In this document: piece by piece, positions 1 to 64,000 of the stretch | Layout: each line of letters opens with the position of its first letter | Position numbering within the stretch: the first letter of the stretch is position 1 | The notes under the pieces: generated by a model | What the model was told of the DNA's origin: nothing | The model's database searches: none | Seen by the model: the letters and a program-made list of their open reading frames with translations, nothing else | Translations under genes and position numbers: made by a program | Assembly: GCA_003105015.1 (NCBI GenBank) | Contig: PQAF01000037.1 | Location: 4,583 to 68,582 of the forward strand | Direction: 5' to 3' | DNA: 64,000 nucleotides | Source: Rhodocyclales bacterium | GTDB lineage: Bacteria > Pseudomonadota > Gammaproteobacteria > Burkholderiales > Rhodocyclaceae

Positions 1-1
1 C

Positions 2-823
2 TACTACCCGGACGCCACGGCGCCGGGCGGCAGCGGCCACAGCGAGAAATGGGTGCTCGACAACTTCGCCCACGACCCCTATGCGAAAAACGCCATGATC
101 GACACGGCCGAGAACGTCGCGGCGCGCTTCAAGGCAGGCGCCGCCGAGCAGGCCGAGGTCACGCTGGCCCGCTACGCCCAGTACCAGGCGGCGCTTGCCG
201 ACGACCGCGCCTTCCAGCGCCGCTACATGGTCGAGGCGCCGCTCAGCGATTCCGGCTTCCGCAAACAGGCCGGCGTGCTGGCGGCGGATGAGGGCATCTT
301 TCCGACCACTGCGGAGGGGCTGGCGAAGCTGAAGCCGGTCAAGCCGGGCGGCACGGTGAGCTTCGGCACGCAGACCCATCCGGCCGACGGCAACGCCGGC
401 GTGATCGTCACCACGCGCGACCGGGCACGCGAGCTTTCCGCCGACCCGGCCATCGAGGTCGAACTGCTCGGCTTCGGCCAGGCGCGGGTCGAGAAGGGTT
501 TCATGCCGATGGCGCCGGCGCCCGCCGCGCAGGTTGCGCTCAAGCAGGCCGGCCTCGGCATCAAGGACATCGACGCCGTGAAGACGCACAACCCCTTCGC
601 CGTGAACGACATCGCTTTCGCCCGCGAGACCGGCTTTCCGCTGGAGAAAATGAACAACTACGGCTGCTCGCTGATCTGGGGCCATCCGCAGGGCCCCACC
701 GGCCTGCGCTCGGTGATCGAACTGATCGAGGAACTGGCGCTGCGCGGCGGCGGCACCGGCCTGTTCGCCGGATGCGCTGCAGGCGATTCCGGCATGGCGG
801 TGGTGCTGCGCGTCACAGCCTAG
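2..823 (+). CDS. Thiolase family protein (acetyl-CoA C-acyltransferase), 5' end outside window
   Basis: Frame is open from base 2 (YYPDATAPGGSGHSEKWVLDNF...). Thiolase motifs MIDTAENVA, DEGI, SFGTQTHPADGNAG, GHPQGPTG; stop TAG 821-823. Confidence 0.85.
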   Translation, partial: YYPDATAPGGSGHSEKWVLDNFAHDPYAKNAMIDTAENVAARFKAGAAEQAEVTLARYAQYQAALADDRAFQRRYMVEAPLSDSGFRKQAGVLAADEGIFPTTAEGLAKLKPVKPGGTVSFGTQTHPADGNAGVIVTTRDRARELSADPAIEVELLGFGQARVEKGFMPMAPAPAAQVALKQAGLGIKDIDAVKTHNPFAVNDIAFARETGFPLEKMNNYGCSLIWGHPQGPTGLRSVIELIEELALRGGGTGLFAGCAAGDSGMAVVLRVTA

Positions 824-1752
824 AAGGGGTAGGGCCACTCGTCGCTGGCGTCGGTGAACAGGCCGGCGACGAGGCGGCGCAGCCACTTGTTCTTCGGGTC
901 GTGGTGGGCGTTGCGGTGCCAGTGCTGCCGAAGCTCGATGCGCGGGATCGGCAGGGGCGGCTCCATCACCTTGATGTTGGCGCCCGCCTGCGAGAAGAAC
1001 AGGCCGATGGCGTGCGGCAGGGTCACCACCAAGTCGGTCTTGCCGATGATGGTCGGGATGCTCATGAAGTGCGGCGTCAGCAGGACGATGCGCCGGGCGA
1101 TCTTCTTCCGTTCCAGGTACTTCTCGAAAATCTCCTGGCTACGCCCCTCGGCGCGCACCACGGCATGCCCCAGCGAGAGGAACTGCTCCAGCGTCAGCCT
1201 GCGGCCGCGGATCGGGTGGTCGGCGCGCAGCAGGCAGACGAAGCGGTGGGTGAACAGCCGCTGCTGGAAGAAGGCGCTCGACTTCAGGTCGGGAAAGTAG
1301 CCGACGGCGAGGTCGGCCTCGCCGCTCTCCAGCGCCTGTTCCAGCCGCGCCGGCGGCAGCGACACCGAGCGCACCACGGCGTGCGGCGCCTCCCGCTGCA
1401 GGCTTTCCAGGATCTTCGGCAGGAACACCATCTCGCCGACGTCGGACATGGCGATCGTGAACGTCGCCGACGCGGATGCCGGGTCGAAGCTCGCTTCCGA
1501 GAGCACGTCGTCGGCGATGCGCGCCAGCACCTCGCGCGCACCGGCGGCCAGCGCATGGGCGCGCGCGGTCGGCGACATGCCGCGCGCGGTGCGCACGAAG
1601 AGCGGCTCGCCGAAGGCCTTGCGCAGGCGCGCCAGCGCCGCGCTCATTGCCGGCTGGCTCATGCCGAGGGCCTGCGCCGCGCGGCCGACGCTGCCGGCGT
1701 CGTACAGCGCGACCACCACGCGCAGCAGGTTCAGATCGAAGTCTTTCATCAT
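820..1752 (-). CDS. LysR-family regulator, NahR/DntR/NodD-like subgroup
   Basis: N-terminal DLNLLRVVVALYDAGSVGRAAQALGMSQPAMSAALARLR helix-turn-helix; 310 aa; divergent from the aromatic uptake genes. Confidence 0.92.
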   Translation of the reverse strand: MMKDFDLNLLRVVVALYDAGSVGRAAQALGMSQPAMSAALARLRKAFGEPLFVRTARGMSPTARAHALAAGAREVLARIADDVLSEASFDPASASATFTIAMSDVGEMVFLPKILESLQREAPHAVVRSVSLPPARLEQALESGEADLAVGYFPDLKSSAFFQQRLFTHRFVCLLRADHPIRGRRLTLEQFLSLGHAVVRAEGRSQEIFEKYLERKKIARRIVLLTPHFMSIPTIIGKTDLVVTLPHAIGLFFSQAGANIKVMEPPLPIPRIELRQHWHRNAHHDPKNKWLRRLVAGLFTDASDEWPYPF

Positions 1753-1757
1753 GCAAT

Positions 1758-1772
1758 ATTACCAAAACTGAT
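1758..1772. promoter_or_regulatory. Putative LysR recognition box
   Basis: ATTA-N7-TGAT (T-N11-A core, 1759-1771) next to the LysR start, flanked by the inverted repeat GCAATA (1753-1758)/TATTGC (1779-1784). Position is typical for an autoregulated divergent LysR promoter. Confidence 0.5.
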
Positions 1773-1873
1773 AATGCGTATTGCCCCGGCGGTCTTGCTG
1801 ACGTTCGGATCGATCCCGTCTAATGCCCACACAACAAACGCGGCCAAGCCGCGAACAACGAGGAGGAGGAGAT

Positions 1874-3016
1874 ATGAGCAGAGGAGGAATCCTGGGCTGG
1901 CTCATGAGCGCATGCGCCCTTGCGCCGGCCGCATTCGCAGCACCGGCATCCGCCAGCCTGATGGTGGCCCAGATCGCCCCGATGAGCGGGCCCATCGGCG
2001 AGGAAGGCAAGGCCTACAATCTCGGCATCCGCATCGCCATCGACGCCCTCAATGCCCGCGGCGGCCTGCAAGGGCAGAAGATCGTCCTCAACACGCTGGA
2101 TGACGAGTACAAGCCCGACAAGACGGTGGAGCTGATCCGCAAGGAGGCGGCCAGCAAGACCCTGGCAATGCTGCTGCCGGTCGGTTCTCCCGCGATGTCG
2201 CGCGTCCTCAAGGACAAGGTGGTCGATTCGGTGCGCATGCCGATCATCGGCGTGATTCCCGGCGCGGAGCCCCTGCGCAATCCTCCCAATCCCTATGTGT
2301 TCCATGTGCGCGCCGGGGACCAGGACCAATATCGCCGCATCGTCGAGCACGGCCTGACCATCGGCATGAAACGGGTTGCCGTGGTGTATGCCGACATTCC
2401 CTTCGGCAAGGCCGGCCTGGCCGAGGTGGAGCGCCTGCTCAGGGCGGGAGGCAAGGAGGTGGCCGTGTCCGCCGCCTTCCCGATCGGCGCCAACATCGAT
2501 TTCTCGGCGGCGCTGGCCGCACTGCGGCAGGCCGTGCCCGACGTCATCGTCCTCATCAGCCCGGCGCAGCCGGCCGGCCAGTTCGTGAAGCAGTATCGCG
2601 CGACCGGCATGGCCTCGCCCGTCATGACCTTGTCGTATGGCACGGCGGAAGCGATCTGCCGCATCGCCGGCAACGAGATGGCGCGCGGTGTCGGCATCGC
2701 CCAGGTGTTCCCCAATGCGGCAAGCCCGACGGTTCCCGTGTCGAGGCGCTTCCAGGAGGATTTTCAGCGCTTCGGCGGCGCAGGGGCTTTGCCGACGCAA
2801 AGCCATTTCGAGGGTTACGTCACGACCCAGGTGCTGATCGAGGGGCTGCGCCGTTCGGGGGCGGCGCCGACGCGCGAAAAACTGATCCAGGCGCTCGAGT
2901 CGATGCGGGAAGCGGACATCGGCGGCTTCATGGTGGATTTCTCCGCCACGCGCCGCACCGGATCGCGTTTCGTCGATATCGGCATCATCAGCAACAACTG
3001 CAAGCTGGTTTTCTGA
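1874..3016 (+). CDS. Periplasmic binding protein, branched-chain amino acid (LivJ-like) fold, no adjacent ABC permease
   Basis: Signal peptide then AQIAPMSGPIGEEG...GIRIAIDALNARGGLQGQKI...DDEYKPD; ATG 1874 follows a GGAGGAG ribosome-binding site. Confidence 0.85.
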   Translation: MSRGGILGWLMSACALAPAAFAAPASASLMVAQIAPMSGPIGEEGKAYNLGIRIAIDALNARGGLQGQKIVLNTLDDEYKPDKTVELIRKEAASKTLAMLLPVGSPAMSRVLKDKVVDSVRMPIIGVIPGAEPLRNPPNPYVFHVRAGDQDQYRRIVEHGLTIGMKRVAVVYADIPFGKAGLAEVERLLRAGGKEVAVSAAFPIGANIDFSAALAALRQAVPDVIVLISPAQPAGQFVKQYRATGMASPVMTLSYGTAEAICRIAGNEMARGVGIAQVFPNAASPTVPVSRRFQEDFQRFGGAGALPTQSHFEGYVTTQVLIEGLRRSGAAPTREKLIQALESMREADIGGFMVDFSATRRTGSRFVDIGIISNNCKLVF

Positions 3017-3073
3017 GACTTGGCGGTCCTGGGAAAAACAACCTCAACTCACCCTGAAGTGGGATCAACGAAT

Positions 3074-4516
3074 ATGAATGCTGCTGACCTGCTGCTCCGG
3101 GGAAATGCCGGATCGGTCGCAATCCTCGATGCCGACGGGCAGCTGACCTATGCCGAACTGCGCGGCCGTGTCGAGCGGGCTGCCGCGGCGTGGGCGGCGC
3201 GGGGCCTGCGCCCGGGCGAGCGCTGCGTGCTCGGCCTGGCCGACGGCGCCGACTGGGTCGTCGCCTTCCTCGGGCTTGTCTGGATGGGCGGCATTCCCAT
3301 CGCCGTCAGCCCGCGCACCGAGGTGGCCCTGATCCGCGACCTCATCGCCGATTCCGGCGCCGTTGCCCTGCTGCTCGAGGACGAGACGGCGCTGGCCGTC
3401 GCCGACGACCGGGCGATGGGCCGCGGCGCCTGGCGGCGCCTGCTCGAGGAGACGGCCGGGACGGCACCGCTGCACCAGGCGCAGGAGGACGATCCGGCTT
3501 TCTGGCTGTATTCCTCCGGCACCACCGGCAAGCCGAAGGGCATCATCCACGCGCACCGTGCCGCAGCCCGTGCCGACGTTTTCGCCCGCGAGATTCTCGG
3601 CGCCACGCCGCAGGACCGCTTCTACTCGACCTCCAAGCTGTTCTTCGCCTATCCGCTGGCCAACGCGCTGTTCGCCGGCCTGCGCCTCGGCGCCAGCGTG
3701 GTGCTGGACGCCGAGTGGCCCAACCCCGAACGCGTCGCGCAGCTCGTTGCCCGCCACCGCCCGACGCTGTTCTTCAGCGTGCCGACGCTGTACCGGCGCC
3801 TGGTCGAGGCGAAGGTGTCCTTTGCCGGCGTGCGCCGCGCCGTCTCCGCCGGCGAGGCCTGCCCGCCCGATGTTGCCGCGGCCTGGCGCGAACTGACCTG
3901 CATACCATTGGTGAACGGCTACGGCACGACGGAGACCCTGTCGCTGGTGCTCTACCGCACGGCGGAGATGGCGGGCGCGCAGCCGACGCCGCTGACGCAG
4001 CTGCGGGTCGACACCGAGGAGGCCGGCGGGCGCGACGGCACCGTGCGCCTGTGGTTTTCCCATCCCGCCGTGGCGCTCGGCTATTCCCGCGTGGTGACGC
4101 ACGACAGCGCGCGCTTCGGCGGAAACGGCTTTTCGCCCGGCGACCTGTTCCGGCCGGCCGGGGCGGATGGCGGCGACGGCTGGAGCTTCGCCGGACGCTC
4201 CGACCAGCTGCTCAAGGTGTTCGGCCGCTGGGTGGACACCATCGCCCTGGAGCAGACGCTGGCGAACCGCCTGCAGGGCGCGGCGCGCGAATCCTGCGTG
4301 GTGCCGCGCGGCAGCGAGAGCGAGGATACGATTACCCTGCACCTGTTCGTGGTACCGGGCGAGACGGGCGAGTCCGCGGCGCGGGCCGCGGCCGCGGCCG
4401 CCATCGCCGACCTGCCGGCCTACCAGCGCCCGGCCGAAATCCATGTCATCGCCGAGCTGCCGCGCACCGAGACCGGCAAGCTGCGGCGCGGGGCGCTGAA
4501 GGCGCTCGGAACTTGA
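3074..4516 (+). CDS. Aryl-CoA ligase, benzoate-CoA ligase-like AMP-binding enzyme
   Basis: FWLYSSGTTGKPKG, KLFFAY, GYGTTE, GD, GRSD and LPRTETGKLRR adenylate-forming motifs. Start placed at ATG 3074 (ORF track starts at 3020). Confidence 0.85.
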   Translation: MNAADLLLRGNAGSVAILDADGQLTYAELRGRVERAAAAWAARGLRPGERCVLGLADGADWVVAFLGLVWMGGIPIAVSPRTEVALIRDLIADSGAVALLLEDETALAVADDRAMGRGAWRRLLEETAGTAPLHQAQEDDPAFWLYSSGTTGKPKGIIHAHRAAARADVFAREILGATPQDRFYSTSKLFFAYPLANALFAGLRLGASVVLDAEWPNPERVAQLVARHRPTLFFSVPTLYRRLVEAKVSFAGVRRAVSAGEACPPDVAAAWRELTCIPLVNGYGTTETLSLVLYRTAEMAGAQPTPLTQLRVDTEEAGGRDGTVRLWFSHPAVALGYSRVVTHDSARFGGNGFSPGDLFRPAGADGGDGWSFAGRSDQLLKVFGRWVDTIALEQTLANRLQGAARESCVVPRGSESEDTITLHLFVVPGETGESAARAAAAAAIADLPAYQRPAEIHVIAELPRTETGKLRRGALKALGT

Positions 4517-4581
4517 GCGGAATTGTTGCAAGTCCAACAAAATCCGCGTAGCTTTCCACAGGAGAAAAAGGGAGCGTCGTT

Positions 4582-4992
4582 TTGAAGAACACCCTGGCCA
4601 TCCGCATCGAGTGGGGAGACTGCGATCCGGCCGCCATTACTTTCTACCCGAATTATTTCCGCTGGTTCGATCAGGGCACGTGGCGCCTGTTCGAGGCGGC
4701 CGGCTTCTATCCGGGCGACCTGGTCCGCGACCGCGGCGTCTATCTCCCGCTGGTCGATGCCGGCGCGAAATTCCGGCGTCCCGGCCACATGGGCGACGAC
4801 CTGGTCCAGGAAAGCTGGGTCGCGGAGTGGCGCGAGAAGATGTTCCTGGTGAAGCACGTGGTGCGCTGCGGCGACGAGGTGCTGCTGGAAGGTTCCGAAT
4901 TGCGCGCCTGGGTGGTGAAGCACCCGGACGATCCGCGCCGCTTCCAGCCGCAGCCGATACCGCCTGAAGTGCGGGCTGCGCTGGGCGAATAA
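4582..4992 (+). CDS. Acyl-CoA thioesterase, 4-hydroxybenzoyl-CoA thioesterase (hot-dog) family
   Basis: IRIEWGDCDPAAITFYPNYFRWFD signature; TTG start after GGAG. Confidence 0.88.
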   Translation: MKNTLAIRIEWGDCDPAAITFYPNYFRWFDQGTWRLFEAAGFYPGDLVRDRGVYLPLVDAGAKFRRPGHMGDDLVQESWVAEWREKMFLVKHVVRCGDEVLLEGSELRAWVVKHPDDPRRFQPQPIPPEVRAALGE

Positions 4993-5020
4993 GAAAAAAC
5001 GCAGACAAGGAGGAGAAATA

Positions 5021-5551
5021 GTGCAGGAAGCGTCTTCGAGCGCGACGCCGGGCGGCGGCTTCGGCCCCTTCGGCCGTGCGCTGCTGGCGGTGTCGAAATG
5101 GACGGCCATCGCCGGCGGCGGGGTGTTCGCCTTGCTGGTCGCGATGTCGGTTGTCTCCATCGTCGGACGGAAAGTCGCCAGCGCGCCGGTACCCGGCGAC
5201 GTCGAGTTGCTGCAGCTGTGCGCGGCCTTCGCCTCGGCCACCTTCTTCGCCTACACCCATCTCGTGCACGGCGACGTCAAGGTGGATTTCTTCACCACGC
5301 GCCTGTCGCCCGCCAAGCGCGCCTTCCTCGACGCCATGGGTTCGCTGCTGGTCGGCCTGTTCGGCGCCCTGATCGCCTGGCGCGCCTGGGCCGGCGCCAT
5401 GACGGTGAAGGAGGCGGGAGAAACCTCGGCGATCCTCGAATTGCCGGTATGGGTCGCCCAGCTGCTGATGGTGCCCAGTTTCGCGCTGCTGGCGCTGGCC
5501 GGCTTCTACATGTGCGCCCACACCTGGGCACAGCGCGGGGGGAGGCCGTGA
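5021..5551 (+). CDS. dctQ: TRAP transporter small permease
   Basis: Four hydrophobic segments, HLVHGDVKVDFF motif, directly upstream of a dctM gene. Confidence 0.88.
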   Translation: MQEASSSATPGGGFGPFGRALLAVSKWTAIAGGGVFALLVAMSVVSIVGRKVASAPVPGDVELLQLCAAFASATFFAYTHLVHGDVKVDFFTTRLSPAKRAFLDAMGSLLVGLFGALIAWRAWAGAMTVKEAGETSAILELPVWVAQLLMVPSFALLALAGFYMCAHTWAQRGGRP

Positions 5552-5613
5552 TCGCCCGGCGCCGGGCCGCCCCAAGCCGGGCGAGTGCTATCCCTGCGAG
5601 CAAGGCGAGCGGG

Positions 5614-5651
5614 CGTCACCCCCTTCCTCGGGAAGGGGGACGGGGGGAGGG
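5614..5651. repeat. REP-like palindromic element (copy 1)
   Basis: CGTCACCCCCTTCCTCGGGAAGGGGGACGGGGGGAGGG in the dctQ-dctM gap; its reverse complement nearly matches 52847-52885. Confidence 0.7.
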
Positions 5652-5657
5652 CGCATC

Positions 5658-6989
5658 GTGAGCGGCACCTCGGTCGGCTTCATCATCTTCGGCATCCTGC
5701 TCATGCTGCTGGTGCTGCGCGTGCCGATCGGCATCGCCATGTTCATGTGCGGCGCCGGCGGCTATCTCTACCTGCTGGGTGGCGAGACGCTGCCGCTGCT
5801 CAATTCGCTGAAGAACCTCGCCTACGCCAGGCTTTCGAACTACGACCTGGTGGTGATCCCGCTGTTCCTGCTGATGGGGCAGTTCGCCACCCACGGCGGC
5901 CTCTCCAAGCTGCTGTTCCACTTCGTCAGCGCCTTCCTCGGCCACCGCAAGGGCGGCATCGCCATGGCCTCGATCGGCGCCTGCGCCGGCTTCGGCGCCA
6001 TCTGCGGCTCCTCGCTGGCGACCGCCGCCACCATGGGCCAGGTGGCGCTGCCGGAGCTGCGCCGCTTCGGCTATTCCGGCTCGCTTGCCACCGGCGCGCT
6101 GGCGGCCGGCGGCACGCTCGGCATCATGATCCCGCCCTCGGTGCCGCTGGTGATCTACGCCATCCTGACGCAGGAGTCCATCGGCAAGCTGTTCATGGCG
6201 GCGGTGGTTCCCGGCATCCTCGCCATGCTCGGCTACATGATCGTGGTGCAGATCGTCGTACACCTGAATCCCTCCGCCGGCCCGGCCGGTCCGCGCGTGC
6301 CCTGGCCGGAGCGCCTGAAGAGCCTGTTCGCCGTGCTGCCGGTGCTGCTGGTGTTCGTGGTGGTGATCGTCGGCATCTACGGCGGCTGGGCCAACCCGAC
6401 CGAGGCGGCCTCGATCGGCGCGGCGGCCTGTGGCGTACTGGCGCTTTTTTCCGGCAATTTCGGCCTGGTCCAGCTCAAGCACAGCCTGCTCGGCACGGCG
6501 CAGGCCACCGCCATGATCTTCCTGGTGCTGCTCGGCGCCGACATGCTCAACACGGCGCTGGCCCTGTCGCAGATGCCGGGCGAACTGGCCGAGTGGGTCA
6601 AGGGCAGCGGCTTCCCGCCGCTGCTGGTGATGGCCATGATCCTGCTCATCTACATCCTGCTCGGCTGCGTCATGGACGCGCTGGCGATGATCCTGCTCAC
6701 CATCCCGATCTTCTACCCGATGGTGATGGGGCTGGATTTCTGGGGCATGTCGCAGACCGACAAGTCGATCTGGTTCGGCATCCTCGCCCTGATGGTGGTG
6801 GAGATCGGCCTGGTGCATCCGCCGGTCGGCATGAACGTCTACATCATCAACCGCCTGGCCGGCAACGTGCCGCTGGTCGAGACGTTCAAGGGCGTGATTC
6901 CCTTCCTTGCCTCGGACCTGATCCGCATCGTCCTGCTGGTGTTTTTCCCGATGATTTCGTTGTACCTTGTGCATGCATTCGGCGGCTGA
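5658..6989 (+). CDS. dctM: TRAP transporter large permease
   Basis: VIPLFLLMG, GSSLATAATMG, GGTLGIMIPPS, TPTEA-like NPTEAA and HPPVGMN motifs; about 12 TM segments. Confidence 0.93.
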   Translation: MSGTSVGFIIFGILLMLLVLRVPIGIAMFMCGAGGYLYLLGGETLPLLNSLKNLAYARLSNYDLVVIPLFLLMGQFATHGGLSKLLFHFVSAFLGHRKGGIAMASIGACAGFGAICGSSLATAATMGQVALPELRRFGYSGSLATGALAAGGTLGIMIPPSVPLVIYAILTQESIGKLFMAAVVPGILAMLGYMIVVQIVVHLNPSAGPAGPRVPWPERLKSLFAVLPVLLVFVVVIVGIYGGWANPTEAASIGAAACGVLALFSGNFGLVQLKHSLLGTAQATAMIFLVLLGADMLNTALALSQMPGELAEWVKGSGFPPLLVMAMILLIYILLGCVMDALAMILLTIPIFYPMVMGLDFWGMSQTDKSIWFGILALMVVEIGLVHPPVGMNVYIINRLAGNVPLVETFKGVIPFLASDLIRIVLLVFFPMISLYLVHAFGG

Positions 6990-7016
6990 CCGCCGAACAA
7001 CAACTATGGAGGAGAC

Positions 7017-8060
7017 ATGAACATGCAATTCCGCAAATCGCTCGCCCCGCTCGCCGTATCGCTGGGACTGACTTTCGCGGCCGGCCAGGCTGCGGCGCAG
7101 GAGGTCACCCTCAAGGTGCACCACTTCCTCGGCCCGCAGGCGACCTCGCAGCGGCTGCTGCTCGGCCCCTGGTGCGAGAAGATCGCCAAGGAGTCGAACA
7201 ACCGCATGAAGTGCCAGATCTACCCGGCCATGCAGCTCGGCGGCACGCCGCCGCAGCTGTTCGACCAGGCCAAGGACGGCGTCGCCGACATCATCTGGAC
7301 GGTGCCGACCTACCAGGCCGGCCGCTTCCTCAAGTCGGAAGTGTTCGAGCTGCCCTTCATGACCAAGACCGCCAAGGGCGGCAGCCGCGCCTTCTGGGAA
7401 TACGTGCAGAAATACTCGCTGGACGAGTTCAAGGGCACCAAGCTGATCCTCGCCCATGTGCATGACGGCGCCGAACTGCACTTCGCCAAGAAGAACGTGG
7501 CGACGCTGTAGGATCTCAAGGGCCTGAAGGTGCGCGCGCCGACCCGCATCTGCACGCGCACCTTGACGGCGCTGGGCGCCACGCCGGTGCAGATGCCGGT
7601 GCCGCAGGTGCCGGAATCGCTGGCCAAGGGGGTCGTGGACGGCGCTTCCCTGCCGTGGGAGGTGGTGCCGGCGCTGAAGGTGCAGGAGGTGACGAAGTTC
7701 CATACCGAGACCGGCCCCGGCAAGCGCAAGATGTCGAACACCATCTTCGTGGTGGCGATGAACGAGGCGAAGTACAACAGCCTGCCGGCCGACCTGAAGA
7801 AGGTGATCGATGCCAACAGCGGCGCCGAGGCATCGGCCTGGGCCGGCGAGGTGTGGGACGGCACCATCGCCCCCGGCCGCAAGACGGCCACCGACCGCAG
7901 CAACACCGTCACCGTGCTCTCCGACGCCGAGTATCAGCGCTGGGAGAAGGCCACGGCGAGCGTGGACGACGAGTGGGTCAAGGACGTCTCCGCCAAGGGC
8001 GCCGACGGCAAGAAGCTGCTGGAAGCGGCGCGCGCCCTGCTCAACCAGTACGACAAGTAA
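7017..8060 (+). pseudogene. dctP: TRAP substrate-binding protein interrupted by an in-frame TAG (7509-7511)
   Basis: ORFs 7017-7511 and 7530-8060 are the same frame: KKNVATL*DLKGLKVRAPTR, where the family normally reads TLEDLKGLKVR. Signal peptide and YPAMQLGG motif present. Confidence 0.8.
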
Positions 8061-8075
8061 GAAGCTGTTTCAGGG

Positions 8076-8108
8076 AACGGCCGGCGGAAACCTCCGCCGG
8101 CCGTTTTT
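8076..8108. terminator. Intrinsic terminator between convergent genes
   Basis: AACGGCCGGCGGA-AACC-TCCGCCGGCCGTT 13-bp stem followed by a T run on the + strand. Confidence 0.8.
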
Positions 8109-8860
8109 CATTTGGATCTGCCGACGCGCAGGTGCAGCGGCCAGCGCAGCGCCTTGACCAGGGCGGCATCCGGCCACAGCGGCGTCAGGCGGCGGGCGAA
8201 TTCGTCGAGCGGGTCGATGCCGTTCGCCTTCATGTAAGCCTGCGTGGCCGACCAGGTGCCGAGGTAGCCGAGCAGGTCGTCGCGCGTCCATTCCGTGCGG
8301 ATCTCGAAGGCGGGCGGCGCGATCGGCTCGAAGGGGAAGGGCAGCGAGCGGTAGCGGTCGTCGACCATCCTGCGCTCCGGCGGCCAGTAGGGGCCGACCA
8401 CGTTCCGGTAGAAATCCGTCAGCAGTTCGTCGATGCCGGCCTCGACGTCGAGCAGGGTGTAGGTCCAGGCGGCGATGACGCCGCCGGGCTTCAGCACGCG
8501 CCTCGCCTCGGCATAGAACTTTTCCAAGTCGAACCAGTGGATGGCCTGGGCCACCGTGACCAGGTCGATGCTCGCCGTATCCAGGAGACTGACTTCCGCC
8601 GAGGCGACACGGTATTCGACGCGGGGATGCGCCTCGGCATGCTCGAGCTGCTTGCGGCTGGGATCGGTGGCGATGACATGCTCGAAATGCGCGGCCAGCC
8701 CGACCGCGGCCTGCCCGCTGCCGGTGCCGCAATCCCAGGCGGCGCCGCGAGAGGGCGAGATGCCGGCCAGCCAGGCGAACAGTTCGCCCGGGTAGTTCGG
8801 CCGGAAGCGCGCGTAATCGGGCGCCTGCCGGGAGAAGTGGTCCTTGAATGTGCCGCTCAT
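8108..8860 (-). CDS. Class I SAM-dependent methyltransferase
   Basis: MSGTFKDHFSRQAPDYARFRPNYP...AWDCGTGSGQAA...VTVAQAIHWFD; its ATG overlaps the kinase TGA (TGATG). Confidence 0.9.
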   Translation of the reverse strand: MSGTFKDHFSRQAPDYARFRPNYPGELFAWLAGISPSRGAAWDCGTGSGQAAVGLAAHFEHVIATDPSRKQLEHAEAHPRVEYRVASAEVSLLDTASIDLVTVAQAIHWFDLEKFYAEARRVLKPGGVIAAWTYTLLDVEAGIDELLTDFYRNVVGPYWPPERRMVDDRYRSLPFPFEPIAPPAFEIRTEWTRDDLLGYLGTWSATQAYMKANGIDPLDEFARRLTPLWPDAALVKALRWPLHLRVGRSK

Positions 8861-10683
8861 CAGGACAGGGTGAAGTAGAAAGTGGCGCCCTTGTCGGTCT
8901 CGCCTTCGGCCCAGACCAGGCCGCCGTGGCGCTGGACGATGCGCTGCACCGTGGCCAGGCCGATGCCGGTGCCGGCGAACTCCTTGACGCCGTGCAGCCG
9001 CTGGAAGGCGCCGAAGAGTTTGTCGGCGTACTTCATGTCGAAGCCGGCGCCGTCGTCCCTGACGTAGTAGGCGAGGCTGCTGCCGGTCCGACGTGCGCCG
9101 AACTCGACGCTGGCGACCGCCTTGCGGGCGGTGAACTTCCAGGCGTTCGACAGCAGGTTGTGCAGGGCGACGCGCAGCAGGCGTTCGTCGCCGCGGGCCC
9201 GGATATCCGGCATGGCGGTGAATTCGACCTCGCGATCCGGCTCGGCGTGCTGCAGTTCCCGCGCGATCGATTCGGCGAGGCGCGAGAGGTTGACCTCGGC
9301 CAGGTGGATGGGTTCGCGGGTGAGCTGGGCCAGATCGATCATGCCGTCGATGAGTTCGCTCATGCGCAGGGTCGCCGAACAGATGCGGCGCAGGTATTCC
9401 TTGCCGTGTTCGTCGAGCCGCTCGCCGTAGTCCTCCAGCAGCAGGCGCGCGAAGCCGTTGATGCCGCGCAGCGGCGAACGCAGGTCGTGCGAGACGGAGT
9501 AACTGAAACTCTCCAGTTCCCTGATCGAGGCCTGCAGTTCGGACGTGCGCTGGTTGACGTGGTCCTCCAGCTCCAGGTTGAGCTGGCGCAGCATGCCCTC
9601 GGCGTGCCGTCGGCGCTGACTGTTGCGGTAGGCCTCGATCAGCACGGCGCAGGTGGCGGTGAAGGGCTGCAACTGCTCCACCAGCGCCTCGTCGTAGCCG
9701 CCCGGCCGGTTGGCGACGGCAGCCATGCCGACCAGCTGTTCGCCGCGAAAGAGCGGCAGGCCCATGAAGGCGTCGAGGGGCGCATGTCCGGGCGGCAGGC
9801 CGCCGCGGCGGGGATCGTCTGCCGGGCGGTTGGACAGCACCGGCCGCCCGCTCGTCATGACGCGGCCGAACAGGGTATTGGGATTGCGGAACTCGAAACC
9901 GCCGCTGACATAGCTGCGGTAGAGCTGGCGCGAGGCGTCGTCCCAGGAAATGTCGGTGATGGCGTAGGGCCGCAGGTAGGGCGCATTCGACTCGTCGCGA
10001 AACACTTCCCCGATGAAGCCGTACTGGCTGTCGGTGATGTCGAGCAGATGTCCGAGCAGGCGATCGAAGGTCGGATGCGGGTCGGCATCCGCGATGAAAT
10101 CGGCCTGCGCCTCGCTCACCGCATGCAGCATGCGATTCTTGTCGAGGATGAGCTGCTCGATGCGCTTGCGGTCGCTGATGTCGCGGGTGATGGAAAGCAT
10201 GCAGGGGTCGCCGTTCAGTTCGACCAGGCTGGCGGAAAACAGGCTGTCGAAAAGCCGCCCCGACTTGTGGCGGAAGCGGATCTCCTCGTTGACGATGGCA
10301 CCCTGCTTGCGCAACCGGGCGATGACCTGCTCGCGCTGGGCGGGCTCGGGCCAGGCGCCCATGTCGACGGCCTTGTGGCCGATGACCTCCTGGGGGGAAA
10401 AGCCGAACACCCGCTCGAAGGCCGGATTGACGTCCACGTAGCAGCCGCTGGTCAGGGAACTGGTGGCGATGGCGTCGGGACTGGCGGCATAGATGCGCGA
10501 GAGCTTCTCTTCCGAGACGCGCAGCGCCGACTCGGTCTGCTTGTGCTCGTGGCTGATCTGCTCGAGCAGGGTGTTGTGCGCCCAGGCCAGTTCGGCCTCG
10601 TGCGATTCCAGTTCGGCGACGCGCTTTCTCAGCGCCGTCAGCTCGGCCTGCAGATCGGAGGTGCTGTCGGTGGGTTGCTTCAT
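8860..10683 (-). CDS. Cytoplasmic PAS-GAF sensor histidine kinase
   Basis: PAS (VNPAFERVFG), GAF, H-box FSYSVSHDLRSPLR, N-box NLLSNAWKF, G-boxes DDGAGF and GTGIGL. No TM segment. Start could also be 10698. Confidence 0.92.
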   Translation of the reverse strand: MKQPTDSTSDLQAELTALRKRVAELESHEAELAWAHNTLLEQISHEHKQTESALRVSEEKLSRIYAASPDAIATSSLTSGCYVDVNPAFERVFGFSPQEVIGHKAVDMGAWPEPAQREQVIARLRKQGAIVNEEIRFRHKSGRLFDSLFSASLVELNGDPCMLSITRDISDRKRIEQLILDKNRMLHAVSEAQADFIADADPHPTFDRLLGHLLDITDSQYGFIGEVFRDESNAPYLRPYAITDISWDDASRQLYRSYVSGGFEFRNPNTLFGRVMTSGRPVLSNRPADDPRRGGLPPGHAPLDAFMGLPLFRGEQLVGMAAVANRPGGYDEALVEQLQPFTATCAVLIEAYRNSQRRRHAEGMLRQLNLELEDHVNQRTSELQASIRELESFSYSVSHDLRSPLRGINGFARLLLEDYGERLDEHGKEYLRRICSATLRMSELIDGMIDLAQLTREPIHLAEVNLSRLAESIARELQHAEPDREVEFTAMPDIRARGDERLLRVALHNLLSNAWKFTARKAVASVEFGARRTGSSLAYYVRDDGAGFDMKYADKLFGAFQRLHGVKEFAGTGIGLATVQRIVQRHGGLVWAEGETDKGATFYFTLS

Positions 10684-10782
10684 GCCCGGCAATGACATTG
10701 CTCTTGCCCGGATTTTCCACCGATTCGGGACGCGCCTCAAGCGCTGCCGTGAAGATGTGCGGGAGGTTTTCCTGAAAGCAAG

Positions 10783-10807
10783 AAAAAGGCGGCCCGCAGG
10801 CCGCCTT
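10783..10807 (-). terminator. Intrinsic terminator downstream of paaK
   Basis: Minus strand AAGGCGGCC-TGCG-GGCCGCCTT followed by TTT; 9-bp stem. Confidence 0.75.
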
Positions 10808-10825
10808 CTGGACGGGCGAGGCCGG

Positions 10826-12139
10826 CTATTTCGGCCGCTTGTCGATGACGCGCTTGGCCTTGCCGATCGAGCGTTCGATGGCGTTCTGGCCGACGACGCG
10901 CACCTGGGTGGACACGCCGATGTAGGACTTGATGTGGTGCTGCAGTTCCTTCGCCGCCGCCTGCTGATCGGCCGCCGGCGCCTGGGCGAACTCCGGCTTC
11001 ATCTCGACCAGCACGTCGAGCTCGTCCATGTGGTCGGGGCGGGAGACCTCCAGCACGTAGTGCGGCGCCAGCTTCGGCATCTTCAGGATCAGCTCCTCGA
11101 TCTGCGAGGGGAAGACGTTCACGCCGCGGATGATCAGCATGTCGTCGGAGCGGCCGGTGATCTTGTCCATGCGGCGGAAGGAGCGTGCGGTCGGCGCCAG
11201 CAGTCGGGTGAGGTCGCGCGTGCGGTAGCGGATGATCGGCAGCGCCTCCTTGGCGAGCGAGGTGAATACCAGCTCTCCCGTGGCACCGTCGGGCTGCACC
11301 TCGCCGGTGACCGGATCGATGATCTCCGGATAGAAGAAATCCTCCCAGATCACGAGGCCGTCCTTGGTCTCGATGCACTCGTTGGCGACGCCGGGGCCCA
11401 TCACCTCGGACAGGCCGTAGATGTCGACGGCGTCGATGCCGAGGCGCTTCTCGATCTCGGCGCGCATCTGGTTGGTCCATGGCTCGGCGCCGAAGATGCC
11501 GACCGACAGCGAGCACTTGGCCGGGTCGTGGCCCTGGCGCTCGAACTCGTCGGCGATGGCCAGGCTGTAGGAGGGCGTGACCATGATGATGTCCGGCTTG
11601 AAGTCGATGATCAGCTGCACCTGCTTCTCGGTCTGGCCGCCGGACATCGGGATCACCGTGCAGCCGAGGCGCTCGGCGCCATAATGGGCGCCGAGGCCGC
11701 CGGTGAACAGGCCGTAGCCATAGGCGACATGCACCAGGTCGCCGGGCCGGCCGCCGGAGGCGCGGATGGAGCGCGCCATCAGGTTGGCCCAGTCGTCGAT
11801 GTCCTTCTTCGTGTAGCCGACCACGGTCGGCTTGCCGGTGGTGCCGCTCGAGGCGTGGATGCGCACGACCTGCTCGCGCGGCACGGCGAACATGCTGAAG
11901 GGATAGTTCTCGCGCAGGTCCTGCTTGGTGGTGAAGGGGAACTTGGCGAGGTCGGAAAGCTGCTTCAGGTCCTCCGGCTTGACTCCGGCGGCGTCGAACT
12001 TCTTGCGGTAGTGCGGGACGTTGTCGTAGGCGTGCTTGAGCGACCATTTCAGGCGCTGCAACTGCACGGCGGCGATTTCGTCGCGACTGGCCTTTTCGAT
12101 CGGCTCCAGGTCGCCCGGCTTGGGCATTTTCGTTGGCAT
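10826..12139 (-). CDS. paaK: Phenylacetate-CoA ligase
   Basis: RIHASSGTTGKPTVVGYT, YGYGLFTGGLGAHYG, DIYGLSEVMGPGV, RYRTRD; lies in a paa cluster. Confidence 0.95.
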   Translation of the reverse strand: MPTKMPKPGDLEPIEKASRDEIAAVQLQRLKWSLKHAYDNVPHYRKKFDAAGVKPEDLKQLSDLAKFPFTTKQDLRENYPFSMFAVPREQVVRIHASSGTTGKPTVVGYTKKDIDDWANLMARSIRASGGRPGDLVHVAYGYGLFTGGLGAHYGAERLGCTVIPMSGGQTEKQVQLIIDFKPDIIMVTPSYSLAIADEFERQGHDPAKCSLSVGIFGAEPWTNQMRAEIEKRLGIDAVDIYGLSEVMGPGVANECIETKDGLVIWEDFFYPEIIDPVTGEVQPDGATGELVFTSLAKEALPIIRYRTRDLTRLLAPTARSFRRMDKITGRSDDMLIIRGVNVFPSQIEELILKMPKLAPHYVLEVSRPDHMDELDVLVEMKPEFAQAPAADQQAAAKELQHHIKSYIGVSTQVRVVGQNAIERSIGKAKRVIDKRPK

Positions 12140-12188
12140 GGTTGTCTCCTCCTTGTTCCTTGTTGCGTGATGCTCTCCCGTGTTCCTT

Positions 12189-13394
<1,206 letters not shown>

Positions 13395-13395
13395 C

Positions 13396-13842
13396 TCATT
13401 CTCCTTGGGTTTTGACCGTTTCGCCCGGTATGCGGTGCGACTTGCCGCGGAACACGGCAATGCGCTTGCCATCCTGGTTGCGCACATCGATGTCATAGAT
13501 GCCGCTGCGGCCGGCGAGCGTCCGTTCCTCCGCCACGGCGGTCAGCAGGTCGCCGACGTGGGCAGGGGCGAGGAAGTCGATCGTGCAACCCGAGGCGACG
13601 GCATTGTGGTTGTGGCTGTTGCAGGAATAGGCGAAGGCCGAGTCCGCCAGCGTGAAAATGAAGCCGCCATGGCACATGCCATGGCCGTTGACCATGTGCT
13701 CGGTCACGTGCAGGCTCATGCGCGCATAGCCGGGCCGGATCTCGTCCAGGGCGATCCTGAGAAATTGCGAGGTGCGATCCTTGGCGTACATCTCGCGGCC
13801 GACGGCTTCGGCCAGTTCCTGTGCTTTTCGGGCAGGGCTCAT
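13396..13842 (-). CDS. paaI: Phenylacetyl-CoA thioesterase
   Basis: [25 protein letters not shown] hot-dog signature; paa context. Confidence 0.93.
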
Positions 13843-13851
13843 CGGCGAAGT

Positions 13852-14649
13852 TTACTTTCCCTTGAAGGCCGGCATGCGCTTCTCCATGAAGGCGGTCACG
13901 CCCTCGCGGTAGTCCTCGCTGCGGCCAAGCGTGCGCTGGGTGTCGCGTTCCAGGTCGAGCTGCTGCTCGAGCGTGTTGTGCGGGGAAGCATACAGCGAGC
14001 GTTTGATGGCCGCATAGGCGAGCGGCGGACCCTGCGCGAAACGGGCGGCCAGCGCCTCGGCTTCGATCATCAGGATTTCATCGTCCACGCATTTCCAGAT
14101 CAGCCCCCAGGCCTCGGCCTGCTCACCGGTCAGCTTGTCCGCAGTCAGCACAAGTCCCATGGCGCGCGCCGTGCCGGCCAGTCGCGGCAGGAAGTAGCTG
14201 CCGCCGCAATCCGGCCCCAGGCCAAGCTTGCTGAAGGCCTGGATGAACACCGCCGAGCGGGCAGCGAGGACGATGTCGCAGGCGAAGGCCAGGTTGGCAC
14301 CGGCACCGGCGGCGGCGCCATTGACTGCGGCAATCACCGGTAGAGGCAAGGCGCGCAGTGCCAGCACCAGCGGTTTGTAATAGCTCTCGATCGAATGGCC
14401 CAGATCGGGTGGAGGTGAACCGGGCGGCATGATGCGCTCGGCCAGATCCTGGCCTGTGCAGAAGGCACGGCCGGCGCCGCTCAGGATCAGGGCGCGGGCG
14501 CCCTCCGCCTGCGAGCGTTCGATGGCCTGGCGCAGTTCGCCATGCATCGCCGCGGTGAAGCTGTTCAGCTTGTCCGGGCGGTTCAGCGTGATGCGGGCGA
14601 CGCCGTCGCGGCATTCATAGAGCACATCGCTCATGGGCAATTCGGCCAT
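13852..14649 (-). CDS. paaG: 2-(1,2-epoxy-1,2-dihydrophenyl)acetyl-CoA isomerase (crotonase fold)
   Basis: TLNRPDKLNSF, GRAFCTGQDL, GAGANLAFACD, PDCGGSYFLPRL. Start may be the second Met (14634). Confidence 0.9.
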   Translation of the reverse strand: MAELPMSDVLYECRDGVARITLNRPDKLNSFTAAMHGELRQAIERSQAEGARALILSGAGRAFCTGQDLAERIMPPGSPPPDLGHSIESYYKPLVLALRALPLPVIAAVNGAAAGAGANLAFACDIVLAARSAVFIQAFSKLGLGPDCGGSYFLPRLAGTARAMGLVLTADKLTGEQAEAWGLIWKCVDDEILMIEAEALAARFAQGPPLAYAAIKRSLYASPHNTLEQQLDLERDTQRTLGRSEDYREGVTAFMEKRMPAFKGK

Positions 14650-14656
14650 CCGAAAT

Positions 14657-14694
14657 GATACAAAAACCTACAAAGTATTGTTTTTATGAGTATC
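14657..14694. promoter_or_regulatory. Putative PaaX operator in the paaG/paaY divergent promoter
   Basis: GATACA-N26-AGTATC, one mismatch from the GATACA-N26-TGTATC operator I recall for Pseudomonas PaaX; AT-rich spacer. Confidence 0.6.
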
Positions 14695-14760
14695 GTTTTA
14701 CATCGCTTTCGCCATGCTACATAATTCAGCTCTGGCAGACAACCTGCAACATGATTCCTT

Positions 14761-15399
14761 ATGGTCAAGGTCTATTCGATCGAAGGCGTGACCCCCGTCG
14801 TTCATCCGACGGCGTTCGTCCATGCCTCGGCCGTTCTCATCGGCGACGTCATTATCGGTCCTGACTGTTATATCGGGCCGAATGCCTGCCTGCGTGGCGA
14901 TTTTGGCCGGATCCTGATCGGGGAGGGCGTCAATATCCAGGATTGCTGCATCGTGCATGGCTTCCCCGAGCGCGATACCTTGGTCGAGGACAACGGCCAT
15001 ATCGGCCATGGCGCTATCCTGCATTGCTGCCGCATCGGCCGCAATGCACTGGTTGGCATGAATGCGGTGGTGATGGACAAGGCGGAGGTCGGGGAGTCGT
15101 CCATCGTGGCCGCCATGGCATTCGTCAAGGCCGGCATGGTGGTGCCGCCGAAAAGCCTGGCGGCGGGCATTCCGGCCAAGGTGGTGCGCGAACTGACAGA
15201 GCAGGAAATGGCCTGGAAAGTCGAGGGTACTGTCCTGTACCAGCATCTGGCGCGCCGTTCGCTGGCGACCATGACCGAGACTGCCGCCCTGACCGAAGTC
15301 GAAGCAGATCGCAAGCGCATCCTTCTGCCTGAAATCAAGCCCCTCATCGAAGCCAAGGCTGAGTGGGCCGGAGCAGCGGCCGAAAACAAGGACGAATAG
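14761..15399 (+). CDS. paaY: PaaY, gamma-carbonic-anhydrase-like hexapeptide-repeat thioesterase
   Basis: VHPTAFVHASAVLIGDVIIG...LRGDFGRI...NIQDCCIVHGFP...HIGHGAILH. Confidence 0.92.
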   Translation: MVKVYSIEGVTPVVHPTAFVHASAVLIGDVIIGPDCYIGPNACLRGDFGRILIGEGVNIQDCCIVHGFPERDTLVEDNGHIGHGAILHCCRIGRNALVGMNAVVMDKAEVGESSIVAAMAFVKAGMVVPPKSLAAGIPAKVVRELTEQEMAWKVEGTVLYQHLARRSLATMTETAALTEVEADRKRILLPEIKPLIEAKAEWAGAAAENKDE

Positions 15400-15431
15400 T
15401 CGTCCGGACGCCTGTTTCCTCTCTGGAGAGG

Positions 15432-15454
15432 GGTCATAATGTGATATTATGACC
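15432..15454. promoter_or_regulatory. Perfect palindrome upstream of sucC (unknown operator)
   Basis: GGTCATAAT-GTGAT-ATTATGACC, 9-bp inverted repeat with 5-nt spacer in the paaY-sucC gap. Confidence 0.45.
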
Positions 15455-15558
15455 AGCTACATGAAACCTATTGCGTTTCTCCGAAAGGCTGCGCTTCCTG
15501 GCGCCTCGATTGGCCTTTCCGGCATGCCTTCTTCAGCATCAACCAGCAAGGAAAAAGC

Positions 15559-16725
15559 ATGAAAATCCATGAATACCAGGGCAAGGAGATCCTGAGAAAG
15601 TTCGGGGTCGCCACGCCGCGCGGCAAGGCCTGCTTTTCCGTCGACGAGGCGGTCAAGGCGGCCGGGGAACTCGGCGGCAAGGTTTGGGTGGTCAAGGCGC
15701 AGATCCACGCCGGCGGCCGCGGCAAGGGCGGCGGCGTCAAGGTGGCGAAATCGATGGATGAAGTGCGCCAGTACGCCGGACAGATCCTCGGCATGCAGTT
15801 GAAGACGCACCAGACCGGGCCGGAGGGCCAGAAAGTGCGCCGACTGCTGATCGAGGAAGGCGCCGACATCAAGAAGGAACTCTATGTCGGCATGGTGGTG
15901 GACCGCGTCACGCAGAAGGTCTGCCTGATGGCCTCCAGCGAGGGCGGCATGGACATCGAGGAAGTTGCCGCGCATACGCCGGAAAAGATCCACAAGGTGT
16001 TCGTCGATCCGGCCGCCGGCCTGAAAGATGCAGAGGCTGACGATGTCGCCCGCAAGATCGGCGTGCCGGAGGCCTCGGTGCCGCAGGCGCGCAGCGTCCT
16101 GCAGGGGCTGTACAAAGCCTTCTGGGAGACCGATGCCAGCCTGGCCGAGATCAACCCGCTGATCCTCACCGGCGACGGCAAGGTCATCGCCCTCGACGCC
16201 AAGATGAACTTCGATTCCAACGCCCTGTTCCGCCATGAGGACATCGTCGCCATGCGCGACCTTGACGAGGAAGATCCGGCCGAGATCGAGGCCTCCAAGT
16301 ACGACCTCTCCTATATTTCCCTCGACGGCAACATCGGTTGCCTGGTGAACGGCGCCGGCCTGGCCATGGCGACCATGGACACCATCAAGCTGTTCGGTGC
16401 CGAGCCGGCCAACTTCCTCGACGTGGGCGGCGGCGCCACCACCGAGAAGGTGACTGAGGCCTTCAAGCTGATGCTCGGCAACCCGAAGGTGAAGGGCATC
16501 CTGGTGAACATCTTCGGCGGCATCATGCGCTGCGACACCATCGCCACCGGCGTGGTGGCGGCGGCCAAGGAGGTCCATCTCTCTGTGCCGCTGGTGGTGC
16601 GCATGCGCGGCACCAACGAGGACATCGGCAAGCAGATCCTCAAGGATTCCGGCCTGCCCATCATTTCCGCCAGCGACATGGCCGATGCGGCGCAGAAGAT
16701 CGTCGCCGCGGTCTCCGGCAAGTAA
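15559..16725 (+). CDS. sucC: Succinyl-CoA synthetase beta subunit
   Basis: [50 protein letters not shown]. Confidence 0.98.
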
Positions 16726-16736
16726 GGGATACGAGC

Positions 16737-17624
16737 ATGAGCATTCTGATCAACAAGAACACCCGGGTCGTCACGCAGGGCATCACCGGCAAGACCGGCC
16801 AGTTCCACACCAAGATGAGCAAGGAGTACGCCAATGGCGCGAATTGCTACGTGGCAGGCGTGAATCCGAAAAAGGCCGGCGAATCCTACGAGGGCATCCC
16901 CATCTTCGCCTCGGTGAAGGAGGCGAAGAAGCAGACCGGCGTCAACACCTCGGTCATCTACGTGCCGCCCCCCTTCGCCGCCGCCGCCATCTGGGAGGCG
17001 GTCGAGGCTGAATTGGACCTGGTCATTTGCATCACCGAGGGTATCCCGGTGAGAGACATGGTCGAGGTCAAGGACAAGATGCGCAAGGCCGGTTCGAAGA
17101 CCATCCTGTGCGGTCCCAACTGCCCCGGCATCATCACGCCTGACGAGATTAAGATCGGCATCATGCCCGGCCATATCCACATGAAGGGCCGCATCGGCGT
17201 GGTGTCGCGCTCCGGCACCCTGACGTATGAAGCGGTGGGCCAGCTCTCCGACCTCGGACTGGGCCAGTCGACTGCAGTGGGCATCGGCGGAGATCCGGTG
17301 AACGGGCTCAAGCACAAGGACGTGCTGGAGCTGTTCATGAACGACCCGGACACCGACGCTGTCATCATGATCGGCGAGATCGGCGGTTCAGACGAGGAAG
17401 CCGCTGCCCAGTGGTACGCCAGCGAGTGCAAGAACAAGAAGCCGGTTGTCGGTTTCATTGCCGGCGTGACAGCCCCGCCCGGCAAGCGCATGGGTCATGC
17501 CGGAGCAATTATTTCCGGCGGCAAGGGCACGGCGCAGGAGAAGCTGGCGGTAATGGAGGCCTGCGGCATCAGGACGACCAAAAACCCCGCCGAGATGGGC
17601 CGGTTGCTCAAATCCGTCCTCTAA
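16737..17624 (+). CDS. sucD: Succinyl-CoA synthetase alpha subunit
   Basis: [33 protein letters not shown] phosphohistidine motif. Confidence 0.98.
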
Positions 17625-17644
17625 TCGTTTCTTGTAGTATTTGA

Positions 17645-17675
17645 CAGCAACGCCGCCCCAAGGGCGGCGTTGCTG
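17645..17675 (+). terminator. Terminator hairpin after sucD
   Basis: CAGCAACGCCGCCC-CAA-GGGCGGCGTTGCTG 14-bp stem followed by TTT. Confidence 0.75.
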
Positions 17676-17930
17676 TTTGCAGACCTTGGGCAATGACTGA
17701 AATGCCTTCAAATTTGCGGCCAAGAAATATTTGACTATCTTCATGTTTGCCTGTAAGAATTACGATTAAATTGCTGTTTCTACGCAGGTTGGTCGGCTTT
17801 AAGGGTATGCTTGCAGCCTGCGGCATAACGTTTCAAGCTGTGCGCGAATGTGTTGCGGGTCGGGTGTCCGCATGCGCACGGTTGCTTCTCCAATAAAGAC
17901 AAAATATTCGGCAGGAGAGGACAGCGCAGC

Positions 17931-20513
17931 GTGTCAAAGACTTTCTGGAAAACCGATTGGTTCATCGGCGTTGTCGTGAGCGTGGTCATGCTCTTTGCAG
18001 GCAGCGGCGAATTGCTGCAGAGCCTGGAGCGCAAGGCCTACGACCTTGGCGTCGGTGCAGTCTCTCGAGAACCAAGCAGCAAGATCGCCGTCATCGCAAT
18101 CGACAAGCAGAGTATCGACAACCTCGGCCGTTGGCCCTGGTCGCGCGAAGTGCATGCAAAGATGATCGACGGACTGGCGGCCGCCAAGGCCAAGGTTATC
18201 GCTTCATCCATTTTCTTCTCCGAGCCCCAGATCGATCCCGGGCTCGCCTACATCAACAAGCTGATCGAACTCTACGGCCAGGCCGGTGGTGCGCCGCTGA
18301 CGGGTGCGCCGGAGGCGCTGGCGGCCCAGTTGCCTCCCTTGGGGCAGTTCGGCCCGGTGTTGGCCGAGGCTGAACAGAAGCTCAATAGCGACCGACGCAT
18401 GGGCGAATCGGTCGCCAAGTCGGGCAATGTCGTCCTGCCGATGCTGTTTCGGCTCGGGGAGCCGCGCGGGAGGCCGGACAGGCCCTTGCCGGACTTCATC
18501 AAGAAAAATGCGATTTCCCAAGTCGAAAAAGGCGAGGAGGCGCCGCTTCTTACCTCTGACGTGGAGGCACCGGTCGTCGAGGTGCTCGGCCTCAGCGCTG
18601 CGGCAATCGGCCATCTCAACGTCAATCCCGACGTGGATGGCGGCATACGTACCGAGCCGCTGGTGCTGGCCCATTTCAACGAAATCTACCCCTCCCTTTC
18701 CCTGATGATCGCGGCCAAGAGCCTCAATCTCGGCGTCGCCGACATCAAGGTCAAGCTGGGCGATTCGGTAAGGCTGGGCAATCTGAAGATCGGCACCGAC
18801 CCGGTCATGCAGATGAATACCTTCTTCTACAAGGATCACGAGGGCAAACCTGCCTTCCAGGTGGATTCGTTCTTCGACGTGACCAGCGGCAAGATCCCCC
18901 TGGACAAGTACAAGGACAAGATCGTACTGATCGGACCGACGGCCGCCGGTATCGGCAGCATCTTCGTTACGCCCGTGTCGCCAGCCATGCCGGCAGTGCT
19001 GATGCAGGCGCATACCGTGTCCAGCATCCTCCAAGAGCATTTCTTCGTCGTTCCGACATGGGGCTGGATCGTCGAGCGGGTGGCCTTCCTTCTGGTGGCC
19101 GTCTACCTCATCGCGCTGCTGCCGCGCCTCAAGGCAGGCATGGGGGCGGGCGTGACCGTGGGCCTGTTCGTAGTCCTGGTGGCGGCGCATTTCGTCCTCA
19201 TGACGACGCAATTGATGTGGCTGCAACTCATGGTGCCAGCAACCTTGCTGTTGGTGGGCCATGCCCTGCTGACCACCAAGCGCTTCCTCGTTACCGAACG
19301 CGGCAAGGAGAAATCGGAGGCCGAGTCGGCCGAGTCGAACCGCATGCTGGGCCTGGCCTTCCAGGGCCAGGGCCAGCTCGACATGGCCTTCGACAAATTC
19401 CGCAAGTGCCCGATGGACGAGGCCGTGATGGAAAACCTCTACAACCTGGGACTGGACTTCGAGCGCAAGCGCCAGTTCAACAAGGCCGAGTCGGTTTTTC
19501 GCTACATGGCTGATTTCAACCCGAAGTTTCGCGACCTGGAAACACGGCTGAATCGGGCCAAGGCCATGTCGGAGACTGTGATGCTGGGCGGCGGCGGGCG
19601 ATCGACCGCACAGGGCACCATGATTCTCGAGGGCGGTCAGGTGGAAAAACCCATGCTTGGCCGCTATCAGGTCGAGAAGGAACTCGGCAAGGGCGCCATG
19701 GGCGTGGTGTACCTTGGCCGCGATCCGAAGATCAACCGCGTCGTGGCCATCAAGACCATGGCGTTGTCGCAGGAGTTCGAGGAAGACGAACTCAAGGATG
19801 TGAAGGAGCGCTTTTTCCGGGAGGCTGAAACGGCAGGCCGCCTGAATCACCCGAACATCGTGACCATTTTCGATGCCGGCGAGGAACATGACCTGGCCTA
19901 TATCGCCATGGAATTCCTCAAGGGCAAGGATCTGGTCCCATACACCAAGACCGGCAACCTGATGCCGCTCGCCAAAGTGATGGACATAGTCGCCCGCGTC
20001 GCCGATGCGCTTTCCTACGCCCACCAGAACAGCGTGGTCCATCGTGACATCAAACCGGCCAACATCATGTACGAACCGGAGTCCGATGCGGTCAAAGTGA
20101 CCGATTTCGGCATTGCCCGCATTACCGATTCGTCGAAGACCAAGACGGGCATGGTGTTGGGCACGCCCAGCTACATGTCGCCGGAACAACTGGCCGGCAA
20201 GAAGATCGACGGTCGCTCCGACCTTTTCTCCCTCGGCGTCATGCTCTACCAGATGGCTTGCGGCAAGCTGCCCTTCGAAGGCGATTCGATGGCCCAGTTG
20301 ATGTTCAAGATCGCAAACGAACCGCACCCCCACATCCGCGAGTTCAATCCGCAGGTGCCGGAGTGTCTGGCGGCGATCATCGACCGGGCGCTGGCCAAGG
20401 ACAATGCACAGCGTTACCAGACCGGCGCCGAAATGGCGGCCGACTTGCGTGCCTGCATGGGCTTGAGCACGGGCGGAGGGGCACCTTCGCCGCAGGTTGA
20501 TTTCAATCTTTGA
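17931..20513 (+). CDS. CHASE2-domain membrane Ser/Thr protein kinase (Hanks type)
   Basis: GTG 17931 after AGGAGAGG. N-terminal TM, CHASE2-like region (IAVIAIDKQSIDNLGRWPWSR...KIVLIG), three TMs, TPR-like helices, then LGKGAMGVVY, VAIK, HRDIKPAN, DFG. Confidence 0.93.
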   Translation: MSKTFWKTDWFIGVVVSVVMLFAGSGELLQSLERKAYDLGVGAVSREPSSKIAVIAIDKQSIDNLGRWPWSREVHAKMIDGLAAAKAKVIASSIFFSEPQIDPGLAYINKLIELYGQAGGAPLTGAPEALAAQLPPLGQFGPVLAEAEQKLNSDRRMGESVAKSGNVVLPMLFRLGEPRGRPDRPLPDFIKKNAISQVEKGEEAPLLTSDVEAPVVEVLGLSAAAIGHLNVNPDVDGGIRTEPLVLAHFNEIYPSLSLMIAAKSLNLGVADIKVKLGDSVRLGNLKIGTDPVMQMNTFFYKDHEGKPAFQVDSFFDVTSGKIPLDKYKDKIVLIGPTAAGIGSIFVTPVSPAMPAVLMQAHTVSSILQEHFFVVPTWGWIVERVAFLLVAVYLIALLPRLKAGMGAGVTVGLFVVLVAAHFVLMTTQLMWLQLMVPATLLLVGHALLTTKRFLVTERGKEKSEAESAESNRMLGLAFQGQGQLDMAFDKFRKCPMDEAVMENLYNLGLDFERKRQFNKAESVFRYMADFNPKFRDLETRLNRAKAMSETVMLGGGGRSTAQGTMILEGGQVEKPMLGRYQVEKELGKGAMGVVYLGRDPKINRVVAIKTMALSQEFEEDELKDVKERFFREAETAGRLNHPNIVTIFDAGEEHDLAYIAMEFLKGKDLVPYTKTGNLMPLAKVMDIVARVADALSYAHQNSVVHRDIKPANIMYEPESDAVKVTDFGIARITDSSKTKTGMVLGTPSYMSPEQLAGKKIDGRSDLFSLGVMLYQMACGKLPFEGDSMAQLMFKIANEPHPHIREFNPQVPECLAAIIDRALAKDNAQRYQTGAEMAADLRACMGLSTGGGAPSPQVDFNL

Positions 20514-20596
20514 GAATATATGGACCCCCACGCTCACATTCGATCGCTGCCCCCCGAGGGGGCGCATGCCTTCCTTGGGACGGCCCGGCGGGAGGC

Positions 20597-21421
20597 ATGA
20601 TGGATCTCAGCCAGGTTCTGCAAATAGTCAGCCGCTCGGATGCCGGCATGGTGCGCTCGCACAATGAGGACGCCGTTTTTGCGAATGCCGCCTGCGGCTT
20701 GGCCATCCTGGCCGACGGGATGGGGGGGTATAACGCTGGCGAGGTCGCAAGCGGCATGGCGACAACCCTGCTGGGCAGCGAAATCGAGAAGGCCTTCGCG
20801 AAAACGGAACCCCACCAGCTCGACGCCGCCGGCAAGCTGCATGCCCACAGCGTCCTTGAGGCAGAAATCGCCCGTGCCAACACGGCGATCTACCAGGCGG
20901 CGCAGAGCCAGCCCCAGTATGCCGGCATGGGCACGACCCTGGTGGTCGCCCTGTTCTACGACAACATGATGACGGTCGCGCATATCGGCGATTCCCGGCT
21001 CTATCGCCTGCGCGGGGGCGAATTCCAGGCGATCACGCGCGATCATTCCCTGTTGCAGGAGCAGATAGACAGCGGCATGATTACGCCGGAAGAGGCGCGC
21101 CATTCGCAGAACAAGAACCTGGTTACCCGGGCGTTGGGTGTGGACCCGACGGTCGAGCCGGAGATCCGCGATTACGATACGATGCCGGGAGACCTTTACC
21201 TGTTGTGCTCCGACGGGCTCAATGACATGGTCGAGGACGAGGAGATCGCCCTCACCCTGCAGGCCCTGTCCGCCAACCTCGAACTGGCGGCGACGCAGCT
21301 GATTCAGACGGCGAACGATAGCGGGGGGCGGGACAATGTTTCGGTAGTGCTGGTGCGCATTGTGCGCGAATATCCGGCGGCGCGCGGCTGGTGGGCGCGA
21401 CTGCTGCAATGGTTCAAGTGA
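20597..21421 (+). CDS. PP2C-type Ser/Thr phosphatase (Stp1/IreP family)
   Basis: SDAGMVRSHNED, ADGMGG, HIGDSR, CSDGL, GGRDN; C-terminal amphipathic WWARLLQWFK. Confidence 0.95.
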   Translation: MMDLSQVLQIVSRSDAGMVRSHNEDAVFANAACGLAILADGMGGYNAGEVASGMATTLLGSEIEKAFAKTEPHQLDAAGKLHAHSVLEAEIARANTAIYQAAQSQPQYAGMGTTLVVALFYDNMMTVAHIGDSRLYRLRGGEFQAITRDHSLLQEQIDSGMITPEEARHSQNKNLVTRALGVDPTVEPEIRDYDTMPGDLYLLCSDGLNDMVEDEEIALTLQALSANLELAATQLIQTANDSGGRDNVSVVLVRIVREYPAARGWWARLLQWFK

Positions 21422-21441
21422 ATTGACGAGAAGGACGCAAC

Positions 21442-22200
21442 ATGGCTGCTAAGTTGATCCTAAGCATGGATGGCCTGGTGCTCAAGGAAATTCCGCTCAC
21501 CAAAGAGCGGACGACGATCGGGCGCAAGCCGCACAACGATATCCAGATCGACAATCTGGCCATCAGCGGTGAACATTCGGTGATCGTCACGATCCTCAAC
21601 GATTCGTTTCTCGAGGACTTGAACAGCACCAATGGCACTTACGTGAATGGCCAGCCCATCAAGAAGCATTTTCTGCAGAACAACGACGTCGTCGAATTGG
21701 GCAAATACAAGCTCAAGTACATCAATGAGACTCCGACGCAGACGACGGCTGCGGATTTCGAGAAGACGATGGTGCTGCGGCCCGACCTGATGAAGAAGAC
21801 GGCGGAGCAGACGGCTGCCAAGTCATCCTCGATGAGCGATACGCAGGTCGGCATGAAGGCTATAGATACCCATGCCGGCATGGCGCCGCCTGCCCAAGCG
21901 ACTCCCCCGGCAACGGCGCCCGCTCCGCAGGCGATGCCGACAGGGGCCATCCAGATCCTGACGGGCGCGAATGCCGGGAAGGAACTGGAGTTGACCAAGA
22001 ATCTCACCACCCTGGGTAAACCGGGCGTGCAGGTGGCTGTCATCACCCGCCGGCCGCACGGCTACTTCATCACCCATGTCGAAGGGGCCAACTTCCCGGT
22101 CGTCAATGGCACTGCTCTGGATGCCCATCCGCGCGAGTTGAAGGATCATGACGTCATTGAGCTGGCCGGCATCAAGATGGAGTTCTTCCTCAAAAGCTGA
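21442..22200 (+). CDS. FHA-domain protein (N-terminal canonical FHA, Pro/Ala-rich linker, C-terminal FHA-like domain)
   Basis: IGRKPHNDIQI...ISGEH...DLNSTNGTYVNG; second repeat TTLGKPG...FPVVNG...LKDHDVIELAG. Confidence 0.9.
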   Translation: MAAKLILSMDGLVLKEIPLTKERTTIGRKPHNDIQIDNLAISGEHSVIVTILNDSFLEDLNSTNGTYVNGQPIKKHFLQNNDVVELGKYKLKYINETPTQTTAADFEKTMVLRPDLMKKTAEQTAAKSSSMSDTQVGMKAIDTHAGMAPPAQATPPATAPAPQAMPTGAIQILTGANAGKELELTKNLTTLGKPGVQVAVITRRPHGYFITHVEGANFPVVNGTALDAHPRELKDHDVIELAGIKMEFFLKS

Positions 22201-22313
22201 GCCCGTCGGCACAATCTTGGATGCAGTATCCAGGCTGCATGCAGTTTTGAAACCGCCACCATGAGTTGGGCGTCAGGCTTGCTTAATGCGGGGCAGTTCG
22301 GAAGGGGGCGGTT

Positions 22314-24545
22314 TTGAAGCAGTACATCGTCAGGTACGCACTGGGGTTCGTGGTATTGCTGGTTCTGCTAGGCCACGCGGCGCGTTTCTACGAGCTCGGC
22401 TTCATCAACCGGCTCGACGCCATCATCTACGACACCAAGGTTCGCCTTACCATGCCGAAGGGCATGGATGATCGTGTCGTCATTCTCGATATCGATGAGA
22501 AATCCCTCGGAGAGATCGGTCGATGGCCCTGGGGGCGGGATCGGGTTTCGCAACTCGTCAAGAAACTGTTCGATCAACACGGGGTCACCATTCTCGGCTT
22601 TGACGTCGTCTTCGCCGAGCCGGATGACAGCTCCGGATTGAAGGTGCTTGAAGGGCTGTCCAAGGGGGATCTCAAGGACAGCGCGCACTTCCAGGCAGCG
22701 CTCAAGGAACTGCGACCACAGCTGGATCATGACGGGCGTTTTGCGGAAACTCTCAGGGGACGGCCTGTGATTCTCGGCTATTACCTTTCGGGACGAAGCG
22801 ACGGCGTGTCCAGCGGCGCATTGCCTCCGCCTGTACTGCCCGAAGGCAGCTTCACGGGGCGCAGCATTCCTTTCACCGTCTGGACCAATTACGGCGGCAA
22901 TCTGGCCGAGTTCCAGAAAGCGGCCCTTTCCGGAGGGCACTTCAATCCCCTGGTCGACTTCGATGGCATCTCGCGTCGAGTTCCCCTCCTGGCCGAATTC
23001 AAGGGCGAATACTATGAAGCGCTGTCGCTGGCCATGGTGCGGGCTCTGATCGGCCAGCCGAAGGTGGTGCCCTGGTTTCCTGAAGACCGCTGGTTTTCCA
23101 GCAAGAGCTACCAGGGCATGGAAGCCATCGACCTGCCGACCGCGCGCGGCACGCTGCGCGTCCCGGTGGACGAAAATGTTGCCGCCCTGATCCCCTACCG
23201 CGGCTACCAGGGCAGCTATCGATACTATTCGATTGCCGACATCATGGCGGACCGGATCAAGCCGGGCGAACTCAAAGGCAAGATTGCTCTGATCGGCACG
23301 ACTGCGCCGGGCCTGCTCGACCTGCGCGCGACTCCCGTAGGGGAGGCTTATCCCGGGGTGGAAATTCATGCCAATCTGATCACAGGCATGCTGGACGGAG
23401 CGATCAAGCACAAGCCGTCCTATGTGCTGGGGGCCGAAGTGGTTCTGCTTCTGCTGGCCGGCCTCGTGATGGTGTTGCTGCTGCCGCTGCTATCGCCGCT
23501 ACGGGCAACCCTCGCATCCATCGTGCTGTTGCTGTTCATCCTGACGGTGAACCTCGTCTTCTGGGAGTACGGCAACCTGGTGCTGCCGCTCGCTGCCGCC
23601 GTGCTGCTGGTACTGACTTTGTACGCGCTCAACATGTCGTACGGCTATTTCGTCGAGTCGCGGACGAAGCGGCAGTTCACCGAGCTGTTCGGGCAGTACG
23701 TGCCGCCGGAACTGGTGGAGGAAATGAGCCGCAACCCCGAGTCCTATAGCATGGAAGGCCGCAAGGCCGAGCTGACCGTGCTGTTCTCGGACATACGTGG
23801 CTTTACAACGATATCCGAGGGGCTTGGGCCGGACGAACTGACCCACCTGATGAACGAGTACCTGTCGGCCATGACCGAAGTGGTGCGCAGGAACCGGGGG
23901 ACCCTGGACAAATATATCGGGGACGCCATCATGGCCTTCTGGGGCGCTCCGGTGAGCGATGCACAGCATGCCCGCCATGCCGTCGTCACGGCGATGCAAA
24001 TGCAGGCCGCCCTGCCCGCCGTCAACAAGACGTTTGCTGCAAAGGGTTGGCCCGAAATCAAGATTGGCGTCGGCGTCAACACGGGAGACATGACCGTGGG
24101 CGACATGGGGTCGGCCGTGCGCAAGGCTTATACTGTCATGGGCGATGCGGTAAACCTCGGTTCGCGGCTTGAGGGCATTACCAAGCAGTACGGGGTCGGC
24201 ATCCTGGTGGGCGAGACTGCGCGCAAGGCCATCAAGGATATCGTCTTCCGGGAAGTGGACCGGGTCCAGGTGAAAGGCAAGGAAGAGCCTGTTGCCATCT
24301 ATGAGCCGATCGGCCTCGAAGGCGAGGTAGACAAGGCAACACAGGAAGAGCTCAAGCTGTGGAACCAGGCCTTGCGCCACTACCGCGCCCAGGAATGGGA
24401 TCAGGCGGAGGTGGCGCTCTTGAACTTGTCGCGACTGGCGCCCGGACGGGCGCTGTACGGCAAGTATATGGAACGGATTGCCCACCTGCGCAGGGAACCG
24501 CCCGAGCCGGGATGGAAAGGCGTGTGGAAGTTCGAGACCAAGTAA
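22314..24545 (+). CDS. CHASE2-domain class III adenylate cyclase
   Basis: CHASE2 (ILDIDEKSLGEIGRWPW), three TMs, cyclase motifs LFSDIRGFT, LDKYIGDAIMAFW, YTVMGDAVNLGSRLE (Lys/Thr specificity pair typical of ATP-using class IIIb enzymes). Confidence 0.92.
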   Translation: MKQYIVRYALGFVVLLVLLGHAARFYELGFINRLDAIIYDTKVRLTMPKGMDDRVVILDIDEKSLGEIGRWPWGRDRVSQLVKKLFDQHGVTILGFDVVFAEPDDSSGLKVLEGLSKGDLKDSAHFQAALKELRPQLDHDGRFAETLRGRPVILGYYLSGRSDGVSSGALPPPVLPEGSFTGRSIPFTVWTNYGGNLAEFQKAALSGGHFNPLVDFDGISRRVPLLAEFKGEYYEALSLAMVRALIGQPKVVPWFPEDRWFSSKSYQGMEAIDLPTARGTLRVPVDENVAALIPYRGYQGSYRYYSIADIMADRIKPGELKGKIALIGTTAPGLLDLRATPVGEAYPGVEIHANLITGMLDGAIKHKPSYVLGAEVVLLLLAGLVMVLLLPLLSPLRATLASIVLLLFILTVNLVFWEYGNLVLPLAAAVLLVLTLYALNMSYGYFVESRTKRQFTELFGQYVPPELVEEMSRNPESYSMEGRKAELTVLFSDIRGFTTISEGLGPDELTHLMNEYLSAMTEVVRRNRGTLDKYIGDAIMAFWGAPVSDAQHARHAVVTAMQMQAALPAVNKTFAAKGWPEIKIGVGVNTGDMTVGDMGSAVRKAYTVMGDAVNLGSRLEGITKQYGVGILVGETARKAIKDIVFREVDRVQVKGKEEPVAIYEPIGLEGEVDKATQEELKLWNQALRHYRAQEWDQAEVALLNLSRLAPGRALYGKYMERIAHLRREPPEPGWKGVWKFETK

Positions 24546-24561
24546 CATAAGAGATAAAGAA

Positions 24562-25329
24562 ATGAAGGTCAGAGTTCTCGGCTGCAGCGGCGGGATTGGC
24601 GGACGTCATCTGCGCACGACCTCGCTGCTGGTCGACCACGACATCCTGATTGACGCAGGAACCGGTGTGGGGGATCTGTCGCTGGCCGAACTGGCCTTGA
24701 TCGACCATGTCTTCCTCACCCATTCGCATCTCGACCATGTTGCCTGTCTGCCGTTCATGGTCGACACCGTGGGCGACATGCGCAACAAGCCGCTGACGGT
24801 ACATGCCACCCAGGCCACGCTGGAAATCATCCAGGCGCACATCTTCAACTGGGCCATCTGGCCCGACTTCTCGGAGATTCCCAACCGCGAAAAGCCGTTC
24901 ATGCGCTACGCTGAGTTGAAGACCGGCAAGACGGTGAAGGTGGACGGGCGCGAGATTACCCCGCTTCCGGCCAATCACACCGTACCCGCCGTGGGTTATC
25001 GCATCGATTCCGGCGAGGGCAGTCTGGTGTTCAGCGGCGATACGACGGTGTGCGATGAGTTGTGGAAAGTCGTGAACAAGATCCGCAACCTGCGCTACCT
25101 CATCATCGAAACCGCCTTTTCCAATCGCGAGCGGCAGCTTGCCGTCGCCTCGAAGCATCTATGCCCCGATATGCTGCGTGAGGAGCTGCTCAAGCTGCAG
25201 CGCGAGGCGGATATCTACATCACTCACCTCAAGCCCGGGCAGATCGAGCTGACCATGCAGGAAATCGAAGAGTTCATAGGGGAATACAGGCCGCGCATGT
25301 TGCAGAACAACCAGGTGTTTGAGCTGTAA
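24562..25329 (+). CDS. 3',5'-cyclic-nucleotide phosphodiesterase, metallo-beta-lactamase fold
   Basis: LGCSGGIG, IDAGTG, LTHSHLDHV (HxHxDH), NHTVP, FSGDT; sits directly after the cyclase. Confidence 0.85.
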   Translation: MKVRVLGCSGGIGGRHLRTTSLLVDHDILIDAGTGVGDLSLAELALIDHVFLTHSHLDHVACLPFMVDTVGDMRNKPLTVHATQATLEIIQAHIFNWAIWPDFSEIPNREKPFMRYAELKTGKTVKVDGREITPLPANHTVPAVGYRIDSGEGSLVFSGDTTVCDELWKVVNKIRNLRYLIIETAFSNRERQLAVASKHLCPDMLREELLKLQREADIYITHLKPGQIELTMQEIEEFIGEYRPRMLQNNQVFEL

Positions 25330-25339
25330 GGGTTCGCGA

Positions 25340-26407
25340 ATGGGCATGCAATCCATTTCCACGGAAATATTGAGGCGGCTCGAGCCGCTGGGGGCTCTGT
25401 CGCCGGACAGCCTTCGCGAGATATCCCGCATGTGCTATGCAGAAAAAATCAGCCGGAATCTCGACCCGTTTCGGCTGCAGGGCATGCAGGGCCAGGCTGT
25501 CTATCTCGTCAAGGGCGAATTGAAGATTGATTACCCGGATTCCAGCTCCGAAATCCTGGTCGGCGGGACAGAGGCCGCCGTTCGCCCGCTGGACAAACGG
25601 AAACCCGCATTTACGGGGGCCAAGGCGATTACGGACGTCGAGTTGATCCGAATCGACGAGGAACTGCTCGATATCATGCTGACATGGGACCAGCTGGCCG
25701 CGCCGCAGGCCACAGCCGGCGCGAAGAAAACCCCGGATGCGGCGGATCGTACGGATTGGCGCACGATGTCCGGCATGTTTGCGGCAGAGAACCTGACGCA
25801 CGGCATATTTGCCAGCCTGCCGCCGGCCAACATCGAGGCGCTGTTCGCACGCTTCCACCGCATCAAGGTGGCGCGCAACGAAGTGGTCATCAGAGAAGGG
25901 GAGGATGGGGACTTCTATTACGTCATTGAAAGCGGGCGTTGCACGGTGTTCCGCCAGATCGGGGGCGCCAGCGTCGGACTGGCCGAGTTGAAGGCCGGCG
26001 ATGCTTTCGGAGAGGAAGCGTTGGTGGCAAACACCAAGCGAAACGCGACGGTTGCAATGAAAACCGATGGTGTCCTGTTGAGGCTGGCGAAGGCGGATTT
26101 CATCGAGTTGCTGAAAGAACCCCTGATGCATCGCATTTCGCGTCCGGAAGCGGACAAGAAAGCGGCTGCCGGAGCCGTCTGGCTGGACGTCCGCTTTGCT
26201 GCCGAATACAACACCGACAAGCTGCCGGGGGCGATCAACATTCCGCTCAACGAGATACGCAACCTGTTCGGCTCCCTCGATCGCCAGAAGGAGTATATTG
26301 CCTACTGTCAGAGTGGGCGGCGCAGTTCGGCGGCGGCATTTCTGCTCTCCCAGCGTGGCTATAAGACTTATCTGCTCGAAGGCGGGCTTCGCGGCAGTGC
26401 GACATAA
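25340..26407 (+). CDS. Tandem cNMP-binding domains fused to a C-terminal rhodanese domain
   Basis: Degenerate first cNMP domain; second has REGEDGDFYYVIESG...FGEEALVANTKRNATV; rhodanese LDVR...LPGAINIP...YCQSGRRS...LEGG. Confidence 0.85.
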   Translation: MGMQSISTEILRRLEPLGALSPDSLREISRMCYAEKISRNLDPFRLQGMQGQAVYLVKGELKIDYPDSSSEILVGGTEAAVRPLDKRKPAFTGAKAITDVELIRIDEELLDIMLTWDQLAAPQATAGAKKTPDAADRTDWRTMSGMFAAENLTHGIFASLPPANIEALFARFHRIKVARNEVVIREGEDGDFYYVIESGRCTVFRQIGGASVGLAELKAGDAFGEEALVANTKRNATVAMKTDGVLLRLAKADFIELLKEPLMHRISRPEADKKAAAGAVWLDVRFAAEYNTDKLPGAINIPLNEIRNLFGSLDRQKEYIAYCQSGRRSSAAAFLLSQRGYKTYLLEGGLRGSAT

Positions 26408-26443
26408 GGCACGCATCCCAATGGCTCAGAAGGGAAATCTGGT

Positions 26444-28819
26444 ATGAGTGCGGTGCTTGGTTCGACTCAGGATGCTGGCAGCGGAGGCGATGTCGCCAGC
26501 CGTCTGTCTTTCTTCAAGAACCTCCAGACAGTCACCAACAAGATCCATGCGACGGCCAATATCGACGAGATCATGCTCGAGTTGTCGCAGGACATCTGTA
26601 CGCTGTTCAACGCGGATCGGCTGACCATCTACTCGATCAGCGAGGACAAGTCCTCCATCGTCTCCAAGGTCAAGACCGGCCTCAATTCCTTCAAGGACCT
26701 GCGGCTGCCGATTGCCGACCAGAGCATCGCAGGGTTTGTCGCGCTATCGAAGAAGCTGGCAAATATCAGCGACGTCTACGACGAGGCGGAACTGAAATCG
26801 CACACGCCCAGCCTGCGCTTCCTGCAGGAGGTGGATAAGCGTACGGGCTACCGCACCAAGCAGATGCTGGTGGCCCCGATCACCGAGGCGCAAAGCGGCG
26901 AGTTGCTTGGGGTGGTCCAGCTCATCAACAACAAGGCCGGGGCGCCCTTCTCCCAAGTGGCGGAGGAGGGGGTAAAAGGACTGTGCGAAACACTGGCCAT
27001 TGCATTCACCCAGCGTCAGAAGCCGGCGCATGTCGTCAAATCGAAATATGACCATCTGGTCGCCGATGCCGTGCTGTCGGCAGCCGAATTTGATCTTGCG
27101 ACGCGTTCCGCGCGGCGCAAGGGCCTCGACATCGAAGAGGTGCTGCAGCACGAATTCCAGGTCAAGCCGGCGGCGATCGGTTCGGCCCTGTCGAAGTTCT
27201 TCGGCGTGCCTTACGAGCCGTACAAGGGCGACCGCATCAAGCCGATGGACCTGTTGAGAAACCTCAAACGGGAATACGTCGAAGAGAATCAGTGGCTGCC
27301 GATCGAGGAAACGAAGGAAGGCGTCGTGATCCTGACGATGGATCCCGAGCAGGTGAAGAGCTCGCGCATCGTCAACAACGTCTTTCCGAAGAGCAAGCTG
27401 GTCTTTCGCGTCACCACCATCCCGGAATTCAAGCAGACGATCGACCAGTTCTATGGCGCGGCCGCCGATTACGGCTCCGTCGGCGATCTTCTTTCCGGCA
27501 TGGACGAAGGGGAGGAGGGCGGCGGCGAGCTGACCGGCGAGGATATCTCGGCGGCGGCGGACAACGAACTCGTCAAGCTCGTCAACAAGATCATCATCGA
27601 TGCCTATAGCCAGGGTGCATCGGATATTCACATCGAGCCGCGGCCTGGCAAGGACAAGACCATCATCCGCTTCCGCAAGGACGGCTCGCTGGCGAACTAT
27701 ATCGAGATTCCGGCAAGCTACCGCAATGCCCTCGCAGCGCGCATCAAGATCATGTGCGATCTGGACATATCCGAGCGTCGCAAGCCGCAGGACGGCAAGA
27801 TCAAGTTCAAGAAATTCGGTCCGCTCGATATCGAACTGCGCGTGGCGACGATTCCATCGGCCGGCGGCGTCGAGGATGTGGTCATGCGCATCCTCGCCGC
27901 CGGGGAACCGATTCCGCTCGAGAAGCTCGGCATCCTGCCGCACAACCTGGAGCGGTTGAAGAACGTGGTCGAGAAGCCTTATGGACTGTTCTTCGTTTGC
28001 GGTCCGACCGGTTCGGGAAAGACAACCACGCTGCACTCCGTTCTGAAGCACCTGAATACGCCTGACACGAAGATCTGGACGGCAGAGGACCCGGTCGAGA
28101 TCACGCAGAAAGGCCTGCGGCAGGTCCAGATCAACCGCAAGGCCGGACTGGATTTCGCCACCATCATGCGCGCCTTCCTGCGTGCCGATCCGGACATCAT
28201 CATGGTCGGCGAGATGCGCGACAAGGAGACCGTCTCCATCGGCATCGAGGCGTCGCTGACCGGCCACCTGGTATTCGCCACGCTGCACACCAACAGTGCG
28301 CCCGAATCGATCACCCGCCTGCTCGACATGGGCATGGATCCCTTCAATTTTGCCGACGCTCTGCTCGGCATCCTGGCGCAGCGCCTGGGCAAGCGCTTGT
28401 GCGGCGAATGCAAGGAAGCCTACACCGCGTCGGGGGAGGAGATGAAGAGCCTGCTCACCGAGTACTGCGAGGAACTGCTCAACACCAGCACCTTCAAGAA
28501 GGATGCCAAGGCAGGCTACGAGACGGTGTACAAGGAGTGGGCGAAGAATTACGCCGACGACAAGGGGCAGTTCAAGCTCTACAAACCGAAGGGCTGCGAG
28601 AAATGCAACAACACGGGCTACAAGGGGCGTGTCGGTTTGCATGAATTGATGGTGGGAACGGATAACGCCAAGAAGCTGATCCAGGAGCATGCCCGGGTTG
28701 CAGAACTGGTCGCCTGCGCCCTGGAGGACGGCATGCGCACCCTGAAGCAGGATGGTATCGAGAAGGTGCTGCAGGGCATCACCGACATGAAGCAGGTTCG
28801 GGCGGTTTGCATCAAGTAA
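26444..28819 (+). CDS. GAF-fused PilB/GspE-family secretion ATPase
   Basis: N-terminal GAF (DKRTGYRTKQMLVAPI...GVVQLINNK), T2SSE_N-like region, ASDIHIEP, Walker A GPTGSGKT, TAEDPVE, DPDIIMVGEMRD, LHTN, and CxxC...CxxC (CGEC, CEKC). Confidence 0.92.
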   Translation: MSAVLGSTQDAGSGGDVASRLSFFKNLQTVTNKIHATANIDEIMLELSQDICTLFNADRLTIYSISEDKSSIVSKVKTGLNSFKDLRLPIADQSIAGFVALSKKLANISDVYDEAELKSHTPSLRFLQEVDKRTGYRTKQMLVAPITEAQSGELLGVVQLINNKAGAPFSQVAEEGVKGLCETLAIAFTQRQKPAHVVKSKYDHLVADAVLSAAEFDLATRSARRKGLDIEEVLQHEFQVKPAAIGSALSKFFGVPYEPYKGDRIKPMDLLRNLKREYVEENQWLPIEETKEGVVILTMDPEQVKSSRIVNNVFPKSKLVFRVTTIPEFKQTIDQFYGAAADYGSVGDLLSGMDEGEEGGGELTGEDISAAADNELVKLVNKIIIDAYSQGASDIHIEPRPGKDKTIIRFRKDGSLANYIEIPASYRNALAARIKIMCDLDISERRKPQDGKIKFKKFGPLDIELRVATIPSAGGVEDVVMRILAAGEPIPLEKLGILPHNLERLKNVVEKPYGLFFVCGPTGSGKTTTLHSVLKHLNTPDTKIWTAEDPVEITQKGLRQVQINRKAGLDFATIMRAFLRADPDIIMVGEMRDKETVSIGIEASLTGHLVFATLHTNSAPESITRLLDMGMDPFNFADALLGILAQRLGKRLCGECKEAYTASGEEMKSLLTEYCEELLNTSTFKKDAKAGYETVYKEWAKNYADDKGQFKLYKPKGCEKCNNTGYKGRVGLHELMVGTDNAKKLIQEHARVAELVACALEDGMRTLKQDGIEKVLQGITDMKQVRAVCIK

Positions 28820-28824
28820 GCGTC

Positions 28825-37931: not shown

Positions 37932-39998
37932 ATGAACCTGCTGAAGGTCGTCAAGCGCGCCTGGCAGACCCTACCGCTTTCTGACCATCTTCGGTGGCGG
38001 ATCACGGCGTTGCTGCTGGATCCTATTCTGCCGTTGATCCGTGGCAGCGTCGTCCATTCGGCCTATCTCCGTGAGAAGGAGTGGCACGACCAGCGCATCC
38101 GCCCATTCCACGGTGACGCCTTTCCGACGCTTCCTGCGCAGGAGAAACCCGACGTCTTCTTCTGGGGCGTCATTGATTGGCGCTACCGCATACAACGGCC
38201 CCAGCATCTGGCGCGCGGGCTGTCAGGACGGGGGTTCCGTGTCTTCTACGTCTCGACCTCGTTTGTGAATGACCGGAAGCCCGGCTTCGAGTTGGAAAGC
38301 ATGGATGCGGAAGGCCGGCTTTACAACGTCAGGCTGCACCTGAAGGGCCGCCCTCGCATTTATTCGGCCCCGCCGGGAAAGGATGATTTCCAACGATTGA
38401 AGGCGAGCGTCGCGGCCCTGCTCGAGTGGACGGAAAGCCGGGAGATCGTTGCTCTGGTGCAGCATCCGTATTGGGCGCCACTTGCCGAGGTGCTGCCCGA
38501 CAGCCGGCTCATATACGACTGCCTGGACCACCACGAGGGCTTTGAGAATACCGGCGAGGGCATCGGTGCGCTGGAGCGCAGGTTGCTGGAGAGGGCGGAT
38601 GCGGTGGTCGTGACCTCGCAGTGGCTGCACGATTTAGCCGCCTTGCGCAACCGGAACGTCGCGGTCATTAGGAATGCCGCTGAGTTCGAACGTTTTGCGG
38701 CGCCTCCCTCCATGGTGTTCAGGGACCCTGCTGGCAGGCGTGTCATCGGTTACTTTGGCGCTATCGCAGAGTGGCTCGATGTCGACTTGCTGCGAGAGAT
38801 CGCTGGCGCCTTCCCGGAATGTCTTCTGCTTCTCGTCGGTGCCGACGAGTGTGGGGCTGGACAGCGGCTGAGCGATCTGCGCAATGTCCTGCTAACCGGT
38901 GAAGTTCAGTACGCTGACTTGCCGCATTTTCTGCACGGCATGGACGTGTGTCTGCTGCCTTTCCGCGTCACGCCGCTGACGCAGGCGACCAACCCGGTGA
39001 AAATCTACGAATACCTGTCTGCAGGCAAGCCGGTTGTGGCAGTCGACCTGCCGGAAATGGCCCAGTTCGGTTGCGTTATCGATGTCGCACAGACGCCGGA
39101 GGGATTCATCGAAAAGTTGCGTTGCCTGCTGGCGATCCCGCAGGAGAACGAGTCAGCCATCAGTGCCCGGAAGGAATTCGCCCGACAGCATACGTGGCAT
39201 CGCCGCGTGGATGACCTGGTCGGTGTCATTGATCGCCTGCCAAAGCCGTCGGCTAGCATCGTTGTTCTGACCTACAACAATCTCGAACTGACGCGGGCCT
39301 GCCTCGACAGCCTGGCGCGCTTTACCGATCCGCAGCTCTGCGAAACCATAGTGGTGGATAACGCTTCGACCGACGGCACGCAGGACTTCCTGCAGCGGTG
39401 GGCTGCAGGTGGGCACGGCAGGAGGCTGATCCTCAATGAGAACAATCGCGGATTTGCGGCCGGGAACAACCAGGGTCTGGCAGTCGCACAGGGGGACTAC
39501 CTTGTTCTGCTAAACAACGATACTGAGGTGACGCAGGGTTGGCTGACCACCCTGATGAATCATCTGCGCAGTAATTCAGACATCGGCATTGTCGGGCCGG
39601 TGACCGACAATATCGGCAACGAGGCGCGGATTGCACTGCGCTACACGAGCGTGGAGGAAATGCAAGGGGAGGCGCGCAGCTATACGCTTGCCCATATGGG
39701 AGAGCGGCTGCCGATCCGGACTCTGGCGTTTTTCTGCGTCATGATTCCGCGTGAGGTCTACCAGCGGGTGGGTCCGCTGGACGAGTCGTATGGCCTCGGC
39801 TTTTTCGAGGACGACGACTATTGCCGGCGCATCGAGCGGGCTGGCTGGCGCATTGCCTGTGCCGAAGACGTTTTTGTCCGGCACCATCTCTCGGCTTCCT
39901 TCGGCAAGCTCGGCAAGGGCAGGCGCGATTTGCTGGAGCGCAACCGGAAGATTTACGAGGCAAAATGGGGCCCATGGATTCCGCACAGGTACCGGTGA
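37932..39998 (+). CDS. Two-domain glycosyltransferase (GT-B/GT4-like plus GT2)
   Basis: N-terminal QRPQHLA, YDCLDHH, GYFGAI, NPVKIYEYL; C-terminal VLTYN, VDNASTDG, NRGFAAGNN, LLNND, FFEDDDY. Confidence 0.88.
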   Translation: MNLLKVVKRAWQTLPLSDHLRWRITALLLDPILPLIRGSVVHSAYLREKEWHDQRIRPFHGDAFPTLPAQEKPDVFFWGVIDWRYRIQRPQHLARGLSGRGFRVFYVSTSFVNDRKPGFELESMDAEGRLYNVRLHLKGRPRIYSAPPGKDDFQRLKASVAALLEWTESREIVALVQHPYWAPLAEVLPDSRLIYDCLDHHEGFENTGEGIGALERRLLERADAVVVTSQWLHDLAALRNRNVAVIRNAAEFERFAAPPSMVFRDPAGRRVIGYFGAIAEWLDVDLLREIAGAFPECLLLLVGADECGAGQRLSDLRNVLLTGEVQYADLPHFLHGMDVCLLPFRVTPLTQATNPVKIYEYLSAGKPVVAVDLPEMAQFGCVIDVAQTPEGFIEKLRCLLAIPQENESAISARKEFARQHTWHRRVDDLVGVIDRLPKPSASIVVLTYNNLELTRACLDSLARFTDPQLCETIVVDNASTDGTQDFLQRWAAGGHGRRLILNENNRGFAAGNNQGLAVAQGDYLVLLNNDTEVTQGWLTTLMNHLRSNSDIGIVGPVTDNIGNEARIALRYTSVEEMQGEARSYTLAHMGERLPIRTLAFFCVMIPREVYQRVGPLDESYGLGFFEDDDYCRRIERAGWRIACAEDVFVRHHLSASFGKLGKGRRDLLERNRKIYEAKWGPWIPHRYR

Positions 39999-40005
39999 TG
40001 AGGCG

Positions 40006-40851
40006 ATGAGCGCGATCGGCAGGCGACTGGTTTCGGTGCTGAAGGAACTGCGCAATGCCGCAACAGCCAGGCTCGAAGTGCTTGCCGGTACCGGCGAGGG
40101 CCAGACGATCTTTTGCTGCAATGTGTGCGGCCGGATGGCGAAGGTGGACAAGACCAGATTGACGCGCGAAGAACCGAGCTGCAGGTGCGGGTCTTCAGTC
40201 AGGCTGCGCGCCATCGTCCATCTCTTGACCATGGGGCTTTTCGGCAGGAGCCTGGCGATCCGGGACATACCTGAGCGTCACGATATCGTAGGCATCGACA
40301 TGAGCGGCGCTGCCATCTATGCCGGCCGGCTGGCTCGGCGACTTGGCTATACCAACACCTATCTGCATCGGGAGCCGCGGCTCGACATCACGGCTCCTGG
40401 AGCGGAATGGTTGTCGCGGTGCGACTTCGTCATCTCCTCCGATGTGTTCGAGCATGTCGCACCACCGGTTTCCGTGGCCTTCGACAACGTTCTGCGGTTG
40501 TTGAAGCCGGGCGGGCTTTTAGTGCTGACTGTTCCATGGGCGAAGGACGGCGAGACGATCGAGCATTTTCTTGAACTTGCCGACTATCGGCTCGAACGCC
40601 GGGGAGCGGACAGGGTTCTCGTGGGCCGCGCCCCAGACGGCAGGATTCGGGAGTACGGAAACCTCATCTTCCACGGCGGCGAGGGGGAAACCCTCGAGAT
40701 GCGCGTCTTCTCGGAATCAGGCATATTGGGTGAACTCGCGCGCGCCGGCTTCGGTGACATACGTATCCATGCCGAGCCTTGTGAGGAATTCGGCATCCTA
40801 TGGAAGCAGCCATGGTCATTGCCCATCACAGCGAGGCGTCCGCCTGCATGA
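40006..40851 (+). CDS. SAM-dependent methyltransferase with N-terminal Cys cluster
   Basis: CNVCG...EPSCRCGSSVR, SSDVFEHV, LLKPGGLLVLTVP, FHGG. Confidence 0.75.
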   Translation: MSAIGRRLVSVLKELRNAATARLEVLAGTGEGQTIFCCNVCGRMAKVDKTRLTREEPSCRCGSSVRLRAIVHLLTMGLFGRSLAIRDIPERHDIVGIDMSGAAIYAGRLARRLGYTNTYLHREPRLDITAPGAEWLSRCDFVISSDVFEHVAPPVSVAFDNVLRLLKPGGLLVLTVPWAKDGETIEHFLELADYRLERRGADRVLVGRAPDGRIREYGNLIFHGGEGETLEMRVFSESGILGELARAGFGDIRIHAEPCEEFGILWKQPWSLPITARRPPA

Positions 40852-41957
40852 CGCACAGATTCCTTTGCGTGGTCGGCACCCGGCCCGAGGCGATCAAGAT
40901 GGCTCCGGTCATACGGGCATTGAGGCGGAAGCCAGGACTCGGAGTGCGCGTGCTTGCCACGGCACAGCATAGGGAAATGCTTGATGAAACCCTCGCGCAG
41001 TTCGGGATCATCCCCGACATCGACCTCAACATCATGCGGCCGGACCAGACACTCGCCGATCTGACCGCCCGACTTCTCGCCGGCATCGACGCGGCGCTCG
41101 CTTCCGAGAGGCCGGATGTCGTCGTTGCCCAGGGGGATACCACCACGGTCTTCGCCTCAGCCCTTGCGAGCTTCTACCGCCGCATCCCTTTCGCGCACGT
41201 CGAGGCCGGTCTGCGTACGGGCGATTTCTCGAACCCCTTTCCCGAGGAGATGAACCGCAATTTCGCGGGGCGGCTCGCGGCGCTCCACTTCGCCCCGACT
41301 GCAGGTGCACGCGCCAACCTGCTTCGGGAAGGTATTCCCGATCACATGATCCATGTGACCGGAAACACAGTCATCGACGCGGTCCAATGGATGGCGACAA
41401 ACAATCCGGATCATGGCCTTCCGATCAACGGGGCGGCGCAGGTGATTCTGCTGACCTGCCATCGCCGCGAGAATTTCGGGAATCCGCTTCGGCAAATCCT
41501 GTCCGGTGTCAGGCGCTTGGCCGCAATGCATCCAGAGATCGCGATCGTTTATCCGGTCCATCCGAATCCCGGCGTAGCAGGTCCGGCTCGTCAATTACTT
41601 ACGGGAATATCCAACATTGTGCTGACGGAGCCATTGAGCTATGCCAAGCTTGTCGGCGTACTGAAGACATGCCATTTTGTGCTGACCGATTCAGGTGGGT
41701 TGCAGGAAGAGGCGCCGGCATTGGGAAAACCTGTACTCGTTCTACGCAACGAGACAGAACGTCCGGAAGCTGTCGAGGCCGGCATAGCCATCCTGGTCGG
41801 CCATGAAGAAGAAACCGTTGTACGGGAAGCTAGCCGATTGTTGAACGACAAGTGTCACTATCGGGCAATGGCGCGCGCGGTATCACCTTATGGCGATGGA
41901 CATGCAGGAGAGCGGATTGCGGAAGCGCTCACTAGCTGGTTAAGGCAAATAAAATAG
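40848..41957 (+). CDS. wecB: UDP-N-acetylglucosamine 2-epimerase (non-hydrolysing)
   Basis: GTRPEAIKMAP, TAQHREML, QGDTTT, HVEAGLR, PEEMNR, HRREN, TDSGGLQEEAP, NETERPE, YGDG. Confidence 0.95.
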   Translation: MTHRFLCVVGTRPEAIKMAPVIRALRRKPGLGVRVLATAQHREMLDETLAQFGIIPDIDLNIMRPDQTLADLTARLLAGIDAALASERPDVVVAQGDTTTVFASALASFYRRIPFAHVEAGLRTGDFSNPFPEEMNRNFAGRLAALHFAPTAGARANLLREGIPDHMIHVTGNTVIDAVQWMATNNPDHGLPINGAAQVILLTCHRRENFGNPLRQILSGVRRLAAMHPEIAIVYPVHPNPGVAGPARQLLTGISNIVLTEPLSYAKLVGVLKTCHFVLTDSGGLQEEAPALGKPVLVLRNETERPEAVEAGIAILVGHEEETVVREASRLLNDKCHYRAMARAVSPYGDGHAGERIAEALTSWLRQIK

Positions 41958-41987
41958 CTGCTGCCGACGAGAAGACTGCATCGGCGC

Positions 41988-42230
41988 TCAACGAGGGAAG
42001 GCGCGATCTCTCCATGCGAGGATCGGACGCTCAAAATGCCGCTCCACCAAGGCCGCCAACAATGTACTGCCGAACATGAAGGCGCTCCAGCGTGTAATTG
42101 CGCCATGCACGTCGCCAGGCTGCGTGTCGCCGGAATAATGCCGGATGAGATGGAATATCGGCATATGCGTCAAATACTAGGCATAGGGTAACCGGGCCAA
42201 GACGAGTGTGGGATTTAGCCGATCCAGCAT
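41988..42230 (-). pseudogene. 3' remnant of an acyltransferase-3 (O-acetyltransferase) gene
   Basis: Reads LARLPYA*YLTHMPIFH...LLAALVERHFERPILAWRDR, resembling the family C-terminus (SYxLYLxHxP...ExP); in-frame TAG at 42177-42179; N-terminal part missing. Confidence 0.65.
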
Positions 42231-42253
42231 CGATACTCATGCGCCAGCCACCT

Positions 42254-43567
42254 CTAATCAGAACGCAATCCCGCAAAACGACTCAGAACTTTATGTATAG
42301 CCCGCAATGGATAGGTCATCCGCCAAGCCCAAGAGGATTGGATTCCTGACAACTGTTTCTCGAGTTCGGCAACCCGAAGCTCCAGCAACCTAATTTTTTC
42401 CTGCATGTGACTCTCCAGGTGGCGACGCAGTATTTCTTCTTCCGACGGCTTTTCGAGCCGCCAACGGATGTAATCCGGCGTAAAGGCAAGTTCCCACGGA
42501 ACAAGATAATTCAGAAGGAAGAAGGCATAGGCGGACGCGTTGACCCTACCGGTTTCCGGTGTGATGCAATATCCGAACGGGCTGTCTCCATGAACAATGG
42601 CCCCGCGGCCGAGCAATAGTGCTTCAACCGCGATGCCGGAGTTGATGGTAATGATTTGCTTGCAGCGCATCAGGAAATCGAGCGACGATGGGGAGCGATC
42701 CACTTCCATCCCGGCAGGCAGGCCGCGAAGCAAGAAGTGGGAACCGGGATGCGTTCGCACGAGTACCGGTGACCTGATACTTTGCTGGGAAAGCAGGCGG
42801 CGCGCATGGTTGATGAGAGATATCGAGGAATGGTTATTGGCGTAGCAAACAATATTGCTGTCGTCTTCAATTTGGAGGCCCAACCCAAGATCGACGACCG
42901 GCTGACCGTTATCTTTCGGAAGTTGGACCATGAACAATCGACGCAAGGTCTCGACGGAATGCGAGGCGAGCAGTTCCCGGATCGTGCCGTTCTCGGTCGA
43001 TGTGAATCTGCTTTCCGACTCCGTGGTTCCGTTTACCCCCGAAAAGTCAAAGTAGGCGGTTTGCAGAAAGAATGGCGGACGAAGTGGTCCCAACTCAAAA
43101 TGTATAAGCGGCAATCCCCTGTCATGACATAGGTTCTTTAATGTGGCGCAATTGACGCAGGTAATCACTGCCTCTGGCTGGCCATGACTTGACCCGAACG
43201 TATCGAGAGCACTGGCCATGGCCGATCGCAACCCAGGATCGTTCTCTTGGCAGTAATGCCTTAGTGCGGCCAGAGGATTGGCGCCATGCCGGGCTTCGAA
43301 TGCTTGCCATACCTCCCTTGGAATAACCTGTAGTGACAGTTTTCCGAGCCCTGTCTGATCAGGCAAATTGTATCGGTACAGATTCGCCGTCGCTTCGCAC
43401 GCCTCAAACCGACCTTCGGCCAGCAGTTCGGATGGGTCGCGATAGTATTCGTCGCCAGAGATAAATCCAGCATGCGCGCCGAATTCGCTGACAAACTTAT
43501 AGAACCACCATAGATAGGGAGAGTGATTTCCCCTGAAATTCAGTGCTGGCAAGAAGACGGCAAACAT
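42254..43567 (-). CDS. Stand-alone GT99 (WbbB-type retaining beta-Kdo transferase) with short C-terminal coiled coil
   Basis: MFAVFLP..FRG..SPYLW.FYK, HFELGPLR, TAYFDFSGVNG, LQIEDDSN, RTHPGS, TINS, YLVP all match the WbbB N-terminal domain as I recall it; tail LELRVAELEKQLSGIQSSWAWRMTYPLR. Confidence 0.78.
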   Translation of the reverse strand: MFAVFLPALNFRGNHSPYLWWFYKFVSEFGAHAGFISGDEYYRDPSELLAEGRFEACEATANLYRYNLPDQTGLGKLSLQVIPREVWQAFEARHGANPLAALRHYCQENDPGLRSAMASALDTFGSSHGQPEAVITCVNCATLKNLCHDRGLPLIHFELGPLRPPFFLQTAYFDFSGVNGTTESESRFTSTENGTIRELLASHSVETLRRLFMVQLPKDNGQPVVDLGLGLQIEDDSNIVCYANNHSSISLINHARRLLSQQSIRSPVLVRTHPGSHFLLRGLPAGMEVDRSPSSLDFLMRCKQIITINSGIAVEALLLGRGAIVHGDSPFGYCITPETGRVNASAYAFFLLNYLVPWELAFTPDYIRWRLEKPSEEEILRRHLESHMQEKIRLLELRVAELEKQLSGIQSSWAWRMTYPLRAIHKVLSRFAGLRSD

Positions 43568-43592
43568 TCGATGCTTGTAGGGCTGATTGTGC

Positions 43593-44582
43593 TCAAGAAA
43601 GGGGCCAGCGGCATCGTATGATCCTGCCATCGAACCCTTCCGTCACTGCACAAGGGAAAAACTTCCGAAGCTTCTCGATGTCACCTTTGTCGTAATCCAG
43701 CTTCGGCAGGATTGCCGCTTTCTTTCTCACAATCACCGAAATATCGTAGCCTTCGCTCAGAACCGCGGCCTCGGCGCAATCGAAGCCGGCCAGTATGAGA
43801 TGGTAAAGAAGAATGCCGGCGTTCCACAGGGTTACGTGACCGCCAACAATATCGTACTTCAGCGGAGGGACGGTAATGGCTAATATTCCATCCTCAGTCA
43901 GATCCGCATAAACCTTTTTCAAAAAGATGTTTGGATTGGGCTGATGCTCTAGAATATGACATGCCCAGATACAGTCGAAGGTTTGGCCAAACTTATGCTC
44001 TAGATAATCCGCCTTGATCACATTCCTGACATCGTTGCTGTCGAAGTATACGGACGAACCGAGGTCGATGCAGGTCACCGACTTCCCTTGTTCCATGAAA
44101 AAACGGGCGTGGTCCCCGGCTCCGCTTCCGATGTCGAGAATGCTCTCAAAGGCAAAATGCTCTGCTAGGGTTTTCATGGCGGCACTGCCCCTTAACGAAA
44201 TGCAGGTGGCCGGAGAGTCGCTCTCGTGCGCCGAAAAACCCAGAAGCTGGCAAGGCGACCCTGAGACGATTGCATGGTCTGGAACAAAGCCATCCACGGT
44301 GGTGTGATTTTCAACCACAGCGTGACGACCAATTACTGCTCCTGCGCGAATCAGACAATGCTCCCCGATTTGCGCATAGTCGCCGATGCTGGCGCAGCCC
44401 TCGACATGCGTTTTCCTACCGATGGTCACTCCGATCCCGATGGAGTATGGGCGATCAAGACACTTCCGCAATGGGCAGCGATCGATTCGCACTTCTGGCC
44501 CGAGTGTTGCGGACCGCCGCAGGACTTGCCAAGACCAGAGGGACATGAGCAGATACAGGCCGGCACACAAGAATTTTTTCAT
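43593..44582 (-). CDS. Hexapeptide-repeat (LbH) domain fused to a SAM-dependent methyltransferase
   Basis: IGIGVTIG...IGDYAQIGEHCLIRAGAVIG...VPDHAIVSGSP then ILDIGSGAG, WACHILEH, GGHVTLW. Confidence 0.7.
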   Translation of the reverse strand: MKKFLCAGLYLLMSLWSWQVLRRSATLGPEVRIDRCPLRKCLDRPYSIGIGVTIGRKTHVEGCASIGDYAQIGEHCLIRAGAVIGRHAVVENHTTVDGFVPDHAIVSGSPCQLLGFSAHESDSPATCISLRGSAAMKTLAEHFAFESILDIGSGAGDHARFFMEQGKSVTCIDLGSSVYFDSNDVRNVIKADYLEHKFGQTFDCIWACHILEHQPNPNIFLKKVYADLTEDGILAITVPPLKYDIVGGHVTLWNAGILLYHLILAGFDCAEAAVLSEGYDISVIVRKKAAILPKLDYDKGDIEKLRKFFPCAVTEGFDGRIIRCRWPLS

Positions 44583-45454
44583 GGCATTGCGGTCAGAAAG
44601 CTCAGCCTGTCCTCGGAAAGCGAATAACCAAGGCGTTGCCATGCTTCTGCGGTTAGTGCGATGAGACGCTCCCGGTCGCGCCTGGAAACACGCCTTGATT
44701 TATCGATCGATGATGGGCCGATGGGGCGGTCGAGGGGATTCTTTCCATGCCCCATCCCCGAGTGAAGCTTATGGGAATCGACCATGCCATCCTCGTACTC
44801 GATGCCGAGTTCGCCACACAGTTCTTTGAGTATGTCGGCCGGCTGCCGGATGAAATCCTCGTAACGAATGACCGGCAGGCCAAGTGTGGCCAGCCTCCCC
44901 ATCCGGCGATTGTAGAATGCAGCAAAGATTTCTAATAAGTCCATGTAGGGTAAGCTGACGGCAACGCACGGGTCAATGTTCCCGAACCAGCGCGAGAGCC
45001 GCTCGATGTTGCCGCCCAAGGCCCGCGCGCGCTCAAAACAGCCGAGGCGCAATAAAAGCGACTCCCGCCGGGCTGTCTTTTGATCATCATAGGCAAGCAA
45101 GCTGGCAAATACAGCGACGGGATTTCGTGCCAGGACAAACCCGTTGAATGACCACCGATGTTCCCAAATTCCCTGCTTGACGAGAATTAGATCGCCATCA
45201 TGGACATTCAGCCCAGAGAGGATTTCATGGTGACAAGGAATGGTTTGATCCGGCCAATCCATGAAGAACCGGAGGCGCTTCTCTGATTCTGGGGAGTCAA
45301 TCAACTGGGCGGCGACATGGATGCGCGAATGCGCCCCAAGTGTCCTCAGCATGAGGGTTTCGCCGCCACGGGCAAGGCTTGCCATGTGGATGACCCGTGC
45401 GAACCCAAGGTTCCTTTCCGGTTTGCTGGCAAGGCCGGATAAAATATTCAGCAC
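44579..45454 (-). CDS. PAPS-dependent sulfotransferase-like protein
   Basis: ARGGETLM (5'-phosphosulfate loop like PRSGTT), RNPVAVFAS (3'-phosphate motif), RYEDFIRQP; co-operonic with cysC. Confidence 0.7.
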   Translation of the reverse strand: MLNILSGLASKPERNLGFARVIHMASLARGGETLMLRTLGAHSRIHVAAQLIDSPESEKRLRFFMDWPDQTIPCHHEILSGLNVHDGDLILVKQGIWEHRWSFNGFVLARNPVAVFASLLAYDDQKTARRESLLLRLGCFERARALGGNIERLSRWFGNIDPCVAVSLPYMDLLEIFAAFYNRRMGRLATLGLPVIRYEDFIRQPADILKELCGELGIEYEDGMVDSHKLHSGMGHGKNPLDRPIGPSSIDKSRRVSRRDRERLIALTAEAWQRLGYSLSEDRLSFLTAMP

Positions 45455-45461
45455 GGAAATT

Positions 45462-46688
45462 TCACCCCCCTTGGATTACCCACTCGAATGGCATATCTAC
45501 AAGCCCATGAGGAATGCGCATGGGGTTGGTTCCGGGGGCGGCTGAGACACGAAATGTGCAAACTCGCTGACCATGCCAAAGCGTAGTGCGATGTTTGTCC
45601 AGAAAGGCCAACCGCAGGTGGTATACCCCGGGAAGGAGAGCCATTTCTTGAAAGTGGCATTCGACTCGGTGACGGCCTGCTGGAAAGTCCGGAGGCGTGT
45701 TGAGACGACCGGTGTTGGCTGAGGCGATGTATACAAGATCGGATGTGTGTATCCCTATTATGATGTCCGGCTTCCAGAGATTGATCCGAGTGGAGAAGTC
45801 GATGACGATACGCGCATGCCCATGAGAGACGAGAACACCTGCGGATTCGCCCCCTTCGCCCATATCAAGCAGGATGGCATGAACCTCGATGTCGCCCGAG
45901 TCGGACAGCGTGGCAAGCGGCTTGTCGGCATCAGTCCGGCCCTGAATGAATTGGTGACTGCTTTCCTGATATGTACGGCATACCGCTTCACTGTCTCCCA
46001 GCAGCTTCACTTCACCCTGGTCTAGCCAGACGACTTTGCTGCATACCCGTTCAATTTGCTGGAGGTTATGGCTAACGAATAGCAGAACCTTGTCATGTCG
46101 GTTGAGGTAGCTCCCAAGCTTATCGATGCACTTGCGCTGGAAAGTTGCGTCCCCGACCGCCAAAGCCTCGTCGATGACGAGGATTTCCGCATCCGCATGG
46201 ATCATCGCAGCAAATGCCAGCCGGACGAACATCCCGCTCGAATAGGTGCGCACCGGCTGATCGATGAATTCCCCGATATCAGCAAAGACGGCGATTTCAT
46301 CGAAGCGCGCATCCATCTGGGCTTTCGTGAAGCCCATCAGTGCGCCTTGGAAATAGACGTTTTCTCGCCCGGTGAATTCTGGATTGAATCCGGCGCCCAG
46401 TTCTAGCAGCGCCGAGATGCGGCCGCTGACCTCGATTGAACCTGCGGTAGGCTTGAGGATGCCGCAGATCATTTGAAGCAGGGTGCTCTTGCCTGAGCCA
46501 TTGCGACCAATGATGCCGACAGTCTCGCCTCTTTTTATATCGAAGGAGACGCCTTTCAGCGCGACGAATTCGCGGTGATACTGCCGCAGGCCAAGACTCA
46601 GGAACTGCCTAATCCGGTCGCCGGGATGACCGAAGAGCCGGTAGGCCTTGCTCAGGTTGCGTGCGGAAATGACGACGTCAGGCGCCAT
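45462..46688 (-). CDS. wzt: Polysaccharide ABC transporter ATPase with C-terminal carbohydrate-binding (Wzt_C) domain
   Basis: GRNGSGKSTLL, LLELGAGF, YSSGM, IDEALAVGD, VSHN, then about 140 aa beta-rich domain (LLPGVYHL). Confidence 0.93.
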   Translation of the reverse strand: MAPDVVISARNLSKAYRLFGHPGDRIRQFLSLGLRQYHREFVALKGVSFDIKRGETVGIIGRNGSGKSTLLQMICGILKPTAGSIEVSGRISALLELGAGFNPEFTGRENVYFQGALMGFTKAQMDARFDEIAVFADIGEFIDQPVRTYSSGMFVRLAFAAMIHADAEILVIDEALAVGDATFQRKCIDKLGSYLNRHDKVLLFVSHNLQQIERVCSKVVWLDQGEVKLLGDSEAVCRTYQESSHQFIQGRTDADKPLATLSDSGDIEVHAILLDMGEGGESAGVLVSHGHARIVIDFSTRINLWKPDIIIGIHTSDLVYIASANTGRLNTPPDFPAGRHRVECHFQEMALLPGVYHLRLAFLDKHRTTLWHGQRVCTFRVSAAPGTNPMRIPHGLVDMPFEWVIQGG

Positions 46689-47328
46689 GGCCGGCTTCGG
46701 CTTGTGCAATGACGTTGCGCTCGCGCAGCAGCGACAGCAGGGTTGCAATGGATTCCCCGACGCCGGTTCGACTCGTGTCCAGCACCAGGTCCGGGCGCTG
46801 CGGCGTCTCATAAGGCGCCGACACGCCGGTGAAATGGGCGATGCCGCCGGCCCTGGCCTTGGCGTAGTTTCCCTTTTCGTCGCGCGATTCGCAGACTTCG
46901 ACGGGACAGCGGCAATACACCTCGATGAAATTCTCTGCGCCGACCAGTTCGCGCACCTTCCGGCGATCTGCCGCGTAGGGCGAGACGAAGGCGGCCAGGG
47001 TGATGATGCCCGCATCCAGGAACAGGTTCGCCAGTTCCCCGATGCGGCGGATGTTTTCCGCACGGTCCTTCTCGGCGAAGCCGAGGTCGCGGCACAGGCC
47101 GTGCCGGACATTGTCTCCATCGAGCACGTAGGCGCTGCGGCCTTCGGCGAAGAGGCGCTCCTCCAGCCCGTGCGCCAGGGTGGACTTGCCCGAGCTGGGC
47201 AGGCCGGTGAACCAGACCAGCACGCTGCGGTGGCCGCTGCGCGCCTCGCGCATCGCGCGGGTCACCTGCTGCGGGTGCCAGCGCAGGTGGGGATCGATGC
47301 TGCCGGGGGCGGGCTTGTCAGAGGACAT
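46678..47328 (-). CDS. cysC: Adenylylsulfate (APS) kinase
   Basis: WFTGLPSSGKST, LDGDNVR, DRAENIRR, FVSPY, NFTG-like HFTGVSAPYE. Confidence 0.95.
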   Translation of the reverse strand: MSSDKPAPGSIDPHLRWHPQQVTRAMREARSGHRSVLVWFTGLPSSGKSTLAHGLEERLFAEGRSAYVLDGDNVRHGLCRDLGFAEKDRAENIRRIGELANLFLDAGIITLAAFVSPYAADRRKVRELVGAENFIEVYCRCPVEVCESRDEKGNYAKARAGGIAHFTGVSAPYETPQRPDLVLDTSRTGVGESIATLLSLLRERNVIAQAEAGHGA

Positions 47329-57548: not shown

Positions 57549-58163
57549 TTATTTGCTGTTGACGGGCGACTGCGGATCGAGCAGCAGTGCGACGAGATCC
57601 TTGATCTGCTTCTCGTTCAGCGCATTGACGTGGCCGAAGCGCGGCATCTGGGAACAGAGGTTGTAGGCCTTGGCGTTCCAGATCTTGCCGTACACATACT
57701 TCTGCATGTCCGGCGTGTTGCCGCGCGTCTTGCCGAACTGGTAGAGGCTCGGCCCGATGGTGCCGAAGGACATCTCCGTCGGCGAGATCTGGTGGCAGTT
57801 GTAGCAGTTGCCACCGCCGGGCACGCCCGCCTTGTCGCTCCAGGTCATGCCGCGGCCGCTCTGCGCCAGCTTCTCGCCGGCCTTCCAGTCGCCCATCAGC
57901 TTGCCGTCGGCCGGGTACTTGACGCTCTCCAGCTGGTCCTTTTCCAGGCGGGCGGCGATGTCCTTGGGCGGATTGTCGCCGCTGCGGTTGCAGATGGCCT
58001 GTACGCCGTCCTCATGCAGGCGGTCGGTGGTGGCGATGCCTTTCGCCTTGAAGTCGCGCTTCATCATGGCGACGGCCTCGGCGCGGTAGTTGCGGATCTC
58101 GTCGGCGAGCACGGCGCTGCAGGCCAGGGTGGCGGCGAGGCCGGCAATGATTTTTCTGTTCAT
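57549..58163 (-). CDS. soxX: Cytochrome c SoxX
   Basis: Signal peptide, GGNCYNCHQ haem site, GTIGPSL, CSQMPRFG. Confidence 0.93.
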   Translation of the reverse strand: MNRKIIAGLAATLACSAVLADEIRNYRAEAVAMMKRDFKAKGIATTDRLHEDGVQAICNRSGDNPPKDIAARLEKDQLESVKYPADGKLMGDWKAGEKLAQSGRGMTWSDKAGVPGGGNCYNCHQISPTEMSFGTIGPSLYQFGKTRGNTPDMQKYVYGKIWNAKAYNLCSQMPRFGHVNALNEKQIKDLVALLLDPQSPVNSK

Positions 58164-58183
58164 GGCATTCATCTCCTGTCCCC

Positions 58184-59044
58184 TTATCGCTTGATGCCCG
58201 GGCCTTTGTACGTCTGGCCGTTGGCGGTGACGGTCATGTAGGCGAGCAGGGCGGTGATGGAATCCGAAAGATAGCTCGGCTCGGGGAAGCGCTGCTGGCG
58301 GAAGCAGTCGTTCATGCGCCACTGCTGGGTGAGCATGAAGCCGCCGGTCATGCGGTAGCCCGGCCAGCCCTGGTAGGCGCGGATGGCTTCGTCGGGCTTC
58401 CTCAGGTTGGGCAGGTCCTGGGTGCGGATGCGCTTGCCGTCCTCGCCGTGGCAGGAGGCGCAGGAGAAGTCGTAGGGCCCGGCGCGATAGGCGAAGATCT
58501 CCTTGCCGATGTTGTAGGCCTCGATCTCCTTCGGGTGCTTCTGCGGCGCGGCAATCTTCATGTTGCGCGACTGGGCGGCGACGTAGGTGATGACGGAGAC
58601 GTGGTCCGGCGTCTTGTTCACGTTGCTGAAGGGCTGTTTGCGGATGTCCGCCTCGCTGTAGCCGAGGTACTTGATCATGCAATGCACGACGCGTCGCTCG
58701 GCGTCCATGACCTGGCCGACGTCGGCGAAGTAGCGCGGCATGTGCACATAGGCGCCCTTGACGACGCCGGCGCCCAGGCCGAGGTCGCATTGCGCCATGG
58801 AGGTGCCGTTCGGCCCCTTCTTGTTCTTCCAGATGTCCTCGCCCTTGGCCTCGTACAGTTCGGCCGGGTTGTCCTCTTCGAGGACTTCGCGGAATTTCTC
58901 GAATTCCTTCGAAACCTCGCTTTTATTGGCGGGGGCGGCGGCCTTCGCCGCTGGCGGGGCCTTCTTTGCGGACTGCTGGGCGTGCACGGCGAACGATGTC
59001 GTCAATGCCGCGGCCGCGAGGAGCATGCCAAGTCGCTGCTTCAT
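58184..59044 (-). CDS. soxA: Monohaem cytochrome c SoxA
   Basis: NPAELYE..GE, single CASCH, extra Cys pair (CDLG, HCMI), active-site NDCFRQQRFP. Confidence 0.93.
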   Translation of the reverse strand: MKQRLGMLLAAAALTTSFAVHAQQSAKKAPPAAKAAAPANKSEVSKEFEKFREVLEEDNPAELYEAKGEDIWKNKKGPNGTSMAQCDLGLGAGVVKGAYVHMPRYFADVGQVMDAERRVVHCMIKYLGYSEADIRKQPFSNVNKTPDHVSVITYVAAQSRNMKIAAPQKHPKEIEAYNIGKEIFAYRAGPYDFSCASCHGEDGKRIRTQDLPNLRKPDEAIRAYQGWPGYRMTGGFMLTQQWRMNDCFRQQRFPEPSYLSDSITALLAYMTVTANGQTYKGPGIKR

Positions 59045-59124
59045 GGTTCTTCCTCCTTGTGGGTGCTGCTGCATTTCCGGGACGGTCATTGCCGCCCCGG
59101 GTTGTTATTCTGCCCCGTTTCGCC

Positions 59125-59439
59125 TCAGGCAGCGATGGTGGCTTCGTCGGTGCGCTTGTCGCCCTTGTTGTCCTCCCAGTGGATGACGACCTTGTCGCCG
59201 GCCTTGGCGCCCTTGACGCGGAAGCCGAACACCGGATTGCGCGAGACCGAAGTGGCCGTCTGGCCCTGGATGACGCGCTTGCCGCCCACGTCGACGGTGA
59301 TCGACTGGATGTAGTGCGCGGGCACGGTGTTGCCGGCATTGTCCTTGCGCTGGCCGGTTTCCATGGGGTGGCTCATGAGGACGCGGATTTCCGCGGTGTC
59401 GCCCTTCATCTGGGCGCGGATTTTCATTGGATCTGCCAT
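59125..59439 (-). CDS. soxZ: Sulfur carrier subunit SoxZ
   Basis: LMSHPMETGQRKD, PAHYI, SVSRNP, WEDNKG. Confidence 0.95.
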   Translation of the reverse strand: MADPMKIRAQMKGDTAEIRVLMSHPMETGQRKDNAGNTVPAHYIQSITVDVGGKRVIQGQTATSVSRNPVFGFRVKGAKAGDKVVIHWEDNKGDKRTDEATIAA

Positions 59440-59472
59440 GTCGTTTCCTTCCCGTAATCTCGTGGGTGCCGT

Positions 59473-59946
59473 TCAGCCGCCGCAGCCGCCGACGGTGACC
59501 TTGACTTCCTTTTTCGCCTTGTAGTACTTGCCGTCCGCCGTCTTGGCGACGACTTCGACCAGGGAAGTCTGGCCCATCTTCAGGCGCAGCGCCATTTCGG
59601 GCAGGGCGCCGTTGGCGAAGTCGAAGGCGCTGGAGAGCGGCAGCGGATTCTTGTCGACCAGCACTGCGAGCGAAATGGTGTTGGGAATGCTGCTGCTGAC
59701 GTCGACCGGCACGACGGCGCCGTTTTCGGCGATGTCCGGTGCCTTGATGGCGATGCCCGTGCTGTCGGCCGCACTGGCGGCGCCGATGTTCTTGAGTGCG
59801 CCCGCCATGTCCTTGGCCTCGAAGGCGGCGCGGTTGTATTCGGCGGCCAGCACCTGGGAAGGCTTGAGCACGCCGGCCGCTATGGCCGCCGCGATCGCCC
59901 CGGTGGCGCCCGCCCCTTTCAGCAGGGTTCTGCGCAATGCATCCAT
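59473..59946 (-). CDS. soxY: Sulfur carrier subunit SoxY
   Basis: Tat signal RRTLLK, PDIAENGAVVP, C-terminal VKVTVGGCGG swinging arm. Confidence 0.96.
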   Translation of the reverse strand: MDALRRTLLKGAGATGAIAAAIAAGVLKPSQVLAAEYNRAAFEAKDMAGALKNIGAASAADSTGIAIKAPDIAENGAVVPVDVSSSIPNTISLAVLVDKNPLPLSSAFDFANGALPEMALRLKMGQTSLVEVVAKTADGKYYKAKKEVKVTVGGCGG

Positions 59947-60185
59947 CCGTGTGACTCCTATGTTGTTGGCTCGTCTGCCGGTTCGGAAGGCATGACGATG
60001 TAGCACTAAGATTCAGTCCAAAGCCGACAGGTTCCCGGTCAACTTGTGGTTGTGGAGCGTGGCACGCAAAGGACCTGTCCGGACTCTAGCCGTTAAAGCG
60101 CGGCAGAACAACTCATTGGTATTGATTGAAAAATAAGCCACACCAATTTCAGTGCCCGCTAATATTTCATTGGCCGCAGGCGAGG

Positions 60186-60665
60186 CTAACTGGCCCGCCA
60201 GTGTCCGCTCTTGCCGCCGGCTTTTTCCAGTAGACGGATATTTTCGAAATATATTCCACGGTCGACGGCCTTGCACATGTCGTAGATGGTCAGCAGGCCG
60301 ACGCTGACCGCGGTCAGCGCCTCCATTTCCACGCCGGTGCGGCCGACGGTTTCGGCCGTCGCTTCGCACGTGATGCAGGCGCGCGCACGGTCGATGGAGA
60401 ACTCCACGCCGACGCGGGTCAGGGGAATCGGATGACAGAGAGGAATCAGGTCCGAGGTGCGCTTGGCCGCCTGGATGGCGGCTATGCGCGCCACGCCGAG
60501 GACGTCGCCCTTCCGGGCGTCGCCGGATTCGATGAGGGCCAGGGTCGCCGGCTGCATGAAGACGGTGCCGGCGGCGCGGGCGATGCGGTGCGTTTCGCCC
60601 TTATCGGCCACGTCGACCATGTGCGCCTGGCCGCGGCCATCGAAATGCGTCAGGGGATTGGACAT
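60186..60665 (-). CDS. moaC: Cyclic pyranopterin monophosphate synthase
   Basis: [45 protein letters not shown]. Confidence 0.96.
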
Positions 60666-60676
60666 GGCCGACCTGC

Positions 60677-61126
60677 TCAGGCGGAGGGTGCCGGCGGCGG
60701 GGGGATGTTCAGTTCGGTCCAGTAGCGGCCGAGGAGTTCGACAGTCTCGCGCAGGCGACCGTAATCCAGGGGTTTGCGCACGTAGCTGTTGGCGCCGAGC
60801 AGGGCCGCGGCACGCACGTCGCGCTGCTCGGAGGAGGCCGACAGGATCACCACCGGCAGCAGCCGGGTGCGGGGATGCTCGCGCAGTTCGCGCAGGACTT
60901 CCAGGCCGTTCACCTTGGGCAGGTTCAGGTCGATGAGGGCCACGCCCGGCAGGTCGTCGCTGCTGCGCCTGGCATAGGCGTTGCGGGCGAAAAGATAATC
61001 CAATGCCTCCACGCCATCGCTGCACAGTGCGACCATGTCCTCCTGGATGACGGGCTGCAGGGCATTCAGAATCAGCCGGGTATCCTCTGGTGAATCTTCG
61101 GCGAGCAGCAGGGCGTGTGTACTCAA
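60677..61126 (-). CDS. Single-domain response regulator, Rcp1-like
   Basis: [38 protein letters not shown]...N.PPP tail. Confidence 0.9.
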
Positions 61127-61162
61127 GGGAGAACCTTCTCGGACCGGGACGATCTGATTAAT

Positions 61163-61180
61163 TTACCTTTTGTTACCTTT
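61163..61180. promoter_or_regulatory. 10-bp-period direct repeat, possible OmpR/CpxR-family box
   Basis: TTACCTTT-TG-TTACCTTT; minus strand reads GTAAC-N5-GTAAA in the divergent gap before the M48 protease. Confidence 0.3.
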
Positions 61181-61223
61181 GGCCGTCATTCTAGCCGATG
61201 TGCGCCAAGGTATCATATAAACA

Positions 61224-62669
61224 ATGAGATTCAGAACACTGGCATCCCTGGCCTTTCTCGCGATCCTGGCATCCGGCGCTTTCGCCGAGGGCTTGCCCGA
61301 ACTGGGGGAGGCCTCCCGGTCGGACCTGCCGCCCCACATGGAACGGCGCATCGGCGAGTCGATCGTACGGGACATCCGCCTGCGGGAGCCGGCCTATATC
61401 GACGATGTCGAGATTGCCGCCTACCTGAATTCGCTGGGCGCGCGCCTCACGGCGGCCATGCCCGAGGCGGGCCAGAGCTTCGAGTTCTTCGCCCTGCGCG
61501 ATGCCACGCTGAATGCCTTTGCACTGCCGGGCGGCTATATCGGCGTGCATAGCGGCCTCATTCTCGCCGCGCAGTCCGAGTCCGAGCTGGCCGGCGTGCT
61601 ATCGCACGAAATCGCCCACGTGACGCAAAAGCACCTGGCCCGGCTGATGGGCAAGCAGAACCAGGCCCAGGTGACGCAGTGGCTGGCGCTGGCCGTGGCG
61701 ATCCTGGCGGCGCGCTCGAATTCCGACGCGAGCCAGGCGGCGATCGTGGCCGGAACGGCCGCCGGCGTGCAGACCATGCTCAACTACACGCGCGATTTCG
61801 AGCGCGAGGCCGACCGCATCGGCATCCAGACCCTCGAGCGGGCGGGCTTCGACGTGCGCGGCATGGCCAGCTTCTTCGAGCGCATGCAGAAGTTCGGGCG
61901 GCTCTATGAGAACAATGCGCCCGGCTACCTGCGCACCCATCCGCTCACCGTCGAGCGCATCAGCGACATGGAGAACCGCATACTGCAGGCGCAGTACCGG
62001 CAGGTGGCGGATTCGACCGAGTTCCAGCTGGTGCGGGCCAAGCTGAGGTCGGGTCAGGGCGACCCGCGCGATGCCGTCACGGATTTCGAAACCCAGCTGC
62101 GTGAGCGCAAGTACCTGTCCGAGGCCTCGGCCCGCTACGGCCTGGCCTTGGCGCAGATGCGCGCGAGAAACTATCCTGCCGCCGAACGCGAGCTGGCCGA
62201 ATTGCGCCGGCTCAAGGCGTCCTCCCCCATGATCGACACCCTGGCCACGGATGTGAGGAAGGCGCAGGGCGACCTGGACGGGGCGCTGAAGCTGTATCGC
62301 GAGGCCCGCATTCGCCATCCCCGCAACAGAGCGCTGCTCTATGGCCAGATCGATGCGCTGCTGGCGCATGGCCAGCCGCAGGCGGCGCTGAAGACGGCGA
62401 CCGACGAACTGCAGCTGACGCCTTCCGACGCGGCCCTGCACGGCCTGCAGGCGAAAAGCTACGCCGCCCTCGGCAAGCGCCTGCAGCAGCACCGCGCGCA
62501 GGCCGAACTGTATGTGCTGCGGGGCCAGCTGGTGGCGGCGATCCAGCAGCTGGAGCTGGCCCAGAAGGCCGGCGACGGCGACTTCTTCGAGCATTCCCAG
62601 GTCGATGCGCGCCTGCGCGAATTGCGGGCCCGGCAATTGGAGGAAGCGAAGCAGAAGCTGCCCTTGTAA
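61224..62669 (+). CDS. M48 family metalloprotease with TPR (BepA/YfgC-like)
   Basis: Signal peptide, NAFALPGG, SESELAGVLSHEIAH (HExxH), EREADRIG, LRTHP...RI. Confidence 0.93.
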   Translation: MRFRTLASLAFLAILASGAFAEGLPELGEASRSDLPPHMERRIGESIVRDIRLREPAYIDDVEIAAYLNSLGARLTAAMPEAGQSFEFFALRDATLNAFALPGGYIGVHSGLILAAQSESELAGVLSHEIAHVTQKHLARLMGKQNQAQVTQWLALAVAILAARSNSDASQAAIVAGTAAGVQTMLNYTRDFEREADRIGIQTLERAGFDVRGMASFFERMQKFGRLYENNAPGYLRTHPLTVERISDMENRILQAQYRQVADSTEFQLVRAKLRSGQGDPRDAVTDFETQLRERKYLSEASARYGLALAQMRARNYPAAERELAELRRLKASSPMIDTLATDVRKAQGDLDGALKLYREARIRHPRNRALLYGQIDALLAHGQPQAALKTATDELQLTPSDAALHGLQAKSYAALGKRLQQHRAQAELYVLRGQLVAAIQQLELAQKAGDGDFFEHSQVDARLRELRARQLEEAKQKLPL

Positions 62670-62691
62670 GGACAGCGTCAGTCAGCATCTG

Positions 62692-62705
62692 TTGATGCAG
62701 ATCAA
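62692..62705. promoter_or_regulatory. FNR/DNR-family binding site upstream of sat
   Basis: Perfect TTGAT-GCAG-ATCAA, about 105 nt before the sat ATG, followed by a TAAAAT -10-like hexamer at 62731-62736. Confidence 0.8.
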
Positions 62706-62810
62706 AAAATCGACCCCCCCTATTTCACAATAAAATAAAACGATTATTGCCCCTTCCCGGAAGTGTTAGCCTTCGCTCCGACTGAAAAAAGGCTAAAGGG
62801 AGGAGACGCA

Positions 62811-64000
62811 ATGGCACTGGTCAATCCGCACGGCGGGGGCGCGCTGAAGCCCCTGTTGCTGCAGGGCGAGGCGCACAAGGCCGAACTGGCGCGCGCCCAG
62901 ACGCTGCCGAAAATCAAGGTCAGCTCTCGCGAGAAGGGCGACATCATCATGCTGGGCATCGGCGGCTTCACGCCGCTCGACGGCTTCATGACCCACAGCG
63001 ACTGGCAGGGCGTGTGCGACGGCATGAAGATGGCCAGCGGCCTGTTCTGGCCGATCCCCATCACGCTGTCGACCGACAAGGCGACCGCCGATTCGCTGAA
63101 GACCGGCGCCGACGTCGCGCTGCTCGACCCGGACAGCGGCGAGATCCTCGCCACCATGAAGGTCACCGAGAAGTACGCCATCGACAAGGCGCACGAGTGC
63201 GCCATGGTCTTCAAGACCACGGACATGGAGCACCCCGGCGTCAAGATGGTGATGGAGCAGGGCGACATCAACCTCGCCGGCCCGGTCAAGGTGCTCTCGC
63301 AGGCGGAGTTCCCCTCGAAGTACGGCGAGCTGTTCATGACCCCGGCGCAGACCCGCGCCCTGTTCGAATCCTACGGCTGGTCGAAGGTCGCCGCCTTCCA
63401 GACGCGTAACCCGATGCACCGCTCGCACGAGTACCTGGCCAAGGTGGCCATCGAGACCTGCGACGGCGTGCTGATCCACTCGCTGCTCGGCAACCTCAAG
63501 CCCGGCGACATTCCCGCCGACGTGCGTTCCAACGCGATCGCCACGCTGGCCGAGAAGTACTTCGTCAAGAAGACCGTGGTGCAGGCCGGCTATCCGCTCG
63601 ATATGCGCTACGCCGGTCCGCGCGAGGCGCTGCTGCATGCGCTGTTCCGCCAGAACTACGGCTGCTCGCACCTGATCGTCGGCCGCGACCATGCCGGCGT
63701 CGGCAGCTACTACGGCCCATTCGACGCCCACCACATCTTCGACGAGATCCCGAAGGGTTCGCTGGAGACGCAGCCGCTGAAGATCGACTGGACGTTCTGG
63801 TGCTACAAGTGCGGCGGCATGGCCTCCGCCCGCACCTGCCCGCACGGCGACGAGGACCGCCTGCTGCTGTCCGGCACCAAGCTGCGCAAGATGCTTTCGG
63901 AAGGCGGCGACGTGCCGCCGGAGTTCTCCCGTCCCGAAGTGCTGGAGATCCTGCGCGCGTACTACGCGGGGCTGACCGAAAAAGTTGAAATCAAGCTCGC
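62811..64000 (+). CDS. sat: Sulfate adenylyltransferase (ATP sulfurylase), 3' end outside window
   Basis: Not in the ORF track because it runs off the end: [10 protein letters not shown]...[10 protein letters not shown]...WPIPITL...[13 protein letters not shown]...[35 protein letters not shown] ribosome-binding site. Confidence 0.96.

Follow-up and report, generated by a model that had tools for sequence, protein, structure and literature searches.

A conserved operon encodes a three-part CNB-rhodanese protein

The stretch of DNA analysed here (the window; 64,000 nucleotides of contig PQAF01000037.1 from a Rhodocyclales bacterium) carries a series of signalling genes on its plus strand, and the features that matter for this analysis are listed below with the evidence for each.

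17731-17760, plus strand: weak match to a sigma-70-like promoter ahead of the kinase gene (consensus scan only)
17850-20513, plus strand: CHASE2 Ser/Thr protein kinase, with which the cluster opens (Pfam; synteny)
20510-21421, plus strand: PP2C phosphatase (Pfam; synteny)
21442-22200, plus strand: FHA-domain protein (Pfam; synteny)
22314-24545, plus strand: CHASE2 class III cyclase, adenylate-cyclase type (Pfam; sequence; residue-by-residue alignment)
24478-25329, plus strand: MBL-fold phosphodiesterase (PDE), class II cNMP PDE/RNase Z-like (Pfam Lactamase_B_2 and PDEase_II; PDB)
25340-26407, plus strand: pseudoCNB-CNB-rhodanese protein gene, 355 amino acids, stop included in the coordinates (ORF and translation; Pfam)
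26444-28819, plus strand: GAF-MshEN-T2SSE (PilB-like) ATPase (Pfam, NCBIfam; synteny; covariation)
28807-30480, plus strand: GAF-HD-GYP phosphodiesterase (Pfam HD_5 and GAF; synteny)
30661-31122, plus strand: type IV pilin gene, which closes the unit (Pfam Pilin and N_methyl)
31142-31168, plus strand: intrinsic-terminator-like hairpin of 10 pairs, 8 of them G-C, followed by a T run (consensus scan only)

The gene under study lies at 25340-26407. A first-pass annotation, made from the sequence alone, had placed here an ORF that joins two cNMP-type domains to a Cys-active rhodanese, and this ORF is real: the frame is open, Pfam recognises its domains and both of the sequence strings that had been quoted are present. 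ATG 25340 is the likely start, since homologues begin there too and the sequence AAGGG is found 9-13 nt before it. The minus-strand ORF at 25274-26416 (380 amino acids) was rejected as a high-GC shadow ORF, as all homology is in the plus frame. The gene is present as a single copy in its own genome and full-length homologues of the protein number in the thousands.

Only 10 nt separate the gene from that of the preceding PDE and 36 nt from that of the following ATPase. The hairpin at 31142 is the strongest on the plus strand between 17.4 and 31.4 kb, the others having 5-6 pairs, and together with the short gaps this supports a single plus-strand unit. The promoter match upstream of the kinase gene is weak, given that sigma-70-like matches are fewer than in shuffled sequences. 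Synteny was assessed across 80 loci: the PDE gene precedes in 78/80, the ATPase gene follows in 73/80, and the PP2C and cyclase genes are found in 69/80 and 68/80 respectively, with most of the misses at contig ends. The order of eight genes (CHASE2 kinase, PP2C, FHA, CHASE2 cyclase, PDE, pseudoCNB-CNB-rhodanese, ATPase and GAF-HD-GYP) is retained in homologues down to 42% identity (it is also seen at 42-43%); a pilin gene comes after the HD-GYP gene in 20 of 55 loci. The eight genes and the local pilin gene most likely form a conserved betaproteobacterial operon with the type IV pilus motor as its probable target. Such an operon brings together pThr, cAMP and c-di-GMP components and a pilus motor. 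In P. aeruginosa, type IV pili are under cAMP control.

The N-terminal domain is a CNB fold with a degenerate cassette

The 355-amino-acid protein begins with a CNB-fold domain, continues with a canonical cNMP-binding domain and ends in a single-domain rhodanese; these three parts map to the gene as follows.

25340-25699, plus strand: degenerate CNB-fold domain, residues 1-120 (AF2, Foldseek, Pfam scores of relatives)
25700-25783, plus strand: inter-domain linker, residues 121-148, of low confidence (pLDDT 42-57; conservation)
25784-26125, plus strand: canonical cNMP-binding domain, residues 149-262 (Pfam; PDB matches to PKG and PKA-R CNB domains; secondary structure)
26006-26053, plus strand: phosphate-binding cassette (PBC) FGEEALVANTKRNATV, residues 223-238 (translation; conservation)
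26126-26395, plus strand: single-domain rhodanese, residues 263-352 (Pfam; PDB relatives)
26306-26326, plus strand: active-site loop of the rhodanese, C323-Q-S-G-R-R-S329, of the six-residue type found in sulfurtransferases (residues 323-329; conservation)

The N-terminal domain carries the family motifs DPFR, VGG, KAITD and TWDQ. Taken alone it scores 11.8 bits (E 0.25) against Pfam PF00027, which is under the gathering cut-off, and when aligned with the second CNB domain by hhalign as a test of internal duplication it gave a weak match (E 0.034, probability 1.5%). It is the fold search and transitive Pfam matches, not hhalign, that settle its homology to CNB domains. Homologous N-terminal domains of relatives exceed the Pfam gathering score on their own (28-36 bits); the AlphaFold model of residues 1-130 has a pLDDT of 82; and the top 50 Foldseek matches of this model in the PDB are CNB folds only (SthK, PKG II CNB-A, GlxR, MloK1 and CRP; E ~1e-6, TMq 0.55-0.65). 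A profile of the domain matched only five PDB sequences (E 0.013-0.9), all of them CNB-fold proteins.

In a structure-based register across 81 species-level orthologues, on which the counts out of 81 below are based, the Glu and Arg of the PBC are absent from this first domain. G76-T77 takes the place of the Gly-Glu pair and position 77 varies between S, T, H, C and L; residues 90-91 fall at the position of the PBC Arg, where residue 91 is variable (F/P/I/V) and is Arg in only 3/81. As modelled, therefore, the first domain is a CNB fold with a degenerate cassette, or pseudo-CNB. The proposal of two cNMP-type domains thus stands as far as the folds are concerned, with Foldseek and the Pfam scores of relatives in its favour; it does not extend to two nucleotide sites.

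The second CNB domain has an intact but atypical phosphate-binding cassette

The linker that follows ends in a conserved D-W-x-x-M-S-G motif, with W140 present in 79/81 orthologues. Pfam cNMP_binding (PF00027) matches residues 176-259 at E 2.7e-20 (72.5 bits, cut-off 27.5), and the domain closes with a C-terminal hinge/lid helix at residues 251-262. Its PBC fits the pattern G-E-x-A-L-x5-R-x-A-[TS], reading G224-E225-E-A-L-VANTK-R234-N-A-T. That the residue after the cassette Arg is Asn had been pointed out in the first-pass annotation and is borne out: the R-N-A triplet is invariant in 81/81 orthologues, and none of the 30 CNB families tabulated by Kannan et al. (2007; PMC2246266) has Asn at this position in its consensus PBC.

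The ligand of this domain is probably cAMP, to judge from the neighbouring cyclase, in which a Lys/Thr pair known from proven adenylate cyclases is present. Its substrate-specifying residues are Lys (in DKYIGD) and Thr (in AYTVMGD), and in the residue-by-residue alignment they correspond to the K/T of CyaB (3r5g) and CyaC (1wc0), as opposed to the E/G of Cya2 (2w01). Given the Asn, which is without precedent among these consensus motifs, the ligand could alternatively be cGMP or another nucleotide.

The rhodanese domain retains a sulfurtransferase-type loop

A rhodanese with a CQSGRRS loop had also been predicted after the second CNB domain, and we confirmed it at residues 323-329 within a Pfam Rhodanese match (PF00581; residues 271-351, E 7.8e-15, 55.6 bits against 22.2). 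Its closest PDB relatives are the rhodanese domain of a CoA-persulfide reductase (8a56; 2.5e-11) and PspE (2jtq; 1.4e-10). Cys323 opens a six-residue cationic loop, C323-QSGR-R328, that is followed by S329 and aligns with CNAGRQS of PspE; the pattern CQ[ST][GE]RRS is found in 80/80 loci. A reading as a phosphatase of the Cdc25/arsenate-reductase (Acr2) type was discarded, as the loop has six residues and not the seven of CX5R. The domain shares its fold and its six-residue Cys loop with basic residues with PspE, GlpE and the C-terminal rhodanese domains of CoA-persulfide and polysulfide reductases (2jtq, 8a56, 3nta, 3icr). It differs from PspE and GlpE in being fused behind two CNB domains, and its scores against their equivalog models are far below the cut-offs (NF007627, 45.4 against 102; NF001195, 22.5 against 102).

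Among the orthologues, the rhodanese and the CNB domain are equally conserved, with mean identities to the window protein of 64% and 65% respectively. C323, R327, R328 and S329 of the loop are invariant in 81/81, as are E225, R234, N235 and A236 of the PBC. To judge from these alignments, both functional sites are under strong purifying selection.

MBL-fold persulfide dioxygenases are often fused to or encoded beside rhodaneses, which raises the question of whether the rhodanese and the upstream MBL protein form a sulfide-detoxification couple (cf. CstB and PRF fusions) in which the CNB domains would have only a regulatory role; PDB entry 3tp9, described as a 'beta-lactamase and rhodanese domain protein', is indeed among the matches of the rhodanese. 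This pairing is scarcely tenable, however, as the MBL protein matches class II cNMP PDEs (Pfam PDEase_II, 2.5e-11; top PDB match yeast PDE1, 4ojv) and RNase Z. Its search against the PDB returned no ETHE1-type match, and a glyoxalase II/ETHE1-type model reached only E 0.009. We therefore rejected the MBL protein as a persulfide dioxygenase partner.

The tandem CNB folds resemble PKA-R, but covariation favours the ATPase over the kinase

The full-length AlphaFold model has a pTM of only 0.53. In structural comparison it aligned over 260-300 columns with tandem-CNB regulators, the CNB-A/B pair of PKG I-beta and PKA-R (E ~1e-15), and its top structural matches are the tandem domains of PKA-R and PKG (PDB 4z07, 1rgs, 6rsx), which likewise have two consecutive CNB folds. 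The description of the protein as PKA-regulatory-subunit-like accordingly holds for the order of its parts, two CNB folds and then a Cys-active rhodanese, but as a resemblance of fold and not as family membership: the protein has no dimerisation/docking domain, no inhibitor sequence and no AGC kinase partner, its first CNB domain lacks the cassette Glu and Arg, and it has a disordered linker of ~28 residues and a C-terminal rhodanese.

One option of the first-pass annotation was that the protein inhibits the co-encoded kinase, here the CHASE2 Ser/Thr kinase, and releases it on binding of cNMP. The resemblance in fold and the kinase gene in the operon speak for this, but we consider it highly unlikely. 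The CNB fold starts at residue 8, which leaves no room for an N-terminal docking domain or pseudosubstrate linker; the only RRxS string in the protein is in the rhodanese loop itself; with the first CNB domain degenerate, only one site looks nucleotide-competent; and the CHASE2 kinase belongs to the membrane receptor Hanks kinases and not to the AGC group. Several loci also keep the PDE, the gene and the ATPase without a detected kinase, although some of these are affected by contig truncation.

Covariation also weighs against the kinase. It was measured as the partial r between distance matrices (mirror-tree) for 108 inter-protein pairs; such covariation predicts only weakly, and the genes of an operon share their history. 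For all three domains of the protein the best partner was the motor region of the ATPase, at partial r 0.47, 0.43 and 0.36, values that rank among the 12 highest of the 108 pairs. The kinase showed no covariation (partial r between -0.29 and +0.13; -0.09, -0.29 and +0.01 for the three domains against the kinase domain). Nor was any seen with the GAF domain of the ATPase, its physically nearest part.

A cAMP-gated sulfurtransferase as the favoured reading

We favour, with a probability of roughly 45%, the reading that the protein is a cAMP-gated sulfurtransferase or persulfide carrier, serving as the dedicated CNB-type cAMP receptor of the operon and acting on the PilB-like ATPase. The neighbouring cyclase would make cAMP and the neighbouring PDE would remove it. 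Bound to the second CNB domain via E225 and R234, cAMP would move the hinge/lid helix, which leads almost directly into the rhodanese, and the movement would alter the accessibility or reactivity of Cys323, the residue expected to form a persulfide; the protein would then work as a gated sulfurtransferase or persulfide carrier. The pseudo-CNB would bind no nucleotide and would instead be a docking or dimerisation module, most probably docking on the motor part of the adjacent ATPase, and in this way cAMP and sulfur state could be relayed to type IV pilus assembly.

The possibility of a cNMP-gated sulfurtransferase or persulfide sensor, already raised in the first-pass annotation, is plausible in view of the invariant Cys loop, a rhodanese as well conserved as the CNB domain and the short spacing between the two, the modelled secondary structure leaving only ~5 residues between the CNB C-helix and the rhodanese. 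Coupling of the two domains is predicted from this short linker. The position C-terminal to the CNB C-helix is that of the output domain in MtPat, Bd1971, CRP, PKG and Epac.

Two other readings accommodate much of the same evidence. The protein may be a plain cAMP receptor or adaptor, in which the rhodanese serves as a docking module, structural or anion-binding, and cAMP controls only protein-protein interaction or localisation, as has reportedly been proposed for P. aeruginosa CbpA. CbpA reportedly is a soluble cAMP receptor not of the CRP type, in which an intact CNB domain comes after a degenerate one; the present protein resembles it in this layout, but CbpA is not known to have a rhodanese domain. 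Rhodanese homology domains that are inactive often act as interaction modules, and covariation with the ATPase would fit an adaptor. Non-catalytic rhodaneses normally lose the Cys, however, while here the Cys and both loop Arg residues are invariant in all 81 orthologues and are kept in distant architectures, and we regard a plain adaptor as unlikely.

In the other reading the rhodanese is an input: Cys323 would be persulfidated or oxidised by sulfane sulfur, thiosulfate or redox stress, the CNB domain would read cAMP, and only the doubly modified protein would engage its partner via the pseudo-CNB, with no sulfur passed on. The invariant Cys loop is in line with such a coincidence sensor, and if the N-terminal domain has an output role, its covariation with the ATPase would be expected. 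An input of this kind would also sit well with the distribution of sulfur oxidation genes. SoxB is present in the organism of the window and in 21/27 genomes that carry the family as against 134/274 that do not (Fisher p 0.0045, uncorrected for phylogeny). Six of the 27 carrier genomes lack SoxB, however, and for genomes with orthologues of the cluster type the enrichment is gone (14/20; p 0.11). The suggested tie to a Sox-bearing organism thus survives only as a modest enrichment; a strict link was rejected, and any Sox link of the family is weak on these genome counts. The order of CNB domain and then rhodanese is moreover the customary one of sensor and then output. Sequence cannot tell this reading from a gated sulfurtransferase. 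We consider the coincidence sensor a somewhat doubtful alternative.

The gated sulfurtransferase can also be taken a step further. The cassette may be a cAMP-gated switch for protein persulfidation, in which the Cys323 persulfide is given to or taken from a cysteine of the PilB-type ATPase, for instance in its Zn-binding tetracysteine region, so that sulfur or redox state and an envelope cue sensed by CHASE2 are coupled to pilus assembly. This is speculative and we would hold it to be decidedly improbable; if true, it would be the first bacterial link of a cyclic nucleotide to enzymatic sulfur transfer in signalling, with the cassette reused on giant coiled-coil/FGE-sulfatase proteins.

Relation to known systems and distribution of the cassette

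Very few bacterial cAMP effectors are understood outside the CRP-type transcription factors (MtPat, Bd1971, CbpA and channels). MtPat (KATmt), the mycobacterial cAMP-gated acetyltransferase Pat, and Bd1971, a CNB-EAL protein of Bdellovibrio (PDB 6hq3), are non-transcriptional cAMP effectors in which, as here, an enzyme domain follows the CNB domain and the lid helix presumably provides the allosteric connection. The present protein differs in having a rhodanese as its output in place of GNAT or EAL, an extra degenerate CNB domain ahead and Asn after the PBC Arg. Its similarity to Pat is at domain level only (NCBIfam NF058543, residues 156-263, 38.6 bits against a cut-off of 460).

CNB domains joined to rhodanese homology domains are already included in the 'Other_bacterial' CNB family of Kannan et al. 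(2007; PMC2246266). This is a catalogue entry only, which gives no function and describes neither the operon nor the three-domain cassette and its RNA[TS] motif, and it was the only relevant mention in a literature search that turned up no work on the function of any CNB-rhodanese protein or of the eight-gene cluster.

The family occurs in 27 of 301 sampled genomes of the order, with related forms in other proteobacteria. The pseudoCNB-CNB-rhodanese cassette, with RNA[TS] and the Cys loop, recurs in proteins of 450-690 amino acids and in giants of 1275-1795 amino acids, and this recurrence as a unit argues that the CNB domain and the rhodanese work together. The giant fusion protein carrying the cassette has no signalling neighbours. 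Distant paralogues (33-39% identity) lie in unrelated housekeeping contexts, with no conserved context beyond two neighbourhoods, one with pilBC and one with a CHASE2-cyclase and cNMP-GGDEF-EAL. Given these contexts, the link to the ATPase may be limited to the cluster-type orthologue group. An independent pair of paralogues adjoins pilB-pilC in another family, which speaks for the favoured reading.

In this large family, selection thus strictly preserves both a nucleotide site and a sulfurtransferase site, and the gene has a fixed place in the operon. Should cAMP prove to gate sulfur transfer, or vice versa, this would be a new output class of cyclic-nucleotide signalling and a new input to type IV pilus control. 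With its invariant Arg-Asn-Ala cassette the family also offers a natural test case for the rules of nucleotide selectivity, which have so far been based on Ala, Thr and Ser.

Domain organization of the CNB–rhodanese protein

The + strand ORF at 25340-26407 encodes a protein of 355 amino acids and is present as a single copy in the genome. Its ATG at 25340 (MGMQSIS...) is the start position common to all homologues and has AAGGG 9–13 nt 5' of it; an alternative in-frame TTG is possible upstream at 25319. The features of the product are as follows.

Residues 176–259: cNMP_binding domain (CNB; Pfam, E 2.7e-20)
Residues 223–238: phosphate-binding cassette, FGEEALVANTKRNATV
Residues 271–351: rhodanese domain (Pfam, E 7.8e-15)
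Residues 323–329: rhodanese loop, CQSGRRS

The cassette and the loop are present as quoted in the first-pass annotation, and their assignment to a second cNMP domain and to a rhodanese was borne out. In sequence searches of the PDB, the CNB region matched the CNB domains of PKG, PKA-R, Epac, CRP and MloK1, and the rhodanese matched PspE, YgaP and the rhodanese domains of CoA-persulfide/polysulfide reductases.

The first of the two cNMP-type domains claimed by that annotation proved to be a CNB domain in fold, although not in its binding site. Scored alone, the N-terminal 147 residues reached only 11.8 bits against PF00027 (E 0.25), and profile–profile comparison gave a weak match to the second CNB domain. 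Modelled in full by AlphaFold (pLDDT 79), however, the protein aligned with tandem-CNB regulators (PKG I-beta CNB-A/B and PKA-R) over 260–300 columns (E ~1e-15), and in a separate model of residues 1–130 (pLDDT 82, pTM 0.72) the top 50 PDB matches were CNB domains only (SthK, PKG II CNB-A, GlxR, MloK1, CRP and DNR). A profile of this domain matched 1248 representatives among 1.84 billion proteins, and in more distant relatives it passes the Pfam cNMP_binding gathering score by itself (28–36 bits). Together, the two models and the scores of the relatives show that the N-domain has a CNB fold. In a structure-based register, the cassette Glu is replaced by Ser, Thr or His and the cassette Arg by variable hydrophobic residues, so that the domain is a degenerate pseudo-CNB, in which canonical nucleotide binding is not expected; its own conserved motifs are DPFR, VGG, KAITD and TWDQ.

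The protein resembles PKA-R and PKG in its tandem CNB fold, the cAMP-gated enzymes MtPat and Bd1971 in its logic, and CbpA of P. aeruginosa in its layout, but falls outside all of these families. The existence of CNB–rhodanese fusions was noted in 2007 (PMC2246266); no functional work on them was found in the literature, and the protein is an uncharacterised, presumably CNB-regulated effector.

Conservation of the nucleotide and sulfur sites

Both sites were compared in a set of 80 loci, each a species representative, drawn from Rhodocyclaceae, from other Burkholderiales and from betaproteobacteria of the Nitrosomonadales type. The loop reads CQ[ST][GE]RRS in 80/80 and the cassette FGEEAL-x5-RNA[TS] in 79/80; residues C323, R327, R328, S329, E225, R234, N235 and A236 are invariant in the 81-sequence alignment. 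Relative to the window protein, the CNB domain averaged 65% identity and the rhodanese 64%; the N-domain stood at 51% and the linker at 35%. Were the rhodanese no more than a scaffold, loss of the cysteine could be anticipated; the invariance of Cys323 therefore argues against a pure adaptor role, which we consider improbable. The loop is of the six-residue sulfurtransferase type, aligning with the PspE loop CNAGRQS, and a CX5R loop of the Cdc25/Acr2 type was ruled out on this basis.

The Asn after the cassette Arg, already remarked on from the sequence of this one protein, is a hallmark of the family (N235); none of the 30 consensus cassettes that Kannan et al. (PMC2246266) list by family has Asn there.

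A conserved pilus-associated operon

The CNB–rhodanese gene occupies sixth place in a run of eight genes on one strand, with flanking intergenic gaps of 10 and 36 nt. The order, with adjoining features, is:

Gene 1 (17850-20513, + strand): CHASE2 Ser/Thr kinase
Gene 2 (+ strand): PP2C
Gene 3 (+ strand): FHA protein
Gene 4 (22314-24545, + strand): CHASE2 class III cyclase
Gene 5 (+ strand): MBL-fold phosphodiesterase (PDE)
Gene 6 (25340-26407, + strand): CNB–rhodanese
Gene 7 (+ strand): GAF-MshEN-T2SSE (PilB-like) ATPase
Gene 8 (+ strand): GAF-HD-GYP
30661-31122: type IV pilin gene, after the HD-GYP gene
31142-31168, + strand: terminator-like hairpin after the pilin gene

The hairpin is the strongest on the + strand of the region, two other matches having 5–6 pairs only; these and a promoter-like match 5' of the kinase gene come from consensus scans alone. 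Across the 80 loci the PDE was retained in 78, the ATPase in 73, PP2C in 69 and the cyclase in 68. Gene order was kept in nearly all sufficiently long loci, and was still present at an orthologue identity of only 42–43%. The signalling operon in which the CNB–rhodanese gene holds this fixed position is conserved, undescribed and associated with pili.

A pilin ORF followed the HD-GYP gene in 20/55 loci. In L014, L016, L043, L045, L062 and L069 (homologous loci including Sulfuritalea, Azospira and other betaproteobacteria) a short pilin ORF of 59–61 amino acids lies ~160–470 nt past that gene, reminiscent of the truncated Geobacter-type PilA-N pilins. The cyclase was not at its usual place in the Burkholderiales loci L020, L021, L025, L027, L033, L048 and L061, which retain PP2C, FHA, PDE and CNB–rhodanese; L020 also has no ATPase between the CNB–rhodanese and HD-GYP genes. 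In the window, positions 14000-47000 have a G+C of ~0.58–0.62 (minimum 0.53 at 42–44 kb) versus 0.64–0.73 in the flanks, and this stretch holds the signalling cluster, the pilin gene and downstream glycosyltransferase/methyltransferase genes; the sucCD-cluster synteny is nonetheless common to many Rhodocyclaceae. Past the pilin terminator, a 645-amino-acid ORF (31198-33135), whose sole domain match is a weak C-terminal TPR, was matched in only 3/80 loci (58–68% identity).

Candidate partners within the cluster

Distance matrices were compared for 40 sequences (39 loci with all eight genes, and the window), with partial correlations that correct for the mean of the remaining cluster proteins; as the method is weak and its pairs are non-independent, the values were taken for direction only. 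The best partner of the N-domain was the ATPase C-terminal domain (partial r 0.47), that of the CNB domain was ATPase N2 (0.43), and the rhodanese had two equal best partners, ATPase N2 and the catalytic part of HD-GYP (both 0.36). The CNB–rhodanese protein, ATPase motor part and HD-GYP catalytic part form one covarying group. The ATPase GAF domain, physically the nearest part, gave only −0.27 to +0.14, so adjacency fails to explain the covariation with the motor part. Values against the kinase domain were −0.09, −0.29 and +0.01 for the N-domain, CNB and rhodanese, and the direction indicated is the ATPase rather than the kinase.

The latter bears on the earlier proposal of a cNMP-released, PKA-R-like inhibitor of the co-encoded kinase. 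Besides the lack of kinase covariation, docking and pseudosubstrate segments are missing and the first CNB site is degenerate, and we regard this role as highly improbable.

The kinase and the cyclase fell into a second group together with the HD-GYP GAF domain. The CHASE2 regions of kinase and cyclase gave the highest partial r among inter-protein pairs of the cluster (0.63), and the kinase domain, cyclase catalytic domain and HD-GYP GAF domain covaried mutually (0.49–0.58), which suggests a second functional module.

Probable ligand and proposed mechanism

In residue-by-residue alignment, Lys (DKYIGD) and Thr (AYTVMGD) of the cyclase coincide with Lys and Thr in two adenylate cyclases, P. 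aeruginosa CyaB (3r5g) and Spirulina CyaC (1wc0); the Synechocystis guanylate cyclase Cya2 (2w01) has Glu and Gly there. The MBL protein matches best to class II cNMP phosphodiesterase (yeast PDE1) and RNase Z rather than to persulfide dioxygenases. Given these two enzymes, cAMP is the likely ligand of the second CNB domain.

Our preferred reading, at a probability of about 0.45, is that the protein is a gated sulfurtransferase or persulfide carrier. The CHASE2 cyclase would make cAMP, which would bind the second CNB domain; in the model the hinge/lid helix (251–262) lies ~5 residues from the rhodanese, and nucleotide binding should therefore reposition or unmask the Cys loop. The rhodanese would form a Cys323 persulfide, and the pseudo-CNB would dock the protein, with the PilB-like ATPase as its probable target. 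Of this scheme, the domain architecture, the integrity of both sites and membership of the operon are established. The main rival, which we hold to be rather unlikely, runs the other way: the rhodanese would sense sulfane sulfur or redox state and the N-domain would provide the output. Sequence does not discriminate between these two readings.

Distribution and wider architectures

Among 301 evenly sampled genomes of the same order, the protein was patchily distributed (27 genomes; 19/143 genera). The first-pass annotation had tied it to Sox. The window's genome has SoxB, as do 21/27 carriers versus 134/274 non-carriers (odds ratio 3.7, p 0.0045, uncorrected for phylogeny); six carriers lack it, and for cluster-type orthologues the count was 14/20 (p 0.11). 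The link is at most a tendency.

Matches to the N-domain profile were always at the protein N-terminus and fell into three size classes: ~350 amino acids, 450–690 (an additional CNB being present in some) and giants of 1275–1795, with pseudoCNB-CNB-rhodanese at the N-terminus. Most proteins carrying the N-domain keep both RNA[TS] and a loop of the form C[DQR]TGxRS. The three domains are one evolutionary unit, and their recurrence across architectures argues that CNB and rhodanese act together. Giants with the cassette are the homologous proteins P0235 (L081:7487-12874), P0221, P0227 and P0242-P0269; the three scanned with Pfam (P0221, P0235, P0249) have a long middle region before a C-terminal FGE-sulfatase domain, with coiled-coil-like Filament/GAS matches in P0235. 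The one giant's neighbourhood examined was purely housekeeping (dut, coaBC, radC, rpmB/G).

In another family, L082:9612-17196 carries two tandem CNB–rhodanese paralogues, ~37–39% identical to the window protein. Next to them come an ankyrin-repeat protein, an ORF and canonical pilB-pilC, which is a further independent hint at the partner. At L085:6135-10734 a distant paralogue adjoins, in divergent orientation, a cNMP_binding-GGDEF-EAL protein and a CHASE2 cyclase, and this neighbourhood is another small cAMP/c-di-GMP node.

Follow-up and report, generated by a model that had tools for sequence, protein, structure and literature searches.

According to a review of PilB (PMC11656802), c-di-GMP controls extension of type IVa pili (T4aP) through MshEN domains or through FimX/PilZ, whereas cAMP acts on it only via transcription (Vfr). 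The hallmark of the MshEN receptor is a pair of tandem 24-residue motifs, RLGxx(L/V/I)(L/V/I)xxG(L/V/I)(L/V/I)xxxxLxxxLxxQ, in which c-di-GMP binding depends on both RLG glycines, the glycines of the turn and the Gln at the end (Wang et al. 2016, PMC5013675). TfpB of Acinetobacter baylyi is a proven second T4aP extension motor, an orphan PilB paralog that lacks a platform protein of its own and serves the same pilus as PilB (PMC11656802). Among bacterial GAF proteins, cAMP activates a GGDEF output in Lcd1 and an HD-GYP output in Tlr0485. The domain order GAF-MshEN-T2SSE has already been catalogued, for Geobacter lovleyi Glov_1971 (Supplementary Table 4 of Wang et al. 2016, PMC5013675), and apart from that listing the literature we searched contained no studied protein of this type and no precedent for a cNMP-type GAF on a secretion or pilus ATPase.

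The protein described here, GAF-PilB, has this domain order and is encoded in a 64,000-nucleotide stretch of Rhodocyclales DNA, which we call the window. By ORF call and translation, its gene occupies positions 26444-28819 of the forward strand, on which all features below lie too, and specifies 791 residues from an ATG start. Pfam domains were found at residues 40-187 (GAF, E 2.4e-8), 253-340 (MshEN, PF05157, E 2.1e-8) and 372-785 (T2SSE, PF00437, E 2.8e-118). The GAF domain spans 26558-27007 (residues ~39-188) and is followed by a degenerate MshEN_N four-helix region (27038-27208, residues ~199-255), the alpha/beta C-terminal subdomain of MshEN (27200-27463) and the N2 domain with the ATPase core (27557-28798). 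The PF00437 match and the catalytic motifs place the protein in the secretion ATPase superfamily: Walker A, the Asp box, Walker B and the His box (GPTGSGKTT, EDPVE, DPDIIMVGEMRD and TGHLVFATLHTN) are all conserved in 83 family sequences. Also conserved in the family is the tetracysteine zinc-binding motif of the PilB/GspE subfamily (C653-x2-C656 and C718-x2-C721; 28400-28606), which here is lengthened by some 28 residues specific to the clade: 61 residues separate the Cys pairs, where the genome's canonical PilB has 33. PF00437 matches accordingly run to 1230-1251 nt in the GAF-PilB clade and to 1137-1170 nt in other ATPases.

For the N-terminal head (residues 1-205), the best solved relative was the tandem GAF of Anabaena CyaB2 (1YKD, E 2e-28), with PDE10A GAF-B, PDE6C, PDE2A GAF-B and the PmGH GAF (4MCW) also among the top PDB relatives. 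Foldseek searches with the AF2 model, in which most of the GAF has a pLDDT of 80-93, placed 4MCW, 1YKD, PDE5A, PDE10A and cAMP-bound Lcd1 at the top. The original prediction of a PDE-type GAF thus has statistical support, and the strings on which it was built were all recovered (D131-K-R-T-G-Y-R-T138, GVVQLINNK at 156-164, F169, E174-E175, and KYDHLVADAVLS at 201-212). Across 55 sequences, S94, A96, G97, F126, D131, T134, G135, Y136, R137 and Q159 were invariant, as were the segments SIAG (94-97) and VDKRTGYRT (130-138), which in alignments fall on the segments of PDE2A GAF-B that contact the ribose-phosphate and on the contact segments of PDE10A and CyaB2. PDE2A residues are numbered after Martinez et al. 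2002. Closest similarity and conserved contact segments together support assignment to the cNMP-binding PDE/CyaB class, GAF-PilB being a predicted cNMP binder. The closest matches in sequence and structure are CyaB2, PDE2A/5/6/10, Lcd1 and Tlr0485, with the contact segments SIAG and D..TGYRT conserved, but GAF-PilB differs from these in having a single rather than a tandem GAF and a secretion/pilus ATPase as its output.

The identity of the ligand is less firmly indicated. The specificity pair F438/D439 of PDE2A corresponds to K77/T78, which matches neither PDE2A nor CyaB2, and cAMP and cGMP therefore cannot be told apart from the GAF itself. The NKFDE-like motif that had been noted here keeps N162, F169 and E174/175 but has A173 in place of the Asp, and its use as a mark of ligand binding does not hold in any case, the motif not being diagnostic for binding. 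A protein that is a T4aP extension motor, but whose GAF senses a different small molecule, be it cGMP, some other nucleotide or a metabolite, or acts only in dimerisation or as a scaffold, has some claim on these observations: GAF domains have many ligands, PtsP GAFs were among the structural matches and a weak NCBIfam PtsP match was found, the residues at the specificity positions are unlike those of all solved cNMP binders, and the NKFDE motif is incomplete. We nevertheless regard it as unlikely, given that the closest sequence relatives are all cNMP binders with invariant ribose-phosphate contact segments, and given the genes to which the ATPase is tightly linked across families.

One of these genes encodes a predicted adenylate cyclase with a CHASE2 domain and a class III catalytic domain (22314-24545; Pfam and alignment). 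It is the third gene upstream rather than the fourth as first described, and its linkage to GAF-PilB, seen in 66 of the 83 related loci, survives changes of gene order. Its segments 'LDKYIGDA' and 'AYTVMGDAVN', aligned to Pseudomonas aeruginosa CyaB (3R5G) and Spirulina CyaC (1WC0), carry the Lys/Thr pair of class IIIb adenylate cyclases. A guanylate or pyrimidine cyclase is not favoured, the guanylate cyclase Cya2 having Glu at the Lys position. Class III cyclases were present in all ten carrier genomes tested. Next to it (24478-25329; Pfam Lactamase_B_2 and PDEase_II) is a metallo-beta-lactamase-fold protein whose class II phosphodiesterase signature, THSHLDH, aligns to yeast PDE1 (4OJV). 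This putative cyclic-nucleotide phosphodiesterase is linked in 70/83 loci, and in the minimal arrangement of genome G019 it lies directly upstream of GAF-PilB. Its orthologs in related loci gave a weak Pfam match to the anti-Pycsar protein Apyc1; we do not read this as a link to defence, since the class II signature and the signalling context account for that match.

Immediately downstream (28807-30480; Pfam and sequence) lies a GAF-HD-GYP gene with intact HD and HHE..DGKGYP motifs, linked in 77/83 loci, whose product has PmGH (4MCW) as its best PDB match and a GAF related to the one in the ATPase (GAF-GAF BLAST E 5e-13). Linkage of the GAF-HD-GYP, phosphodiesterase and cyclase genes persists across rearranged arrangements. 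The other module genes are a cNMP-binding domain and rhodanese protein (25319-26407; Pfam), with the phosphate-binding cassette FGEEAL...RNATV and linked in 37/83, and the frequent accessories CHASE2 Ser/Thr kinase, PP2C phosphatase and FHA protein (17850-22200; Pfam), linked in 47, 55 and 53 of the 83 loci, respectively, and missing from the Oxalobacteraceae arrangement.

We examined the MshEN region for the c-di-GMP motif by applying a relaxed 24-residue regex after Wang et al. (2016) to the 83 family members, none of which matched, whereas the paralogous ATPases L002 and L004 of the same genome were both positive. All 83 have other residues in place of both RLG glycines, the turn glycines and the terminal Gln. 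The absence of a recognisable c-di-GMP motif, as originally described, is thereby borne out, and on the motif test with these same-genome controls we reject c-di-GMP binding via MshEN. The fold itself appears to be retained, the AF2 model having helices at residues 203-253 (pLDDT 83-95) and a C-terminal MshEN subdomain at about 90-96, and the degenerate MshEN_N region is conserved in the family, with K201, L205, A219, A223 and R224 invariant and a mean column identity of 0.71. This conservation, the confidently predicted four-helix fold and the c-di-GMP-degrading HD-GYP encoded next door would fit a protein that integrates two messengers by binding c-di-GMP, or cGAMP, at a non-canonical site, but every one of the 83 members has lost the residues that binding needs according to Wang et al. 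(2016), and we consider such a site very improbable. GAF-PilB thus resembles MshE and c-di-GMP-binding PilB in its MshEN fold and, as we propose, in second-messenger control through an N-terminal head, but differs from them in that both motifs are destroyed and that its messenger, predicted to be cAMP, would be sensed by a domain of its own.

The motor core, judged by profile scores and phylogeny, belongs to the T4aP PilB lineage rather than to GspE or MshE. GAF-PilB fell below the equivalog cut-offs for PilB (TIGR02538; 482.3 bits in two stretches vs 675.65), GspE (TIGR02533; 453 vs 630) and TfpB (NF053534; 408 vs 850), the canonical PilB of the same genome scoring 842 bits against TIGR02538. 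In the phylogeny, TfpB, canonical PilB and the GAF-PilB group formed one clade (support 95/94), with the GspE and MshE-like clades apart, and GAF-PilB was sister to canonical PilB with support of only 92/57. On the scores and the tree together we reject a T2SS GspE or an MSHA-type motor. A distant relative of GAF-PilB, about 34% identical, was noted by cluster look-up in Nitrospirota / Ca. Nitrobium. Canonical PilB, represented by the same-genome pilBCD gene and Myxococcus xanthus PilB (3JC8), has the ATPase fold, the catalytic motifs and an MshEN-fold N1 domain in common with GAF-PilB, its sister or near-sister, yet GAF-PilB differs in its additional N-terminal GAF, an N1 domain only about 17% identical, the zinc-finger insertion, the lack of a c-di-GMP motif and a gene that does not lie beside pilC. 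TfpB is likewise an orphan within the same superclade, but it forms another clade, has no GAF and has no known second-messenger input.

A second, canonical pilB, which the original suggestion was to look for, is present in this genome in the pilBCD genes on C34, and a TfpB equivalog is encoded by the orphan L003 (920 bits vs the cut-off of 850), which is a different gene and excludes GAF-PilB from being TfpB itself. GAF-PilB is one of three candidate PilB-clade extension motors in this genome and, since PilB and TfpB are both at hand, it could be redundant or specialised here. Its description as an accessory paralog is fair for this genome, where canonical pilB exists, but as a general statement it is contradicted by the phyletic pattern and by genus g25. 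Of the 301 genomes sampled from the order, 147-150 carried the module, or half of this betaproteobacterial sample, with carriers in Rhodocyclaceae, Gallionellaceae/Sideroxydans, Nitrosomonadales and Oxalobacteraceae. Both GAF-PilB and canonical PilB occurred in 60 genomes, GAF-PilB alone in 87, canonical PilB alone in 101 and neither in 53, an anti-correlation with an odds ratio of 0.36 as computed from raw genome counts that ignore kinship. Canonical PilB is thus absent from 87 of 147 carriers, and the 13 genomes of this kind that were tested all had pilM, pilT/U and a PilC-type platform, the platform being an orphan in 12. In g25, which comprises four genomes (assembled in 1, 1, 2 and 4 contigs), the sole ATPases of PilB/GspE size are GAF-PilB and a GspE encoded beside gspF/gspG (gspG as read in G019), leaving GAF-PilB, with neither PilB nor TfpB present, as the only PilB-clade ATPase alongside pilM and pilT/U. 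In many relatives, pilus extension thus seems to fall mainly or solely to GAF-PilB.

That the ATPase might not extend a pilus at all, and would instead power a T2SS or an unknown fibre or take part in nucleotide-dependent signalling, as M. xanthus PilB has been suggested to do in controlling EPS, is an alternative to be weighed against this distribution. No platform, secretin or alignment genes adjoin GAF-PilB in any of the 83 loci, the protein scores under the PilB equivalog cut-off and has its own zinc-finger insertion, and in 60 sampled genomes it stands alongside canonical PilB. However, it falls within the PilB/TfpB clade and apart from GspE and MshE-like ATPases; TfpB sets the precedent of an orphan paralog serving the same pilus; and in g25 it accompanies an orphan PilC-type platform, which in G019, the one g25 genome inspected, is encoded as pilC-pilD-coaE without pilB. 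In genome G042, moreover, the PilB encoded directly upstream of pilC is a chimera: its N-terminus is of the canonical kind, about 50% identical to canonical PilB, whereas from residue 161 on it has 74% identity to the GAF-PilB of the window, and it nests within the GAF-PilB clade with support of 100/100. The chimera suggests that a motor core of the GAF-PilB clade can work in the pilBCD slot. We judge a role outside pilus extension to be improbable, slightly more so than a pilus motor with some other GAF ligand.

A type IVa major pilin is encoded next to this module. The pilA gene (30661-31122; Pfam Pilin and N_methyl) gave the single genome-wide match to PF00114, and pilC, pilD and pilMNOPQ, correctly described as missing from the window, are all present elsewhere in the genome. 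An exact sigma-54 promoter consensus, TGGCACGACTATTGC (30575-30589), which the window contains only twice, precedes the pilA ATG at 30661 by 72 nt, and a strong intrinsic terminator follows the gene (31142-31168; 10-bp stem with 8 GC pairs, T tract). Because pilA has its own promoter and terminator, we reject co-transcription with the ATPase gene, and since a pilin occurs within 10 kb of GAF-PilB in only 27 of the 83 loci, we treat the adjacency as weak evidence.

Taken together, we think it slightly better than an even bet that GAF-PilB is a cAMP-gated T4aP extension ATPase of the PilB lineage, in which the regulatory head has been replaced and the c-di-GMP motifs lost. Under this model, cAMP made by the CHASE2 adenylate cyclase of the operon and removed by the class-II-type phosphodiesterase would bind in the GAF pocket, cAMP being the presumed ligand. 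The long GAF helices and the degenerate MshEN bundle would relay binding to the motor hexamer and alter its assembly or activity, and the motor would engage PilC/PilM and polymerise the major pilin. The adjacent GAF-HD-GYP may read the same signal and lower c-di-GMP, and the three PilB-clade motors of this genome would share a single PilC. What the analysis shows is the domain anatomy, the motif loss, the clade placement, the gene linkage and the phyletic pattern, whereas the sense in which regulation runs and the contact with PilC are steps that we infer.

The architecture itself was already on record; the T4aP clade placement, the order-wide spread, the position as sole PilB-clade ATPase in g25, the G042 chimera and the linkage to cyclase, phosphodiesterase and GAF-HD-GYP genes are new. 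More tentatively, and at somewhat less than even chances, we propose a wider picture in which cAMP gates the motor directly and post-translationally, a cNMP-type GAF head having replaced a head of the c-di-GMP/PilZ-FimX type on PilB, with heads swapped by recombination, a dedicated pair of CHASE2 cyclase and phosphodiesterase, a co-regulated c-di-GMP phosphodiesterase, and a role as principal or only motor in much of Betaproteobacteria. Both the either/or distribution relative to canonical PilB and the chimera within the pilBCD operon of G042 suggest that PilB regulatory heads are exchangeable modules, and they open the function to straightforward genetic tests. The pairing with a GAF-HD-GYP hints at an inbuilt route by which cAMP feeds into c-di-GMP when cells choose between a motile and a sessile life. 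If our reading is true, direct sensing of cAMP by the motor would add a new control point to pilus extension, and one relevant to a very large group of environmental bacteria, carriers making up half of the genomes sampled from the order.

The GAF-PilB gene (26444-28819, + strand, ATG start) encodes 791 residues, in which Pfam placed a GAF domain at residues 40-187, MshEN at 253-340 and T2SSE at 372-785 (E 2.8e-118), and all strings cited in the original prediction were found in the translated ORF. The protein fell under every NCBIfam equivalog cut-off (PilB, 482 vs 676; GspE, 453 vs 630; TfpB, 408 vs 850). It is encoded among eight genes on one strand (17850 to 30480), preceded by a promoter-like site at 17731-17760 and with no strong + strand terminator found between them, in the Pfam-based order CHASE2 Ser/Thr kinase, PP2C, FHA, CHASE2 cyclase, MBL-fold phosphodiesterase, cNMP-binding-rhodanese protein, GAF-PilB and GAF-HD-GYP. 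Counting upstream from GAF-PilB, the cyclase comes third, not fourth as first described. Two CHASE2 receptors share the operon and differ in output, one a Ser/Thr kinase (17850-20513) and the other a predicted adenylate cyclase (22314-24545).

The assignment of the cyclase as an adenylate cyclase is a prediction from the Lys in 'LDKYIGDA' and the Thr in 'AYTVMGDAVN', a pair also present in P. aeruginosa CyaB (3R5G) and Spirulina CyaC (1WC0), with Glu at the Lys position in the guanylate cyclase Cya2 (2W01). The MBL-fold protein (24478-25329) carries THSHLDH, the class II PDE signature, and has yeast PDE1 as its closest solved relative; its Pfam scan gave no Apyc1 match. Orthologs in Azospira (L009/L010, 8138-8911) and Sterolibacterium (L011, 8123-8890) had a weak precomputed Apyc1 (anti-Pycsar) match besides class II PDE. 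In the GAF-HD-GYP protein (28807-30480), whose GAF is akin to that of GAF-PilB, the HD and HHE..DGKGYP motifs are intact but a long helical insert makes Pfam match HD-GYP in two separate pieces, resembling the insertion-bearing GAF-HD-GYP class described for Leptospira LIC_11189 (PMC12943098). A cAMP-activated GAF-HD-GYP, Tlr0485, is known (Enomoto 2020, as cited in PMC8846402).

The genome's single PF00114 pilin gene, pilA (30661-31122), forms a unit separate from this operon, with an exact sigma-54 promoter consensus at 30575-30589, 72 nt upstream, and a strong terminator right behind it at 31142-31168. Downstream, at 31198-47120, a 645-aa TPR-containing membrane protein is followed by a long glycosyltransferase/methyltransferase/GT99/sulfotransferase/Wzt run, which points to glycosylation of the pilin, an ABC-exported glycan at the cell surface, or both.

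Close relatives of GAF-PilB are encoded in more than 595 species of the genome collection, a lower bound, and the best 80 of these are all from Betaproteobacteria (69-91% identity); remoter versions of about 30-35% identity, some with extra N-terminal domains, occur outside that group, for example in Nitrospirota. Among 83 family loci, the linked genes were GAF-HD-GYP (77), MBL-PDE (70), cyclase (66), PP2C (55), FHA (53), kinase (47), cNMP-rhodanese (37) and pilin (27), and the kinase, PP2C and FHA trio was found at about 60% of related loci. At Oxalobacteraceae loci, which lack the kinase set, the opposite strand carries the cyclase, HD-GYP and MBL genes, and in genome G019 the MBL-PDE is the only adjacent module gene. 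Linkage across such rearranged loci thus defines the core association as cyclase/PDE plus two GAF proteins. All 10 carrier genomes tested had at least one class III cyclase.

For residues 1-205, the top solved match was the tandem GAF of Anabaena CyaB2 with bound cAMP (1YKD; E 2e-28), followed by PDE10A GAF-B, PDE6C, PDE2A GAF-B and the GAF of PmGH, an HD-GYP enzyme. Residues 1-375 were also modelled with AF2, using 55 sequences of the family (mean pLDDT 79.4), and Foldseek matched the model to the same set and to the Lcd1 GAF in complex with cAMP, with PtsP GAFs ranking further down. The segments 'adqSIAGfVA' and 'VDKRTGYRT' aligned to PDE2A GAF-B segments with I458/A459 and V484, D485, T488 and T492, which we take to be the numbering of Martinez et al. 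2002. Across 55 sequences with 57-92% identity to the window protein, T61, S94, A96, G97, F126, D131, T134, G135, Y136, R137 and Q159 were invariant. The NKFDE-like motif on which the original prediction drew is partly retained but not diagnostic. Since K77/T78 stand where PDE2A has its specificity pair F438/D439, the GAF alone gives no call between cAMP and cGMP, and a ligand other than cAMP is a rival reading; with a cNMP-type GAF in a cAMP operon, we infer that the protein would bind cAMP.

Another rival reading is residual c-di-GMP binding. The AF2 model placed four short helices at 203-253 and an alpha/beta subdomain at 256-340 with high confidence, indicating that the MshEN fold is retained, and K201, L205, A219, A223 and R224 are invariant. 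The stretches 'SKYDHLVADAVLS...' and 'GLDIEEVLQHEF...' nonetheless have no Arg-Leu-Gly starts, turn glycines or closing Gln. The relaxed 24-residue pattern, as used in the genome counts of Wang et al., matched 0 of 83 family members and was positive in two MshE/GspE-like ATPases of the same genome with adjacent platform proteins, L002 and L004 (C34:92327-94736 and C5:31921-34300). None of the 83 members examined therefore has the canonical c-di-GMP motif, bearing out the earlier statement that none was recognisable. The recognisable MshEN motifs of L002 and L004 indicate that the same cell keeps c-di-GMP control of other fibre/secretion motors.

The genome holds eight T2SSE-family genes vs three platform proteins. 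GAF-PilB had been cast as an accessory paralog, and a second, canonical pilB was found on C34 in pilB-pilC-pilD, next to a platform gene (TIGR02538, 842 bits). Lacking a platform are a retraction-type PilT/PilU pair (C30), the PilT-like L007 (C40), GAF-PilB itself, an orphan, and the orphan L003 (C28:19152-21023, outside the window; 598-623 aa), a TfpB equivalog (NF053534, 920 bits vs cut-off 850); there are therefore three PilB-clade ATPases, PilB, TfpB and GAF-PilB, per one PilC. TfpB orthologs also occur in G025, G216, G034 and G048, and TfpB was found by experiment to be a second T4aP extension motor in A. baylyi, without its own platform (PMC11656802). An IQ-TREE phylogeny covering 11 genomes and 45 of their ATPase domains recovered a clade of TfpB, canonical PilB and a 787-797-aa type plus GAF-PilB (95/94), distinct from the MshE-like clades and from a GspE clade anchored by genes adjoining gspF/gspG. 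The GAF-PilB clade was supported at 100/100 and its group was sister to canonical PilB (92/57). The sister clade of 787-797-aa PilB-like ATPases (L092, G025:C1 3426-5813; G084:C1:188085-189311) has the same zinc-finger insertion, and the roughly 250 residues ahead of its MshEN had no Pfam match; the G025 copy is flanked by hslU and lysA and sits four genes ahead of pilMNO.

A non-pilus role is a further rival, and the phyletic pattern bears on it. In an even sample of 301 genomes of the order, the first 375 residues of the protein were detected in 150 (147 strongly; 63 of 143 genera) and canonical PilB at about cut-off level in 161. Canonical PilB was present in 60 and absent from 87 genomes with GAF-PilB, and present in 101 and absent from 53 without it (odds ratio 0.36; Fisher p 2e-5 without phylogenetic correction). 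All 13 of the good GAF+/PilB- genomes tested had pilM, pilT/pilU and a PilC-type platform, 12 of them with a platform lacking an adjacent ATPase. In genus g25 (G019, G212, G170, G293), the only PilB/GspE-size ATPases are GAF-PilB and one GspE-clade gene, which adjoins a second platform gene (gspF; in G019 gspG was read as well). The G019 operon reads pilC-pilD-coaE, with an unrelated gene in the usual pilB place. By elimination, the motor that extends the pili of g25 would be GAF-PilB.

The gene immediately preceding pilC in G042 (L093, G042:C16 3171-5096, minus strand) encodes a 610-641-aa protein without GAF. Its residues 1-160 share about 50% identity with canonical PilB and about 17% with GAF-PilB, and its residues 161-610, which contain the clade-specific zinc-finger insertion, share 74% with the window protein and about 45% with canonical PilB; it nested within the GAF-PilB clade. 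L093 is a natural chimera of a canonical PilB N-terminal domain and a GAF-PilB-clade motor from residue 161, suggesting that this motor core can work in the classical pilBCD slot and that the N-terminal heads of PilB motors may be exchangeable.

The original observation is confirmed, and its interpretation, a pilus motor switched from c-di-GMP to cNMP control, is partly supported and extended here. Wang et al. (2016) include a GAF-MshEN-T2SSE architecture, exemplified by Geobacter lovleyi Glov_1971, in their Supplementary Table 4 but give no data on it, a 2024 review of PilB regulation treats cAMP as a transcriptional signal only and does not mention GAF (PMC11656802), and our full-text literature search found no study of a protein of this type. 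GAF-PilB is most likely a T4aP extension ATPase, cAMP-gated through its GAF head, which in its own genome would act beside PilB and TfpB; it would interact with PilC/PilM, and cAMP binding would activate or inhibit pilus extension.

Follow-up and report, generated by a model that had tools for sequence, protein, structure and literature searches.

The 64,000-nt window, a stretch of one contig from a Rhodocyclales bacterium, carries on its minus strand a gene for a bona fide GT99 protein of 437 amino acids, predicted from its sequence and modeled structure to be a retaining β-Kdo transferase. This free-standing enzyme probably, though by no means certainly, supplies the capping half of a "split WbbB" to an ABC transporter-dependent glycan pathway. 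The system is an uncharacterized variant of a known chain-capping system, with a very short coiled-coil tail and with sulfation and methylation genes in the operon (Table 1). To our knowledge, just one GT99 member has been characterized, the N-terminal module of the tri-functional WbbB. A split GT99 terminator does not overturn current models; it is a solid annotation with testable extensions.

Table 1. Features of the GT99 locus and the neighboring glycan cluster (positions in the window).
Feature	Position	Strand	Basis or remarks
GT4, methyltransferase, GT2, and Methyltransf_24 genes of the same glycan cluster	34053..37930	(+)	
GT4-GT2 dual-module glycosyltransferase, 688 aa	37932..39998	(+)	Candidate polymerase partner; Pfam, NCBIfam TuaH/TuaG-like
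WecB, non-hydrolysing UDP-GlcNAc 2-epimerase (UDP-ManNAc supply)	40800..41957	(+)	PF02350 E 1.6e-112; TIGR00236 471 bits
GT99 gene	42254..43567	(-)	437 aa from Met22; putative stand-alone retaining β-Kdo transferase with C-terminal coil and anchor motif
SSWAWRMTYPLR motif and cationic amphipathic helix	42266..42337	(-)	ORF residues 432-455; possible anchor at the membrane interface and/or docking site
Short coiled-coil segment	42341..42406	(-)	ORF residues 409-430, about 3.5 heptads, ~22 residues
GT99 catalytic domain	42407..43567	(-)	Residues 1-387 from Met22; pairwise alignment with R. terrigena WbbB, fold match
Left-handed beta-helix (LbH, acyltransferase-like) and SAM methyltransferase fusion	43593..44582	(-)	Pfam Hexapep, Methyltransf_23, Methyltransf_11
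Sulfotransferase-like protein, 291 aa	44579..45454	(-)	Sulfotransfer_3 E 2e-5, 25.4 bits, just below cut-off
Wzt, ABC nucleotide-binding domain (NBD) and C-terminal carbohydrate-binding module (CBM)	45462..46688	(-)	Pfam ABC_tran, Wzt_C (about 45492-45872)
APS kinase CysC (PAPS supply)	46678..47328	(-)	PF01583 E 2.8e-64; NCBIfam apsK 243 bits
Wzm, ABC-2 permease	47318..48127	(-)	PF01061 E 1.8e-23

The GT99 protein

The longest minus-strand frame covers 42254..43630 (458 aa). Since all 16 aligned relatives begin at the residue corresponding to its Met22 (MFAVFLP...), the likely true start is at 43567, giving 437 aa; catalytic residues are numbered here from Met22. The first-pass annotation had recognized a series of WbbB-like motifs in this frame, and had proposed a GT99 profile search and a structural overlay on WbbB as checks. 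The motifs are all present (PYLWWFYK, FELGPLR, DFSGVNG, QIEDDSN, HPGS, TINSG, and SSWAWRMTYPLR), far beyond what would be expected by chance, and both checks bear out the assignment. The protein matches the Pfam profile Glyco_transf_99 (PF21912) over its full length (positions 1-179 of 179) with an E-value of 8.4e-55 and 186.1 bits, against a cut-off of 27 bits. In a phmmer search of the PDB, residues 23-411 (389 residues) matched the WbbB GT99 entries 8cse/5fa0 (E 3.4e-64).

The AlphaFold2 model (pLDDT 82.9, pTM 0.80) leads to the same place. When it was compared with the PDB by Foldseek, the first 14 ranks were all WbbB chains (5fa1/8cse; E 1e-33), with TM-scores by target of 0.82-0.87 and rmsd of 3.0-4.0 Å over ~400 columns; next came the Kdo transferases KpsC and KrkA (E about 1e-7). 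The model has the modified GT-B fold of WbbB 5FA0/5FA1, with its reduced N-terminal Rossmann domain and helical insertion.

Over its whole length, the catalytic domain is 32-36% identical to the GT99 module of WbbB (R. terrigena/K. pneumoniae O12). In the pairwise alignment with R. terrigena WbbB, R12, E158, R163, Q232, D236, and H273-P274 correspond to WbbB Arg12, Glu158, Arg163, Gln228, Asp232, and His265-Pro266, with the QxxxD motif reading Q232-I-E-D-D236 opposite Q228-V-E-D-D232. In WbbB, Asp232 (here D236) is the nucleophile and Glu158 the general base (PMC9587256). E158, R163, Q232, and D236 are invariant in a 17-sequence family alignment, and H273 is nearly so; in the closest relative (P0004, 78% identical) the HP-motif histidine is replaced by Asn, so catalytic conservation in the clade is not absolute. 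The complete catalytic residue set rules out a pseudo-enzyme here. On the acceptor side, the WbbB contacts to the terminal sugar (Arg12, Pro17, Trp20, Glu158) are kept, and those to the penultimate GlcNAc are altered (W54F, L64Y).

Coiled coil, spacer, and C-terminal motif

The heptad-like stretch that the first-pass annotation placed after the GT99 domain is real, though short. All of its a/d positions are hydrophobic (M409, I413, L416, V420, L423, L427, I430), and it lies inside a single AlphaFold2 helix (397-431), which is followed by a second one (434-455). The coil leads, as also noted earlier, into a motif of the type SxSW[RK]xTxP[LV]R, here SSWAWRMTYPLR at position 42334. For the tail, the hydrophobic moment is 0.54-0.56 and the net charge +4. 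The same motif marks the end of the coiled coil in R. terrigena WbbB (L029), where the polymerase modules follow it, and recurs in some 30 further coil proteins of GT99 loci; in the present genome it occurs just once.

The spacer between catalytic domain and motif is 49 aa, the shortest among 73 motif-bearing GT99 proteins measured (141 in WbbB). Within the clade sharing the GT99-plus-coil architecture it is exactly 49 or 56 residues, a one-heptad (7-residue) step. Outside this clade, spacer lengths are not clearly non-uniform modulo 7 (counts of 12, 8, 3, 10, 9, 3, and 4; n=49), so no general heptad-register rule is claimed for GT99. With a coil of only about 22 residues, or roughly 3 nm, a length-measuring role is doubtful, and any ruler or short-chain interpretation would have just those ~22 residues to rest on; the coil may be only an oligomerization and tethering element.

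A realistic if tentative possibility is that the protein is a Kdo terminator whose coil and motif only oligomerize it and tether it to membrane or polymerase, chain length being set by the terminator:polymerase ratio and by kinetics; without a physical ruler, no prediction of short chains would follow. The roughly 3.5 heptads and the shortest spacer in the set suit such a role, as does the fact that many GT99 proteins manage with no coil at all (46 of these "bare" forms were tallied); in Thiobacillus loci, a bare GT99 stands beside a separate 1465-1486-aa protein with coil and motif. The exact one-heptad step argues the other way, in that it shows a spacer kept in register and changing by discrete steps, the behavior to be expected if it has a function. 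So does conservation of the architecture throughout a clade of 57 tips (support 1.0), mostly metagenomic Betaproteobacteria. Whichever applies, the clade shows a terminator separated from its polymerase and with its spacer cut to three or four heptads. As the probable capping half of a split WbbB, the protein offers a natural minimal system for the WbbB/WbdD model. It would be interesting to see there if the coil is a measuring device or just a tether, what function the SxSW[RK]xTxP[LV]R motif at its end has, and by what means a separate polymerase is brought in.

Operon, glycan cluster, and other GT99 loci

The gene order is wzm-cysC-wzt(CBM)-sulfotransferase-LbH/methyltransferase-GT99, tightly packed and with GT99 last. 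The genes overlap or abut (cysC overlaps both wzm and wzt by 11 nt), consistent with a single operon; the convergent gap at 41958-42253 showed no intrinsic terminator. A neighboring wzm and a wzt with a binding module had been proposed, and both are present and co-operonic with GT99, the Wzt_C domain scoring 35.4 bits (cut-off 30.4). Neither is a direct neighbor of GT99: the sulfotransferase-like and LbH-methyltransferase genes lie between wzt and GT99, and the APS kinase gene between wzm and wzt. An assembly chimera was ruled out, since the gene order recurs on two independent contigs (L164 and L165); a protein cluster at 99% identity, on record from another contig of 3.3 kb, also speaks against it.

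The sulfotransferase-like protein shares its operon with an APS kinase, and PF13469 is found in 13 of its 19 relatives. The LbH-methyltransferase, starting at 44582 or 44642, is 81% conserved in L164/L165, the only places where a tblastn search with the window's Wzt CBM gave matches. Against solved structures, the Wzt sequence was matched in its NBD tail alone, with no Wzt CBM entry among the matches. Neither the O12-type CBM that reads Kdo nor the CBMs of family members in Polaromonas and Ramlibacter are detectably similar to the CBM of the window's Wzt, a point against the split-WbbB reading.

Among 80 GT99 loci compared, 60 have wzt directly upstream on the same strand, and in 59 of these 60 it encodes a protein of 408-459 aa, taken as long enough to include a CBM. 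Cultured relatives with the locus include Ramlibacter sp. MMS24-I3-19 and Polaromonas sp. YR568. As proposed in the first-pass annotation, no polymerase is fused to GT99 in the window, where the candidate is a separate protein. A Geobacteraceae protein (L036) provides a Rosetta-stone fusion: GT99 and coil are joined there to a GT4 module with 41% identity (E 2e-76) to the GT4 half of the window's GT4-GT2 protein. WecB and GT99 are found together in L036, L044, and L057.

Proposed capping pathway

In the split-WbbB reading, a ManNAc-containing, methylated, and sulfated glycan would be assembled on the cytoplasmic side of the inner membrane, with undecaprenyl diphosphate as its carrier. Priming would be by the genome's single WecA-like enzyme, encoded on another contig, and extension by the separate GT4-GT2 protein with other glycosyltransferases of the cluster. 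The GT99 protein would oligomerize via its coil of roughly 3.5 heptads, and its C-terminal SSWAWRMTYPLR/amphipathic helix may keep it at the membrane, on the polymerase, or both. With a donor that is presumably housekeeping CMP-β-Kdo, Asp236 would form a covalent Kdo adduct in a double displacement like that of WbbB, and Glu158 would activate the non-reducing terminal sugar, leading to addition of one β-Kdo, most likely in terminal position. This cap would halt extension, and the co-operonic sulfotransferase and methyltransferase could possibly decorate it. It would then be read by the Wzt CBM, and the chain exported by Wzm/Wzt.

Because cysC and the sulfotransferase and methyltransferase genes share the operon, a composite cap or some other primary terminator is a live alternative to simple capping by Kdo; probably the cap is composite, with sulfate and/or methyl in addition to Kdo. 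The first-pass annotation had described a free-standing, WbdD-like terminator using Kdo. This stands as far as the stand-alone GT99, the coil and motif, and the operon with a CBM-bearing Wzt are concerned; it missed the link to cysC, sulfotransferase, and methyltransferase.

Related genomes and the glycan acceptor

In other genomes of the genus, Wzm is 88-91%, CysC 81-97%, and the Wzt NBD 66-68% identical, and the Wzt CBM is exchanged along with the genes that come after wzt. The GT4, methyltransferase (MTa), and GT2 (GT2b) of the glycan cluster are 63-80% conserved in these genomes, where the Methyltransf_24 gene has no match. Same-genus variants of the locus have neither GT99 nor coil motif, yet in them wzt(CBM) still has sulfotransferase and O-methyltransferase genes downstream of it, so sulfate or methyl may be the primary cap at this locus. 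The second Wzt_C cluster of the present genome (contig C39) likewise has sulfotransferase and methyltransferase genes after wzt, and no GT99.

These variants bear on an alternative in which the enzyme is an active β-Kdo transferase, but Kdo forms a side branch or an internal or adaptor residue and the CBM reads a sulfate and/or O-methyl terminator put on by the two enzymes whose genes come directly behind wzt. A gene order in which wzt and GT99 are separated by the sulfotransferase-like and methyltransferase genes, and wzm and wzt by cysC, would agree with it. So would the retention of wzt-sulfotransferase-methyltransferase in GT99-less variants and in C39. Methyl and phospho-methyl caps are established terminators (PMC11231755), and retaining Kdo transferases of related fold, such as KrkA (GT140), make repeat units. 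It is nonetheless unlikely: the sole characterized GT99 is a terminator, and GT99 is directly paired with a CBM-sized Wzt in 59 of the 80 loci. The WbbB coil-end motif, moreover, is on the GT99 protein and on none of the sulfotransferases or methyltransferases, and no second glycosyltransferase that would extend the chain from Kdo can be singled out. Kdo as the terminal, chain-capping residue is the reading retained here, whether or not it is further modified.

Where the capped glycan goes is a separate matter. No match to PF04932 (Wzy_C/WaaL ligase) was found in this genome, which is 94.8% complete, nor in 12 of 13 genomes of the genus, two closed ones among them; eight of eight other genera of the order have it. 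PF13425, used as a second ligase model, had no match in any genome searched, controls included, and is uninformative. Given the lack of Wzy_C/WaaL in this genome and in 12 of the 13, it is unsafe to label the glycan an LPS O-chain.

The cassette is located between a type IV pilin gene, accompanied by a gene for a TfpW/TMTC-like membrane protein, and wzm. The pilin's neighbor, a TPR membrane protein of 645 aa, gave no match in a profile search of the PDB. The membrane part of its AlphaFold2 model is poor (pLDDT 40-80, pTM 0.54), and Foldseek matches to the model are to TPR proteins only. That it may be GT-C-like is suggested by the large number of hydrophobic helices, by a FFFDD loop that is invariant, and by names in source records such as "protein O-mannosyl-transferase".

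A further reading, to be given little weight, is that β-Kdo is itself sulfated and/or methylated, or stands beside a sulfated or methylated residue, in a composite cap that the products of the three genes after wzt would build and that the CBM, swapped together with them, would read. The glycan would then be passed to a non-LPS acceptor, such as the pilin, another protein, or a lipid, by an unrecognized transferase. The exported, Kdo-capped glycan would in that case not be an LPS O-antigen, as suggested by a genus largely without WaaL/Wzy_C and by the position of the cassette between pilin gene and wzm. More broadly, an operon that combines a Kdo transferase with PAPS synthesis and with sulfotransferase and methyltransferase genes, next to a co-varying CBM, may widen the known range of export-licensing caps.

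Comparison with known terminators

Precedents are the WbbB terminator, whose product is recognized by a CBM, and a free-standing Kdo terminator with a coiled coil in K. pneumoniae O4 (PMC11231755, PMC9587256). The window protein resembles WbbB (R. terrigena/K. pneumoniae O12) in its modified GT-B fold, QxxxD nucleophile, Glu base, and HP motif, in having wzm-wzt(CBM) upstream, and in a coiled coil ending in SxSW[RK]xTxP[LV]R. WbbB, however, is about 1100 aa long, and its 141-residue spacer and motif are followed by fused GT102/GT103 polymerase modules, whereas the window protein, after a 49-residue spacer, ends just 24 residues past the motif. The candidate polymerase of the window protein, GT4-GT2, has a gene of its own on the other strand. 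The altered penultimate acceptor contacts (W54F, L64Y) and the addition of CysC, sulfotransferase, and methyltransferase to the operon are further differences from WbbB.

K. pneumoniae O4 ORF7 (GT137) has a similar general arrangement: a stand-alone terminator with a C-terminal coil, a separate polymerase, and a CBM-bearing Wzt (PMC11231755). It is a CMP-Kdo-dependent α-Kdo terminator, and export requires both the cap and the CBM-bearing Wzt (PMC11231755). Its fold and family are unrelated, however; it is inverting, forms an α-(2->2) product, and has a TPR-like bundle before the coil, while the window protein is a GT99 predicted to be retaining and to form β-Kdo. The free-standing WbdD terminators (E. 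coli O8/O9a, K. pneumoniae O3/O5) share the window protein's modeled layout of head, coil, and C-terminal helix. In WbdD, the coiled coil lies between the catalytic head and a C-terminal part with an amphipathic, membrane-associated helix and a region for polymerase recruitment (PMC11231755, PMC3482155). WbdD heads are methyltransferases with or without a kinase and are followed by a long coil, unlike the GT99 domain and short coil found here.

That the enzyme transfers some other ulosonic acid, such as a modified Kdo or a nonulosonic acid, is highly improbable: an Acinetobacter KpsC homologue does transfer pseudaminic acid (PMC12887879), and donor specificity cannot be read from sequence alone, but every Kdo- and CMP-contacting residue named for WbbB is conserved, a search of the glycan cluster for nonulosonic-acid genes (NeuB, PseI, NeuA type) found none, its epimerase is WecB rather than NeuC, and kdsB is present in the genome for donor supply. 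KpsC/KpsS (GT107) and KrkA (GT140) are of the same mechanistic class as the β-Kdo transferase proposed here, with QxxxD and HP motifs, at 8-17% identity to it and TM-scores of 0.3-0.5; they make capsule linkers or repeat units exported by KpsMT, rather than caps for Wzm/Wzt.

Identity and start of the GT99 gene

The best available reading of the GT99 gene is that its product terminates glycan chains with beta-Kdo as a free-standing enzyme, effectively a WbbB that has been split. The protein matches PF21912 (Glyco_transf_99; Pfam, E 8.4e-55), and a phmmer search of PDB sequences returns the WbbB GT99 entries 8cse, 5fa0, 8csb, and 8csd (E ~1e-64) over residues 23–411. For an AlphaFold2 (AF2) model built from a 17-sequence alignment (pLDDT 82.9, pTM 0.80), the 14 best Foldseek PDB matches are all WbbB chains (E ~1e-33, TM by target 0.82–0.87), followed by KrkA and KpsC, Kdo transferases that are more distant (E ~1e-7). 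The GT99 resemblance proposed in the first-pass annotation, whose quoted motifs are all found in the ORF, is thus confirmed by profile search and structural overlay as real and beyond chance, and the protein is very probably a Kdo transferase. Because Met22 of the ORF aligns with the common start of all 16 relatives, the gene most likely begins at 43567, as first annotated, and encodes 437 aa.

Features of the GT99 locus and the neighbouring region
Feature	Coordinates	Strand	Remarks
Signalling-gene run	17850–30480	plus
Pilin-to-wzm stretch	~30661–48127
Type IV pilin, 645-aa membrane protein, GT2	30661–34072	plus
Convergent arm		plus	GT4, MT, GT2, MT, 688-aa GT4-GT2 protein, MT, WecB
GT99 ORF	42254..43630	minus	458 aa
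GT99 gene, most likely extent	42254..43567	minus	437 aa
LbH-methyltransferase fusion	43593–44582 or 44642	minus
Sulfotransferase-like gene	44579–45454	minus
wzt	45462–46688	minus	NBD + Wzt_C
cysC, APS kinase	46678–47328	minus	11-nt overlap with wzm and with wzt
wzm	47318–48127	minus

Catalytic residues, acceptor, and donor

WbbB works by double displacement, with Asp232 (in QxxxD) as nucleophile and Glu158 as base; the departing CMP takes its proton from His265 of the HP motif, and Arg12, Arg163, and Gln228 hold the carboxylate of Kdo in place (PMC9587256; PMC12887879). When the window protein, numbered from Met22, is aligned to the WbbB translation of R. terrigena locus L029, its R12, E158, R163, Q232, D236, and H273-P274 fall exactly on the catalytic positions, the Asp and Glu among them. 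The family alignment shows no variation at E158, R163, Q232, or D236 and almost none at H273. The closest relative, P0004 (L164 10001–11314; 78% identical), has Asn in place of the HP-motif His (RTNPGS vs. RTHPGS), a difference that could reflect a sequencing variant, a substitution that is tolerated, or inactivation of this copy; the H265A variant of WbbB is severely impaired.

The WbbB residues for the terminal acceptor sugar (Arg12, Pro17, Trp20, Glu158) are kept, and both of those holding the penultimate GlcNAc are altered (Trp54 to Phe, Leu64 to Tyr), which fits an acceptor disaccharide different from that of WbbB. Given that the genome has kdsB, that the cluster epimerase is a non-hydrolysing enzyme of WecB type (471 bits) rather than NeuC, and that no nonulosonic-acid genes were found in the window's glycan cluster, CMP-Kdo would be the obvious donor.

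Coil and end-of-coil motif

Beyond the final helices of the GT99 domain, seven a/d positions in a row (M409, I413, L416, V420, L423, L427, and I430 in ORF numbering; ~3.5 heptads) are all hydrophobic. They lie inside a single modelled helix (397–431); beyond a break at Ser432-Ser433, a second one (434–455) begins with SSWAWRMTYPLR. The heptad-like stretch and motif described at first pass are both present. The tail helix is strongly amphipathic and cationic (hydrophobic moment 0.54–0.56, net charge +4).

At first pass, an SWRxTxPLR-like motif was attributed to WbdD-type terminators. R. terrigena WbbB carries the motif, as NSLSWKLTMPVRMSGR, at the end of its coiled coil, directly ahead of the polymerase modules. 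A scan of 80 GT99 loci from reference genomes found 34 occurrences of SxS-preceded W[RK]xTxP[LV]R in real ORFs, that of WbbB included; in the whole genome of the window the W[RK]xTxP[LV]R motif occurs once, in the GT99 protein. It is also found in large non-GT99 coil proteins of Thiobacillus-type loci, where GT99 is a bare protein of ~400 aa. Shared by WbbB, these coil proteins, and the window protein, it is a conserved “end-of-coil” element of such assembly proteins, and may plausibly serve to bind the membrane or to dock onto the polymerase. In L011, L024, L025, and L030 (Thiobacillus and betaproteobacterial MAGs), the bare, coil-less GT99 adjoins a separate 1465–1486-aa protein with a coil and the SxSW[RK]xTxP[LV]R motif near residue ~800, a third way to distribute terminator, ruler, and polymerase.

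Searched exhaustively, 1.84 billion representatives yielded 513 with GT99 (183 at E<1e-30), from ~165 aa (fragments) to 1741 aa, and a tree of ~250 GT99 domains has ~60 changes among bare, short motif-bearing, and long multi-domain architectures. The window protein falls in a 57-tip clade (support 1.0) of exclusively short proteins; the named ones are “hypothetical” or “GT99 N-terminal domain-containing” proteins of Polaromonas and Ramlibacter, the others metagenomic. Measured between the conserved YIRWRL and the Trp of the motif, the spacer in this clade has either 49 or 56 residues, which differ by exactly one heptad; a single member has 64. Outside the clade it spans 70–487 residues (141 in WbbB), so the clade's spacer is the shortest among the motif-bearing GT99 proteins found. 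The coil is too short for confidence in a length ruler, which is clearly less credible than Kdo as an export-licensing cap. The first-pass annotation identified GT99 correctly, and its account of the function is the best to hand.

Stand-alone GT99 genes are common in databases, and apparently none has been characterised. A description of a stand-alone coiled-coil Kdo terminator was found in one case only, K. pneumoniae O4 ORF7, a member of GT137, which is a family unrelated to GT99 (PMC11231755). The window protein is new in architecture but not in kind.

Operon context and chain capping

The GT99 gene comes at the end of a compact operon on the minus strand, which includes the Wzm/Wzt exporter with binding module reported at first pass. 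G+C drops from ~0.68 in the flanks to 0.53–0.56 around GT99. The same operon order is found in independent assemblies with 78% identical relatives (L164/L165, contig labelled Desulfobacillus), and a 53% relative (L166) has the order cysC-wzm-wzt-GT99. In 60 of 80 GT99 loci the gene directly upstream, in the same orientation, is wzt; 59 of these Wzt proteins are 408–459 aa, a length implying a CBM-sized extension. CBM-bearing Wzt is the hallmark of cap-dependent export (PMC11231755). More likely than not, Kdo is the export-licensing cap or part of it.

The protein is free-standing, as first described: the candidate polymerase, the GT4-GT2 protein, is separate. Both are linked in a Geobacteraceae MAG (L036 10001–13018), where one 1005-aa protein combines GT99 and a long coil with a GT4 module; this module shares 41% identity (E 2e-76) with residues 74–429 of the GT4-GT2 protein. 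This Rosetta-stone fusion argues that the two are halves of a WbbB-like terminator-polymerase machine. A Lamprobacter MAG (L044) likewise has GT99, the same type of GT4, and WecB together.

GT99 is present in one of 25 genomes of the genus and was not found in 16 other genera of the order. Compared with L169/L170, L173, and L174, the pilin-to-wzm stretch is a diversifying cassette within the genus: identities are 87–97% in the core flanks, 59–85% for the pilin, 58–70% for the TPR membrane protein, and 81–86% for GT2a, and the central part, which extends from beyond GT2b to the Wzt CBM inclusive, is exchanged entirely. Same-genus loci match the window in flanking signalling genes (87–97%), wzm (88–91%), cysC (81–97%), and the Wzt NBD (66–68%); no match to its CBM was found in them, and their post-wzt genes are instead Sulfotransfer_2, a TylF-type O-methyltransferase, an acyltransferase, and a WbsX-type GT. 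Within the genus, the CBM thus co-varies with the genes that follow wzt.

Those genes also bear on an alternative, in which the ancestral export signal of the locus may be sulfate and/or methyl, with Kdo added, alternative, or itself the decorated residue. Sulfotransferase, methyltransferase, and cysC are members of the GT99 operon, and sulfotransferase and methyltransferase genes follow wzt directly also where GT99 is absent: in GT99-free relatives and in the second Wzt_C cluster of the genome (contig C39, L167 12466–17735). There, genes for a sulfotransferase and a methyltransferase follow wzt, as does one for a 547-aa sulfotransferase-methyltransferase fusion, which resembles a sulfo counterpart of WbdD, a kinase-methyltransferase. 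Sulfation seems to recur among the ABC-exported glycans of this organism.

Glycan destination, pilin unit, and signalling genes

No Wzy_C (WaaL/PglL-type) protein is detectable in the window's genome (94.8% complete), despite its two CBM-type Wzm/Wzt exporters, or in 12 of 13 same-genus genomes, two closed ones included; such a protein is present in each of the eight other genera of the order. MraY aside, the sole WecA-like gene lies on C39.

After the type IV pilin gene come two more: the first encodes a multi-helix membrane protein of 645 aa that has an invariant FFFDD loop and ends in a TPR domain, the second a GT2 resembling polyprenyl-phosphate-sugar synthases. Among the >2800 relatives of the membrane protein, some bear the name PilF or “protein O-mannosyl-transferase”; AF2 and Foldseek gave no confirmation of a GT-C fold. 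The three genes are likely a TfpW/TMTC-like pilin glycosylation unit. The signalling genes that form a run upstream of the pilin encode a CHASE2 Ser/Thr kinase, PP2C phosphatase, FHA protein, CHASE2 adenylate/guanylate cyclase, class II phosphodiesterase-like protein, cNMP-binding rhodanese, GAF-PilB-type ATPase, and GAF-HD-GYP-like protein. Of these, the comparison covered the last two, which are 87–97% conserved in the genus.
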